DNA of 64,000 nt, taken from NCBI GenBank assembly GCA_004431415.1, contig QPMI01000398.1:8431-72430 (forward strand), given 5' to 3'. A program made the translations under genes and the position numbers. Shown here one piece after another: positions 1 to 64,000 of the stretch. Every line of letters starts with the position of its first letter. The stretch's first letter is position 1. The stretch comes from Cyanophora paradoxa CCMP329 (lineage: Eukaryota; Plantae; Glaucophyta). Below the pieces are notes generated by a model that had not been told where the DNA came from, searched no databases, and worked only from the letters and a program-made list of their open reading frames with translations.

Positions 1-3000
1 AAAAGTCGTGTGTTGCTCCAAGGTAAATGTGTTAAATATGCGGTGCCTGAATGCATTCCACTGGGTATATTGTATTCAATCCAAGCGGTAGAAGTTTGGT
101 CATCAGTTTCATTATTATGTGCATAACCACCATAACTATAATACGGATCCCATGAGGTGCCTGTCCCAAATGTCCAACTTCCGGAATAGTTATATGGATC
201 ATTTCCCGCAACAGCGCCATCCTCTTCATAAAACTTTGGAATTGAATAACCATGTATTTGTAAATTTGTTGTAGCATTAATAGTGGGTGCTGTAATGGTA
301 TTATTCACCCAAAAGTTACCATTGTTATAAGACTTTAAAATTGCTCCATCTGCTGAGTTTCTGAATTCAATTGACACACCATCACCATTTGGTCTCCCTC
401 GTATATATGTGCAATCGCCACTACCAAACCAAATTCGCTCGACTGCATCTGTTGATTTTAACCATGTGTTAGTTGTCCATTTTGCTGTTGCTGGAAGGTC
501 TGCGGCTGAGTAAAATGATGGTTTACTAAATATATTATCCCAACTTATCAAACCATTCGCGGGCGCTGTTCTACCTACTTCTTTTGTCCATCCAAGCATT
601 CCGATATGAATCCGTCCTTTTTTTGCGAAAATTCCAATATGTGTGAAATTTCCACAAAATACGGATGTCCATAATAAACTCGAATGCCACGCTGTGTCGG
701 CTGTGTTTTGAACATTTTGATACGTATTAACTCTCATTATATAATTCCATCGACCATTGCGATATCCATAAGTATCGAAATATCGCCCATTCGTCCAACA
801 TAAATATTGAATGTGACATGTTTTCATTCCTGCTGGAACTTGACACTGCATATATCCACTGCCGCTTTCATCGTCTGTTTGGTTGCAATAAAAACCCTCT
901 ACTGGGTTATCTGTTGTGGGTTTCCATCCTGTTGTCCAAGCTCCGGCTGGGAATGCTACACCTGTGCTATTCCAACCACTCACCACATCAAACTCTGTAT
1001 ATTTGCCTACATCTGGTTTGAAAGCAATATTATCATAATGAACTAAACCAACATCATTATCTGTTGCCCTCTGTCTGCTCCAACCGAAAACCCCTGTAAG
1101 ATGAATGCGACCTATTCGCCCTTGAACATAAATATACTTGTAAAACTCGCAATTAATTGATACAAACAAGATAGTATTATTTGTCCCATCATGATTTACT
1201 GACTGTATTCCTTGATAATCGTTTACACGTTTTAAGAAATGCTGATTGTTATTGAGAGTCTGACCATAGATATCAAAATATCTGCCATTATACCAAGGCA
1301 TATGCTGAATATAAAATGATTTCATACCTGTGGGGACAGTCCACCTCATAAAACAACCGCTACAATCTTCATCATTTTGTGGTGTTGTATAACATCCTGT
1401 TTGTCCTGTTCTTGGTGACCAATTCAAATTCCAATTATTTGCGCTTCTATCTGTCGAAACAGTATCTAATTGGTCGAATTCGTAACCTTTCGGTATTGTG
1501 GTTCCGCCAATTTGTAAAGTGGTAGCGTTAACGGTTCCGGTGACGGTTCCACCTGTAAGAGGTAAATAATTCGCAAGAGCCGTAGTTAATTCTGCATCCG
1601 TTGTGTAACTGCTTAAATCCGCGGTCGTAAGATATCCTTTATTGGTTAGGTAATCATCTGTGACCACACCTGAAAGGGTTGTATTGTGTAAGTTTTTCGC
1701 CGCCATTCTCTGATTGACTTCTAAGGCGCCACCTGATAACGTTTTAATCCACGCCATCTCACATCTTCCGTGATCATCTGTGGGTCGTCCGGCAAGAGGG
1801 ACATAATTGAATTTTGAACGGGTAAATATAAGTTTGGGCCTTGATGCATCAGTAGCGCTTACATCTGTTACGTTTATCTGTATGGCGGCGTCTTTATCAT
1901 CATATGCTGCTGGATCAGATGGAAGAGCTGGTAAAGTCGATGTAAGAGTTATTTCGTTATCGTAATAACTTGTTAAATAAATACCTGGTTGAGTGTCCAT
2001 TAAACCAAAATTTCCGCCTGCTGCAACTACCTGTGTTCTTGTAGGTGGACGAATATATAATTCACCTTCCATAGTTGTGCCTGCATCTATTCCTTTTCGA
2101 TTCACGTAATATGCACTTAATAGTAATCTTTCTGCGATGTTAATGTTTTGGTAGAGACTCACACCATTTGTCCCATCATTCATAACATTTCCTGCTGATG
2201 CAAAAGTAGGCTGTTGATCTATTTCGTCCCAATCGTGCCTGTGTGTCGATGGTGTAAACGTCAGAGGGACGTTATCAATTTCTCCCCAATCGTGCCTATG
2301 GGCGCTGGGTGGAAACGTTAAAGGCACATTATCGAGATCGCCCCAATCGTGACGATGTAAAGCTGGTGGAAACGTTAAAGGCACATTATCGAGATCTCCC
2401 CAATCGTGCCTGTGTAAATCTGGTGGAAATGTTAAAGGTACGTTATCGAGATCTCCCCAATCGTGCCTGTGTAAATCTGGTGGAAATGATAAAGGTACGT
2501 TATCAAGATCTCCCCAATCGTGCCTGTGTAAATCTGGTATAAATGTTAAAGGTACGTTATCAAGATCTCCCCAATCGTGCCTATGGTCTTCTGGTGGGAA
2601 TGTTTCGGGTTGATCTGGGATATTCTCCCATCTAAAATAATCTTCTGTTACCACTCTTGAAATATTTTCGTTGTGAATGTTTTTCGCTGCTGCTCTTTGA
2701 TTGATTTCTAAAAGACCCTCAGGAACCCCACCATTATAATTTGTTTTTATCCATGCTACCTCACACTGTTTATAATCGTCACGATTTCCTAAAAGGGTTT
2801 CTGCTGCGAGTTGTTCACGACTGAATATAAGTTTTGGTCTTGATCCGTCCAAATCGCTAACATTTGTTACATTAATTTGTATAGTGGCGTTATGGTTTGC
2901 ATAATTGACTGGATCAGATGGGAGAGGTGGCAAACCCATAGTCATCGGGATATCATCAGCGTAATAACTGGTTAGATAGATTCCTGGTTTATTCTCTTTA

Positions 3001-4529
3001 ACTTCTACACCTCCACCTGCTGCGATCAATTCAATTCTTCTGGGAGGTCTAATATATATTTCGCCTTCCATTGTGGTGCCTGCATCAATTCCTTTTCGAT
3101 TCAGGTAATATTCACTTAAAAGTAATCTTTGTTCGATGTTAATATTTTGGTAGAGACTCACACCATTTGTCCCATCAGTTAAAACATTACCTGTTGATGC
3201 AAAGGTAGGCTGTAAATCGATTTCGTCCCAATTATGCCTATGGTCTTCTGGTGGAAACTGCTCTGGTATTCCATCGATATCGCCCCAATCATGCCTATGG
3301 TCTGTGGGTGGAAATCTATCTGGTTTATTATCAATCTCGTCCCAATCATGTCTGTGTTCCTCCGGCGGAAAAGTCTCAGGTTTGTTCGTAATTGATTCCC
3401 AGTCTACGGTGAACTCCAAGGGGAAGCAAATAGGATCAAAGCCGTCTGGAAGCAGCTGCTCATGGGGAATCACAGGCTGCTCGTACTCGAGTTCTTGAAC
3501 ATCTAAGCCATCAGGAAGTAACTGCTCTTCAGGCTCTGTGTATATTTCGAGTGGGAAAACTTCAATATCAGGCGGCAGGTATTCCTCATGTGGATGCTTA
3601 TAGGGTTCTATCACTGGACGATTCCTGACAGCCTCCCATGATATAATATTTTGACCAAATGGGATTGTCTCATCGGCAACTCGCTCTCGACCTGGTCCAT
3701 CCGGCGTTGGCGGCTTTGGTAGCCCTGGAAGAGGTGGTATAGGTGGTATAGGGACAATAGGTCCGAAGTAGTAGTTGAAAATGTTTATTATCTCCGGTTC
3801 AGTGATGACCTTTTTTCCATCTTGGTAAATCGACGTGCCGTGAATATTTCGCCACTGCCTGGTGCGGAGCCCAAGATCGTAGCTGTCATGCAACGCCGGG
3901 AGCAGGTGCCTATCAGCTTCCATCAGGATCGAGCCAAAGGTGCATCCAGGAATATCTAACCTGGTGGCTGGCTCGGTATCGATTTGATTTACATCAAAAC
4001 CGTATAAAATATTTGCTTCTCGTGCAGCTGTAAAACGTAAATCCCAGGGAAACGGCTGGATTTGTGATGCTAGCACTGATATTCCTGCATCTTTGCCAAG
4101 GAGAATTCGCCCTGTAATGTGAGCCGCAGTCTTGTTTGTGACAGCATTGGATTCATCAATTAGGCGTAGAGCTGATGTGTGGACCCCTCTATCATTTTGG
4201 AGCCTAAAGATTAATCTACCAGAATCATACTTGGAAACAGTGCCTGAGGAGGCAATTCGCAGGTGCCGCGGCAACGCCCTGGATCCAATTATTTCAGCAA
4301 CATAGTTCTCAGCTGGACCCAGACAAAATCTCTGTGCGATATTTGGGGCACCGACGTGTGAATTGCGCAGAATTAACGCAGCTGGACGATTAAAAGCGGT
4401 CTGGTGTATATCCTTGTCAGAATTGTAGTCAGCCAAAATGCTCCCGAATACACGGATATTTATAAGCCGATCATCCACGGTATCTGGAGCTTTACGAAGT
4501 GGCACTGGCTTCTTCAAGATGTAGGACAT
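1..4529 (-). CDS. Giant tail-fibre-like virion protein (>1509 aa, C-terminus off window; absent from ORF track)
   Basis: Manual translation from ATG 4529 (MSYILKKPVPLRK...) stays open to position 3 (...HLPWSNTRL), with consistent frame at both ends. Contains fibre-like motifs PALHDSYDLGLRTRQWRNIHG and YLPLTGGTVTG, 19-aa FPPxxHRHDWGDLDNVP repeats, an internally duplicated domain and tandem C-terminal beta-rich domains. Confidence 0.85.
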   Translation of the reverse strand, partial: MSYILKKPVPLRKAPDTVDDRLINIRVFGSILADYNSDKDIHQTAFNRPAALILRNSHVGAPNIAQRFCLGPAENYVAEIIGSRALPRHLRIASSGTVSKYDSGRLIFRLQNDRGVHTSALRLIDESNAVTNKTAAHITGRILLGKDAGISVLASQIQPFPWDLRFTAAREANILYGFDVNQIDTEPATRLDIPGCTFGSILMEADRHLLPALHDSYDLGLRTRQWRNIHGTSIYQDGKKVITEPEIINIFNYYFGPIVPIPPIPPLPGLPKPPTPDGPGRERVADETIPFGQNIISWEAVRNRPVIEPYKHPHEEYLPPDIEVFPLEIYTEPEEQLLPDGLDVQELEYEQPVIPHEQLLPDGFDPICFPLEFTVDWESITNKPETFPPEEHRHDWDEIDNKPDRFPPTDHRHDWGDIDGIPEQFPPEDHRHNWDEIDLQPTFASTGNVLTDGTNGVSLYQNINIEQRLLLSEYYLNRKGIDAGTTMEGEIYIRPPRRIELIAAGGGVEVKENKPGIYLTSYYADDIPMTMGLPPLPSDPVNYANHNATIQINVTNVSDLDGSRPKLIFSREQLAAETLLGNRDDYKQCEVAWIKTNYNGGVPEGLLEINQRAAAKNIHNENISRVVTEDYFRWENIPDQPETFPPEDHRHDWGDLDNVPLTFIPDLHRHDWGDLDNVPLSFPPDLHRHDWGDLDNVPLTFPPDLHRHDWGDLDNVPLTFPPALHRHDWGDLDNVPLTFPPSAHRHDWGEIDNVPLTFTPSTHRHDWDEIDQQPTFASAGNVMNDGTNGVSLYQNINIAERLLLSAYYVNRKGIDAGTTMEGELYIRPPTRTQVVAAGGNFGLMDTQPGIYLTSYYDNEITLTSTLPALPSDPAAYDDKDAAIQINVTDVSATDASRPKLIFTRSKFNYVPLAGRPTDDHGRCEMAWIKTLSGGALEVNQRMAAKNLHNTTLSGVVTDDYLTNKGYLTTADLSSYTTDAELTTALANYLPLTGGTVTGTVNATTLQIGGTTIPKGYEFDQLDTVSTDRSANNWNLNWSPRTGQTGCYTTPQNDEDCSGCFMRWTVPTGMKSFYIQHMPWYNGRYFDIYGQTLNNNQHFLKRVNDYQGIQSVNHDGTNNTILFVSINCEFYKYIYVQGRIGRIHLTGVFGWSRQRATDNDVGLVHYDNIAFKPDVGKYTEFDVVSGWNSTGVAFPAGAWTTGWKPTTDNPVEGFYCNQTDDESGSGYMQCQVPAGMKTCHIQYLCWTNGRYFDTYGYRNGRWNYIMRVNTYQNVQNTADTAWHSSLLWTSVFCGNFTHIGIFAKKGRIHIGMLGWTKEVGRTAPANGLISWDNIFSKPSFYSAADLPATAKWTTNTWLKSTDAVERIWFGSGDCTYIRGRPNGDGVSIEFRNSADGAILKSYNNGNFWVNNTITAPTINATTNLQIHGYSIPKFYEEDGAVAGNDPYNYSGSWTFGTGTSWDPYYSYGGYAHNNETDDQTSTAWIEYNIPSGMHSGTAYLTHLPWSNTRL
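2226..2632 (-). repeat. 57-bp coding tandem repeat x7 (19-aa HRHDW phage-tail-repeat-like unit); 3 more copies at ~3225-3400
   Basis: cccaatcgtg recurs at ~2228, 2284, 2341, 2398, 2455, 2512 and 2569 (period 57); the minus strand encodes HRHDWGDLDNVPLTFPPDL. Confidence 0.95.
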
Positions 4530-4553
4530 TTTTATATAGGCCTCCTTTTAAAA

Positions 4554-6037
4554 ATGAAGGTGATTCTCTCGTTATCAGGTGGAGGTGCTCGTGGCATAAT
4601 TATAACCAGAATTCTGCAACGGATTGAGGCAATCACTGGCAAAGCGATTCCACAACTGTTTGACTTCGTTGCAGGAACGAGTACAGGGGCAATAATAGCG
4701 GCCGGTTTGGCTATCCCATCAACTCCAGGCTCTGTTCTCGCTTACCGATATTCTGCAGGCGATATCTTGAGTCTCTACCAGACAAACCTGCCAGTAATAT
4801 TTGCGAATCCTAGATCGCTAACGAGCCTGCTTGCAGGAAGCCGTTATGATGCAAACCCTCTGGAGTCAGTGCTACTAGACGTTGCCCAGGACTACACAAT
4901 TGCAGAATCAACAAAAGACATATTAATCACAGCATTTGATACAGTTCGGATGCAGCCCGTAGTTTTCACTAAGGATGGGCCATACTCAAGCACCCTGATT
5001 CGTGATGCAGTTAGAGCATCTTCTGCAGCACCTACATTCTTTCCACCGAAGGTGCTAGGAGACAAGAACCTTGTTGATGGGGCCATCGCCTGTTTAAATA
5101 ACCCCTCGGTTGCAGCACTCAGCCATGCCAGCAAAATTTACGATGCAGAAGATCCAATTGTTCTTGTGAGCATCAGCTGCGGAGAGGTTCAAGCTAGCGA
5201 GCAATTGACTGCAGGTTTTTCAAATGCGGAGACGTCAGGCTGGGGCGCCCTGGGCTGGATCCTATCCCTCTCAGGCAGCCCAATTATTTCTATGCTAATG
5301 GCTGGGAGCGAGCTGGAATCCCACTTTCAAATGCAGGAGCTGCTTCCAGTTGATGCAGATAGGAATCTAACTAGGTACTGGCGCTTAAGTGTTCCGCTGC
5401 CAGCTGCAGTCATGAGCAAGCTTGATGATGCATCCCCTCTAATATTTCTTATTTGATTTCCACAACTGACTTATGGCTGAAACAAACTGAAATAAATGCT
5501 AAAATAAATGCACTCTGCAGCTTTCTATTGGCGAACTACGACCTAGTGAACGATGAGAGACTTATCATATCGTCTACCTTAACAGTTGAGCCTCCATTTG
5601 ATGTCAACTGGTTTATAATTCCAGATGCGAATATCACAAGCAACGACTTCGAGGAATTGCACCCACCTTCTCACGTGCGACCCAACTCAACAGGGTTTCA
5701 GGGTGGCACTTTACCTAATCCCTGGATCAAAGTCGAGTTTCCCAAGCCTTTTGAGCTACATCAAATCATTATGTATGGGCCAGCCTTTGCTGCCGGAGTC
5801 CTATTTAATTTCAGCATTCTGACCAACTTAGGATATTTACGAGACGGGTCACTATTTGAGAATACGGTCCTAGCAAATGTGCTTGCTGCAAACCCATCTA
5901 TGACTGGCTTTGATCTAATGCATAGTGACTCGCATTTGATCACCCCACAGGTTTATAACTATGTGCAAATTATAACAAACGAATTTATAAATGTGAATGC
6001 GTTCCGGCTTGATTTCCGGGGACGTTACCTAAACTAA
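4554..6037 (+). CDS. Patatin-like phospholipase with C-terminal discoidin/F5-8C-like domain (one -1 frameshift at C-run 5434-5437; ~494 aa repaired)
   Basis: Motifs LSGGGARG, GTSTG and LVDGA. Adding one C gives LDDASPSNISYLISTTDLWL and joins ORFs 4404-5456 and 5453-6037. NPWIKVEFPKPFELHQIIMYG resembles the F5/8C signature. Likely start is ATG 4554. Confidence 0.85.
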
Positions 6038-6919
6038 AAATTGCAGTTCACCAGACCATGGCAGGCCATTCAGAGAGACGTCATCACCATCTCTGTCGAC
6101 AATGCGCAGTCGCAAAGAGGTCAGCACTAGGCGCTCTTCGATGGGGATCCACTCGCCGTCATTTTCCTGATTTATATAAACGAACTTGCCAACGTCCTGG
6201 CTCATTTGAATTCGAGCGAGCCCATAATTGCACATTGTTTTGGCCCCGCGGCGAAGCTTTGAAGCAAATGGCCGTAGCTCTTCGCAGACAAGAAAGAGGT
6301 ACTGGTCGCTGTTCATGTCGATTATCTTTGGAAATTCGACAGCATAACCAAGTGGCTCACTCCGCATTCTTCCGGTGAAATCAATGCCGTACTCAGGGTG
6401 AGCAGGTGTAACTGGAATGCCAGCAACCTCGAGATACCGCTCAGCTGCAGTTGCTGGTCTTTGCCCCCCTTCAAGCACGATAGGAGACAGCTGGAGAGAC
6501 TCATTTCGGTTCAGCCCAAGCAGATTCGATAGAGCTTTGAACTGGCAGGTCAGTGTGCAGGAACGGCTGCAATAGGCAGACATTTTCAACGTCTCTGGGT
6601 CTCGAAACAATTTGAAATATGCGATTGAGATCCCTTCTAGCCTAATATTAAACGATAGGCCAAAGTTATAAATATCTGTTTCGCCCAGATTTGCAGTAGT
6701 AATTATGCCAGGCTCAAAAACCGCCAGATTTTCTGTCCCAATGTAGGGAAAGGTGATCGAAAGATACTCATCTTTAATGCTGGTGTAAAGGCTGTTTGCG
6801 AACTCACACTGGGTAAGTCGAACAGCAACTGGATTGATTATAGGTTCATTGATTTCGAGCACAAAGTTTGCCTCGGAATCGATTGGCCTTCTGTCTCTGC
6901 TGTCAAAGGTAAGCCGCAT
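6029..6919 (-). CDS. Minor capsid (penton, single jelly-roll) protein 1
   Basis: N-terminal FDSRDR...F.LEI...VRL...EFANSLY and C-terminal LRLRIVDRDGDDVSLNGLPWSGELQF, typical of PLV/NCLDV pentons. Confidence 0.8.
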   Translation of the reverse strand: MRLTFDSRDRRPIDSEANFVLEINEPIINPVAVRLTQCEFANSLYTSIKDEYLSITFPYIGTENLAVFEPGIITTANLGETDIYNFGLSFNIRLEGISIAYFKLFRDPETLKMSAYCSRSCTLTCQFKALSNLLGLNRNESLQLSPIVLEGGQRPATAAERYLEVAGIPVTPAHPEYGIDFTGRMRSEPLGYAVEFPKIIDMNSDQYLFLVCEELRPFASKLRRGAKTMCNYGLARIQMSQDVGKFVYINQENDGEWIPIEERLVLTSLRLRIVDRDGDDVSLNGLPWSGELQFLV

Positions 6920-6946
6920 TTTTATTCTCTAACTGATATAAAAAAG

Positions 6947-7902
6947 ATGCCTACGGACTACGTCTGCATTGCAAGTCACCAAGCGGAGGAGCTGACATCC
7001 ACCTCGAAATTTAAAGTAAGACTGCCTAAAGTTTATCAGGATGTGAAAGCCGTGCGCTTGGTATCAGCTGAGATCCCCAACACAATGAGCACAATTGATG
7101 TACTCGATCCAGCAGAGGATTTGGTCTTTGACACCTACATATATTGGTGCAAATATGATCCTACTAATGAAGGACCCGACCCACCTCAGGCCGGCTTTGG
7201 AGCGTGGAATAACATTGCAATTCCACCTGGAAATTACGACGTCACCTCGCTTGTGACAGAGATAAACGAAAGGTTGACGGGAACAGGTATCACGTGCACG
7301 TATAATTCAGCGATCAAATTAATAGGGTTCACAGCTAACTTCGAGTTCTTTATTGCTCTGATGTTGCCAACGAACCAGGGTGGGCGGGAAGTCAGAAACT
7401 ACCAGGCCGTTGCAAGGGCTCAGCGAACTGCAAAGCTTCTAGGGCTGCGATCAATTCTACCGATTCGGTCAAAGACATTATCTATAAATACTGAATATAT
7501 AGCAGGCGCTTATGAGCCTGATGTCACTCCCGATGATCATGTGCTCCTACGCATTCCTGAAATTGGTGACCTTGTCAGTATGCCAATACTTCAATACCTG
7601 GCTTCTTTGCCAAAATTAGCATTCCAAACAGCCTTCGTCCAGGCGAGATAGCATACTTTGATTCAACTGAAGCAACTCCTTTGTACAAGTATGTTTATTC
7701 AAAGCTGGACCTCTACTCTGTGACTATTGAGATTTACGATTTTATGCAGCGAATCGCTGATTTAAATGGAGCTCCTGTGTCATTTATTCTCGAAATTCGT
7801 TATGGTCCAGACGAACCCAATGGTGATGTTGTCTACGAGCTCGCAAAGCTTCAGCTCCAGAAAAGATCGAAGACATATCCTTGGATCAATTCGTCAAACT
7901 GA
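6947..7902 (+). CDS. Minor capsid (penton) protein 2 (one -1 frameshift between ~7570 and 7597; ~318 aa repaired)
   Basis: FKVRLPKVYQDVKAVRLVSAEIPNT, IAIPPGNY; the -1 frame continues NTSIPGFFAKI...IEIYDFMQRIADLNGAPVSFILEI. Confidence 0.78.
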
Positions 7903-7977
7903 GCTAAGCTCGCGGCACGCAAGCGAGCCTTGGCGAAGCGCCCAAATTATTTTCTTTCACTGCAATTATATAAATCG

Positions 7978-9365
7978 ATGGATGTTACTCAAAATTTGCA
8001 GCGGCTCGGCCTCAAGGAGCTCCTGACAACTCCGCAGGAAGCTAAGGACTTTTTCATGAACAATGAGCTTATGTTAGGTCTAACCAGCCAAACAAAGCCT
8101 GTGCGTGTTGTTGTCAACCCAAGCAATGACTATGGAGACTGCTTCGGAAAGAGGGTTACTTATTTCCTGCCCCGGTACAATTTCCTTCAGGGGCTCGAAC
8201 TGCAGTTCACCCTTCCAGAGTTGACTGCATTTACTGGTGACACTGACCTGGTTCGCACTGGTTATTTGCGATCGGTTGGTGCTCTTGTAAAGCGAATCGA
8301 AATCAAATATGCTTCCTACAGCTACATTGTCCCGAGGACTGGCTTGTTCACAGCGCTCTGATTTTCAATGATGATGCTCAGCTCAAAAAGAAGTACCGAT
8401 CCGGTGGCTGGCTCCATGGAACACCACCTCAGGGGAGCAATCGCGCTGGAGGTATTTTCAGTGTAAAGATCCCCTGCCCCTGGGAGGGCTCAGTGCTTCC
8501 AATTGGTGCGCTATCGGGCGAGGTGTCTGTGGAGGTTTGGTTCCGTGACCGTGCCCAGGGCTTCGTTGAGACCAGCTATGGTGGTAGGTTTGTAGCAGAA
8601 TATGCCGCAAACGGTGATGCCTCTAAAGATGATGGCCTTGGTAGTGTTGGAGCCGCTGCTGCTTCCCCTGCAAACATCGGCCAGAATATAACTCCCAATG
8701 TTCTCAGTGTCACCCCTGCCAATCCGGAGCTTTCGAATCCAAAGATTATTGCTCATTGCATCAACGTTGATGAGGCCACTTTTGCCCAGGTGATTGAGAA
8801 AGTCAAAACGTCTGGAATCGCAATTCCCGCTACCGATGTCGGCTGGGTTGATGCTGATTCAATTACTTATGCTGGTGCGGGAGCGCCCACCCGGATTAAT
8901 CTGTCTCAAATCAGTGGACTTTGCTACGGCCTGTTCGTTAGCATTCGCAAGCAGCCAAACATGAACCAAACTGATGGAAAACACAGTGTCCTCAAAACCG
9001 AGGCTAATGCTCGCGATATCACTATTTCCTGCGAATTGAATGGCCAGAGACTTTATTCAAATGAGCCCGTTCCTCTCCTGCAAGGTGCCGAACTCATCGC
9101 TGATGTCTTCAAGTGCTCCAATCTCGATGCTCCTTTGAATCGATATGTTCTCACTGGTTTGCCATTTTGCATTAGTGGGGATAAATCGATCCGAAATGCT
9201 GCTCAAACTGGTTTCGTAGATCTCACCAACAGCAGCAGCTGCTTCCTGAATATCATGAATCCTGCCGCTTACGATGCAAACAACAAGATTTACGTCCAAA
9301 TTCGCGCTCTCCTGCACACTGTCCTAATTGTTGATGCTGCGGGTCTTCGTAAGGTGAACCTCTAG
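7978..9365 (+). CDS. Double jelly-roll major capsid protein (one -1 frameshift at C-run 8331-8333; ~462 aa repaired)
   Basis: FGKRVTYFLPRYNFLQGLELQFTLPEL and LPIGALSGEVSVEVWFR resemble conserved DJR MCP segments. Adding one C gives VPEDWLVHSALIFND and bridges ORFs 7930-8361 and 8493-9365. Lies between pentons and ATPase. Confidence 0.8.
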
Positions 9366-9416
9366 TCAAAGGGTTGCGGTTGTGATCGCCTGCGAATATC
9401 AGTACTTAATTTTTTG

Positions 9417-10148
9417 ATGGATGAGCTCGCAAAGTTCCAGCCGGGAGTTATGAGGGTTCCCTTCAAGGCCCTGTTTATTTCGAAGTCTAATAGCGGCAAG
9501 TCTTTCTATTGCACAAAGCATCTGCTTCGACTGCTGTATACAAAGATCAATCGCGTCGTAGTGTTTACCGCCACCAAATTCAACGGCGAGTATGCTGGAA
9601 TAACTAATGAGCTTTACGACGATTTTCAGCCATCTATTGTTGCAGAAATCATTGATTCACAGCGAAAGTTGATCGAAAACAAACAGAAAGCGCCGCAGAT
9701 ATTGCTAGTCTTGGATGATCTTGTTGCTGCCTCTGAAACTGTGGATCTGCGAAACAGCAAGACTGTAAATCGACTTTTTACACAAGGTCGTCATTTTAAT
9801 ATCAGTACCATTCTTATGACGCAAAAGCTTACAGCGTTGAGTCAATCTATAAGATCGAACAGCGATTATTGCTTTTTCTTTAGTTATTCAAATCACACCG
9901 AACTTGAGGCAATATATAGAGAGTTTTCTCACCTACCAAAGGATGAGTTTATAGCCATGTTCGAAAAGTGGGCGCATGATTATCAGTGTCTAGTCCTTGA
10001 TGGGACCAAGTACGATACGGCCTGGTACGTTGATAAGGCAGTTGAAGATAAGAGTTTTCGTTTTACAAAATGGCTAAGACAAGAAGAGTCTAAAAAAGAA
10101 GAGTCAACGCCTATTCCCAAAAAGAAGCGTTTTAAATTCTTATCTTAA
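9417..10148 (+). CDS. A32-like (FtsK-HerA) DNA packaging ATPase
   Basis: Walker A-like SKSNSGKS, Walker B LLVLDD, GRHFNI arginine motif, MTQ and IRSNSDY. Confidence 0.93.
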   Translation: MDELAKFQPGVMRVPFKALFISKSNSGKSFYCTKHLLRLLYTKINRVVVFTATKFNGEYAGITNELYDDFQPSIVAEIIDSQRKLIENKQKAPQILLVLDDLVAASETVDLRNSKTVNRLFTQGRHFNISTILMTQKLTALSQSIRSNSDYCFFFSYSNHTELEAIYREFSHLPKDEFIAMFEKWAHDYQCLVLDGTKYDTAWYVDKAVEDKSFRFTKWLRQEESKKEESTPIPKKKRFKFLS

Positions 10149-10157
10149 GAACAGAAG

Positions 10158-10787
10158 ATGGCAAAAGGGATTCCTAAGAAGGGATATCGTGAAAGACGCA
10201 AGGTTAATGTTGTTGAACCACTCGTTGAAAGTGGGTCGACTGAAGGCGCAGCTGTTGCTAATCCTAGCGGGGAACTAGCTAGTGACCCCAAACTAAATGC
10301 ACCCGTAGCGAAAACAATTGCGTCCGCAGCAGCTAACGCAAGTGCGGTTGACGACCGACAAAGCCAGGCTAAAACTGTAAACGATATGCAGTCTGATATC
10401 GATGATGATGCTGCTCGAATTATCCAAGCAATGGCGTCTGAACCACGTTATTCAGGGCCAAAAATCAAGACAGCAACAGTATCAAAGAGTCAGATCGAGG
10501 AACTAACAGCTAAATTGCGCGACCTGGAGGCTCGATCGGCTAATATCGAGAGCTACGTAAAAGAGAAAAAAGAACGCGCAAAAATTCGGGAGATGCTTCG
10601 TAGCGAGATGTTTAAACATCGACCTATGGATGTACCAGATTTGCGCTATTTGAAAAACGAAAAAGAGAAGGCTTCACAAGCTCTTGATGATGCAGCTGTA
10701 AAACCAGCAACTCCAAATGTTTTCGAACCAAATGCTACTGGGTCGCAACTGAAGAATGCGATGGGAGGGAGAAGGATTAGGTTTTGA
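10158..10787 (+). CDS. Hypothetical viral protein with basic termini and central coiled coil
   Basis: 209-aa ATG ORF directly after the ATPase; EELTAKLRDLEARSANIESYVKE heptads; no family recognised. Confidence 0.65.
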   Translation: MAKGIPKKGYRERRKVNVVEPLVESGSTEGAAVANPSGELASDPKLNAPVAKTIASAAANASAVDDRQSQAKTVNDMQSDIDDDAARIIQAMASEPRYSGPKIKTATVSKSQIEELTAKLRDLEARSANIESYVKEKKERAKIREMLRSEMFKHRPMDVPDLRYLKNEKEKASQALDDAAVKPATPNVFEPNATGSQLKNAMGGRRIRF

Positions 10788-11052
10788 AATCTTCTAATTG
10801 CGAAATCTCAAAGGCCCGCTGCAATTCCCTTTTATCGTACTCACGGAGATGTTCCCAAGATAATAACCATTCGGCATATTTTGGATCGGTTAAAACAACC
10901 TTCAAATGAGTTTCACCGCGGTATTTTCCAAATCGAATTGTTCCTGGCATTTGTTTTATATAAACCGCTGCGATTTAATTTTTCGATTTGAACGCGCCAT
11001 AAACGTTTCTCGAATTTCTTTCCTATATAACATTCACAGCACCACTCATCAA

Positions 11053-11370
11053 ATGGACAGTGCTGAACTAACGACTGCTTCCCGTCCACGAGGCAGGCCT
11101 CGCAAGAATTTTGAGAAGCCTGTGCACATACGTAGTGAGGTTACGCCAGAGATACTTGCAGAGAGACGCAAAAGACGTGCAGATCTGCAGCGAAAGCGAT
11201 ACCATGAAAATCCTGATTACCGGCAGCGGCAGATTGCTGTCTCCCGTCAATATAACCTTGCACACCCTGAACGAAAACTTGACAACGACCGAAAATACCG
11301 AGAGCGAAGGCGCACTGAAATTAGGTCGCTAATTGCGGCGGGCATAGTTTCCAGCGACCTTACTTCCTAA
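11053..11370 (+). CDS. Small basic AT-hook protein (putative DNA-binding)
   Basis: ATG 11053 preceded by TATATAA; RPRGRPRK AT-hook followed by an Arg/Lys-rich helix. Confidence 0.6.
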   Translation: MDSAELTTASRPRGRPRKNFEKPVHIRSEVTPEILAERRKRRADLQRKRYHENPDYRQRQIAVSRQYNLAHPERKLDNDRKYRERRRTEIRSLIAAGIVSSDLTS

Positions 11371-12258
11371 TCGCAGTGAAGGCTCCCCTGCAACCTCTAG
11401 TTTTTTGAGCTCACGAGCTTGCCGACTTTGTCCGCTATACTTTTTCGTTTCAATGAGACCCTCGCGCCGTAGCTGTTGCTCTTGCTTTGCTTTGGCCGCA
11501 GCTCGTTCTATTTTTGACTGATTTGGAAGCTGTCTCGGGGCTCGAATTTCTGAAGGCTTGATTCTACGGCTTAATATCTGTCCCTCTTTGGTTGCGACCC
11601 TTATTCGGTTCCTGTCCTGTCCCACGACTGTGTACGTCTCCTTGCTCGGTTTCGTAGCTCCCTTCGCAAAGATGCTGCTCTTAGGCTCCAGTATCTGCAC
11701 CTCAGTCCCTGGCTTTGGTAGATTCAACGCGTCTCTCTCAATGTCGTTCTGTCGTTGACGCACCTGGTGCAGCTGGGCAGCGATCTGCGGGTGATCTCGC
11801 ATCCAGGCTGGTGAATACTCTCTGCCAAAAGAGCTGTGTTTTGTTTGATTGTATGCCTTGATCAAAGCAGGCAGCCGGGAGAGAAAATTCGGCGACCCTC
11901 GTTCCTCTGTGTCTGCCTGAATCAGGGCTCGCAATGTCCGTGCGAATCGATCGATGATTGCTAGCTTGTCGCCTTTCGATATGTGATCATCCTTAGCGAC
12001 GTCGGTGTGCATCGAAAATGAATTCTCTTCTGCCATTGCCCGCACAGCAGCCGTATTAAAGCCATTGTCGCCAGAAAAACCCCAGATCCCCGGCAGCTGA
12101 GCGATGAATTTCGGAATCTGTTTAGCATCTTCAAGCTTTCTGACAACTGCGAATCGAGTTGCAATCTCAATCGCTGCAAATAGTCGAAAACGTCCAATGA
12201 AAAGTATGTCGACTTGATATGCCCCTGGTGGAGCAGTAATTTTAAATGAGGGCGCCAT
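11329..12258 (-). CDS. Retroviral-type (rve) integrase of Polinton type
   Basis: YQVDILF...IEIATRFAVV, SGDNG, IIDRFARTLR, YNQTKHSS...SP, IFAKG..P..SKETYTV. Confidence 0.85.
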   Translation of the reverse strand: MAPSFKITAPPGAYQVDILFIGRFRLFAAIEIATRFAVVRKLEDAKQIPKFIAQLPGIWGFSGDNGFNTAAVRAMAEENSFSMHTDVAKDDHISKGDKLAIIDRFARTLRALIQADTEERGSPNFLSRLPALIKAYNQTKHSSFGREYSPAWMRDHPQIAAQLHQVRQRQNDIERDALNLPKPGTEVQILEPKSSIFAKGATKPSKETYTVVGQDRNRIRVATKEGQILSRRIKPSEIRAPRQLPNQSKIERAAAKAKQEQQLRREGLIETKKYSGQSRQARELKKLEVAGEPSLRLGSKVAGNYARRN

Positions 12259-15200
12259 TAGTTATTCGAAAGATTTTTATAGTGACCTATCGCCCTGGTG
12301 TGAACACCATCCTCGCACAGGAATCGCTTGGTATCAAGCGGGTGTAGGGCTTGCTTTGATGTCCGCTGTAGCCAGATCCGGTGCTGTTTCGATCTGAAGC
12401 CGAGAATTCCATCTACGTTGCATGATATGCCCCCAAAGATGCAGTCGTAGTATCGCTCTCGTGTCAGCGAGCTGCTGAACGTCTTGTTAACGCCCTTGCA
12501 CTTGTGCACTTGTGATTCCTCTGTGCTCATATAGTACGATTTCGGTCGGTTCGCGATCCACTCAAGCATTTGTCTGCCGCCACACTCGTCCTTGAACAGC
12601 CCGGGAACCTTGCCCATCGATCGTAGTCGCTGCACTTCGTCTTCTGACATCCCTTCAAAGAACGGGTGTCTCGTAGGGTATTCACTAACATCTAGCTCGT
12701 TTTTGATTTTGCGAAGGTCCTCGTATAAATTTTCGGTCTCAATCTCAATTATGAGACTGTCTGTATCTGTACCAAGAAGCTTTACTCGCTCGCCCCAAAG
12801 CGCTTTCAGCACCTGGTAGTAAAACCGATACATATGTAGCTTTGATAGATCAAGGATTGTGAACCCACAGTAGATCGGTTTGTTGAGTTTGTATTCGCTC
12901 TTTCGCTTATTTACATACACCAAGTTTTCGTCATATATAGCGACCTGTCTCAAGCGGTTCGGCTCTGTGTTGATTTTCGCTAGTCGTTCTCCTGTTGTCA
13001 CAAGCTCTGAATTGCAATGCTTGCGTACGTTTTCCATCGTTTTCCCAAACACCGCATTATTTAGTAGCTTATAAAGATCTTTTTCATACGGGAATTCTGC
13101 CTGTTTTCGCTTCAGAGTGTTCAAATCGATATAGCTCTCTAGCCATGCACTTTGCTCGAACGAAAGCACTCTGTGTATTCTAGAAACAACCATTCCCATC
13201 GACACATAAAACTGTAGCACTCGTGCATCAACAACATAGTTCTTCTTTGGCAACAGGTTTGGAACCAGCTTTGGCGTTCTCTCGATCCCGCTTAGTTTTT
13301 CACGCTCAATAGTTTCTCGCTGCGCCTCTGATAGGTGCTCTTTTGCAATGCACATTCGCTCGGGAGCTAGTGGATAATCACTAAAATAATCATGCAGCTC
13401 TTCTGGACAATGCATGTCAACCTCCAGAGAAAAACCCCTTGAACCATGAACATCAAGGTCTGTTATATACAGTTTAGGATCTGTAATACCTCTGACGTCC
13501 TCCCATTTGAAGTCCCCTGTCGGTAGTTTTTGTTTCATAGAAAACCCATAAAGGTTGTTCGCATCGAGGTACAGTAACCAGCCCTGCTTTTTTCTGTGAC
13601 CCACGATGTACTTATCAATCCAGGCATTATTAGCTCGAGCATATCTTTTTGATATCATAGAGATTCCTCCCGGATCCCTTTCTCAATAAAGCGGTGCATA
13701 TCTTCTTGTCCTTCGTAAAATAGCTCCAGTTGCTGACCAGTGTGCTTCAAAGCCGCCTGCCACGAGAAACCTGGAATGCTCATAAAGTAGCTTGGGTCCA
13801 GCTTGTACGTCTCCATACACGTGTCACGGTAGTTTTCAAATATGTCTCCTAGAAGAGCTATGTCTGTCTTCATGTACTCCAATGTATAGTCAGCCATTGT
13901 CCTGCAACCAAGCTCACGCCAGACCGATTGAGCGTGGGCATAATCATCCCGAGAGCACTTCGACTGCTTTAGCTCGTTGTAAAATTGGCGGCGCCCTGGT
14001 AGTGATGTCTCTGCAAGACGATCCCAGCCAGTAATGTACTTGTATGGATAGACACCCTTGCGCGTCATTAGTTTGAACCGTGTCTCGCTCTCATGTAGTG
14101 CACGTGTGATATTCTTTTTCACATCAGGTACTGCAGCCGCAAGGCTATCGAGACTACCCTGCAGGTGCTGAGCAGAGTCACGGAAAACGTAAATGCCGTA
14201 TGTGAACTGTGACATACGCTCGCTGTTCTGAAACACCTGGTCAAACTTCGTCGACAGTAACTCACGAGGACGTAGTTTGCGCTCAAGCCGCTTCCTTGCA
14301 TTTTTCTCATGATCTGCGCTCAGCTCACGCCCTGCGTATTTGGCTTGAAACTGGCGCTCAACCTCAGCTCTGAATGCATTTTCTGCGACTTTCCGCCGGT
14401 TGTAGCCTGCTGCCAAAGCCCTCACTAATAGGTGAAAGTCAAATCCTCGGCCATTGTGAAAGAATATTGGGACGGCGGCAGCTTTTGCTCGTCGCCTGTT
14501 GCAGGCATTGCAGGCCGCTCCAAGATACTGCCCGGAGTCGTGGCAGTGATCTCGATTTTTATCTTTGACTTCTTTGAACTCGCTTCCACACATATAGCAC
14601 GTTTCTGCTGCTTGAAAGGAGCGCTCTTGTTCCTGCGTAATCTGCATCGTCGCTTTCTCCTCCAAGATTCCCTTAAACTGCGGCTCTTTTTCATCTAGCC
14701 AAGTAACAAATGCCTCTGCTGACTCCTCAGTTTGCGAGCCCATATGCGAGAACCAAAACTGCTCCTGTTGCCTCGTCTCTGAATTTTCAATGCTTTCTAC
14801 AGTTTCATTCGTTCCTTGATTTTGTCCCTTGTTTAGGATAACTAAGCATCCGATCGAAGATATTGCGTGAACGCCTAGCTGCTTCGTCTTTGCTGGACTC
14901 TCGGTCTGCAAAACAGGTAGAGTCATTGTTTCCGAGTCAGCATATCCAACAAGCCTTTGCCGAATCGTCTTCTCGAAGCTGTTGAATTTTATAAAGTGCT
15001 CGCCCTTTTTCGGAAGCACGTCCCTGGCGTGCTCATCTCGATCAAGGCACCGGTCGTATTTAAGATGATTCTGAAAGGCCTCGTCTGAGCCAAAGCCGCA
15101 CTGGCAGGCCAAGCAATAGTGCTTCGCATTCGACCCATGCTTTCCAAACAGTCGCGATATGTTCTTTATCCACAAATAATGTCCCACATCATTCCCGTCG

Positions 15201-16300
15201 CCTGCTGGCACGTACAGTATCGGTATAGCATCCGTTGCTGCGCTAATGTGGATCGGAACGATGTCTTGCTTGTCTAGCGCAGTCGTGTAGACGCAGAGCT
15301 TAACATTATTCGCACACTCAAATTTGCTGAACATTTTCGAATCGAGTGGCGTCGGATACGTGAGCATTGTACAATCTAGCGATGCCTCATGCTGCCGATA
15401 GCTTCCTGCATGCCTCGAATCCACCCCTGGGGCCAGCGGATTGCGCGCTGCGAGGACAGCATATTTAAAGCACTCGTTGTTTGGTGCATTGATATTGATC
15501 AAGGCCTGCTTGAGTGCAAGCCAGCTCGGAAGTACAAACCCGCGTCCGCGGCCGCCCATACGTCTGAAGTATCTAATCACGGTAAAGCGTAGCTTAATCC
15601 ACGTCTCGAAGGCGGAAGAATCACGGCTCTTTTCCTGCGCAATAGTATCTAGCTCTTCCAGCTGTGAGCGGATCGTCTCAACAACGTCTGAGCCTGGGAG
15701 TATGCGGTAAAATTTCCTGTGCTCAATCACTACTGCAAGCGCTGAGTCTTCGTTAGGCTTGCGATAGAGTCCGACTCCTGAGACCTGCAAAGCTATGCCC
15801 ATTCGATCCTGACTTGCTAATTCTTGCTGCACGCTCGCAAACGCCACTGCGCCTGCTCTGAACCTCGCATTATTTTCGAGCTGCGCCTGCATCGACGTGA
15901 CTCGGCCTGTTCCACGTGAGGGCCGGTACTCCCAGTCAGCGTATGTCCCGTTCAGCGCTGTTCGTGTCGTCACTGTGCCGTCCTCCTCTGCAATTTCAGT
16001 TTCGCTGAACTCGCTCACGCTCGGATCGGGCAGCTCTGAAAATCCTGCTACAATCCCCTCAGCAATAGCAAGCTCTAGCCGTGCAGCTGCAACTGGTCTC
16101 GGCGGCCTCGGTACTGTTGACAGCTCGTTCAAAAGTGATGCGTATTTTTGTAGTGTCGGCAGTCGCGTGCGTGAGCCACTCGCACTGATGCGCTGCAGTT
16201 TGTTTCTGAATTGCCCATGAATAAACCTGCGATTGTACAAAACCTCGGCCTGGCCTGCTATCTGCTCTTTGAGCCGCGCGATCTCAAACCGTCGCTCCAT
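12258..16300 (-). CDS. polB: Protein-primed family B DNA polymerase (one -1 frameshift at 13669-13671; ~1347 aa repaired)
   Basis: ExoI YADSET, ExoII FHNGRGFD, ExoIII YMKTD; polymerase motifs YLDANNLYG, KLLNNAVFGK and GTDTDS; endonuclease-VII-like insert CYMC...RDHCHDSGQYLGAACNACN; C2H2 finger. Adding one G restores GIRGGISMISKRY. Confidence 0.95.
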
Positions 16301-16904
16301 TTAACAATAGCACTCCAAAAGATTTTCAGAGAAAGCGCGCAACCAACCGCTCGTTCCTATAGGGCGGTGCGATTCCTTTATAACATGTCACTGAGGCACA
16401 TTGTGTGGTAGATCGCAGCTGGTGCTGCTTGGAAAACTGATAGCTGAGTTGGCGCTCTTGCCGCAGCGATGTAAAAGCATACGCAAATGCATTTAAATTC
16501 GAATTCTAGTAGCGCTTATAACACTACAGTAAGCAGTCTTAGAAGGCATGACGTTTTGACCCCGTAAACCACGGTTCCTCGCGACTGAGATCGAATTGGA
16601 CCAAGCCGCTAAGTATGCTACAGTTTTATGATCTATAAGTACGAAATCCGCAGCGATCGTGTTCAGGCGCAGCAGCGTTGCTGAGATTCTTAATCGTCGG
16701 GTTTGACGACTAAAATGTATGGCGGCTTGACCTCATCACAGAAGCGCACAGGGCGCCGGCCAAAGCGTAAGCATGCTTAGTATGATGCGAAAGAACGATA
16801 AAACAAGCCTCCAGCGCTGGGCGCCGCAGCAGTTCCGAGCTTTTGAACGTTTTGCCCCGAGACGTTCACCCTAGCCGGCGTGAGCTTGACGGCTTGGTCT
16901 CCGG

Positions 16905-16965
16905 CTCGGTCTCCGGGATCCGGCTTGGATCCGACTCGGTCTCCGGGATCCGGCTTGGATCCGGC
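16905..16965. repeat. 30-bp tandem duplication near provirus edge
   Basis: ctcggtctccgggatccggcttggatccg twice in tandem. Confidence 0.8.
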
Positions 16966-17001
16966 TTGAGCTTGGCGGACGTGACGCGCGCCGAAAGGAC
17001 G

Positions 17002-17063
17002 AGTCTGGAAGCTTCCCGGACGTGACGGCCTGGAAGTTTAGGAAGCTTCTCCGTTCTATAAAG
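17002..17063 (+). promoter_or_regulatory. Heat-shock-element-like array plus TATA box
   Basis: aGTCt-gGAAg-cTTCc-cGGAc (17002-17021), a second GAAgcTTC at ~17042 and TATAAAG at 17057-17063. Confidence 0.5.
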
Positions 17064-17115
17064 TGTGTCTCGCGCCGGCCCCGCGCATTCGAAATCTCAC
17101 TCTCTCAACACCACG

Positions 17116-17954
17116 CTGGATCCTAAGCAGCCGCGACAGTTCAAGACTCCCGAGAGGAAGCTAGAACAGAATCGGCGCTACAAGAAGTCGGAGTTGGGCA
17201 AAGCTGCGAGACAGCGGGAGAACGCGAAGCACAGGGCTAGAACCGCTGCCGCAAAAGCGATAGCTATGTCGTTGCGTACAGATCTAGAGAAGAGCTTGCT
17301 TGCAGAGGCGACCTACGAGCACGGACGCATGGCGACGGACGCGCAGGATCCGGACGCGCCTTCAGCCCTCGGGAAGCGGGCGCGCGAGGCGGACAATGTC
17401 GATGCTCTCCGCAAGGAGCTCGCGGATATCAAAGCAAAGCTCGCTAAACAGGAGCAGCGCAATGATTGTGACCGCATTGATGCTGAAATAAGGCAGGCGA
17501 TTGCAGCTGCTCGTGATGGCTTCAACTCGCAGCACCTAGACTTTCTCTTCAACCTACGCCGTAATTTGATGGTACGCCACCGACCGCCTGGCAGTTTAAC
17601 GCTATCAAATGCCAGCGACACCGCCAGGCAACACGCGAGTCCGCGGGGTTCGCGACGAACGCGAAGATCTGGACCATGTACAACAAACACTGGACAGAGC
17701 TCCTTAAGCTCGTGCGTACCACTTGTTACATGGCTTTCAGTTATGTTCAGCGGTCCATAACCTGCGCAGCATCGACTCTACGAGGAAGCCGACACGGATC
17801 CGAAGGCCAATGCGGAGGCCGAGGCGGAGGCAGAGGCCGAGGCAGAGGCCGAGGCGGAGGCCGAGGCAGAGGCCGAGGCGGAGGCCGAGGCAGAGGCCGA
17901 GGCGGAGGCCGAGGCGGAGGCCGAGGCGGAGGCCGAAATGGAGGCCGATACGTA
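17116..17954 (+). CDS. Probable spliced gene: basic/coiled-coil protein ending in an (AE)n tract
   Basis: Open frame from CTG 17116 (first ATG 17266). Two plausible GT-AG introns (~17572-17635, ~17712-17769) give ...HRLYEEADTDPKAN(AE)n...MEADT*. Structure inferred by eye. Confidence 0.4.
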
Positions 17955-18120
17955 GATCTAGACCGACGCATCTCCCGAGGCCGCACCAGACCGCTCTGGG
18001 GGCCCGTACCGCTTGGGAGGTCGCCCCTGGTCGCAGACAAGCAGCGACGCTGCGCCAAGCGCCTAGATAGAGCTCGCCCGCGCTGTGCCTCACGTTCCCT
18101 CCAGACTGTAAACACGCCCA

Positions 18121-18236
18121 GCTAGTGCTGAACCCGTTTCCTCAGTTAGCTTCGCTGTACACATCATTATCGCATAGCTAGCGCTGAACGTGTTTCCTCA
18201 GTTAGCTTCTCTGTACACATTAATATCGTCTAGCCT
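18121..18236. repeat. ~58-bp imperfect tandem repeat x2
   Basis: gctgaac..gtttcctcagttagcttc.ctgtacacat occurs twice. Confidence 0.8.
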
Positions 18237-18508
18237 ATTCTGCCCCGTTGCTCTGCAGACCGCGCTCAAGGGGGGCCGCGCTCCTCTTCGTCTCTTCTAC
18301 TTGATAGCACTGTCTTGAATAGACATGAGCTATTGCTAGGCTTTGACCTAGGGAAAAGGCCGGCAGACGTAACAAGAGAGCGGGGTAGACGTAACGAGAG
18401 AGCGGGGTTGAAGGGAGAGTGGGGTGGACGCTAGGGCTGGTGCAGTAAGCGAGGGGGTGAGGGGATGGGGGTGGTGGAGAGGGGTGGGCCACCGCGGTGG
18501 GCTCTCTC

Positions 18509-20692
18509 TCATTTTTTGCCGCGACCGCCGCTGGGGCCGCCGCGACCACCTCCTGGAGCGCCGCCGCCTCGTCCGAAGCCGCCGCGTCCGCCCCCGCCGC
18601 GGCCTCCTGGTCCGCCGCCGTTGGGGTTAGGGCAGTCTCGCATGATGTGGCCCTCCTGTCCGCAGCGAAGACACTTGTTGGCCCACTCGCAGTGTGCCGC
18701 CAAGTGTCCGAAGACCCCGCAAAGGTAGCAGGTTCGGGGCTGTTGAGTCCGTAGCGCGGCGGTCGGGACGCCCGTCGACGTCGGGGTGGAATTCGAAGGG
18801 GTCAAGCCGAGGCGTGCGTGGAGCTGAGCAACGACTGGGTCGGAGGTGGGCAGGTTGCACAGCTCTGACCGGTACCAGTGGGTTGTGCAGAGGAGGTAGT
18901 CGTCGCCAAAGTGCCAGCAGGCATCCTCCGGGAGGCCAGCCTTCACACAGCGTCCGCAGAGCCAACGTGTACCGTTAGGTCGGATGGGCTTGTCGGGGCG
19001 TAGAATGTTGAGGCCAGCGAGGAGATCCGTCTTCGTCTGCAGGCGAGGCAGGTTGAAGTTATGGTCGGAGGGCCGCGTCTGGGGTCGGGTCGAGTTCGCG
19101 CTCGAGCCGGCGGGTGGCGGGGCCGTTGCCTGGTAGAGAGGGGCGGTCTGCGGGGCTGTCGCATTCTGGTAGACGTAAGCGATGTCGGCGTAATTGAACG
19201 GGTACTCGGTCTCGTCGTCGTCACCGTAAGCCGTCATGTCCGTCGTAGAGGACTCCGATTCCGTGCCCTGCGATTCATGGAGAAGGCGGGCCATCGAGAT
19301 CTGGCCGAGCTGGAACTGAAGTACACGGTCCGAGGCAGCGTTTGCACGGAACATGTTGTCGTACTGTCCGCCGCAGCAGCCAGGGTGGTGCCGGTGCGTC
19401 GACGTCGACGATTGTGAGAGGCGGGACTGGGAGGAGAGCTTGGTGTGCTCGTGCTCGACGTCTTCTTCCTCGTCATGGTCATGAGCGCGCTGGTCGTGCG
19501 TGCGCGCGGCACGGGCGGCCAGCTGCTCGTCGGAGACAGAGGTCGAGGAGTCGAACGTTTCGCACGTGCGCGCGGCACGGGCGGTCGTCTTCTCGGCGGA
19601 GCGGGAAGAGAAGGAGGCTGAGGCGCGCGGGGGAACGGTCGCAGAGCGCCGTGAAACGTCTTTCCACGGGTAGCGACGAAGGTTCCATGGGATGTCGAGT
19701 AGAAAATTCTCCATCGCCTCGTTGCACACCTTGTGGTTATCGAGCTTGTCGTCCGGAGGCTGGTACCTCATCGCCGTGTCCTTGAGCGCCGTGAGCGCCT
19801 TGCGGGCGTGTTTGTAGTTGTCCCGCTTGGACTGCTGATAGTCGCCGGTGGGGTAGTGGCCGCTGTCCAGCTCCTTGGCCTCGATCATCTGTTTGATGAG
19901 TTCGTACACTTCCATCGGGGTAGGATGGCCTTCCAGCAAGCAGATTGTGCCCGCTCCGACGTAACGAAGTACCTTGGACACCATGCTGACCATTGTCGGA
20001 AGCGGGTGACCATTGTAGGGCTGAGCGAGGGCATTCTGCGTGCGCATGCGCTCCTGTCGTGTAATGTTGATGGCCATCCAGCGTACGAGTGACGGGAATC
20101 CTCGGATGCAGTGGTTGCTCTCAATCCGAGCATTGGTCTCCTGTATTTCTTTCTGAAGCTGGTCGCGTCGCGTCTTGAGGGTGTTGCGATGTTCCCGCGT
20201 CTCCTCCGACCGATTCTCCATCTTCCGTCCCTTCTCCTTGATATGTTCAGTGAGCGCTTCGCTTGCCTCGCGAAGCTCCTCCTTGAGCTTGGCGAGCTTG
20301 CGAATGTGCGCGTGCGTGAACTCGATCATGTCATGGGTTGAGGTCTGGTACTGTAATGGGATCGCCTTGGTCGCCATGGTCGCCGCCGCGAATGCGAGTT
20401 TCGAGCCGTCGTCCGCGTCAGAGTAGCGCTTCGTGTCCGAGTCGATTGCGCGTTTGGCGTCGTCTCGCCAGGCGACGACACCTTGCGGTGTGAGCGGGTT
20501 GCCCGGACTGGTGATGTAGATGCCTCCGCCGCAGTCGATGAGGGTGGGCGCCTCCGTATGGGAGAGCGAGTTGAGGGCGTCGCGTTCTGCCGAAGCGTTG
20601 GCGTTGACCGCCGCGACGTCCGTGAGCTCGTGGAGGATGGAGTTGGTGGCCGCGCGCCGGCGTGGCGCGTCGCCGAAGTTCGTGGGATCCAT
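18509..20692 (-). CDS. Gag/ORF1-like protein with two CCHC zinc knuckles and RGG tail
   Basis: Intron-less ORF (likely ATG 20692, MDPTNFGD); CYLCGVFGHLAAHC and CLRCGQEGHIMRDC; N-terminal coiled coil; C-terminal GGRGG repeats. Confidence 0.75.
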   Translation of the reverse strand: MDPTNFGDAPRRRAATNSILHELTDVAAVNANASAERDALNSLSHTEAPTLIDCGGGIYITSPGNPLTPQGVVAWRDDAKRAIDSDTKRYSDADDGSKLAFAAATMATKAIPLQYQTSTHDMIEFTHAHIRKLAKLKEELREASEALTEHIKEKGRKMENRSEETREHRNTLKTRRDQLQKEIQETNARIESNHCIRGFPSLVRWMAINITRQERMRTQNALAQPYNGHPLPTMVSMVSKVLRYVGAGTICLLEGHPTPMEVYELIKQMIEAKELDSGHYPTGDYQQSKRDNYKHARKALTALKDTAMRYQPPDDKLDNHKVCNEAMENFLLDIPWNLRRYPWKDVSRRSATVPPRASASFSSRSAEKTTARAARTCETFDSSTSVSDEQLAARAARTHDQRAHDHDEEEDVEHEHTKLSSQSRLSQSSTSTHRHHPGCCGGQYDNMFRANAASDRVLQFQLGQISMARLLHESQGTESESSTTDMTAYGDDDETEYPFNYADIAYVYQNATAPQTAPLYQATAPPPAGSSANSTRPQTRPSDHNFNLPRLQTKTDLLAGLNILRPDKPIRPNGTRWLCGRCVKAGLPEDACWHFGDDYLLCTTHWYRSELCNLPTSDPVVAQLHARLGLTPSNSTPTSTGVPTAALRTQQPRTCYLCGVFGHLAAHCEWANKCLRCGQEGHIMRDCPNPNGGGPGGRGGGGRGGFGRGGGAPGGGRGGPSGGRGKK

Positions 20693-20744
20693 TGTGTCTG
20701 CTCGCGGCAGAGACGAGGGACGCCGACGAGGGAGGGAGGCGGGG

Positions 20745-21410
20745 GCGATGTAGATCTCCGGCCGAGCTTCCACGCGGGAAGGCCAGCCAAGGTCTGATGT
20801 CTCCGGGGCTCGCGGCGTCCGCAGCGCGGCGGAGGCGAGGGGGGGAACCGGGGAGAGGGCGGGGGTGGGGCGAGGGGGTCGGTTCGAGGCGCTGCACGTA
20901 GATCACCGGCCGGGCTTCCGCGCGGGAAGGCCGGCTGCGATCTGAGGTCTCCGCCGAGGCTCACAGCGTCCGCAGCGAGGCGGAGGCCGGGGAAAGCGCC
21001 GAGGGGAGGGCAGGGACGGGCGAGGAGGTCGGTTCGAGGCGCCGCACGTAGATCACCGGCCGGGCTTCCGCGCGGGAAGGCCGGCTGCGATCTGAGGTCT
21101 CCGCCGAGGCTCACAGTGTCCGCAGCGAGGCGGAGGCCGGGGAAAGAGCCGAGGTGAGGGCGGGGACGGCGCGTGACGGTCGGCACGGCGTCGACGCGCG
21201 ACGGCGGCCGAGGGAAGGAGTAAAGGGTGCGGGAATTGTCGTCGGCGACAGGCGGTTGTCGGCCGACGGGCGGGAGTGAGCGGGAGAGGTGATGACGGGA
21301 AGGGTCCGAGGAGCCGAGGGCAGATCACCGACCGGGCTTCCACGCGGGAAGGCCGGGTGTGATCGGTAGTCTCCGGCGATGTTCACGCGTCCGCAGCGCG
21401 GCGGAGGCGT
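20745..21410. repeat. 150-bp tandem units with hairpin core in the 5' leader of the Gag-like ORF
   Basis: Near-identical units start at 20881 and 21031, with degenerate copies at ~20745 and ~21320; core gatcaccggccgggcttccgcgcgggaaggccggctgcgatc is largely self-complementary. Confidence 0.85.
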
Positions 21411-22217
21411 GGGCGGGAGAAGGTGGGGCGGGGGAAGTGATCGCGAGGCAGATCCGCAGCTGAACGTCGGCGACCCACCGGCGAGTCGAAGGGCTGAATC
21501 CGCCGGAAATTTTGGCAGAGTCTCCCCCTTCGAAAGGCCGAGAAATGCGCGGCGCTGAAGCGGGCGGCGGGGCGAGGTCGGTCGGTCGAGGTCGGCCGGT
21601 GACGGGCGTGTCCGGTCGACGATCCACCGTTTCCGAGCGTCGTCGATGCCACTAGCAACGATTCCGCGTCCGGCGTGGGACGGGGGCGTGCCAGTCGATT
21701 CCCGCGGACTGCGGATGCAAGAGGCGACTGTTAGCGAGTCCGGCGTCGGCGTGCGGCGGCGGATTCGCAATACTGTCCTCCGAAACGCGCTCTCCGTCCA
21801 CGGGTCGCTTCGCCCAGCGGTCCGACCACGCCTAGCCAAGATGCGGCTGGCAGGTCGGCTGGCTGGACGAGGCCCGGCGAGGGTCAGATGAGCCTAGTTT
21901 ACGGTGCTGCTAGGCGTGGCCATGCGTGCTGCGCAGTTCTAACAGGTCGGCGGCAAGAGCGAGCTGAGGTGGTATTCCAGGAGCAAGCACAAGCACAGGG
22001 TACAAGTGTGCCACCCGGGGTGTGGGCCCAGGCGGGGTACATGAAAAGTAGCAGGGGTCCAATCGGCGCACTCAACGCGAGCACCGCGGAGACTAAGGCC
22101 AAGCGCTGCGAGTAGCGAGACTCGGAGGGCCGGCTCCTGACGGCATAAAGCCGTGAGGCAATATAACGCACGTAGATTGTAAATATAAATATAATCAGTG
22201 AGCTGTGGGTAGGCTGG

Positions 22218-23003
22218 CTAGGGGACGGGAAGGACGAAGGAGGGGCGGGCGTGGAAGTCTGGGGCCCGCCCGCAGTGCCGCAGGGCGAAGTACTCCGCGC
22301 GCCCCTCTGGCGCCTCCGCCACGACCGCCGTGAGCGAGGCCTGCGCATGAGATTAGATTTGATCAGATCTAGAGGCGGGCGGGGCGCGGCGGGGCGGGGC
22401 GGGCGGGACCTGGAGGGGTCCCTGTGCGAAAGGAGCGTCGAAGGAGCATCGGACGGCGAGCTCCCGGTCGCCGATGCGCAGCCGGTCGAACCGGATGTCC
22501 CGCACCCGCCCCTCCTCCTGCGCGGCCGGCCGCGGGCGGCGCGCGCGCTCTACGATCAGCGCCGAGGCGGCTGCGCCAGCGTACGGAAAGAAGGGCAGCG
22601 GAGGCGCGCCTTCATGGGCTGACTTCTGTAGTGCTCGAATCGGAAAACGTTCCACGCGCCGCTGGGAGAGACGTTCAGCTCCCAGTACGCGTCGGAGCCT
22701 GCGGGGCCGAAGAACGCTTCCAGGCACGTCGTAGTCCATAGCCCGACGGTGCGCGGTCTCCTGGGCAGCTCCTCCGGAACGACCAGCCGCTGCAGGTCAC
22801 CGCTGATCACTGCGAAAAACGTCGCCGCATCAGCGCGTCGCGCGTACGTCGTAGCGTGCGGAAGGCCGCGGTCGCTACGAACCCCATTCGAAATGAAGTT
22901 CAGTGCCGAGACGCTGGACCCGCGCGGACACGTTGAACGGCGACCGGCCGAACGGGGCGAGGTTCACGAGGGGCGGCAGCTCGGACGAGGTCGGCGCCTC
23001 CAT
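22218..23003 (-). CDS. DOMON-like (bacterial DOMON_murB-like) protein, spliced
   Basis: GLWTTTCLEAFFGPAGSDAYWELNVSPSGAWNVFRFEHYR and ASLTAVV...EYFALRHCGRAPDFH; three introns, one apparently GC-AG. Confidence 0.75.
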
Positions 23004-23206
23004 CCGATGCACGGCAGAGGCCAGTCCAGGGTTTGTGGGAGTAAAAGTTGCAGCTAACTGAGCTAACTCAGCTAAGCAGCACTGGGGTACAGGCAAACTT
23101 GGAGGGAGTGGCGCTGAGGTGGACGCACGTTGGGTCAGCAAGAGACGTAGCTAGCTAGAGAGCGTGTCGGCGTCGCTTGCCGGCACGCGGGGAGCCCAGG
23201 CGCAGC

Positions 23207-26007
<2,801 letters not shown>

Positions 26008-26187
26008 CCCGGCGAGATCTAGCTATAGCTAGATCTAGATCTCTAGAGGACCGTCGACGTCGCTGCTGTACTGCACTGCGGCAGCTGTGAGCCTGCATGC
26101 GCACTGAGAATCGTGTATCCCGACTCGGAGACTCAAACGTGCTTGGCCAGCGCCCGCGCCACGCAAGCACCACATCCCCAAAACGGA

Positions 26188-27362
26188 ATGATTCCAGCAG
26201 CAGCGTTCGTCCCGCCGCCGCTGCCCGCCCAGCTCGGCGCGCGGTGGAAGTCGACGACGCGGGCGCTCGGCAACCGTAGCGAAAGCGCCAACCAGCTCAA
26301 GATCGGCGTTAATGGGCCTCAGAAAAGGCCGGAACAGCAGCGGCGCTGGCGGGCGCTTCCTGCGGCGGGCGTTCAGGTCGTGGCCTCCGCCGCGGGCGGC
26401 CATTCCCCGCGATCGGAGGCGGCAGCTACGCCGGATTTCGCTCCCGTCGGGCGCCGCGCGGCGCTCCTGTCCGCCGCCGCCGCCGCCGCCCTGCAGCTCG
26501 CCGCGCCGTTCGCCCCTGCGCGCGCGGCGGCCGCCCCACTCGAGGAGGACTACACGGCGACGCCCTCGGGACTGCGGTTCGTGAGCTTCGCGGAGGGCAA
26601 CGGCGAGGCGCCGGCGGAGGGCCAGGTCGTGGAGATCAAGTACGCCGCCTACTTCCTCAACTACGAGGTGCGCGGGGCGGCTTTCGGGACCGAGAAAGCT
26701 AAGCCGTGGCGATCGGATGTAGCTAGTGCACTGCGCTGGCGCCTAGCTAGACGTAGCGCGCGCGGTTCGAGCTGAAACGCGCCCCGACCGTGCAGGGCAA
26801 GTTCATCGACAAGGTCGCGGGGTACGCCGGTCCCGCCCGCTTTCCTGTACCCCCTTCCTGACGCGGTCCGCACCCCCAGCGACCAGGAGCCCTTCTCGTT
26901 CCGGGTAGGCTCGGGTGACGTCATCCCGGGGCTGGACGAGGCCGTCCGGGGTATGCGACCCGGAGGTGCGGCGCACCCCCATCCCTTTCCGAACCTCTCC
27001 CCTCCGGTTTTTGAGGCTGGTGTACCCCGGCAGCTATCCGGCGGCTGGTGATCCCCGCGGAGCTGGGGTACAAGTCGCCGGAGGACGGGCCCAAGCCGCG
27101 CAGTGTGCGTGCCCGTACCCCCCTTTCGCCCACTCCACCCTTTCGCCTTGGCAGCCTAGAACTAGAGCCCGGGCCCCATGGCCGCGCCGCCCCTCTCCAT
27201 CTCCCCGCCCCATCTCGTAGCCGCCGCTCCCCTCCACCTTCCAACGCCCATACCCCTCTGCAGTTCGGGGGCCGGCGGCTGGTGGACTACGTGCTGCGGA
27301 ACCCGCGCGTGGACGCCTCCGTCCTCATGGACGTCGAGCTCGTCCGCGTCCGCAGGGGCTGA
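26188..27362 (+). CDS. Thylakoid-lumen FKBP-type PPIase (FKBP19-like), multi-exon, bipartite transit peptide
   Basis: MIPAAAFVP transit start; Tat-like GRRAALL...APARA; YTATPSGLRF, FRVGSGDVIPGLDEAVRGMRPG, IRRLVIPAELGY, GPKPRS-FGGRRLVDYVLRN...MDVELVRV. Confidence 0.88.
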
Positions 27363-27380
27363 TCATGATGCGCCCGCCGG

Positions 27381-27499
27381 CGCCTGTATACGAGTTTTCC
27401 TTGACATAATTCACTCGCCTGTATACGAGTTTTCCTTGACATAATTCACTCGCCTGTATACGAGTTTTCCTTGACATAATTCATTTTCCTTGACGACAT
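27381..27499. repeat. 35-bp tandem repeat x3 plus partial, followed by a duplicate of the FKBP last exon (27529-27591)
   Basis: cgcctgtatacgagttttccttgacataattcact at 27381, 27416 and 27451. Confidence 0.92.
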
Positions 27500-28312
27500 A
27501 ATTATAAGCCACTCGTTCTTAGATCTAGAACCCGCGCGTGGACGCCTCCGTCCTCATGGACGTCGAGCTCGTCCGCGTCCGCAGGGGCTGACGCGCCCGC
27601 CGGCCGCGCCCGGGCCCGGAGGGCTGGCTGGGCGACGGGGCTGAGGCGCCCGCCGCGTTTGACGGGCCGGGCCCCAGGCCCAAGTCTAGTAGCCGGATCA
27701 ATATTTTAATGGGATCCCGTCCGGGCGCATCTCGGAACGTCGAGCTCCTCAGCGTCCCACAGCCGCGATCCGCCGATCATGATCATCCGCGCCCCGAGCC
27801 CCGCCGGAGCATTGAAATACGCGCCCCAAGTCCAAAGCCTCGGCCCCGCGATCACTGTTGTGCGCAACAAAAACAACTGGGGCTGAATTGAAAAGTACTC
27901 TGAATACAAAGTATAAACAAACAATTGCAAGTACATATCAAGAAATGCAAATACAATTTACTGGGCGCTGCGGATTAGAAAGATCAGACGTATTACTGGA
28001 CGCTGCAGATTAGAAAGAGTAGACGCGTCACTGGACGCTGCAGGACTTCTCCTCATCGGCGGTTGGCGGCGGGAGAGGCGCCGGCAGCGACGCGAACGGC
28101 TGTCTCATCGAGCGGCAGCGGTAGCGGCTGTCTCAATCCGTTCGCGGCAGCTCGATGAGACAGCCGTTCGCGTCGTTGCTGGCGCCAACGTTAACGGCAG
28201 TCTGGATTGGAGCGGCAGCAGCCCCCGCTTTGACGGGGCTCCGGTCTGGAGCGGGAGCCCCCCGCGGCCGCCTCGAGAGAAAGAGAGGAAGATAGGAGAA
28301 AGACCAGAGGCG

Positions 28313-30150
28313 TCACTGGACGCTGCAGGACTTCTCTTCCCCCGCGGCCGGCGTCGGCGGCGGGAGGGGCGCTGGCAGCGACGCGAAGGGCTGCCGAGGC
28401 GCCATCAGCTCGAGATGCAGGGCAAGGGGGAGGGCAGCGCCCTCTGACCTTCGTGTTGGCGACGGCGGCGTCGATGTGGCTGCAGAGGCGCGCGATGCAC
28501 TCCTCCTGCATGCTGTTGTGGAAGAAGAGGGCGTTGTGGCGCGGGAAGTTCGCCATGTCGGGCGGCAGGCCGGCCGTCGACGGGAAGCGCTCCTGCGGGT
28601 CGTCCACCACCGGGATGATCGCCTGCGTGGATTGCGGCCGGCATAAATACACGATATGGATCTCTCAGGTCTGCGCGCGCGGTTCACGGGCGCCGCGAGT
28701 TCAACTCTGATAGTTTTAGCCATGCAGCGCTGGCTCCGCAGACCTTGCCGAGGTGGCACGCCTCCGCGATCTCGCGGCGCACCCTGCGCGCGGCCAGCGG
28801 TCAGAGGAGTGGAAAGAGCGACTCGGCCCCCAGCCACAGCCCGTGCACGCACCAGTCCTCGAGCTCCTTGCAGCGCTCGAGGGTGCCATCAACGAGGATG
28901 AAGACTGCGGGGCGGGCTAAGGGAGAGCTATCCACGATCAACGCAGAGCCGGACCGTCGCAGCAGGAGGCGCGGAGGGATTCGAGGATCTTCGAGTCGAA
29001 GACGCCGCCCTGCAGCGACCGCACGTCGAAGAAGACCTTGTAGCTGTCGGAGAAAGTCCAGGCGTGAGCCTCGGAGAGAAGTGGGGCGAGTTCGAAGGCG
29101 GACCCGTGGCTCTCGAGGGCCTTGCAGAAGAGAGAGGCGAGGTAGTTCTTGCCCCCCATCCGCCGGTACGTGATGCTGCGCCCTGTTAGCGAGCTCATCT
29201 AACAGCTTACGTCAGGTGGATGCGCACAAGACGTGGTACTCGTAGCCGGGAGGGAGGGGCGGGACGCGCGAAGCGGGGCCGTAGCCGGGCGCTGCACCGT
29301 AACCCGGCGTGGGGCTGTAGCCAGGAGCTTGGCCGTACCCAGGCCCGGGGCCGTAGGCTGGGGGCGGGTGGCGGAGATGTGGCCGCCGCGGAGGGCGGCG
29401 ATCTCGGCGAGGAGGCGGTGGCGGGCGCCAAAGTGCGGGACGCCCATCCGCTCGAGCTCGCCGTCGCCCAGGGCGAGGAGGGCGACGCCGTTCGTGTAGC
29501 GGAAGGCCCCCGCGAACCTGCTCCCGCCTCAGGTTTCCGGAGGGGTTCGGGGTTTCTCCTCAGGCAGTGCTGAGCGGGGCGGCGCGGCGCACTCGGCGAT
29601 CTGGCCGCGGGAGCGGACCCACGCGACGACGTCCTCCTCGCTCCAGGAGCGCACGTCGCCAGCCGGGGGGGGCCGCGGGGGCGCCGGCCCGGGCGCCTGC
29701 TGGGGGCGCGCTGCGGGGCGGGCTCGCGTCGGGGGAAGGGAAGCACGGGCGGGGGTACACGGACTGGGAGCTGGAGCGGCCGAGGCGGCGGGCGGGGCGG
29801 GGCGCGGGGCGGGGGCGGCCTGCGGTGGCTGGGTGAGGGGCGCGGCCGCGGGGGCGGGGCGGCGGGGCGCACCACGGGGGCGGGGGCGTGGGCGGGGAGG
29901 GAGCGGAGGTAGGGCACGACGGCGGCGCACTGGGCTCTACCACCAAACGGCGCGGCGGACGGGCTCGGGCCACGAGTCCACGACGGGGTTGCCGTGCACC
30001 CTCAGCTCCTGCAGGGCGGCGAGGCGGCCGATCTCCGGTGGCAGCGCCGTCAGCCGGTTGCGAGCCATCCATAGCACCTCCAGGTTCGGCCCCCTTGTCA
30101 GCTTGGCGAGCATCGACAATATGCGCCTGCCCGCGCCAAATGCGCGCACC
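28313..30150 (-). CDS. LRR-SAM-TIR protein with SARM1-like TIR and C-terminal CaaX (5' end unresolved; at least one apparent -1 frameshift)
   Basis: LRR LEVLWMARNRLTALPPEIGRLAALQELRVHGNP; SAM VRSWSEEDVVAWV...NGVALLALGDGELERMGVPHFGARHRLLAEI; PGYG linker; spliced TIR YEYHVFITYRR...HGYKVFFDVRSLQGGVFD...EDWVRREIAEA...IIPVV...LPPDM...; ends EEKSCSVQ*. Confidence 0.82.
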
Positions 30151-33100
30151 TTCGTTCTCTTGTACAGAAGACGACGTCAGAACTCTGGACGTTCCCCGAT
30201 TACCGGTCAATCTTCGACCGTGCCCGTGCTGCCTGCAATGTCGCTCAATATCAGCGATTGTAGCCGAATGAGCGCGAACGATCGAGCCTAGCAGCTGAGA
30301 GAAGCTGCGGCTTCGCGCACCTTCTCCGACCGATACTGGGGTACGGTCGCACCTATCGCCTCGTGGTCGACGGCGGCTAATATCCAGCAGTTTGGAGGAC
30401 GCAGAGAGCGCACGCCTGCTAGATCAAGACAGATCTATCTAGACAGCCTGTTTGCCCGCGATGGCGAGCGATCGATGGCGTAGGGCCGAGCGCTGCCCAT
30501 GGCCAGCCCGCGCTCGGGTATGCGTAGCTTACGCGCCTCCATGCCGCGGCCGACGCGCCTCCCGACTCAGAAATCGCGAAGGTAGACTCGCGCGAGAGAT
30601 ACTCGAGCGCCGGCCCGGGGCGGCCTTGGCTTGGCAGGCGGCGGCGGCGGCGGCGGCGGCGGAGGCGGTTTGCCAGCGCCGGGCGCTTTTCCTCGCCCAA
30701 TGTGCATGGCCTGGCCTCCTCGCCTCGCCTCCTCCCCACGCCGGCCTCTTCCTTCCCCGGGGCCCAGCCCATTGCAGTCGGGCTCCGCCGCCCGTCCGCC
30801 GGAGAATACCTCGCGATCGAGGGCCTCCCGCGCGCCCGGCGCCGGCCCGACTCCCTGTTCCGGAGCTCGCGGATCAGATTTTGAGGTGAAAAGGCAGTGG
30901 AGAGCACTAGGCGTGCCCGCGGAAGCGGGCGGTGTCCCATCTAGCCGTCCCGGAGAGCGCGGCGCGCGCCGACACGGACTGTCGCTCGGCGCCCTGCGCC
31001 GCCCGCCGGAGGCCCCGCCCGGCCGTCGCTCCGCCCCGCCCCGCCTCCGCGGCCCGCCGTCTCGGCCGCTCCATCTTCCCCGACAGCGAGAGCGCCGGCG
31101 AGGTGCGCGCCGTATCTATGCCGGGGTGCGCGGTACCCCTTCCCTCAAAAGCGCCTGTTAAGCTCCTCCCCCCTCCCCCCCCTCCTTCCCCCCCCCCCCC
31201 CCCCCCCACCTCCCCCCCTCACCCCCTATAGCTAGGGCCCCGACCCCGCCGGCCCGCGAGGTGCGCGCATTTATGCGCCCGGAGAACCGAAGCACCGAAG
31301 CACGCCTAGCGCCTCTGCCACGCCCGGCCGCCCCGAGGGCCGTACCCCCGCCCCGCCCCGCCCCGCCCCCTCAGCCCCCTTGGCCCCGCCCCCGCCGCTG
31401 ACTCGGCCCGCCATCTCGGGTGGCCCTGTCCTCGGCCGTTCCTTCCCTCTCCTCGGCCTCTGCCGTCCCGCTCCCCGCCGGCGCCCTCCGCCCCGCCTCC
31501 GGATCCAAGGCTGGGGCCTTGGTCCTCCCAAGGCTGGGCCGGCTACTAGGCTGGGCCTGACGGGGCCAAGCCGGCGGACAGGGGGCCGAGTGGGACGCCT
31601 CCCCAGTACCCGCGCCCCGCTCCCCGCCCCCCGTCGCCCGCTCCGAGGCTCCCGGAGTCCCTCCTCTCGTTTCCGGCCCCGGTCCGGCCAGGCCCCGCCC
31701 CGCCCCGCCCCGCCCCGCCCTTCAAGGCTCTTGCGCTTAGAGCTCCCCTGGGCCTCGTGAAAGGCGGCCGGCGCCGGCGCCGGCGCCGCGCCTCCCAGGC
31801 TCGGCCCGCCTTCGAATTCCCCTGCGGCGGGCCGGGGCCCCATGGGCCAGCTAGCTCGGTGAGCCGCGCCCCGCCTCCCCCCTCCTCCTCTCGCAACGGC
31901 CGCGGCCCCGCCCCGTCGACGTCACTCCAGACTAGAAAGCTCCAGACTAGCTCCCGGCCTGGCGGCCCTATAGCCCTATAGCCCTGTACCCCCGTACTAC
32001 TGTATTCTCAGTCTACCTGTACCCCTCAATATACCACCTTGCCAGCTATTAGGCCATCATGGCATCGATATCTAGCCTGACAACAGTAATAGCTGCACTA
32101 CTAGGCCTAGGCTATAGCTAGGCCCTGACCCTCAGGGCCTGAGGCCTGCGCATGCCACTCCAAGTCCTGACCACATCATTGAGTCACAAGAATTCAGGAT
32201 TCTAAAGTGATCATGAGGATACATTATGACCTGTACGTATACAGACAGGCGTCAATAGTGTAACTACGCCGTGACGAGTGCTAGTACTGATCATCGGGTC
32301 ATGAGCTACTAGGATTAGATCTCCCCCCGGCCCCGCCTCACTGAGTCAAGCTCTCCGCGGCTGGCCGACGGGGCCCCCGCCCCGGCCGCGGGCCTCCGAG
32401 GCTCGAGGACCGTCGGACCTTGAAAACCTCTATGCTGCGCTCCAGCGGGAAGGGTGCTCAGCGGCTTATTAGACGCTCAAGATCAAGCTCACAGGCTCAC
32501 TGAGTCAGGAAACTATTAGTATAAGCTACTAAAACCAATTGTCACAGTGTTTCATGATCAGGCGCTCAGGGTCCGCCTTCGGGGGCGGGCGCCGGCGCCC
32601 CCTCTGCCGCAGCCGCTGAGCCGCCGCCTCAGCCCCGAGGACCTCGACGCTGCGCTCAGTGACGTACGAGCTTTAGGTCCCTTCTCGAGGCAAATCGCCA
32701 CCTGACTAACAACTATAACTAATTTCTAATTGATTCATGATTAAGCGTTCAGGGTCCGCTCCCCGGGCCCGGGGGCGGGAGCCCCCTCCTCGGCCCCGAG
32801 GACCTCGACGCTGTGCTCGAGGGGGAAGCCGGCCCCGTCGACCCGCGCCCGCACCGCCAGCTGCAGGAGCGCGGGGCGCACCCCGGGTCCCCGCAGCGCC
32901 GCCGCGCGCGCCGCGACCGAGGCCGAGGCCGCCTCGTAGGCCGCGCGCCCCTGCGGGAACCGCCATCCTCCCCTCCTCCTCCCCTCCCCCCTCATCGTCC
33001 GAGGAGGAGGAGCTTGAGGGCCCGAGGGGGCAGCGGGCGACGCGGCGGAGGCCCGAGGGGTCCCCGAGGAGGCCGCGAGCGCCGCCGGCCGCAGGAGGGC

Positions 33101-33739
33101 CCTCAGCGGCGGCGGGTGCGGCGCCCCATCGCCGCCCGAAGGATCGCTATCGCTCAGCAGCGCCTGCGCGGGCGCAGAGTCGGCGCGGAGGGTGGGGTGG
33201 GGGCGGGAGTTTCGGAGCTCATTTTTTGGACTCTCGAGTTCAGGGGAGGAGGGAGGAGACCGGGGGAGAAACTAGGCTCTAGTTCTGAGCTCAAAGCTTA
33301 TGTTTGTTTTAGAGCTGTGAGCTCGAAAAGCGCGCACGAAGGCGGGGCGGAACTCCCACCGAACCGCCTCCTCGGCGCTGAGGGGCGGGGGGCACGCCCC
33401 GCAGCCGTAGATCCCCTGCGACCGAAGTCACCGAGTCAGCGGTGGTTGGAGGGGATAAGGCGTAGAGAAGTAGCCTAAGGGGGCTGAGGTGTGTGCGTAC
33501 CTCGGGGCAGGGCTCGACGGCGCGGCCGCAGCGGGGGCAGGCCGCGCGGACGGCCCGGTACGCCGCCGGTACCCCTCATCGTCCACGCCGAAGCCTGCGC
33601 GGGGGGGGGGGGGGGGGGGGGGGGGGGGATCAAGAAGGGGTCCGGCGTTCAGGGAGGGGAACGCGCGCACCGTCGCCGGTCCAGGGTACGTCGTCAGGCA
33701 GGCGGAGAAAGGAAACCAGGGCGGGTACGCGGACGAGGC

Positions 33740-35770
33740 CGGACGGGGGCAGCGCGGCAAGGGAGGGGTACTCGACGAAGGGAGGGGGGCCGAAGGCGGC
33801 GACGAGGCGGGCGGCGGCGGGGTCGGCGGGCGAGAGGGGCGCCGCGGCAGTCCGGGGGGTACAATGCAGGTGCGGCCGCCCCGCCGGGAGGTGAGGGTCC
33901 CTGCGCTTTCCCTCGGCGGGGGGCAGGGGAGGGGAGGGGAGGAAGCGGGCGGGCAGTACGCGCGCTCGGCACTGGAGGTACTGGAGCTCGACGAGGGTAC
34001 CCGGGCACAGGAGGGGGAGAAGCCGAGCCACGCCCTCCTCCCACCTGCGCGCCGTCCGATGAGCATAGAGGGGGGGACACGGGAAGCGGGGGGAGGCAGG
34101 TGGAGGGGGGGCGGGGGGTACAGGTGGAGGCAGACGGGCCGGTCGGGGTATCGGCGACGACCACAGTCACGCGGAGCCGCCTGCGGCGGCCGCTCTGGCC
34201 GGATGCCGGCGGAGGGCCTGCGGCAGGCGCGGCGCGGCTGCGCAGGTCACCGGAGGGAAGGGCGAGGGGAGGGGAAGGGACGGGGTACCGAGGACGCGGA
34301 CGCGGACGTGGAGGAGGGTATCGGGCTGGAGGGCGGCCAGGGAGGGGGCGAAGTCGACGGGGCCGCGGGGCGGCGGGCGGGGGCGCGGGGGCCGGCGGCG
34401 GCCGCAGGAGGGGCGCGTGGTGCTCGGCGGCCCACGTTGCAAGCCCGTCGACAACCTGCGAACGAAGTCAAGCCGGGAGGGCGCCCGGACATTCGACGAC
34501 AACGAGCCTCGGGGTCAGGCGGCGGGTGCAGCGGCCGGCCGTACGGCTCCGGGGCTCGCTCGGGGCCCGTCCGCAGCCTCCGGAGGACCCTCGCGTCCGA
34601 GGCCCGACCTGCGGCCCGCGCTCGCCACGCGCTGAGGGGGGTACACGGCACGAGCACGCGCCCACGTTGCCTGTGACCTGAGGGCGCGGGTCAGGTGAGA
34701 TCCGCCAGGCGCGGCGCCCCCGCCCCCCGCACCTGGCCCTGCCACTCCTTCAGAGCCACGCTGAAGACCTGGAGCACGTCGCCGGGCCACAGGCGCTGCG
34801 CCCAGGCCGCTCCCGCCCGCCAGAACGTCAGCTGCGGCGGGCGCGGCGTCAGCGTGGCGCGCGCGGGGGGAACGGTCTCCCGGGGGAACGGACGCGGAGG
34901 CGTTCGCCGGACCGGTCCGCGACGATGACGTTGGACGTGGAGACGTGCTCCGAGCCGCAGAGGACCGCTTGCTCGGGGAAGATCTGAGAGGAGCGTTCGC
35001 CCGGCGGACGGGCGGACGGGCGGGCGGTGGCGCGGGCGGCGGGCGGGAGCGCGGGTGGGGCGCGGGGCGTGCCTGCATGACCACACCGAGGACCGCGGCT
35101 TGCTCTCCCGCCCGCAGGTCCGCGAGCGTACGAGGCCGCTTCGCCGCCGGCGGCGTCGCCCCCGCGGGCCCCACCGGCCGCTTCGCCCCGGCGGCGGCGC
35201 CGGGGGCGCCGGGGGCGGAAGCGGGGCCGGCCGGCGGGCCCGAGCGGCTCCTCTCCGGCGTGGTGACGGTGCACGCACGGCGGCGCGGGCCGCCGGGAGG
35301 CTGCAGCTGGACGCGCGGGCGGGCGGAGGCGCGGAGAGAGGCTCCGGCTCCGGCGGCGGGCCGGGCGGCGGCTCCGCCGGTGGCTCTGGTGCTGCTGCAG
35401 CAGCAGCGGCCGCTGCGGCGATGTCGTACTCCTCCAAAAGGCGGAGCGAGAGCTCCTGCAAGGCCTCGTACTCCTCCGCGTCGCTGTCGCGCGGCGGCGC
35501 CGCCTCCTGCTCCGCCGCACGGGCGGCGGCGGGCGACCGCGCCGGCGACGGCAGCCGCCGCGCCGGCGAACTCTCTCGCGCAGGCGACGCCGGCAGCGAG
35601 CCGCCGCTGCATCCGCTGGGCCGACGCCGGGCCGCGCGTGGGTTCCAGGATCGAGCGCTTTCGCGTCTCCCGCCTCGACCCAGGATCGCCGGGGTGCTCG
35701 TCGTCGGGAGAGACGGGTCCAGCTCCAGTTCGAGCTCGCCTGCGCCGCCCTGGTCGCCCTCGTCGGCTGC
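33740..35770. repeat. ~2-kb duplication, copy A (copy B ~37500-39285)
   Basis: Shared GC-rich repeat plus OB-fold gene fragment, e.g. gggtaccgaggacgcggacgcggacgtgg at ~34283 and ~37821. Confidence 0.9.
34655..35770 (-). pseudogene. OB-fold gene fragment, copy A (no start, truncated)
   Basis: Same exons as copy B but lacks the MAPADD start region. Confidence 0.5.
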
Positions 35771-38204
35771 TCAGCTATCCCGAGCTCAAAGCGAGCCGAG
35801 CAATGAACGACCCGCTGGCCGCCCTCACCTGCGCCACCTACCTCCGCTGGGCGGCGAGTGACGCCGAGGTAACGGCGAGGTTGCAGAGGGGGGCACCCTA
35901 ATTTCGCGGCGTCATCTCCGCTGCGAGTGAAGCCCACGTGCACGGCGAGCTGTCTCGTTGGTCTCAAGCACTCCTGGAAGATCTCTCAGCGCCGCGCGGC
36001 CCCCGCAGCCGCCCTGCTCTCCACAAACTTGTCCCCGTGCGAGCCCGCCGAGCCTCGTTGAGCCAGCCGAGTCTTCCCAGAAGCCAACTCCCCAAACACC
36101 AGGCCGCTGAACTTCTGCCCCCCGCGTGCTCCACATGCTTCGTGCCTCCGTTGCACTTGTCAACTGCAGCCGCGTGCACGTGGTGCGCTCACGGCTCGAG
36201 TTGAGAATGACGCCTTTGCACAACTTGGTCCCCAAACGCATCGCATCTGCACAGCCCGCATCTTCAACTGCAACCTTGCGTGACTGTGAGCTCCCCAATG
36301 CCCATTCCTGGCCTTCGAATTGAGTTTGCAAGCCTTTTTCCACGATGTTTAATGTTAGCATGCAGATGGTGAAATCGTGGGCTCGTTGCGCAAGGCCCTC
36401 GCCTGCAAGGACCCAAATGAGCGAGCGCTTCTGGTGGCTGTGGTGCTCTTTATATCGATTGCCCGCTTCGGCCTTTTCGGGCGGCGGTATGCTTAAACAG
36501 AACTCTGCAGTCTCTTGAACAAGTGGTTCACTTCTCCAACCGCGAGGTTCTGCAAGCAATCAGCAGCTCGAACTCTCAGCTGATGAACGAGGTGCGGTGC
36601 TTTCCACGCGTTGTGCGCGAGACACGGCTAAGCTCCGAAACCAGATTGGCAAGACAAAGAATGAGATGGGGGAGATGCGGGTCGAGGTGAGATGTTTTGA
36701 CCGCTTTGTGCAGATGAGGGACACGGCTAAGCTCTAAGCCAGATGGGAACGATGAAGAACGAGTTGGAGGGCGGGTGAGATGCTTTGACCGCGTTGTTCG
36801 CGGGCGGGACACGGCTAATCAGCAAGCCAGATGGGAAACATGAAGAACGATGTGGAATGGATCTCCAGCGGATTCAAGGTTCGAGACTTGCTTTTATGCT
36901 CGTTTCGTCCAGTCCAAGCTGACGAGTGCATGCCAGATACTGCTTGGTGCAGTGACCTTGCTCGGCGTCGGCGCCATCGGCACGACTGCGCAGTCGTGCG
37001 TTTCTGTTCATTGCTTACTTTCTTTTTTTTGTCTTCTGAGTCGGTCGCGCATACAGCGTTCTCGATTGGATTCGCTCCTTAATGCGATCATAAGCTCTGC
37101 TCCACCCCTCTTTTCTTTCTTCTCCGCTTCGTGTTTTGGGAGCCTGGACAAAGTGACGAGATCTAGGCCTGCGAGCGCTCGTTCGAAGGACCGGAAGGTC
37201 TTGGAGCTTCTGGTGGGTAATGCAATGCACTGGACCTGCACTTGTGCAGTTGTATTGTAGCAAAATTTGCAATTGTGAGGTTGTATAGTAGCAAGGGATC
37301 TTGAGCTTGCATTCGATATTCGCAGCTTGTTTAGTATTCGGATCGAACATGCAATATAATTGCAATACATGAACATGCAGCGTTCAGGGAATTCGAAGGG
37401 GTACGAGCGCGCCGTCGCAAGATCACGGTACGTTCTCGGGCAGCTGCATGCAGGCGGATCCGGAGGAAGGATATGAGTCGCGGGCGGAAACACGGGCGAG
37501 GCCAGACGGGCGCAATGCGGCGAGGAGGGGTACTCGATGAAGGAAGGGGCCAGAGGGCGGCGAGGTGGGCGACGGCAAGGTCGATGGGCGAGAGAGCACG
37601 GGGAAGGGGGGACCGGTGGAGGTACAAGGCCCTTTCGGGGCTATCGGCGACAATCTCAGTCACTGAGTCACACGGAGCCACTTACGGTGTCCGCTCTGGC
37701 CGGACTCCGGTGGATGGGCCTGCAGCGGGCTGCCAGGCGCGGTGCGGCTGCACGGGTCACGGGAGGGCAGGGGAATGGCAGGTGGAAGACGGGGGAGAGG
37801 GGGGGGGGAGGGGAGGGGGGGGTACCGAGGACGCGGACGCGGACGTGGAGGAGGGTATCGGGCTGGAGGGCGGCCAGGGAGGGGGCAAATTCGACGGCGC
37901 CGCGGGGCGGCGGGCGGGGGCGCGGGGGGCCGGCGGCGGGCCGCAGGTGGGGCGCGTGGTGCTCGGCGGCCCACGTTGCAAGCCCGTCGACAATCTGCGA
38001 ACGAAGTCAAGCCGGGAGGGCGCCCGGACGTTCGACGGCAACGAGCCTCAGGGTCAGGCGGCGGGTGCAGCGGCCGGCCGTACGGCTCCGGGGCTCGCTC
38101 GGGGCCCGTCCGGAGCCTCCTTAGGACCCGCGCGTCCGAGGCCCGACCTGCCGCCCGCGCTCGCCACGCGCGCGGGCGCGCCGCGGTGAGGGGGGTACAT
38201 GACA

Positions 38205-39292
38205 CGAGCACGCGCCCACGTTGCCTGTGACCTGAGGGCACGGGTCAGGTGAGATCCGCCAGGCGCGGCGCCCCCGCCCCCCGCACCTGGCCCTGCCACT
38301 CCTTCAGAGCCACGCTGAAGACCTGGAGCACGTCGCCGGGCCACAGGCGCTGCGCCCAGGCCGCTCCCGCCCGCCAGAACGTCAGCTGCGGCGGGCGCGG
38401 CGTCGGCTTGCAATTGGCGCGGGGGGAACGGTCTCCCGGGGGGAACGGACGTGGAGGCGTTCGCCCGACCGGTCCGCCACGATGACGTTCGACGTGGAGA
38501 TGTGCTCCGAGCCGCAGAGGACCGCTTGCTCGGGGAAGATCTGAGAGGAGCGTTCGCCCGGCGGGCGGGCGGGGGCGGGCGTGGGGCGTGCCTGCATGAC
38601 CACCCCGAGGACCTCGGCTTGCTCCCCCGCCCGCAGGTCCGCGAGCGTACGAGGCCGCTTCGCCGGCGGCGGCGGCGCCCCCGCGGGCCCCGCGGGCCGT
38701 TTCGCCCCGGCGGCGGCGGCGCCGGGTGTGGAAGCGGGGCCCGCCGGCGGGCCCGAGCGGCTCCTCTCCGGCGTTGCGACGGTGCACGGCACGGTGGCGC
38801 GGGCCGCCGAGAGGCTGCAGCTGGACGCGCGGGCGGGCGGAGGCGCGGAGAGAGGCTCCGGCTCCGGCGGCGGCCGGGCGGCGGCTCCGCCGGTGGCTCT
38901 GGTGCTGCTGCAGCAGCAGCGGCCGCTGCGGCGAGGTCGTACTCCTCCAAAAGGCGGAGCGAGAGCTCCTGCAAGGCCTCGTACTCCTCCGCGTCGCTGT
39001 CGCGCGGCGGCGCCGCCTCCTGCTCCGCCGCACGGGCGGCGGCGGGCGACCGCGCCGGCGACGGCAGCCGCCGCGCCGGCGAACTCTCTCGCGCAGGCGA
39101 CGCCGGCAGCGAGCCGCCCGCTGCATCCGCTGGGCCGATGCAGGGCCGCGCGTGGGTTCCAGGATCGAGCGCTTTCGCGTCTCCCGTCTCGACGCCAGGA
39201 TCGCCGGGGTGCTCGTCGTCGGGGAGCGACGGGTCCAGCTCCAGTTCGAGCTCGCCCGCGCCGCCCTGGTCGCCATCGTCGGCTGGCGCCAT
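38205..39292 (-). CDS. OB-fold (SHLD2/RPA1-like) protein, apparently 3'-truncated, copy B
   Basis: Spliced LADLRAGEQAEVLGVVMQ-IFP...NVIVADRSGERLH-LTFWRAGAAWAQRLWPGDVLQVFSVALKEWQG-VTGNV; ATG at 39292. Confidence 0.55.
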
Positions 39293-39623
39293 CCGATGAT
39301 CCTCTCCTCTGCCCCGAGCTCGAGCTCAAACCGAGACGCGTTGTAGATCGCTCGCTGGCCGCCCTGAGCCGCGCCAAGCCATCTTTCCGATCAATAGTAG
39401 CCTGCGCTCGCCAGCGAACCTGGCGAGCCGTGAACGTGAACCTGGGGGGGAAGAGGAACAGGGGGCACACCAATTCCGCTTGCATCGTCTCCGCTGCGGT
39501 CGATCCAGCACGGCGCGGGCGTCTCCTTGGTTCTACGCGCTTCAGCGGTGTCCCTTGCGAATTTGCGCGCCAACAGTTTCGCGCCGCAGGCGCCGGCTGG
39601 CCCAGCGCGCGCGGCAGCCTTCC

Positions 39624-41200
39624 AATGGGCGCTGGTTTCGGCCACAGCGCCGTGGCAGCGCTCCCGGACCAGGGCTTCGGCCAACACGCGTTTCTCGGGT
39701 TCGGCCTTGTGAAGAACCGCGTGAGCGTCGACGACCTCGTGGACCTCACACGAACGCTCGATGGTATGCTTTGCGCGCGAACAAGGCTGCGCGTACGCGC
39801 GCTCGTGCTGACCGCCGGTGCAGCTGGAGACGTCGTGCTGCAGAGCTGGTACGACAGCACCGATGCCATGGCTGCGCAGCGTTCCCGCTGGACGTGCGCG
39901 CCGGGCCCGGTTCCTCTTCCTCGTTGCTTTCTCAGCGCTAGCCGGGGGCTGTGCTCGAGCTGACCCCGCGTCCTGCAGGCACGTCGCCCTCGTGTACAAG
40001 CGCGATGGCGTGCACTGCCGATCCATCGACAAGTGGAACGAGGAGAACGCAAAGGGGACCGAGGCGCGCGTGCCGCACTCCGTTCCGATCCGTCCGCTTT
40101 TACACGTTGACCGATCGAGTCCGGGGATATCTATGCGGCAGGTGGACGAGGTGTGTATGATGGAGGCATGGCTACGCGACCCCGGGGACGTCCCCCCTCC
40201 CTGCGACAGTCCGCCGCGCCGCGCCCCAGCCGCAGCCGCGCCCCGTACGTACCCCCCAGCTCACTCGAGCTCCGCGCGGCTCGGAGCGCAGACATGAACC
40301 TCACTCCACGTGCGCGTGCGCGTGCGCGTGCCGCGAGCCGCCGGGCGGTGCCGGCCGCGGCGCCGTCTTTCTGACGGCTCCGAAACGCAGTACCCCTCCG
40401 GACGCGCCAGTACCTCGTTCCCGATGGCAAGGGGCCCCTCGCGATGGGTGTTCGCCGCCTGTTGGCGCGCGTGTACCCTTTACCCAGCCCCCTTCCCCCC
40501 TCCCCCCCCGGCCCCCCCTCCCCCCACCCCTTCCTCCCCCTTCTCCACTTCCTGAGCAATCGATCTGACTGAGGTCTGACTCAGAACGTGGAAAGGACCC
40601 CGGAATTCCGCCGGAAATTGGAGGCGTTCTGGCACGAGGTCGGGCTGCCCGAACGCTCCGCACATCGTACCCCCGTCTCCCCCACATTTTCGCAGGTAAA
40701 AGACCGGAGGTACGAGACGGACTGGTGGGAGAAGGCGAAGAGCGCCCTGGACATGGCGGACGCCCCGGGGTACGCGTACGCGGTTCAAAGGGGGTTACGA
40801 TGTATATCTGAGCTCGGGGTACGTCCGGCAGGTCGGCGCCGGACCCCGGGCGGAGGCACGTGCTCCGGTGGTCCCAGAACATGGCCAGCGAGCGGGAGCT
40901 CTTCTGCTCGGAGCTGGTCGCCCTGGCCTGCAGGCCCGCGCCTTACTAAGTTACCCTCTGTTACCGTACCCCTGCCGATCTGATCCAGCCTATTTTGTTC
41001 CATGCAGAGGCTGGGGGTTCTCGCGAACGGGCCCGGGTACCCCCCTCCAACGAGTACTGTCCGCCCTTGCCGCTTAAGCTTGGGACTGCCGAACTGATCT
41101 CTCACTTTGCGATTCATGATCAGGCCCCGGCGACTTCGGCGAGGACCGGGCCGCGGCGCTGCCCCTCGTGGGCGGCGCGGCGCTCGGCGATCTGATTTGG
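39624..41200 (+). CDS. Hypothetical spliced host gene (boundaries uncertain)
   Basis: Protein-like exons (FGLVKNRVSVDDLVDLTRTLDG, HVALVYKRDG, TPEFRRKLEAFWHE, VKDRRYETDWWEKAK) separated by GT/GC-AG bounded segments. Confidence 0.3.
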
Positions 41201-41574
41201 GCGGCCGTGAGGTGATGCGATACCGTAGTACGGGCCTCACTAGCGCCAGCTTAGATGTAGAAGCCATCTTATTAGCTAACGCGCGTAGATTGTAAATATA
41301 ATCATGCAGTGAGCTGTGGCTAGCTATAGCTATAGGCTAGGGGACGGGAAGCGTAAGGACGAAAGAGGCGCGAACAGGGGACTGGCGCCATCTTATAAGC
41401 TTGAACAGTAACGTTAACGCGCGTAGATTGTAAATATAAAAATAATCAGTGAGCTGTGGGTAGGCTGGCTAGATTGTAAATACAAATATAAACAGTGATC
41501 ATGAGCTGTGGCTAGCTATAGCTATAGCTAAAGGACGGAAAGACGGAAAGGACGAAGGACGGAAAGGACGAAGG

Positions 41575-42364
41575 CTAGGGGACGGGAAGCGGAAGGACGA
41601 AAGAGGCGCGGGCGTGGAAGTCGGGGGCCCGCCCGCAGTGCCGCAGAGCGAAGTACTCCGCGCGCCCCTCCGGCGCCTCCGCCACGACCGCCGTGAGCGA
41701 AGCCTGCGAATGAGATTAGATTTGATCAGATCTAGAGGCGGGCGGGGCGCGGCGGGGCGGGGCGGGAGGGACCTGGAGGGGTCCCTGTGCGAAAGGAGCG
41801 TCGAAGGAGCATCGGACGGCAAGCTCCCGGTCGCCGATGCGCAGCCGGTCGAACCGGATGTCCCGCACCCGCCCTCCTCCTGCGCGGCCGGCCGCGGGCG
41901 GCGCGCGCGCTCTACGATCAGCGCCGAGGCGACTGCGCCAGCGTACGGAAAGAAGGGCAGCGGAGGCGCGCCTTCATGGGCTGACTTCTGTAGTGCTCGA
42001 ATCGGAAAACGTTCCACGCGCCGCTGGGCGAGACGTTCAGCTCCCAGTACGCGTCGGAGCCTGCGGGCCGAAGAACGCTTCCAGGCACGTCGTAGTCCAT
42101 AGCCCGACGGTGCGCGGTCTCCTGGGCAGCTCCTCCGGAACGACCAGCCGCTGCAGGTCACCGCTGATCACTGCGAAAAACGTCGCCGCATCAGCGCGTC
42201 GCGCGTACGTCGTAGCGTGCGGAGGGCCGCGGTCGCTACGAACCCCATTCGAAATGAAGTTCAGTGCCGAGACGCTGGACCCGCGCGGACACGTTGAACG
42301 GCGACCGGCCGAACGGGGCGAGGTTCACGAGGGGCGGCAGCTCGGACGAGGTCGGCGCCTCCAT
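41575..42364 (-). CDS. DOMON-like protein, copy 2 (apparent homopolymer frameshifts)
   Basis: Paralog of 22218-23003; C-terminus DFHARASFVLPLPVP*. Confidence 0.7.
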
Positions 42365-42558
42365 CCGATGCACGGCAGAGGCCGGTCCAGGGTTTGTGGG
42401 AGTAAAAGTTGCAGCTAACTGAGCTAAGCAGCACTGGGGTACAGGCAAACTTGGAGGGAGTGGCGCGGAGGTGGACGCACGTTGGGTCAGCAAGAGACGT
42501 AGCTAGCTAGAGAGCGTGTCGGCGTCGCTTGCCGGCACGCGGGGAGCCCAGGCGCAGC

Positions 42559-45350
<2,792 letters not shown>

Positions 45351-45533
45351 TGACCCGGCGAGATCTAGCTATAGCTAGATCTAGATCTCTAGAGGACCGT
45401 CGACGTCGCTGCTGTACTGCACTGCGGCAGCTGTGAGCCTGCATGCGCACTGAGAATCGTGTATCCCGACTCGGAGACTCAAACGTGCTTGGCCAGCGCC
45501 CGCGCCACGCAAGCACCACATCCCCAAAACGGA

Positions 45534-46699
45534 ATGATTCCAGCAGCAGCGTTCGTCCCGCCGCCGCTGCCCGCCCAGCTCGGCGCGCGGTGGAAGTCGA
45601 CGACGCGGGCGCTCGGCAACCGTAGCGAAAGCGCCAACCAGCTCAAGATCGGCGTTAATGGGCCTCAGAAAAGGCCGGAACAGCAGCGGCGCTGGCGGGC
45701 GCTTCCTGCGGCGGGCGTTCAGGTCGTGGCCTCCGCCGCGGGCGGCCATTCCCCGCGATCGGAGGCGGCAGCTACGCCGGATTTCGCTCCCGTCGGGCGC
45801 CGCGCGGCGCTCCTGTCCGCCGCCGCCGCCGCCGCCCTGCAGCTCGCCGCGCCGTTCGCCCTGCGCGCGCGGCGGCCGCCCCACTCGAGGAGGACTACAC
45901 GGCGACGCCCTCGGGACTGCGGTTCGTGAGCTTCGCGGAGGGCAACGGCGAGGCGCCGGCGGAGGGCCAGGTCGTGGAGATCAAGTACGCCGCCTACTTC
46001 CTCAACTACGAGGTGCGCGGGCGGCTTTCGGGACCGAGAAAGCTAAGCCGTGGCGATCGGATGTAGCTAGTGCACTGCGCTGGCGCCTAGCTAGACGTAG
46101 CGCGCGCGGTTCGAGCTGAAACGCGCCCCGACCGTGCAGGGCAAGTTCATCGACAAGGTCGCGGGGTACGCCGGTCCCGCCCGCTTTCCTGTACCCCTTC
46201 CTGACGCGGTCCGCACCCCCAGCGACCAGGAGCCCTTCTCGTTCCGGGTAGGCTCGGGTGACGTCATCCCGGGCTGGACGAGGCCGTCCGGGGTATGCGA
46301 CCCGGAGGTGCGGCGCACCCCATCCCTTTCCGAACCTCTCCCCTCCGGTTTTTGAGGCTGGTGTACCCCGGCAGCTATCCGGCGGCTGGTGATCCCCGCG
46401 GAGCTGGGGTACAAGTCGCCGGAGGACGGGCCCAAGCCGCGCAGTGTGCGTGCCCGTACCCCCTTTCGCCCACTCCACCCTTTCGCCTTGGCAGCCTAGA
46501 ACTAGAGCCCGGGCCCCATGGCCGCGCCGCCCCTCTCCATCTCCCCGCCCCATCTCGTAGCCGCCGCTCCCCTCCACCTTCCAACGCCATACCCCTCTGC
46601 AGTTCGGGGCCGGCGGCTGGTGGACTACGTGCTGCGGAACCCGCGCGTGGACGCCTCCGTCCTCATGGACGTCGAGCTCGTCCGCGTCCGCAGGGCTGA
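45534..46699 (+). CDS. FKBP19-like PPIase, copy 2 (apparent homopolymer frameshifts)
   Basis: Paralog of 26188-27362. Confidence 0.82.
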
Positions 46700-47649
46700 T
46701 CATGATGCGCCCGCCGGCGCCTGTATACGAGTTTTCCTTGACATAATTCACTCGCCTGTATACGAGTTTTCCTTGACATAATTCACTCGCCTGTATACGA
46801 GTTTTCCTTGACATAATTCATTTTCCTTGACGACATAATTATAAGCCACTCGTTCTTAGATCTAGAACCCGCGCGTGGACGCCTCCGTCCTCATGGACGT
46901 CGAGCTCGTCCGCGTCCGCAGGGGCTGACGCGCCCGCCGGCCGCGCCCGGGCCCGGAGGGCTGGCTGGGCGACGGGGCTGAGGCGCCCGCCGCGTTTGAC
47001 GGGCCGGGCCCCAGGCCCCAAGTCTAGTAGCCGGATCAATATTTTAATGGGATCCCGTCCGGGCGCATCTCGGAACGTCGAGCTCCTCAGCGTCCCACAG
47101 CCGCGATCCGCCGATCATGATCATCCGCGCCCCGAGCCCCGCCGGAGCATTGAAATACGCGCCCCAAGTCCAAAGCCTCGGCCCCGCGATCACTGTTGTG
47201 CGCAACAAAAACAACTGGGGCTGAATTGAAAAGTACTCTGAATACAAAGTATAAACAAACAATTGCAAGTACATATCAAGAAATGCAAATACAATTTACT
47301 GGGCGCTGCGGATTAGAAAGATCAGACGTATTACTGGACGCTGCAGATTAGAAAGAGTAGACGCGTCACTGGACGCTGCAGGACTTCTCCTCATCGGCGG
47401 TTGGCGGCGGGAGAGGCGCCGGCAGCGACGCGAACGGCTGTCTCATCGAGCGGCAGCGGTAGCGGCTGTCTCAATCCGTTCGCGGCAGCTCGATGAGACA
47501 GCCGTTCGCGTCGTTGCTGGCGCCAACGTTAACGGCAGTCTGGATTGGAGCGGCAGCAGCCCCCGCTTTGACGGGGCTCCGGTCTGGAGCGGGAGCCCCC
47601 GCGGCCGCCTCGAGAGAAAGAGAGGAAGATAGGAGAAAGACCAGAGGCG

Positions 47650-48669
47650 TCACTGGACGCTGCAGGACTTCTCTTCCCCGCGGCCGGCGTCGGCGGCGGG
47701 AGGGGCGCTGGCAGCGACGCGAAGGGCTGCCGAGGCGCCATCAGCTCGAGATGCAGGGCAAGGGGAGGGCAGCGCCCTCTGACCTTCGTGTTGGCGACGG
47801 CGGCGTCGATGTGGCTGCAGAGGCGCGCGATGCACTCCTCCTGCATGCTGTTGTGGAAGAAGAGGGCGTTGTGGCGCGGGAAGTTCGCCATGTCGGGCGG
47901 CAGGCCGGCCGTCGACGGGAAGCGCTCCTGCGGGTCGTCCACCACCGGGATGATCGCCTGCGTGGATTGCGGCCGGCATAAATACACGATATGGATCTCT
48001 CAGGTCTGCGCGCGCGGTTCACGGGCGCCGCGAGTTCAACTCTGATAGTTTTAGCCATGCAGCGCTGGCTCCGCAGACCTTGCCGAGGTGGCACGCCTCC
48101 GCGATCTCGCGGCGCACCCTGCGCGCGGCCAGCGGTCAGAGGAGTGGAAAGAGCGACTCGGCCCCCAGCCACAGCCCGTGCACGCACCAGTCCTCGAGCT
48201 CCTTGCAGCGCTCGAGGGTGCCATCAACGAGGATGAAGACTGCGGGGCGGGCTAAGGGAGAGCTATCCACGATCAACGCAGAGCCGGACCGTCGCAGCAG
48301 GAGGCGCGGAGGGATTCGAGGATCTTCGAGTCGAAGACGCCGCCCTGCAGCGACCGCACGTCTAAGAAGACCTTGTAGCTGTCGGAGAAAGTCCAGGCGT
48401 GAGCCTCGGAGAGAAGTGGGGCGAGTTCGAAGGCGGACCCGTGGCTCTCGAGGGCCTTGCAGAAGAGAGAGGCGAGGTAGTTCTTGCCCCCCATCCGCCG
48501 GTACGTGATGCTGCGCCCTGTTAGCGAGCTCATCTAACAGCTTACGTCAGGTGGATGCACACAAGACGTGGTACTCGTAGCCGGGAGGGAGGGGCGGGAC
48601 GCGCGAAGCGGGGCCGTAGCCGGGCGCTGCACCGTAACCCGGCGTGGGGCTGTAGCCAGGAGCTTGGCC
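47650..48669 (-). pseudogene. TIR-CaaX half of the LRR-SAM-TIR gene, truncated by LINE
   Basis: Near-identical TIR exons; the upstream SAM/LRR part is replaced by the LINE 3' end within the PGYG linker. Confidence 0.8.
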
Positions 48670-51600
48670 TTATTCAATGAATTCGCACACACCGAGACAA
48701 TACGGCTAATGATAGAACTGAGGTGTCCGTAAAGTGTCAAGTCGAAAGATGAGCCTACTGGTTACGCCGGGTAGGGAACCTAACAGCCATCGGACAGGGT
48801 GGAGCTAGTCAAGGAGACGTAAACTAAAGCAAAGCTAACCCAGAGCAGAGAGCTACTACCTATACATCTAGCCTAGCTTAGGACTAGGCTACAGAGAGGA
48901 CTACCCAGGGGTCTACGAGTGCTGCCTGCTAGTGCTGCCTGCCTAGGGACCGTCGGGACGTCCGGAGCTCGCGGGCTGTTCTACTGTACGGTAGGAAAGC
49001 CAGGACGGACCCGCGGTCTAATCTGCCTACTCTCGACGCGGCCGCGACTACAGTTAGCGCGGCGGGCTCCGCGTCGAGGGGCCGCTCGCCCGAAGCGCGG
49101 GTGGAAGCACGTCGGCGTAGAGGGGCCGAGGGAATGAGGCGAGGGGGACGTTGCGGGGAAGAAGTGGGGCGGGACGGAGAAGGTCGGCGCCGGCCGTGGC
49201 GGGGAGGGGAGGGTCGGATTTCTCGGTCAGCAGGGCTTCCAGCCTCGAACCAGCCGCCGCACCCCCGCCGCGGGCAATTGCGAGCCCCCTCCGCGGCGGT
49301 CCTTCAACCCACGGTCCTGGCACGATGGCCGGGGTATCTGGTGGGTGCAACGACCAGCCGAAGCCTTCCGCCAAGCCTTCCGGTCCATCGTTCCCTCCCT
49401 GTCGAGGCGCGAGGAGCGTTGGCGAGGTCGTGAGTGGGAGGCAGGGCCAAGAGAGCGAGCAGGAGGGCAGAACGGAGAGGGAGGCAAGGCAGGCGCTCGC
49501 TTGGGCGGGGCCCAGCGAGTCGGACGGGGCGGCTATATCTAGTGTGTGCGAGGCTAAGAGTAGAGCAGGGAAGTTTCTCGAGGACTAGGTATGGTGAAGT
49601 AGTAGGTAGGTGGTGTCGAGAGTCTCCTCCCGACGTAGCCCCCCCCCCCCCCCCCCCCCTTTCGCGCGACTCGGGGTACCGTTTAGAGCGGGCTAGGATG
49701 TGGCTCCCAAGGGCGTACCTTGACGCAATCGTAGAGCTCTTGGGCGCGGAGCGCCGCCTTCCAGCCCGCGTACTCCGGTGGGCAGTCTGCGTTCCGAGCG
49801 GCGTTGAGTAGATTGTGAAGGCGAATCGGCCCGTCGCAGGCGGCGCAGACTTCCTTACAGGTCCGGGGGCCGCGGGCCCGCTCTCGGGCGCGGGCGCCCG
49901 TGCGGGGCGGGCGCGGTCGCTTCTTTGAGGCCTGGGAGACGCGGCAGTCGCGTTCCCACTCCGCGTTGATTTCGCAGCGACGTGACCAGAGGCGTCGGGC
50001 CCGCTCCAGAAGCGTCTGCCGAACGCGTTTAGCTGCGCGTGCCGCGTACCGGGGTGCAAGGTTCAGGCAGCGTGCGAGGGCGCTTTCTAGACTCTGCGGA
50101 GCAAGGCCCTGGAGCACCCAGAGGCGCGGGTACGCGTACGGCCTACCATCGTAGCTGCGCGCCTCGGCGTCGTCGTCCGCGACGCGGAGGAAGATTGGGA
50201 CCAGGTCGGGGGCAAGGAGGGCTCCTGCTGGCGGCGCTGTGAGTCCGTGGGCCTCTCTGTATGCGCAGAGCAGAAGTCGGTTCAGTTCGCGAGCAGTCTC
50301 CGCGCGGTGCGCGACCGCATGCGGACCCGGGCACAGGAAGACGTGCGGGAAAGTTTCAGTCGGGCCTGCGGTAAGAGCCGTCGGTGCCCGGTTCGGGCGG
50401 CTGGGGCCCGCTGCTGGTTGGGCATGCGAGGCCTCTGGTGCAGTCTGGCTGTTCTGTGAGGCTGTCGGGCCGCTAGTCTCTGCACGAGGGAAAGGCGTTC
50501 TGGTGGCGCAGCCCGCACAGCGTCCCCCAGGGTTGCAGGCGGCGTAGAGTTCCTTCTGGTCACGTACCCGGACTTCGTTCGCTGGTAGCGAGCTACAGAG
50601 CAGCTGCGTCCGAAACTTGAATAGCGCGTTGCGGGCTCCATTGGCGCCTTGGAATCGGGAGCCTACGCTCGTTTCCGCATATAGCCCTGCTATGTCTGCG
50701 CCGTCGGCGCCTCGGCGCAGGAGCGCGCCAGCCAGCGGTTGTTGGGTCCAGGCAAAGTGCGTCTGGTGCTCGTGAAGTGCGTCCATGTGTGCCTTGGGGT
50801 CCCCTTCCACCCGTCGTGTGCGCCCGTCGGGTCGCTGATGGTGAGCACCGCAGGCATGCTGAAGGCCGGCGGCAGAAAGAGAGGTTCATGCCGGTTTTCG
50901 TCCGCCAGATCCAGGTCGGCCGCCACGTTCGCTCCGGCGTCCGCGATGTCGTTGTGGGGGTCGCGGGCGTCGCCCTTCGCGTGCGCTTTGACTTTGACGA
51001 GTTTGAGCGGCCGCCCGCGCTCCTCTAGCATTGTCCTGAGCTTGCTCCATGCGTACAGTTCCGCGGAGCAGGCGTGCCGGATGTATTCCCGCGGGCTGCG
51101 GCAGCTCGCGTGCTGGACGAAATCGGAATACCAGCGGATCGCGTTCATGTTGTCGACGTGTAGAACCGCTCCGAAAGGCGAGAGCAGGTCAGCCATGAGC
51201 ACCGCCTGGAGTTCCGCCTTGTTGATCTCCTGCAGGCCCCGGAGCCGGGCAAAGAAGTCCGTGAGGATACCCGGCGGGTGCAGGCTTGCGCCAGTTCTGA
51301 GGTCCGTTTCCGGCCAGTGTACTGCGTAGCCCGCGCGAGCGTTAACCGTCTGGCCCTCTTTCAGGCTCCCGTCCGTCCAGGCGTACGCTGGGGCGTCGGC
51401 CACGTATGAGCCGCCGGACGCCGCCTCGGCCTCCAGGTGCTCTTTGCGGTAGCGGGCTTCGAGGCCCTTCCAGGTCTCCAGGTATGCAACCCAACTGTAC
51501 GGATCGGCCTGATAGTAATATAGCTCGCGCGCCTCCTTGTTGGAGCTGACCGGGGCGCTTCATCTTGCGGCAGGGGGGCAAGTCGGCGGGTTCGCCTCGA

Positions 51601-54600
51601 GCGTGGCGAGGTGAGCGGCGTCGGGCTCGGAGAGGAGGTGCCAGTTGACCCTCTCATCGCCCTCCTGCTTTGCCTGCAGCAGCATCCGCCATCGGTGCGC
51701 AGTGATGGTCGCGGCCGCCTGCCTGAAGGGCTTGAAGTATTCAAGACGGGCTTGGCGCAGGACCTGGCGACTGGCGCGCCCGAGCGCGTCTGTACCTGCC
51801 CCTCGCATTCGTCCACGGGGGCGCCCGACACTTCTACTAGCTCCACCGTGCCGGGGATCGTGCAGAGTGCGGACGCGTGCTCTACCCATCCTCCCACCGC
51901 CGTCCCGTACTTGCCCTCGTCATCGCAGGTGCTAGTCGCCCGGCAGGCCGCGCCGGCGCCTTGAGGGCAGACGTGGTTGTCGTGCCAGTGGCGGCGGCCC
52001 TCTCCGGTACGATATTAAAGCGGCGCGCAGCTGGGGCGGGCGGCCCTTCGCGGGGTCCGAGCTGACAGTGGCCATCGCAGCGGCAGTAGGCTCCGTTGGC
52101 CTCGTCGTCGGCCTCTTCTGGGACGGGGACCCAGTGCTCCAGCCGGCACTCCGTCGCTACTAGGCTGCCGGCCTCGCCTCAGCGGAGCGGACCCGGCCGA
52201 TTTCCGGTACCGCATCCGTCTCGTGAATCGTTGCGAGGTCGTAGTAGCAGACGAAGTCTCCCGGTTGGTGAATTAACTTCCTTGCCCCGCCCGGAAGCTG
52301 TACCATGGCCGAGGAAGGGTACCGGGCGGTTGCCGCATGGGGTATCGGAGGGCGCCCGAACCGCGCCCGTCGATCGTGAGGGCCTTGGCCACCGCCTTCC
52401 ACCAGGCGGGCGCTGCCCAAGGGAGCGTGCCGCGGGGGGCGCGGAGGTGCAGGTCTCGCCAGGTGCAGAGGCGTTCCCCATCGCGCGCCGTGACGTCGGA
52501 CATCCAGTAGAGCCGTGCGCGGTGGAGGGCGGGCGCAGCCGTGCTGAACACTTCCCGGGGAATGTGTGAGGTAAGCACGAATTCCCGGCGCAGTTCCGCG
52601 GGGTCGGGCCAAGTGGCTGCGGGGGGTACGGCGTGAACAAGAAGCGGGCGTGGTTGGACTGGATCCGGTAGAGCCGGCGCTGCAGGAGCGGCATCACTGC
52701 GGCGATCGCATTCGATCGAGCAAGCTGGCGTGACACTGGGCGTTCAGGAACTCGGTCGGCAGCAGCGGGACGCCTAGCTTGCGCTGGAGGTCCCGGATGC
52801 GGTGCATCATCACCTGAGATAGCAGCTCTTCCGGCTCGCCACAGAGGCGGACGAGCAGATCCGTGATTTGGTTCTTGGCCATCATGTGCGCTGTGCGCGG
52901 CAGGCTGTACGTGCCGTGGCTCCAGAGCGCGTAGTTGGAAGTCGATGCCGCCAGGCCCCCATGGTGCTTAACCACGCGCATCCAGATGGCATCTAGGCGA
53001 TCGCACTGCCTCTCTGTGAGCGGCGTCACTTTGAGCCCGTAGGCGATCCGCGCCTGCACGACGGCCTCGACAACGTAGCAGGCCTCTTGCGCGGTCAGCT
53101 GCTTACGAGCTATGACCGCCACCGTCTCGCGAGCCTGCGTTTCCATCTGTCTGATCTGCTCCTTCCACGACAGGTTCGCGGTCAGGTAGACGCCGAGCAG
53201 CTTGAAATGCTCGCCCGGTTTCAGCTTCTTGCCGACCGGGACGCGGGGATTGCCGAGCAGCGGGGGTTCAGGCTCGGGTGAGACGTTGTTGTACGCAAAC
53301 TCTGTTTTCCGCGCGTTGACGGCGATGTCGTGCAGGCGGAAGAATTCAGACGCCACGTCCGCGAGCATCTGGATCCCTTCGGCCGATCCGCTCATCCACT
53401 GCGTGTCGTCCGCGTAGGCGCTCCCGGTCACCCGTGCGGGGGCGAAGTCCGCGTCGTCTTCGCCCATGCCCATGACGTACGCGACCCCCGCGCCCCCCTT
53501 TTCCTGCTCGAGCCTGTCCAATTCTTGTTGAGCGCAGAGCAAGGCATCGTAGAAGATGAGCCAGTGGAGCGGGGATTCGATGCCGCCCTGCGGGAGCCCA
53601 CATTCGAGTTCAAACACGTCTGACAGTCCGTGGCCCGTGATAGCTCGCGCCCGGCGTCGTTCGAATATGTTGCGGTGCAGGTCGATGTACGTCTCGGGGG
53701 CCCCGATGCGTCGGAGGGAGAGCTCCATGCTGGCCCAGGAAACTGAATCGTACGCCCGTCTGATATCCTGTAGCAAGAGGTAGATGGGCTTGCGGTGCTC
53801 CTTAGCGTCCTCTAGAATAGCGACCATTAGGTGAAGGGCATCATCGGTCGCCTTAGCCTTCCTGAAGCCATAATTTACCCCCTTAAGGATTCCGTGCTTC
53901 TCGATGGCCTCGGCTAGCCGTTTCGTGACGAGGCCCGTCGTTAGCTTGAGGCCAACTTCCTGCAGCGTGATCGGGCGGAGGTTCCCTTCAATGTCTCCGT
54001 CCCAGCTCCCGTTCTTGGGGATCCCGAAGATATTGCTCTCACACATCTCGGCGGGCAGGTCGCGCAGGCGGAGGGCCTCGCAGACGATGGCCATCAGGAG
54101 CCGACGACCGCGGGGGGGGTACGCCTCTGGATCCATGGCGTCCGGCAGGTCGGGGTTCCAGAGCGTCTTCAGGATCGCGTTCGTGCAGTTGGAGGGCCCT
54201 CCCGCTCCATCCGTGAGCGAGCGCACGTGTGCCCCTAGCTCTTCGTACGTAGGCTCAGCCATGACTCCCGCGAAGGCTTCCGCGGTCGCCACGTGCGTCC
54301 CGAGGGGCGGTAGAGCGCGCGCCAGAAGTCGGGGGCAGGAAGGCTAGCTGGGAGTCGGGTATTAAGTCCGCTGTGCACCCTACCAGGGGGTTTCTCTTCG
54401 CACACCACTGACGCCAGTGCTCCGCCATCACTGCCTTCACCTCCTCGGGGGCCGTGTAAATTTCATAGAAGTTGCCTTCGCGCGCGAGGCGGGTGACGTG
54501 CATGATCGGCTCCCCCTGGACCGCTCCAGAATGGAGTCTAGATAGCTGCGCAGCTTGCGCGGGTCTGCAAACCGGGCCTGGCGCGCAGTAACGAATTCCT

Positions 54601-57600
54601 GGATCTGTCGCTGCTTCTCTGCGCGCGTCTCGTGTTGGTGGCGCCGGGGACGCGGTTGCGCCATGCGTTCAGCGACCGGAAGTACAGCCGCCACGCTACG
54701 TAGCGCCCGGGAACGGCGCCTCGTCGTCAGCGTCGCGTACGGGGCGGCGGGGCATGGGTTCGGGTCCGGGACGAGCCCTTTGATGAGAGCCTCCAGTTTC
54801 TCGATCCGGGCGACCAGCGGGGCCGACGGCAAGCCTCCGGGCGCTTCAACAGTCCATCCAGCGATCAGGCGCTCCACTTTCTTGGACATGACCAGCTGCC
54901 ACGGCACCGCTCTGCGAGTGGGCGGGCGCGATCCGCGGGCTTTCAAGCATTTGTGTTCCTTAGCGAGTGTCAGCACCGCCTCCGTGGCCTGTCGGTAGAG
55001 AGAGCTGACCCGGTCCCTGCGCTCTTGTTCCGTGCCCGCCGCGCTTAGCGCTTTCTCAAGATCGCTTTCCAGGGCTTGCAGACGGTCTTCTACAGCCTTT
55101 CGGAAGGCCGGCAGCTTCTCCTTCTCAAGTAGGTGCGGTGCGAAGAGCGGCGGCGGGTGCGCCGGGCGGGCATCGCCCGCGGGCGGTCTGGCGAGTTCGG
55201 CTTTGAGCAGATCGTAGTCGGCCATGACCGGGAAGTGGTCAGAGGGGTGCGGTAGCGCCACCTCTGGCGGCAGCGGGTGCACCGCCAGGAGCGCTGGCGC
55301 GAGACCTGCAGAGTGCAACACCGCATCGATACGTCCTGCCGAGATGACCGCGGCGCCTTCGGCGACGGCGGGCCCGTCCATTTGCTGGTCCTGTTCCGAG
55401 TCCGAGTCGTCGGCGCCGTCGTCCCCGCCATCCTCTTCGGCGCCGTGCTGGCTCGGGCCGCGCCTGATGAAGGTAACTTCGTGTTCGTGGCCTTTCTGTG
55501 TCGCCGCGTCAACTAGTGCCCAGGTGCCGGTCAGTTTTCCCCACCACTCGCGTTCCGGCGTCCAGGACTGGACGAACCGTCCCGCGCGGATGCGGGACGT
55601 GGCCGGCGTCTTCACGGAGTTCCAGTCGCCGAGAAGGATGAGGTGCGCGGTCGAGCGCGATCGGAAGTCCGCGTAGATGCGCTCGATGCATTCGAGGAGC
55701 GCCGCCTGATCGGTCTTGTGCTCAGGCTTCCGCTGGGTGGCCGGCATGTATACGCTCACTACGAAGAGCTGGCGGTTTCCCTTAAAGCGCATTTCACAGC
55801 CGGCAAGCCGGCCCGGGTAGTGATAGTGGCGCGCGATGTGCCGCGCCCAGGGCGCCGCCACCCATAGCGCCGCTCCGTTTCCTTTCGGTTTTGTTTTCTT
55901 AATTGAGTGGATTAGGCGACCCCGCGTGATCGAGCTCTTGGGGGCTCGCCGGGCTCCGCTGCCGGGGTGAAGAGCGCCGAGTGCAGTTCGGCGCGCGTGA
56001 CTGAGAGCTCTTGGAGAGCCATCACGTCGACCCCCATTTCACGGCGAAGTCTTCGGCCTGCTGAAGCCGGCCTCGGACGTGCCCCGCACGTTAAAGGTCA
56101 TCATCCTGAGATTCCCCTCCGGCTTGTGGCGCATGAGCGATGGGGCGGGCCTATGAGGGGCTCCCTGAGGCGTAATGGGTGGTTGGGAAAAGGTCGCCAA
56201 ACGAGATATGCCCCGGAGCGTTAGTGTTGACGTCTACAGCGGCAGACACGTTAGGGGGTCGGACAGCGTCTAGGGTTGGAGGATGTCTGTGCTCGGCGGG
56301 ACGCGCGCAGCGGTCCGACTGATCAGCTAGTTGGTCACATCTGGCTGCCCAGAGATGCGCGTGCACGTGGTTCCAGGCGTGCGTGTGCCTAGCCGCCCCG
56401 GACCCGTCGCCTGTGCGCCGCATCGTCCAAGTCTCAAAAGTCTGCGGTCGGGAAGCCGTCAAATTACAGCTGACACGTACAGTAGCGGCCTCGCAGGAAA
56501 GGGGCGCTAAATGCGCGTCTGGGCGGGAAATGGGCGATGCGGCTTGCCCAGCCTCAGCGACTTGGCGCTTGGGGAGGAGGAGGAGGCGGGTCTGAGAGCG
56601 GGTCGGTAGAGAGCGGGTCGGCAGCGGGTGTATGGCGAGGCGTGGCCAGGGAGGCCAGACGTAGCTCGGCAAGGAGATTGATTCAAGAGGGCGGTCCAGG
56701 GTGTGCGTGAGACGCGGTAACTGCTTGCAGTTACATCACCCAGGGACTCCCGGGCGATGTTGCCGCGTTGGCGGGGCGGTTTGGAGAGAGTGGCCGGCAT
56801 ACCTACGCAGACATCGCGGCGGACGCTACCTAGGCTGTCGCGGCCTCTACTCTCGCACTGGTGATCGCGCACGCAGCGCTACGCTGCGAGCTAGGCGGGT
56901 TGGCAGGCGCCTTCCTGTTTTTTTCCCACGGGGGGTATCCTCGTTGTCGTACCCCGGGTCCCAACTTGCCGACCGGCGACCGGCCGCGGTGACTGCGTCG
57001 GCTGGCCCTCGCGGCGGCAGACGGCCTTGCCAGATAATTGCAACTCCTGGCAGCACGGCGGCTTGGTGCGTCGGTTCTGGGCTTCGCCGCGCAGCCGGAC
57101 TCCCTGACTCTGCGAACAGGCCGAGCAGCGGTGCTGTTGCCGCAGCGAACGCGGCCAATTTGAGAGAGAACGATGCTTGAAGCCACCTCTTGCGCCTTGA
57201 GGCTCTCGCCCGGCTCGTGCTGGGTCTGATTTCAAACGCAGACTGTCGCTGCCCCTGCTGCTGGGTTCGGCCGCGGCCGCGAACGCTCTCGAACGCGTCG
57301 TTTTCGACCTCCTTCCGCCCTTAATCTCTACTCGTTGCCCGGCCGCCGCCGATCAGCTTATGTTGCTTTGACAGGCCCGCGCAGAAAGGCGAGGCCCCTG
57401 CCGATGCGAAGCAAGGTGTTTCTGGTTTCCTTCTGTTTCCTTCGATCGCTCATCCCGCTTGCATGTCAGGGAACACGCACGACCGAGCCCCGCGAGCACG
57501 GCCAAGTGGCGGCCGCGACTTGCTCGCTGGCACTCTTGGCGGCCGGGCGGGAAGCGGTCCCGCTGGTCAAGAAACCTCGCGGACGATGCTAACGCACGAG

Positions 57601-57750
57601 CCTCGCTAACACGGCGCGCTTCGCCCGGTTCCGGGTCCTGTCTCTTCCAACACTCGCAGCTCGCCTGGCTCCTTCTCGCGCAGGCTAGGTGCTCGTTCTT
57701 GTTTCCGCTACTCTCGCCTTGATCTATCCTCCCGCATAATTTCAAAACCT
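48670..57750 (-). mobile_element. Non-LTR retrotransposon (LINE) with APE, RT, RNase H and zf-RVT-like domains; 5' boundary approximate
   Basis: Domain motifs listed in the ORF feature; ~1-kb 3' UTR ending ...GAATTCATTGAATAA at the junction with the host TIR gene. Confidence 0.92.
49683..56104 (-). CDS. LINE polyprotein, broken into several frames
   Basis: APE: MTFNVRG, VYMP, LLGDWN, GRIDAV, SDH. RT: RPITL, QDIRRAYDSV, GLPQGGIESP, YADD. RNase H: WTDGS, NKAELQA, HVDN, KVKAH, NDIAD. Cys-rich CAGC...ETFPHVFLC. Confidence 0.88.
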
Positions 57751-57880
57751 TTCTTAGAACGTAGAACCGTTCTATAGAACGTTCTATGGTTTTTGTTTGT
57801 TTTGAACTTTTAGAATGGTTTTGAACGTAGAGCGTGGAAGCTTAGATCCGTCGTAGAACGTGTAGAACGTTCTACGGTTC
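57750..57880. promoter_or_regulatory. Cluster of TAGAAC/GTTCTA (HSE-like GAAcgTTC) motifs upstream of LINE
   Basis: Palindromic tagaacgttcta at ~57775 and ~57863 plus several half sites in an AT-rich patch. Confidence 0.35.
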
Positions 57881-58030
57881 TCCGCCGAACACGCCTACGG
57901 CCTGGCGGCGTTCTAGCTCCCTTCGCGCTCGCAAGCGGCCGCCGGGGCGCCTGCCAACGCTTGCCAACTCTAGCAGTACTGGCTCGCTAGCCACGGGGGC
58001 CAGATCCGCAGCTCGCGGCATCTGCGGACG

Positions 58031-58595
58031 CTAGCAGCGTGCAGCGGCATCGTTAGCAGCTCGTTTGGCGTTAGGATACTCGTGGCCCTTCGGAAGTGCG
58101 CCGACAGCGCCGTTGTGGTTGCCGTGCTTCGCATCGAACTGATTCACCACGCGGTGCCACATCTCCAGGCCCTCCCGCGAGCCGATGATCGGAGTGAAGG
58201 CGACGATCTCCGATCGCGACGGCTGGTAGCGGTCAACGCCGGATCTGCGAGAGGATCTCGCTGGTGTAGTCCATCGGCGGCAGCCGCTCCGTGCACACGT
58301 CGTCGCCCATCAGGCGCTTGAGGAGGTCCTGCCACACGCTCGTCGAGTGTGCGCCGAGTATGTGCCAGTAGCGGGAGATCTGCGCGGTGGTGCAGGTGAG
58401 AACGCTGGCGCGCGGCCCCCGCCCCGCGCGTAGGCCGGCCGCTCATCGCCCGACCCGGGAAGCTTAAGCGATCCGCCACGCCGTGAGCGCCTCCTTCGAG
58501 AGAAGATCCATCGCGCGGACGTCGTGCTTGGTGAGGAACGGGTTCTCCAGCTGCCGCTCGTAGATGCGCAACTGATTCAGAATCCGCCACAGGCC
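58031..58595 (-). pseudogene. 3' fragment of an unidentified spliced gene interrupted by a retroelement tail
   Basis: LWRILNQLRIYERQLENPFLTKHDVRAMDLL... and ISRYWHILG...WQDLLKRLMGDD exons; abuts the element at GGCC 58592-58595. Confidence 0.35.
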
Positions 58596-61016
58596 AAACG
58601 TATGAATTCGCACACACCGAGACAAATGGCTAGGGATATACCGTAAGACAGAATATTGATTCGCGCATATATTAATTAGTTCGGTACCAATTAGTGCGTT
58701 TTTGCCGTGAAAACGCACTAATTGAGACCGCACTAATTATACAAACGCTAAGAAAATGCTGTAGGGGTACAGTGTGTACCCCCGCCCCATACACTGGAAA
58801 CGAATAATTAATATTATACACGCATGCACTAATTGAGACCGAACTAATTACGTATACTATGTCGGGGCCGGGTCTAAAATTAAAACGAACTAATATCGGG
58901 CGGTTAGTTGAATTTTGTTTTTGGACGTACCCCCCCGGCGAGCGACGCAGCGAGCCAGCGCCAGCGCCGCGATTACGGCGCACCAGGAGCGGCGCCTCCG
59001 AAAGGGCCCCGCTGGAACCCCTGAAGCGCGCTGGAAAGCGGCCGGACGCCCCGGCTTCGAACTCGCCACCCAGCGCTCTCCCGCAGCGACAGCTTGGCAG
59101 AGCGGCAGGTCTACTCGACCAGAGAACATCGCACGCTCGACCCCGACGACCCCGGCAACGCGCCGCGGGCGCCCGACGCCGCGCGTGTCCTCGCCACGCC
59201 TCCCGCCCCGAGCCCCTCGAAGCACATTCGACATCTAACACGATCCTTTTCGAGCTCAGGAACGTGATAACCCGCGCCGGCGGAGCGACTGACCCACATC
59301 GCCAGCTTGCAGCTGCATGCGCAGCCGCTGAGCTGCCAAGGCGCATCCACAGCGCAAGCTGAGGCGCCTGCCGACATCGAACACGCGCACACGCCAGCAC
59401 GCGCAGCTGCTTCATCTCGATCTGCTCATGAGGCCCGCGCGCGCCCACTCACTCCGACCCACTCTCTCATCCCGCGCGCGCGCGGCGCCTCGCCTCCGCC
59501 CCGTCCGCCCGCCCAGCGGCCGGGCCATCCACGTCGCCTTCACCTCACACCGCGTGCGCACGGCCCGGCCGCCGCCACGCAGCGCCATGGAAGGCGCGCG
59601 GCCGGAACCTGCGGCCGGCCGCCGCCGCCGAGCGCCACCACGTCGACCCTCGAGCTCTCGATCTGACCTGACGGCTGGCCTGTGGCGCCCCACTGCTCGC
59701 GCGCCACGTCCTACGGTCCCCTGCAGTCGGATCCCAGCCCTTGCGTCCCTTGCCCCTCGCCCGCGCTAGCCAGGAACTGATCCCCCCGCCTTTTTGCCCA
59801 GGGTCTCGCCCTTGGACTCGTCCTCGGTGAAGCGGGTGCCCCTCCCGCCCAGCGCCTGCCGCCGACGTCACGCCAGGCCGTCGCCGGCCTCCCGCCCCCC
59901 TTAAGGACCCTTGCGCCATCATAGGCATAGACGCCCCGCCAAGTCGCGCCTGTATATGGCACCACGGCCCGGAAGCCTCACATCACCGGCTGCATGCCCG
60001 GACCGACGCGCCTTTTCCCCTCACAGGCTGGATCAGCGTCGTCGGCCGGTGCCCCCGCCTGTCCCCCGGGCCTGGCAACCCCGGGGGCGAGATCAAGCAC
60101 AATAGAGACTGCCTCCAGCGGGCGTGGCGCCCCCGTCTGGCTCGCGCGACAGCCCCTGGTCTATATTTCGGGCTATGCATGCTGAGCTCGATCTTCCCCG
60201 CCTGGCTCCCCGAGCTGCCCCCCCCCAGGCCTTTTCCTTTTCCCGTCGACGTCGAGCCCGATGCCCTTGGCTGCCTCTCTGCCCCGTGCACTCGCTCTCT
60301 CCCTGCCCTCCCCCGGACCGCCCCGGCCGGCGCCAGCCCTCTGGCCCTCTCTCCCATGGCCACGTGCACCTCGGCCCGCCCTCTTCGGCCTCGCCTCCCT
60401 CGTCGGCCCGCCCCGCCCCGACGCTCCCCAGGAGCACCTTGACCGCCCTCGCCCCCTCTTCCCGGATCCCAGCCTCCCCCCCCCCGGCCTCGGCCCTTAG
60501 TTACCCCAGAAGCACTTCTGTCGGCGCTTAGCGCCCTACCCCATCAGGCCCCCGACCATCCCTCGAGCGGTGGGGGGGCCCCCTGTTGTTACCAATACGC
60601 ATTCCGTGGGGCCGCAGGCCTCACCCATACTGGAAAAAAACTAATATCGGGCGAATTAATATTGTGTTTTACGGTAACTGAGGTGTCCATCTCTGTCAAG
60701 TCGAGAGATGAGCCTACGGGACTAAGCCTTTCGGACATCGGACGTCGACCGGGCGGAGCTCGGATGTGGAAATAACTGGAGAGGCTACCCCGGGGCTAGG
60801 TCTAGCGCTGCAGTACAGGGGAGATCCTACGCAAGGAGGGAATGACTACCCAAGGACGATCGCGAGCAAGGTCTAAAAAACAAGTGGACGGCTAGACGAC
60901 TGCAGCTGTGACTATACCTAGCAAGCTATGGCCTCCGGGAAGGCGCACGGTAACCTAAGCCAATCTGTACACGCTAAAGTACGGCCCGCCGTGTCGTCGG
61001 CACAGCAGGCTCGGGG
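58596..61016 (-). mobile_element. 3' tail of a second retroelement related to the LINE (5'-truncated LINE or SINE), interrupted by a DNA transposon
   Basis: 24-bp identity atgaattcgcacacaccgagacaa (58602-58625 vs 48677-48700); similarity resumes at 60676 (aactgaggtgtcc...tgtcaagtcga.agatgagcctac vs 48716-48758). Confidence 0.75.
58641..60674. mobile_element. Non-autonomous Tc1/mariner-pogo-type DNA transposon (~2.03 kb)
   Basis: Imperfect TIRs CCGTAAGACAGAATATTGATTCGC / CCGTAAAACACAATATTAATTCGC, flanked by TA at 58639-58640 and 60675-60676. Excision restores the retroelement tail. No transposase motif seen. Confidence 0.85.
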
Positions 61017-61400
61017 TTTTTTTTTTGAAAAGCGGTAATCTAATTCAGAGCACAGTCCACAGAGCATGATCTAGTCTAAGTAACTATACTACGAGAGAGG
61101 TGTAGTGTAGTAGCTAAAGCTAGCTAGCTTGGTGGAGGTGTTGAATGTAGAAGGTCCCCCGTGGTTGTTACGCCCTCCACTGCCGACCGCCTGCCGGATT
61201 CCTAGGGCGTGAAGCCGGACCTGGTTCTGCATCTCGCAGGGTCCTCCTCCTAGCAGGGGCCTTACTCCTCGGTGGAGGTGTAGGGCCTCCTTTTGTGGCA
61301 TCCCAAGGGCTGTCCACTAAGGATTGGTCTTGGCCGTGGTTGGGGGCGCACGTAGCTCGTCTCCGACACTGGGTGCACTGAGCATATAGCGCAGACGTCG
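61017..61400 (-). mobile_element. Possible poly(A)-tailed retroposon 3' end
   Basis: T10 run at 61017-61026 followed by UTR-like sequence; no domain evidence. Confidence 0.25.
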
Positions 61401-62999
61401 GCCGGAGAGTACTACGGTTTTAATGTCTTGAACGTATTTATAGACTCTAGGTCTCATAGTGACTATGAATGCTTATAGTGACAGGTTCAGACCGAATGGG
61501 GCGACTCCCCCAATGTGGTATTGGATCAGGGCTTCGTGTATGAGTATCTGGTCCTGCGCGTTTTCCGGGCAGATTATGCCGGGTTCGCGGTTATCACGGT
61601 ATGTGCGGAGCTTATGGAGGCGGGCATGACACCAGCACTGTGTATCTCGCCATTCGGGCGCATTCTGGAGACGTCGTTGGGGTCCAGCCGGTATGGTTGG
61701 CCCTGTCTCGGCTGCAAAATGCTGGGTCAAAAATGCTGCAAAATGCTGGGTCAAAATGCTGGGTCAGTGGAAGCATCCGAACTTTATGTCTTGCGCGTAT
61801 GCGGGGCCAGGGTTGGAGGGCCCTGCCCCTCCAGACCGCGTGCTGATCTCCGCCAGCCTCTCATCAGATCTCCGCGGCTATTCGTGGAATGTAACGAGCA
61901 CGTACGGTTCCTTCGGCTAAGTGCTCAAAGGAAGGCGCGGCTCCTCGCTTTCGGCCGTAGTCTCCGATGCAGGAGGGGCGGGATCCGCACCGGGGGGGAG
62001 GGGGGAGGGGATCCGTAGTCTCCAATGCAGGTGAGGGGGGGGGGGGGAGGAGGCTGGGGGAGGGGGGGGGGGGGGCCCGCGGGGGGGTAGGCCCTTGGAG
62101 CTGGGGGGTGCCCCCTTCCGGGAAGCCTCGCCGTGAGCCCCCTCGCCTCCAGTGCCCTCGGTCTCCGCAGGCTCCGTCTCCTCGCCCGACGTCGCCGCTC
62201 CCCCCTTCCGGCGCTAGGCCGCGGCGACCGCAGAGGCACCGATCCGCCCCGTGTTCCCGGCTGACTCAATCGCGTGAAGCTTCTCCTCCAGGGCGGCACT
62301 GCGGGTGAATAAGCCACGAAGCGGTGCGTGCCCACGAATGCCCAGGTATGCACGCACATTGAATGCTTCCGGAACTGTGTCAGCGTCTCGTCCTGCGGGT
62401 TCTTGTCGAAGACCTCGGAAGCCGTCTCTGCTCGCGCCTGCTGCGCCTTGAGCGCCGGATCTGCAGCGCCCGCGGCTGCAATCGCCTCCTCGGAAGCCGT
62501 CTCTGCTCGCGCCTGCTGCGCCGGCGCGCGCGCGCGTGTCCACCGCTTTCGCATGCGCGTCATGCGTCTTCCCGCTGAAGACGCCCTCCGTGTCGCCGCC
62601 CGCCTTCAGCCACTCAATATGAGCGTACGTGGTGGGCTTAAGCTTCTTCCTCCGTGTCTGCCCTGCTTCTTCGTCGTCCTCGTCCTCGTCCCTCGCGTTC
62701 CTGCGGGGCTTCTTGCGAGCGACCTGCGCATCCGTCGACCCCGCGCATCTGTTCTGGCGCTGTCCTGGCGCGTTGCCGCGGCTGCTAGCCTTCGGCATTG
62801 CTAGCTAAGCTGCCCGACCCTGGTGCTGATCGGCTCCTGCATTCCGCCTGCTAGTCGAGGGCCTCGAGGCTAGGTATGCGAGCCCGAATATTAATACGCG
62901 TACGGATCATCATTCCTAGACCCCCGCGCGCCAAGTCACGCTTTACACCCCCCAAAATAAGTTGGTGGCCTTCGGCCAAAAGTTCGGCGCAAGCCGTTG

Positions 63000-63185
63000 T
63001 GGCTTGAGCTATGAGCTTAGGCTTGAGCCACGAAGCTTGATGGGCTCTTCGTTGAGCTTGAGCTAGAGCTCAACGAGCTTGAGCTAAAGCTTAACGAGCT
63101 CGAGCTATAGCTTAACGAGCTTGAGCTATAGCTCAACGAGCTTGTTCACGAGCTTGATCATCCAGCTGCGGCTTGAGCTTGTTAG
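63000..63185. repeat. AGCT-rich 21-bp tandem repeat
   Basis: gagcttgagctatagctcaac-like unit about 4 times at ~63054-63143, with degenerate flanks. Confidence 0.8.
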
Positions 63186-63748
63186 TTCCGAGTTGAATTA
63201 GTTCCGAGTACCCCACCCTCGCGATCGATGTCCGCGCTCCTCTCCTGGCGCGTGGGGGCGACTTTGATGATGTTGCGCATCAACTACATCCTCATTGGAC
63301 TCGCGAACATCGATATCGGAGTCCCCCGCGCTTCTGTATTGAGCGTCGTGCTGAGCGACACATTCGCGATCAGATGGTTCTTAGTGATCATGCTGTTTTT
63401 GAAGCCGGAGTCGCATTTCGACGACGTATTTTCAAGTTTTGAGAAAATGGTCTGGAGATATGAATCTTCTCCACCTTTTTAGCGTCTTTGCGGGGCGTGC
63501 AATACGTTCCTTGTGCAGCGAGACGTACGAACAGAACTTTGTATGAGAGCCAGGAACTTAGAATCAATTAACGGCTTGCGCCGAAAACTTGTACTACGTG
63601 ACTCGGATAGTCAGGCTATCTAGCTATAGGTGCTACAACGGTCTGACAACACGCCATGGGGTAAGTCTTCCCTCAGGCCGCGAAAGACATACGTATACTA
63701 GTACAACGAATTCTCGTCCACGGAGTCCGACATCCGATCGTGCCTAAA

Positions 63749-64000
63749 ATGTCGGACGGTGGCAAGGGAAGCGAGCCAAGCCGAACGGCCGCGGGCCGGG
63801 GGGGCCATTTCATGCGCCCGATGGCGCTCACCGACTGCAAGTACTTCGCGCGTGGGTCCTGCAACCGTGGGGTGCTCGCGATCTGACGCGCGCTGACGCG
63901 GTGCACTGACGCGGAACGCAGGGTGCTGGAGGTCCTCCGTGCAAGTTCAGGCACCAGGCGGGCGTCCCGAAGATCTGCACTAAGTGGCTGAAAGGGCGCT
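63749..64000 (+). CDS. CCCH zinc-finger protein, 5' part (runs off window)
   Basis: MSDGGKG...DCKYFARGSCNRG-(intron)-GAGGPPCKFRHQAGVPKICTKWLKGR; tandem CCCH pattern reminiscent of the ZC3H11A N-terminus. Confidence 0.65.

Follow-up and report, generated by a model that had tools for sequence, protein, structure and literature searches.

A Polinton-like virus copy from a multi-copy family in likely Cyanophora paradoxa DNA

Gene content of the island

The window (the whole 64,000-nucleotide stretch of DNA that was analysed) begins with a gene island that differs in composition from the DNA to its right. GC content per kb is 0.39–0.53 over 1–17,000 vs 0.667 over 21,000–64,000, and coding sequence occupies 98% of 1–16,300, in ten genes, none requiring an intron, while the adjoining host kinase gene has short introns from about 23,208. 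The gene order is fibre (−), patatin (+), penton 1 (−), penton 2 (+), capsid, ATPase and two small ORFs (all +), integrase-like (−) and protein-primed polymerase (−); Table 1 gives the coordinates. The first-pass annotation, made from the sequence before any searches, had described a compact intron-less island beside intron-rich DNA, and the GC contrast, coding fraction and kinase introns all agree with it.

Table 1. Features of the island and of its right flank (window coordinates)
Feature	Position	Strand	Remarks
Fibre-like protein	3..4529	-	≥1509 aa; runs off the left edge of the window
Patatin phospholipase with ~200-aa tail domain	4554..6037	+	Pfam Patatin E 1.7e-25; frame break near 5433
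Penton-like (minor capsid) gene 1	6029..6919	-	296 aa, unbroken; ESM Atlas 0.97–0.98
Penton-like gene 2	6947..7902	+	ESM Atlas 0.96–0.98 on first 234 aa; frame break near 7583
Double jelly-roll major capsid protein (MCP)	7978..9365	+	Homology to P0001; frame break near 8330
A32-type packaging ATPase	9417..10148	+	243 aa; Pox_A32 E 3.8e-10, above cut-off; Walker motifs
Charged protein	10158..10787	+	209 aa; no significant family
Small basic protein, likely DNA-binding	10906..11370	+	Weak AT-hook match, E 0.007, below cut-off; start may be 11053
Integrase-like protein	11329..12258	-	309 aa; read as rve type from D-D-D triad
Protein-primed family B DNA polymerase (pPolB)	12258..16300	-	DNA_pol_B_2 PF03175 E 6e-4, below cut-off; frame break near 13668
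Non-coding stretch, first right-end candidate	16301..16975		Ends in 30-nt tandem repeats
Spliced gene, RGG-rich tail	17062..18125	+	Inferred introns 17572–17639 and 17725–17769; start codon not fixed
High-copy block, second right-end candidate	17971..18301		Ends in CTACT

Nine of the island's proteins or protein pieces have no exact counterpart in the sequence collection searched, tblastn against phage and plasmid sequences gave no match for the island, and 1–22,000 contains no Rfam match. In the flank, a zinc-knuckle ORF has a letter-for-letter match in EukProt. No LTR pair was found around the gag-like ORF.

The capsid gene was identified through a natural homolog. Among 6436 candidates, the larger piece finds a single homolog, P0001, a 456-aa protein labelled Cyanophora paradoxa in EukProt, to which the window's two capsid pieces are 75% and 60% identical (overall range 60–77%). 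A full scan of 1.84 billion representative proteins returned six matches: P0001, four relatives and P0003. The last of these (3989 aa, cadherin-like repeats) was discarded as an unrelated repeat protein, leaving five true relatives. Sequence searches of the PDB gave nothing meaningful for the capsid or for the C-terminal part of pPolB.

Folding P0001 as a single sequence reached a pLDDT of only 34, and a model from an 8-row alignment was used instead (pLDDT 64, pTM 0.68). Its best Foldseek match is PBCV-1 Vp54 (E 1.1e-19, TM about 0.6), with further matches to iridovirus, EhV, faustovirus and ASFV capsids. Among the 50 matches listed, the two virophage-labelled capsids come only at ranks 35 and 48, after those of NCLDVs, and the predicted fold is not of the virophage (Virophaviricetes) type. 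A double jelly-roll capsid resembling those of NCLDVs and PLVs had been proposed from motifs, with failure to fold in that way named as a refutation. Because the model of intact P0001 matches Vp54 and other NCLDV capsids, the homolog, not the window's own broken gene, passes this test. The resemblance is real (Vp54, iridovirus, ASFV) but usual, since Polintons and PLVs normally have such a capsid fold according to the accessible text of Bellas 2023 (PMC10120064).

The two penton genes are divergent, 27 bp apart, and share no significant BLAST similarity with each other; penton 1 has no sequence homolog at E 0.1. Their ESM Atlas clusters are mostly viral, and in some of these clusters 12–26% of members carry DUF5901, Sputnik V18/19 or adenovirus penton families; the recognition values of the two genes, 2030 and 1986, fall under the 2300 mark. 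The pair claimed by the first-pass annotation is therefore kept as two leads supported by gene context. The claimed A32 ATPase is secured by its Pfam match.

Two genes at the left of the island may serve attachment and entry. The fibre contains two blocks of 19-aa H-x-H-x-W repeats (ten repeats), two 61%-identical modules and three related head domains, and its repeats match at least 16 PHROG families of phage tails (best named E 3e-25); the annotated giant fibre is confirmed. Its divergent neighbour across a 24-bp spacer is a patatin, as annotated: the Pfam match is above cut-off and the motifs GGGARG, GTSTG and DGA are present. The patatin's tail matched nothing in Pfam or in the PDB sequence search. 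A discoidin reading of this tail found no support in Pfam even at E 10; by analogy with patatin-discoidin fusions in Bulzu 2025 (PMC12220804), the tail may nonetheless be discoidin-like.

We read the patatin as a probable enzyme of entry, but its best NCBIfam matches, neither of which reaches its cut-off, are to a CBASS cGAMP-activated phospholipase (E 3e-39) and to an anti-phage phospholipase (E 1.6e-19), which would fit a defence effector that kills or disables the giant-virus-infected cell. That role is improbable: the gene sits inside the structural module, with 24 bp between it and the fibre gene, the window yielded neither a cyclase nor a sensor gene, and the lipase of the PLV Gezel-14T is described as virion-borne in the accessible text of its preprint (bioRxiv 10.1101/2022.07.28.501842).

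At the replication end, the pPolB gene carries recognisable Exo I–III, Pol A and Pol C motifs, which together with its weak Pfam match uphold the original assignment; between Exo I and Exo II lies an insert resembling an endonuclease VII/HNH-like zinc domain. For the neighbouring gene, annotated as an rve integrase, the D-D-D triad is present on a motif reading (D17, D64, D103), but no integrase family match emerged from Pfam, PHROGs, NCBIfam, PDB or plasmid searches, so we call it integrase-like.

The island thus holds a double jelly-roll capsid (predicted via P0001), candidate minor capsid genes and a packaging ATPase, as expected of a PLV in the broad sense (Polisuviricotina), and what its motifs indicate to be the protein-primed polymerase of Maverick-Polintons. 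It is almost certainly a PLV. The claim of an endogenous Polinton-like virus in a probable glaucophyte is well founded, given this gene set; the closest capsid, labelled Cyanophora paradoxa, and the EukProt match of the flanking zinc-knuckle ORF speak for that species as the probable host.

Copy number, frame breaks and the right end

Sequence from this island recurs across public data for the organism. The fraction of words of 6900–16800 that are present is 0.60–0.65 in each of 20 runs (17 studies, one organism), and in three DNA runs 1561–2242 contigs per run were placed on 1–19,500 at 85–100% identity. The island belongs to a PLV family integrated in many copies in likely Cyanophora paradoxa. 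Among the listed holders of 6900–16800 there is no RNA run, and run X21 leaves 1–16,900 essentially uncovered; neither observation is counted as evidence on expression.

The copies are not uniform. In run X1, summed depth (which does not equal copy number) is mostly 3,800–12,900 over 1–11,050, with one bin at 1,810, and 1,357–2,398 over 11,051–16,250, so the structural genes are severalfold deeper than the integrase and pPolB. This contrast is in line with a capsid module that also occurs in copies with different replication genes, and it agrees with the presence of pPolB in 49 of 156 glaucophyte elements (Bulzu 2025, PMC12220804, accessible tables). The fibre varies between copies via in-frame repeat gain and loss: all seven listed length variants keep the frame, which is partly expected because the repeat units are multiples of three.

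Judged on the best-supported rows only, differences between copies are mostly synonymous. In pPolB, 26/34 are third-position, 25/34 synonymous and none nonsense (34 coding differences among the best 40 of 201 rows). More widely, 15/30 are third-position and 14/30 synonymous, again with no nonsense (30 tested among the best 40 of 1752 rows).

High copy number would also suit a self-synthesising transposon that spreads within the genome by pPolB and integrase, its virion genes being passengers. Consistent with this, word searches of IMG/VR and JGI metagenome contigs found no close relative (these searches are insensitive, so absence is not implied), and a contig joint from 7926 to 18030 could mark an internally deleted copy. 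However, the capsid module is deeper in coverage than the replication module, nonsense changes are wholly missing from the listed differences, and distant capsid relatives are present on ENA and Logan contigs, so we give this explanation little credence compared with a virus that forms particles.

Four genes (patatin, penton 2, capsid and pPolB) have an interrupted reading frame, so that each occupies two frames. At every break the window is one base short, and none of the breaks is an in-frame stop; three fall in runs of 3–4 identical bases and the fourth at a run of two. Contigs one base longer were found in three DNA runs at 5433 and 8330, in two at 7583 and in the one run compared at 13668. 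In the host's duplicate segments within the window, 25 of 27 gaps are one-base homopolymer gaps, and their rate (about 1.8 per kb) exceeds that of the breaks (about 0.25 per kb). Assembly artefacts of this kind are documented in these elements (Bellas 2023, PMC10120064, accessible text). The four breaks are therefore very probably long-read assembly errors, a conclusion that for this copy stays below proof because Logan contigs drop rare variants; at many listed substitutions, too, no contig carries the window's letter.

That same loss of rare true variants leaves some room for decay, i.e., for four real post-insertion mutations in what would be the dead remains of a formerly active family. 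Four split genes and the finding that only about 0.6 of the window's words occur in any run could be read in this way. Decay is nevertheless unlikely, since the breaks are all one base short without in-frame stops and are rarer than the gaps in host duplicates. The first-pass annotation called the element possibly intact; this is not confirmed, as four genes are split, the fibre runs past the left edge and the left end is outside the window, but if the breaks are assembly errors, an intact copy is plausible.

The right boundary had been placed at 16,840, and two candidates now compete for it. Near the first, depth rises at 16647–16940, contigs have loose ends at 16884, 16897 and 16928, and 30-nt tandem repeats that are common to many other loci occupy about 16884–16975. 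No listed contig spans 16,720–16,934; contigs break at repeats, so a chimeric junction, raised originally as a possible refutation, is neither shown nor excluded.

The second candidate, 18,301, is favoured by contig joints, a depth peak and a terminal motif. Joints 16393->17971 and 7926->18030 recur in 3/3 DNA runs, although they rest on short sides (20–31 letters) at 85% likeness and are flagged weak. Depth in run X1 peaks at 12064 at position 18270. The motif CTACT, with which the block ends, occurs once in 16,300–19,500 (27 times in the whole window), and AG...CT termini are typical of Polintons. The terminal 23-mer has no match in viral contigs. Set against this candidate, a further joint connects the 17971–18301 block to the gag-side repeat, and the gene between the two possible ends is spliced and richer in GC (GC3 0.65 vs 0.33–0.54). 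We put the odds of a right end at 18,301 at about even.

If the element does end there, a spliced, transcribed gene sits inside it. A contig of run X21 departs from the window at 17570 and rejoins it at 17770 with 85 letters between, and the spliced frame is open.

Proposed way of life

We explain the locus as a silent integrated virus that forms particles only when a giant virus supplies transcription, and give this overall reading a probability of roughly 60%. The integrase would insert a linear genome flanked by inverted repeats. On activation, pPolB would copy that genome from a protein primer at its ends, and the ATPase would fill a capsid with one penton type, or both, at its vertices. 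The fibre would bind the cell surface, its variable repeats and heads likely tuning host or receptor range, and the patatin, likely particle-borne, would breach a membrane at entry.

Helper dependence, the central part of this reading, is slightly more likely than not. Searches with Pfam, PHROGs and NCBIfam found no RNA polymerase or transcription factor among the island ORFs, the divergent gene pairs have spacers of 24 and 27 bp, and TATA(A/T)A occurs close to several starts. This motif is within 21 nt of 4/11 candidate starts vs 15/521 ATGs, figures to be read with the facts that it was picked after inspection, that a single palindromic site accounts for two of the four starts and that intergenic DNA is AT-rich. 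Gezel-14T and three Tetraselmis PLVs also need a giant virus; in the accessible part of the Tetraselmis preprint, the PLVs are woken by one.

An autonomous nuclear virus would instead use host RNA polymerase II and its own pPolB, and spread without a helper. The exonuclease and polymerase motifs of pPolB, the TATA-like boxes and the island's own attachment and lipase genes are compatible with such a life, and TsV-N1, first reported as an autonomous nuclear virus (bioRxiv 10.64898/2026.06.19.733378, accessible text), provides a precedent; if the spliced gene at 17,062–18,125 belongs to the element, at least one of its genes is read in the nucleus. Yet the TATA-like boxes lie only 3–17 nt from the ATG, the spacers between divergent genes measure 24–27 bp, and according to that preprint and the Tetraselmis one most isolated PLVs, including close relatives of TsV-N1, depend on giant viruses. 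Autonomy is therefore doubtful, and the giant-virus-dependent reading is preferred.

The first-pass annotation took fibre, lipase and dual penton to suggest a virion that finds and enters cells by itself. Fibre plus lipase does not establish autonomy, because the Gezel-14T virion carries both and is inferred to enter cells by itself, yet it still needs a giant virus (bioRxiv 10.1101/2022.07.28.501842, accessible text).

Two leads appear most interesting: a spliced gene that may sit at the element's end, and a giant virus of glaucophytes. Should 18,301 be the right end, a PLV carries a host-transcribed spliced gene, which would offer a handle on how such elements stay latent. Helper dependence, if true, would mean that a cultured model alga has a giant virus, and that alga belongs to the glaucophytes, of all primary-plastid lineages the least studied. 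Taken to its limit, the picture would be of a deep unnamed glaucophyte virus lineage with vertices of two dissimilar pentons, in-frame fibre diversification, an end at 18,301, a nucleus-transcribed spliced latency gene for an RGG protein, and intron-less virion genes awaiting an undiscovered glaucophyte giant virus; that whole combination is unlikely.

Relation to known elements

With the island, one well-annotated copy joins a family whose members in C. paradoxa had been counted before. Bellas 2023 (PMC10120064, accessible text and tables) reports 366 capsid hits in this species (272 + 94) in two unnamed clusters, enters them in Table S4 under 'Iterative HMM searches', outside the columns for named groups and Mavpol, and estimates that the elements make up 7% of the genome. 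Its Table S2 lists a 456-aa protein from P0001's contig, identical by eye over the 400 displayed residues, and the P0001 row gives an HHpred value of 98.47% to an iridovirus capsid. Bulzu 2025 (PMC12220804, Table S6) tabulates 156 glaucophyte elements, with ATPase in 139, rve in 85, lipase in 89, pPolB in 49 and protease in none. The suggestion of an undescribed lineage consequently does not hold, the 60–77% identical P0001 being already listed for C. paradoxa.

Nor is the entry module unusually elaborate, as had been proposed. In the accessible parts of Bulzu 2025, most PLVs have long fibres, independent entry is already proposed, and 11 glaucophyte PLVs have discoidin, either on its own, as a pair or as a patatin fusion. 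Lipases are fairly common according to a second 2026 preprint, whose accessible text makes no mention of Cyanophora, and several Trimcap B PLVs carry two penton genes (Bellas and Sommaruga 2026, bioRxiv 10.64898/2026.06.19.733378, accessible text). Given these precedents in Bellas 2023, Bulzu 2025 and Trimcap B, the lineage is catalogued though unnamed and its entry module is ordinary.

What stands of the novelty claim is a lineage with no name, strongly isolated in sequence and without a running-text description that we could find. Our literature search, which covered papers and the main text of preprints, found none devoted to Cyanophora Polinton-type elements, and the accessible text of Bellas and Sommaruga 2026 does not mention Cyanophora. 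The elements of Bellas 2023 and Bulzu 2025 resemble the island in capsid family (60–77% identical), gene kinds, patatin fusions and phage-tail repeats; they differ in being tabulated as a group only, with gene order, penton pair and termini not found in the accessible text. In Bulzu 2025, PLV capsid profiles recognise only 2/156 glaucophyte elements and MCP-VIR 0/156. Standard PLV profiles miss this capsid family, so profile-based surveys would undercount it.

Among other PLVs, those of Trimcap B share the two pentons but have three capsid genes vs one here. The NCLDV-like PLVs (Zephyr, Zora) share an NCLDV-like capsid module and, in some members, lipase, pPolB or rve, going by the accessible descriptions. 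For VLTF2/3, Mriya48 and HUH endonuclease, looked for as marks of mriyaviruses and NCLDV-like small viruses, the general profiles of Pfam gave no match among the island ORFs, the element's left part being outside the window. Gezel-14T (PgVV) is alike in capsid, penton, ATPase, long tail-fibre-like protein and lipase; in its accessible text it has TVpol, a tyrosine recombinase, an alpha/beta hydrolase and one penton, whereas the island has pPolB, an rve-like integrase, a patatin and two pentons. The MELD sequences of Starrett 2021 (PMC8502044), compared by description only, combine an alpha-adintovirus-like PolB with an integrase and have divergent relatives in C. paradoxa contigs.

In a comparison with Maverick-Polintons (Polintoviricetes), no adenovirus-type maturation protease was found among the ORFs of 1–16,300 (the left part of the element falls outside the window), and in Bellas Table S4 the capsid belongs to unnamed clusters that lie apart from the Maverick-Polinton columns. 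The two have in common pPolB, an rve-like integrase, an A32 ATPase, a double jelly-roll capsid, a penton and a phospholipase, and the HNH-like insert of the island's pPolB resembles that described for the pPolB2 of oomycetes and nematodes in the accessible literature.

Possible exchange points between element copies

Contigs diverge from the window sequence at 6028, directly past the patatin gene, and at 10787-10792, past the ORF for a 209-aa charged protein, which suggests that these are points of module exchange between copies of the element. The spliced gene at 17062-18125 (see table) has a 3' portion that falls within a high-copy block, and in other copies this block is joined to the virus interior. 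One run X21 contig lacks the two inferred introns of this gene.

Features of the element and its flank
Feature	Position	Strand	Details
Endonuclease VII/HNH-like zinc domain	about 14480-14650	-	pPolB residues 551-607; Pfam E 2e-7
Spliced gene, RGG-rich tail	17062-18125	+	two introns inferred from run X21 contig
Gag-like ORF	18509-20692	-	727 aa; CCHC zinc knuckles, Pfam E 1.7e-7
Tandem repeats	20750-21434		150-bp unit; accompany Gag-like ORF
Non-LTR retrotransposon	49300-56038	-	AP endonuclease, reverse transcriptase, RNase H

Host flank

The Gag-like ORF is covered by run X21 contigs, and an exact look-up found an identical protein in EukProt. No reverse transcriptase adjoins it, and a search for an LTR pair around it found none. 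Further right, the non-LTR retrotransposon is broken across several frames.

A 7.1-kb host segment carrying a kinase gene, putatively CDKL-type from our reading of its sequence, occurs twice (22222-29334 and 41584-48669, 99% identity). Most gaps between the copies (25/27) are one-base homopolymer gaps, so the repeat may have arisen by segmental duplication or have been introduced by the assembly. Two further host repeats (700-800 bp, 93-95% identity) lie at 33400-35800 and 37300-39300.

Capsid relatives and the pPolB zinc domain

P0002 (from Logan) and P0004-P0008 (on ENA contigs of 1-12 kb) are remote capsid relatives, at 25-38% identity.

The zinc domain of the element's protein-primed DNA polymerase (pPolB) sits within the exonuclease region. 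Jeong et al. (10.1101/2023.08.22.554363) regard an HNH insert as unique to the pPolB2 of oomycetes and nematodes.

Follow-up and report, generated by a model that had tools for sequence, protein, structure and literature searches.

A probable modular phage-like fiber gene with ten HxH repeats in a Polinton-like element of Cyanophora paradoxa

The probable fiber gene and its host element

The window (the whole 64,000-nucleotide stretch of Cyanophora paradoxa CCMP329 DNA analyzed here) begins inside a multi-copy Polinton-like element that encodes a patatin, an A32 ATPase, and a protein-primed polymerase and resides in a GC-rich, intron-dense host genome. One end of the element, at about 16.3-17 kb, falls within the window. 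The Polinton-like assignment is based on matches to PF04665 and PF03175, a protein-primed polymerase (pPolB) match to viral contig L011, and the contrast in GC content between the element (0.39-0.53) and its host flank (0.55-0.79). The longest gene of the element is a minus-strand ORF that is absent from the ORF track because it runs past the window edge. Computational translation yields 1,509 codons without a stop, bearing out the unbroken frame claimed in the preliminary description, and every motif listed there lies at its claimed place. The fiber ORF, its parts, and the neighboring genes are as follows.

3..4529, minus: fiber ORF, at least 1,509 aa, open at the window start
3765..4529, minus: N-terminal domain (aa 1-255), no family, likely capsid anchor
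3402..3764, minus: Pro-rich linker (aa 256-281) and acidic Pro/Glu stretch (aa 286-376), with one half-degenerate W..V..RP...H.H unit
3213..3401, minus: shaft block R1 (aa 377-439), three 19-aa W..I..(K)P..FPP..HRH[DN] repeats matching PHROG tail families
2631..3212, minus: domain A1 (aa 440-633), orphan, putative knob
2214..2630, minus: shaft block R2 (aa 634-772), seven 19-aa HxH repeats
1650..2213, minus: domain A2 (aa 773-960), 64% identical to A1
1491..1649, minus: neck with YLPLTGGTVTG (YLPLTGG at aa 988), placed by sequence and motif position
1002..1490, minus: domain B1 (aa 1014-1176), predicted CBM35/CBM6/MAM-type beta-sandwich
513..983, minus: domain B2 (aa 1193-1339), 54/152 residues identical to B1
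237..512, minus: spacer C, 92 aa between B2 and B3, matching one S74-bearing B-domain protein
3..236, minus: domain B3 (aa 1448-1508), cut off by the window
4554..5456, plus: patatin-like lipase (PF01734, E 1.6e-25), divergent, start 24 nt from the fiber start
6029..6919, minus, and 6947..7902, plus (two frames): two genes that we take to be penton-like from motifs and position; only Pfam match DUF5901, E 0.06
7903..9365, plus: likely major capsid gene, in two frames in the window copy, so labeled from size and position
9414..10148, plus: A32-type packaging ATPase (PF04665, E 3e-10)
11329..12258, minus: presumably integrase-like, from retroviral-type motifs; no Pfam match
12258..16300, minus: protein-primed DNA polymerase B with an endonuclease VII insert, in two frames in the window copy

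Both polymerase halves match one intact ORF of contig L011. The candidate frames for a double jelly-roll major capsid and for pentons (6029-9365) have no match in Pfam, apart from the DUF5901 hit, or in NCBIfam, PHROG, or PDB. A discoidin reading of the ORF at 5453-6037, suggested by a motif, found no support in searches. Three features of the fiber ORF were absent from the preliminary description: the acidic Pro/Glu stretch, the 92-aa spacer, and half-repeats that follow B1 and B2.

The start of the fiber ORF is in some doubt because only 24 nt separate the divergent fiber and lipase starts. Met203, the only other early methionine and the site of a GC3 bump, was rejected as a start: 15 of the 25 differences in aa 1-202 are synonymous, and most of the contig depth shows a different codon at Met203 itself. 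The ORF has no signal or membrane segment (maximum 19-residue hydropathy 1.16). Three read sets presumed to be RNA gave no match, one (X21) over the whole gene and two (X22 and X24) over 3560-4620, a result that speaks neither for nor against expression. Around the DSYDLG motif at aa 215, the segment aa 191-241, with DSYDLG..RQWRNI, gives weak phage matches (phrog_36881, E 0.004; another, E 9e-3). None of 7,996 candidates scored in a whole-ORF homolog search, which was length-limited and is weak evidence, and a peptide-pattern search found no relatives of the N-terminal domain, the B region, R2, or the capsid-like frame.

The distal two thirds of the ORF are AT-richer than the N-terminal part, with a GC content at fourfold-degenerate sites of 119/458 (0.26) in aa 440-1509 versus 80/194 (0.41) in aa 1-439 (p 2e-4). 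The value for ten further frames of the element is 680/1604 (0.42), with one of them (10158-10784) also at 0.26. The compositional break itself, earlier read as a hint of module swapping, therefore holds.

Sibling copies of the element allow the frame to be followed within the family. In aa 1-313, 23 of the 37 listed sibling differences are synonymous and none makes a stop. Some sibling contigs carry a 9-nt in-frame deletion in the linker/acidic stretch (3402..3764), and short contig joints among sibling copies give a hint that repeats and modules were gained or lost in frame; these joints are the source of the hints that favor the earlier proposal of a repeat-tunable length. Because 4.5 kb run without a stop, synonymous differences are in excess, and indels and joints stay in frame, the sequences indicate that the fiber frame has been under selection in the family at least until recently. 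The same evidence speaks against a dead product, such as a relic in a decayed insertion, and all homology points to virion fibers rather than to a non-virion role, such as an intracellular metal-sequestering protein. Splits in the polymerase gene, the capsid-like gene, and one penton-like gene of the window copy would fit a relic, but we consider such a product very improbable. With several core genes split, the window copy itself may not make particles.

Shaft repeats and duplicated putative knobs

Blocks R1 and R2 consist of three and seven exact 19-aa HRH[DN]W repeats, which confirms the ten HxH repeats of the preliminary description and appears as a 57-nt period at the DNA level. The ORF contains 11 HxH motifs, ten in the repeats and one HPH at aa 312, a number reached by none of 10,000 shuffles (mean 1.5, maximum 8). 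Ten of the 16 PHROG families matched by the repeats are tail families. R2 matches 521 of 50,697 phage records, with minor tail proteins in the top rows, and HxH is kept in 265 of 294 such units of 70 relatives, in which the most frequent spacing is 19. Among solved structures, the repeat profile matches the Bxb1 tail collar fiber gp4 (9d93, E 3e-16) and the pyocin fibers 6cl5 (E 6e-5) and 6cl6 (E 8e-4); the pyocin match covers one 24-residue unit, with single-sequence E values of 0.008-0.016. The phage-fiber-like nature proposed for the repeats is upheld by these matches. A check against the Pfam phage-tail repeat went the other way, as neither the ORF nor R2 matches PTR (PF12789) at the gathering score, a domain that many R2 relatives carry.

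The pyocin alignment provides a structural precedent for metal binding. The aligned histidines are positions 243 and 245 in a chain of 372 residues whose last is residue 691, and they correspond to His562 and His564 by offset arithmetic from the chain end made in this analysis. His562 and His564 are described as iron ligands of the homotrimeric R-pyocin shaft in PMC6116203, so the window repeat aligns with an iron-site unit of the metal-binding HxH shafts of the pyocin and T4 gp37 type, in keeping with the metal-binding role that the preliminary description gave for HxH motifs. The R1- and R2-type pyocin fibers (PDB 6CL5, 6CL6; PMC6116203) have in common with the window ORF a W..L..KP.TFPPS.H.H shaft unit with an HxH pair and, as predicted for the window ORF, a layout in which shaft blocks are combined with knobs in tandem and a lectin-like sandwich at the distal end. 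However, the pyocin fiber has a single iron site and a single terminal lectin, whereas the window ORF has ten units and at least three predicted sandwiches. There is no sequence match beyond the unit, and the window element lacks a contractile tail. Bxb1 gp4 (PDB 9D93) and Streptomyces phage Kaine gp25 possess tandem 19-aa repeats in the same register with 44-54% identity, but actinophage minor tail/collar fibers are about 350-420 aa long, with phage-specific N-termini and no A or B domains. Passages of PMC13033339 and PMC13252515, and a text search of PMC13419713, yielded nothing on metal sites in Bxb1 gp4. Overall, the window repeats are homologous to phage and pyocin fiber shafts at the sequence level.

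The domain reported as duplicated at a 999-bp offset is indeed present twice, with A1 and A2 identical at 120 of 187 aligned residues (64%). Their nucleotide identity is 90% in the first 40 codons and 60-70% past codon 60. Searches with A1 and A2 found no relatives, and an AlphaFold monomer built from two sequences gave no usable fold (pLDDT 29). A porin likeness among language-model neighbors (0.93) was discarded as uninformative, given low recognition and 131-139 shared features.

Distal B domains

A profile seeded from B1 recovers B1, B2, and B3 with E values of 3e-62, 3e-41, and 1e-14, consistent with the claim of at least three related beta-rich domains, the third cut off. The end of the neck, NATTLQIGG..IPK, reappears ahead of B3 as NATTNLQIHG..IPK, and a W..I..KP half-repeat is present after B1 and after B2. 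Spacer C matches the S74-bearing B-domain protein P0022 at E 1e-7 (computed within the set of collected sequences only).

B1 and B2 have no Pfam match up to E 10, and a profile search of the PDB returned no CBM. The B1 model, built from 74 sequences, is confident (pLDDT 87, pTM 0.81). Its best Foldseek matches are CBM29/32/6 (E 7.5e-5, TM 0.45), and VIA-align places it close to 3nqh (Z 12.1, rmsd 2.2, 113 aligned) and CBM35 (Z 10.4-10.6). The B domains are predicted to be CBM35/CBM6/MAM-type beta-sandwiches, and the model favors the lectin-like fold anticipated for the distal domains. The beta-sandwich predicted for the window domain resembles that of CBM35, CBM6, and CBM29, which have the galactose-binding-domain-like fold (Z about 10-12, with an rmsd of 2-3 Å over 113-125 residues), but at no more than 15% identity, without a Pfam match, and in a fold also found in MAM and Eph domains.

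Protein-binding MAM, Eph, reelin, and APC10 domains share this fold at equal Z, and none of the fold matches exceeds 15% identity, which makes sugar binding a putative function. The equal Z of MAM, Eph, and reelin would also suit a fiber in which the B domains have protein ligands or a purely structural role and specificity comes from the A domains, which are more diverged in their distal parts, or from the C-terminus, which lies outside the window. We judge this unlikely, since the best Foldseek matches are CBMs, the language-model neighbors are CBM35/CBM6 clusters (0.79-0.81, lead level only), and the conserved W1079, Y1084, D1086, R1101, R1141, and H1143 would suit a sugar site.

The B domain has 118 relatives. 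Collagen, S74, PTR, or head-fiber Pfam domains occur in 13 of 25 hand-picked relatives, and Peptidase_S74 in 7 of 25 scanned. Crude fiber motifs are found in 39 of the 118 and in none of the other 79. A hydrophobic segment at the start of 22 of the 118 indicates that membrane-anchored or secreted proteins carry the domain too. The B region has no match among the phage records searched; one relative is encoded on a phage contig, with genes for tail fiber, sheath, and tube around it. Several close relatives reside in collagen-rich proteins of long metagenomic contigs (292 kb and 128 kb; P0002 and P0005 clusters), and peptide patterns found no relatives of P0002, P0029, and P0016 themselves.

The collagen-rich relatives may point to exchange with large viruses. 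Together with the relative in a tailed-phage operon, they would be compatible with a trimeric fiber whose B modules bind glycans of a helper giant virus or of bacterial prey, on which the particle hitchhikes; PMC12724248 proposes a prey-binding route for virophage DSLV2. However, PMC12220804 and the Gezel-14T preprint (10.1101/2022.07.28.501842) argue for independent entry of fiber-bearing Polinton-like viruses (PLVs), and the element has its own lipase beside the fiber gene, making a hitchhiking particle an unlikely alternative.

A putative virion attachment fiber

We consider it probable that the ORF encodes a trimeric, iron-pinned virion fiber with side-mounted glycan-binding modules. Three chains would intertwine into a rod and hold one metal ion, likely iron, at every HxH repeat. 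As in the R-pyocin shaft, the six histidines surrounding an ion on the threefold axis would come in pairs, two from each H-R-H. At about 2.5 nm per repeat, R1 and R2 would span about 8 and 18 nm, with A1 and A2 as trimeric knobs between shaft blocks and the N-terminal domain docked on a penton. The tandem distal B domains, as modeled, may grip glycans of the host-cell surface. The half-repeats after B1 and B2 suggest that the trimer continues past them with the B modules attached at its side, which would put nine or more binding modules on each fiber. Of the tandem receptor-binding heads proposed earlier, the lectin-like fold is thus favored by modeling, but the terminal placement is not, since the B domains look like side modules along the shaft. 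The adjoining patatin lipase may aid membrane entry after attachment, and unequal recombination between repeats or modules of sibling copies could alter length and valence.

Published accounts describe bacteriophage-like fibers as common in PLVs (PMC12220804) and report the fiber (Ltf) and a lipase in Gezel-14T particles (10.1101/2022.07.28.501842). As in the window, the fibers in these sources and the tail fiber of a Tetraselmis PLV (10.1101/2025.10.09.676808) are the longest gene, exceed 1,000 aa, and are modular, combining phage tail repeats with lectin-type domains in tandem. They adjoin a lipase and genes of the capsid module, which in the window are candidates. Since such fibers are already published, the window fiber is a known kind of protein, and what is new is the mix of parts. 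Searches for a published element matching the one in the window yielded no specific counterpart. In those sources, PLV fibers carry laminin G3, collagen, adenovirus-type, PTR, BppL, gp36, H-lectin, or discoidin domains, whereas the window fiber has unnamed CBM35-like binding modules without a Pfam match and orphan knobs. It has no S74 chaperone inside the window; a C-terminal one probably lies past the window edge.

How PLVs find their cell has so far mostly been inferred. The B domains are small, foldable modules with 118 relatives and no Pfam family, and their ligand is directly testable. For the shaft unit, iron binding has a structurally solved precedent, and fiber length and module number can be compared among the sibling copies of a single genome. 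In a bolder and rather doubtful scenario, the many endogenous copies in this one host together act as a library of adhesins that recombine with one another. Their iron-loaded shaft would be tunable in length and would carry modules, in varying number, of an undescribed family of glycan-binding domains common to tailed phages and large viruses, along with an orphan knob of possibly new fold; the target would be a helper giant virus or bacterial prey, not the host. If true, ten iron sites per fiber would bring the phage 'iron-ligand' idea into the realm of eukaryotic viruses.

Fibre frame, module order and start codon

The minus-strand frame at the beginning of the window is unbroken, as claimed, with 1,509 codons free of stops on translation from 4529 to the window start. 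ORF lists do overlook it, solely because its stop does not lie inside the window. Its modules follow the order given in the preliminary description (repeats, A1, repeats, A2, YLPLTGGTVTG and at least three B domains):

4529 to window start, minus strand: fibre ORF
aa 1-255: N-terminal domain, first module
After aa 255, in order: Pro-rich linker, acidic stretch, three 19-aa repeats (shaft block R1), domain A1, seven repeats (shaft block R2), domain A2
Distal to A2, in order: YLPLTGGTVTG neck, B1, B2, 92-aa spacer, start of B3

The ORF contains 11 HxH motifs, a number reached in 0 of 10,000 shuffles, and 10 of them lie in the ten repeats claimed, present as 3 + 7 units. The feature is real and its earlier reading correct.

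Met203 was considered as an alternative start for two reasons: residues 1-450 contain just two methionines, and on the opposite strand the lipase gene begins 24 nt away from the fibre start. Sibling variation comes from public DNA runs of one organism, at least 20 of which contain the region, present as many diverged contigs (1,486-1,790 contig records per run match the 18 kb, at under 90 to over 99% identity). Of 119 differences on 3560-4620, the 40 best supported were used, 37 of them within the ORF, with adjacent changes classed one by one. In this selected subset, synonymous differences make up 15 of 25 in aa 1-202, where 25% would be the rule-of-thumb expectation (p 2e-4), and 8 of 12 in aa 203-313; no difference in aa 1-202 creates a stop. 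The sole indel among the differences listed is 9 nt. This synonymous excess in aa 1-202, together with a Met203 codon altered in most of the contig depth, disfavours Met203 and favours coding from Met1.

HxH shaft and orphan A domains

The repeats (consensus W..[IL]..[KV]P..FPP..HRH[DN]) have the phage-fibre kinship ascribed to them. Tail families account for 10 of the 16 matching PHROG families, R2 is matched by 521 of 50,697 phage records, and the minor tail protein of Streptomyces phage Kaine shares the register of the R2 repeats. The proposed Pfam phage-tail-repeat check gives no match anywhere in the fibre ORF; PF12789 is present instead in many of the 69 database proteins matching R2. 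HxH is kept in 265 of 294 such units across 70 relatives.

A repeat profile built from R1, R2 and 16 of these relatives, run against solved-structure sequences, finds four, of which three are pyocin fibre chains and one is Bxb1 tail collar fibre gp4. The unit matched in 6cl6 has its histidines at chain positions 243 and 245; with construct residues 323-691 in a chain of 372, these are His562 and His564. PMC6116203 reports that this pair makes up the octahedral iron site, located on the trimer axis of a shaft 70 residues and 93 A long, which bears out the metal-binding precedent. Iron bound by HxH motifs is well established for phage fibres (PMC11705849). Scaled from the pyocin shaft, each repeat would span ~2.5 nm.

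The duplication of domain A at a 999-bp offset holds, with 120 of 187 aligned residues identical. Relatives of the A domain were looked for and none was found, and structure prediction yielded no usable model. By analogy only, the A domains, placed between shaft blocks, are reminiscent of the pyocin fibre's tandem knobs. DNA identity between A1 and A2 (3033-3212 versus 2034-2213) declines along the domain, from 90% over codons 1-40 to 80% over codons 41-60 and 60-70% beyond; recent conversion between the duplicates is possible.

Distal B modules and sibling variation

B1 and B2 share 54 of 152 residues. A search of 1.84 billion representatives finds 118 relatives of the B region, with one copy in 111, two in 6 and eleven in 1. 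The 5,217-aa database protein P0001 carries eleven spaced B domains and three YLPLxGG-like motifs. B1 and B2, aligned with 72 of the shorter relatives, gave an AlphaFold model with a pLDDT of 87. The top Foldseek matches of this model in the PDB are CBM29, CBM32 and CBM6, in line with the lectin-like fold anticipated; in VIA-align it scores Z 12.1 against the 3nqh C-terminal domain, and reelin, MAM, CBM35 and gingipain adhesin domains all fall at 10.2-10.8. On these matches the predicted fold is that of a carbohydrate-binding module, for which protein-binding domains score equally, and sequence profiles confirm no CBM family.

Viral structure matches are mostly tail proteins (E 3e-4 to 3e-3). 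Collagen, S74, PTR or head-fibre domains occur in 13 of 25 relatives chosen for rank, length or motifs, while the full set of 118 shows crude fibre motifs in 39 and a hydrophobic N-terminus in 22. One relative sits within a contractile-tail gene cluster; source annotations of the others are hypothetical or unnamed, except for one collagen/S74 label. Because a W/Y..I..KP half-repeat terminates both B1 and B2 and the neck preceding B1 reappears ahead of B3, the sequence suggests that the B domains are mounted on the side of a trimer that runs on past them.

The distal part is indeed AT-richer: fourfold-degenerate GC is 0.41 for aa 1-439 and drops to 0.24-0.29 in all blocks after that. Ten further frames in the element together give 0.42, with one of the ten also at 0.26. 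The drop is consistent with a different origin of the distal part.

Of 43 contig joints over the 18 kb, 15 are listed, ten of these within the fibre gene; five fibre-gene joints have known intervening letters, two being versions of one joint. Joints of 57 nt give one repeat fewer (2 of 3 DNA runs) or one more (3 of 3), a 495-nt joint skips B2 and a 603-nt joint skips A1 (3 of 3 each), and all these net lengths are in frame. The short sides measure only 31-47 nt at 85% likeness, and the same pattern could come from contigs with longer repeat arrays or from paralogous modules, so the joints hint at the proposed variation in repeat and module number between sibling copies while allowing other sources. 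At position 1648, the end of A2, three contigs from one run diverge (~40 unlike letters); siblings may have a different distal part from there onward.

Polinton-like element and known fibres

GC is 0.39-0.53 over the first 16.5 kb and mostly 0.6-0.78 in the remainder of the window. Besides a patatin (E 1.6e-25) and an A32 ATPase (E 3e-10), the element encodes a protein-primed polymerase B carrying an endonuclease VII insert. The polymerase is split over two frames, and both match one ORF that is intact in a viral contig of 16.7 kb (L011), with which the element has only this gene in common. Frames that we take, from position, size and motifs, to be capsid-like, penton-like and integrase-like have no database match. 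Genes in two frames in this copy are penton-like (6947-7902), capsid-like (7903-9365) and polymerase (12258-16300), and the 4.5-kb fibre frame is intact; the splits reflect either decay or assembly error. In three DNA runs, contig depth adds up to ~3-4x as much over the structural half (1-10.8 kb) as over the integrase/polymerase half (10.8-16.8 kb); siblings may have the capsid arm in common and differ in the replication arm, although depth is no copy number. Near the likely right end, an approximate boundary where GC goes up, are a 30-nt tandem repeat (16890-16968) and a basic 231-aa ORF (17065-17760).

Within 4554-6037 (plus strand), the patatin ORF adjoins a 194-aa ORF with a candidate discoidin-like motif, a label supported by none of the tools tried. 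Patatin-discoidin fusions are known from some Polinton-like viruses (PLVs; PMC12220804).

Directly outside the element lies a gag-like 754-aa ORF with a CCHC zinc knuckle (18509-20773, minus strand), and 50.7-56.0 kb (minus strand) holds a LINE-like retroelement with endonuclease, reverse transcriptase and RNase H frames. The flank includes a CDKL-type kinase gene with GC-rich, very short introns and is read as that of a flagellated microbial eukaryote. This gene lies in a 7.1-kb host segmental duplication (22222-29334 versus 41584-48669, 99.1% identical). The context agrees with the endogenous 15-30 kb protist elements described in PMC10120064.

According to PMC12220804, most PLVs encode modular proteins longer than 1,000 aa that bear phage-fibre and cell-attachment domains; PTR repeats, laminin G3 arrays (up to seven) and one case of PTR plus H-lectin are among those described. 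Gezel-14T particles contain fibre and lipase (10.1101/2022.07.28.501842), a Tetraselmis preprint names a discoidin protein and a tail fibre that is conserved (10.1101/2025.10.09.676808), and virophage fibres are proposed to bind cyanobacterial LPS (PMC12724248). No paper pairs 'Polinton-like' with 'CBM35' or with 'HxH' in the full texts searched, which take in a minority of subscription papers. The supplement text of PMC12220804 does not contain 'CBM'; its figure S6 image, the preprints' supplements and the remaining subscription papers may list the protein or domain.

The product of the fibre ORF probably works like a pyocin or phage tail fibre. As far as testable, it belongs among the known phage-like fibres of PLVs. 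To these it adds tandem modules of an unnamed family with a predicted CBM-like fold, an HxH shaft with ten putative sites and an orphan domain that, by analogy, would be a knob.
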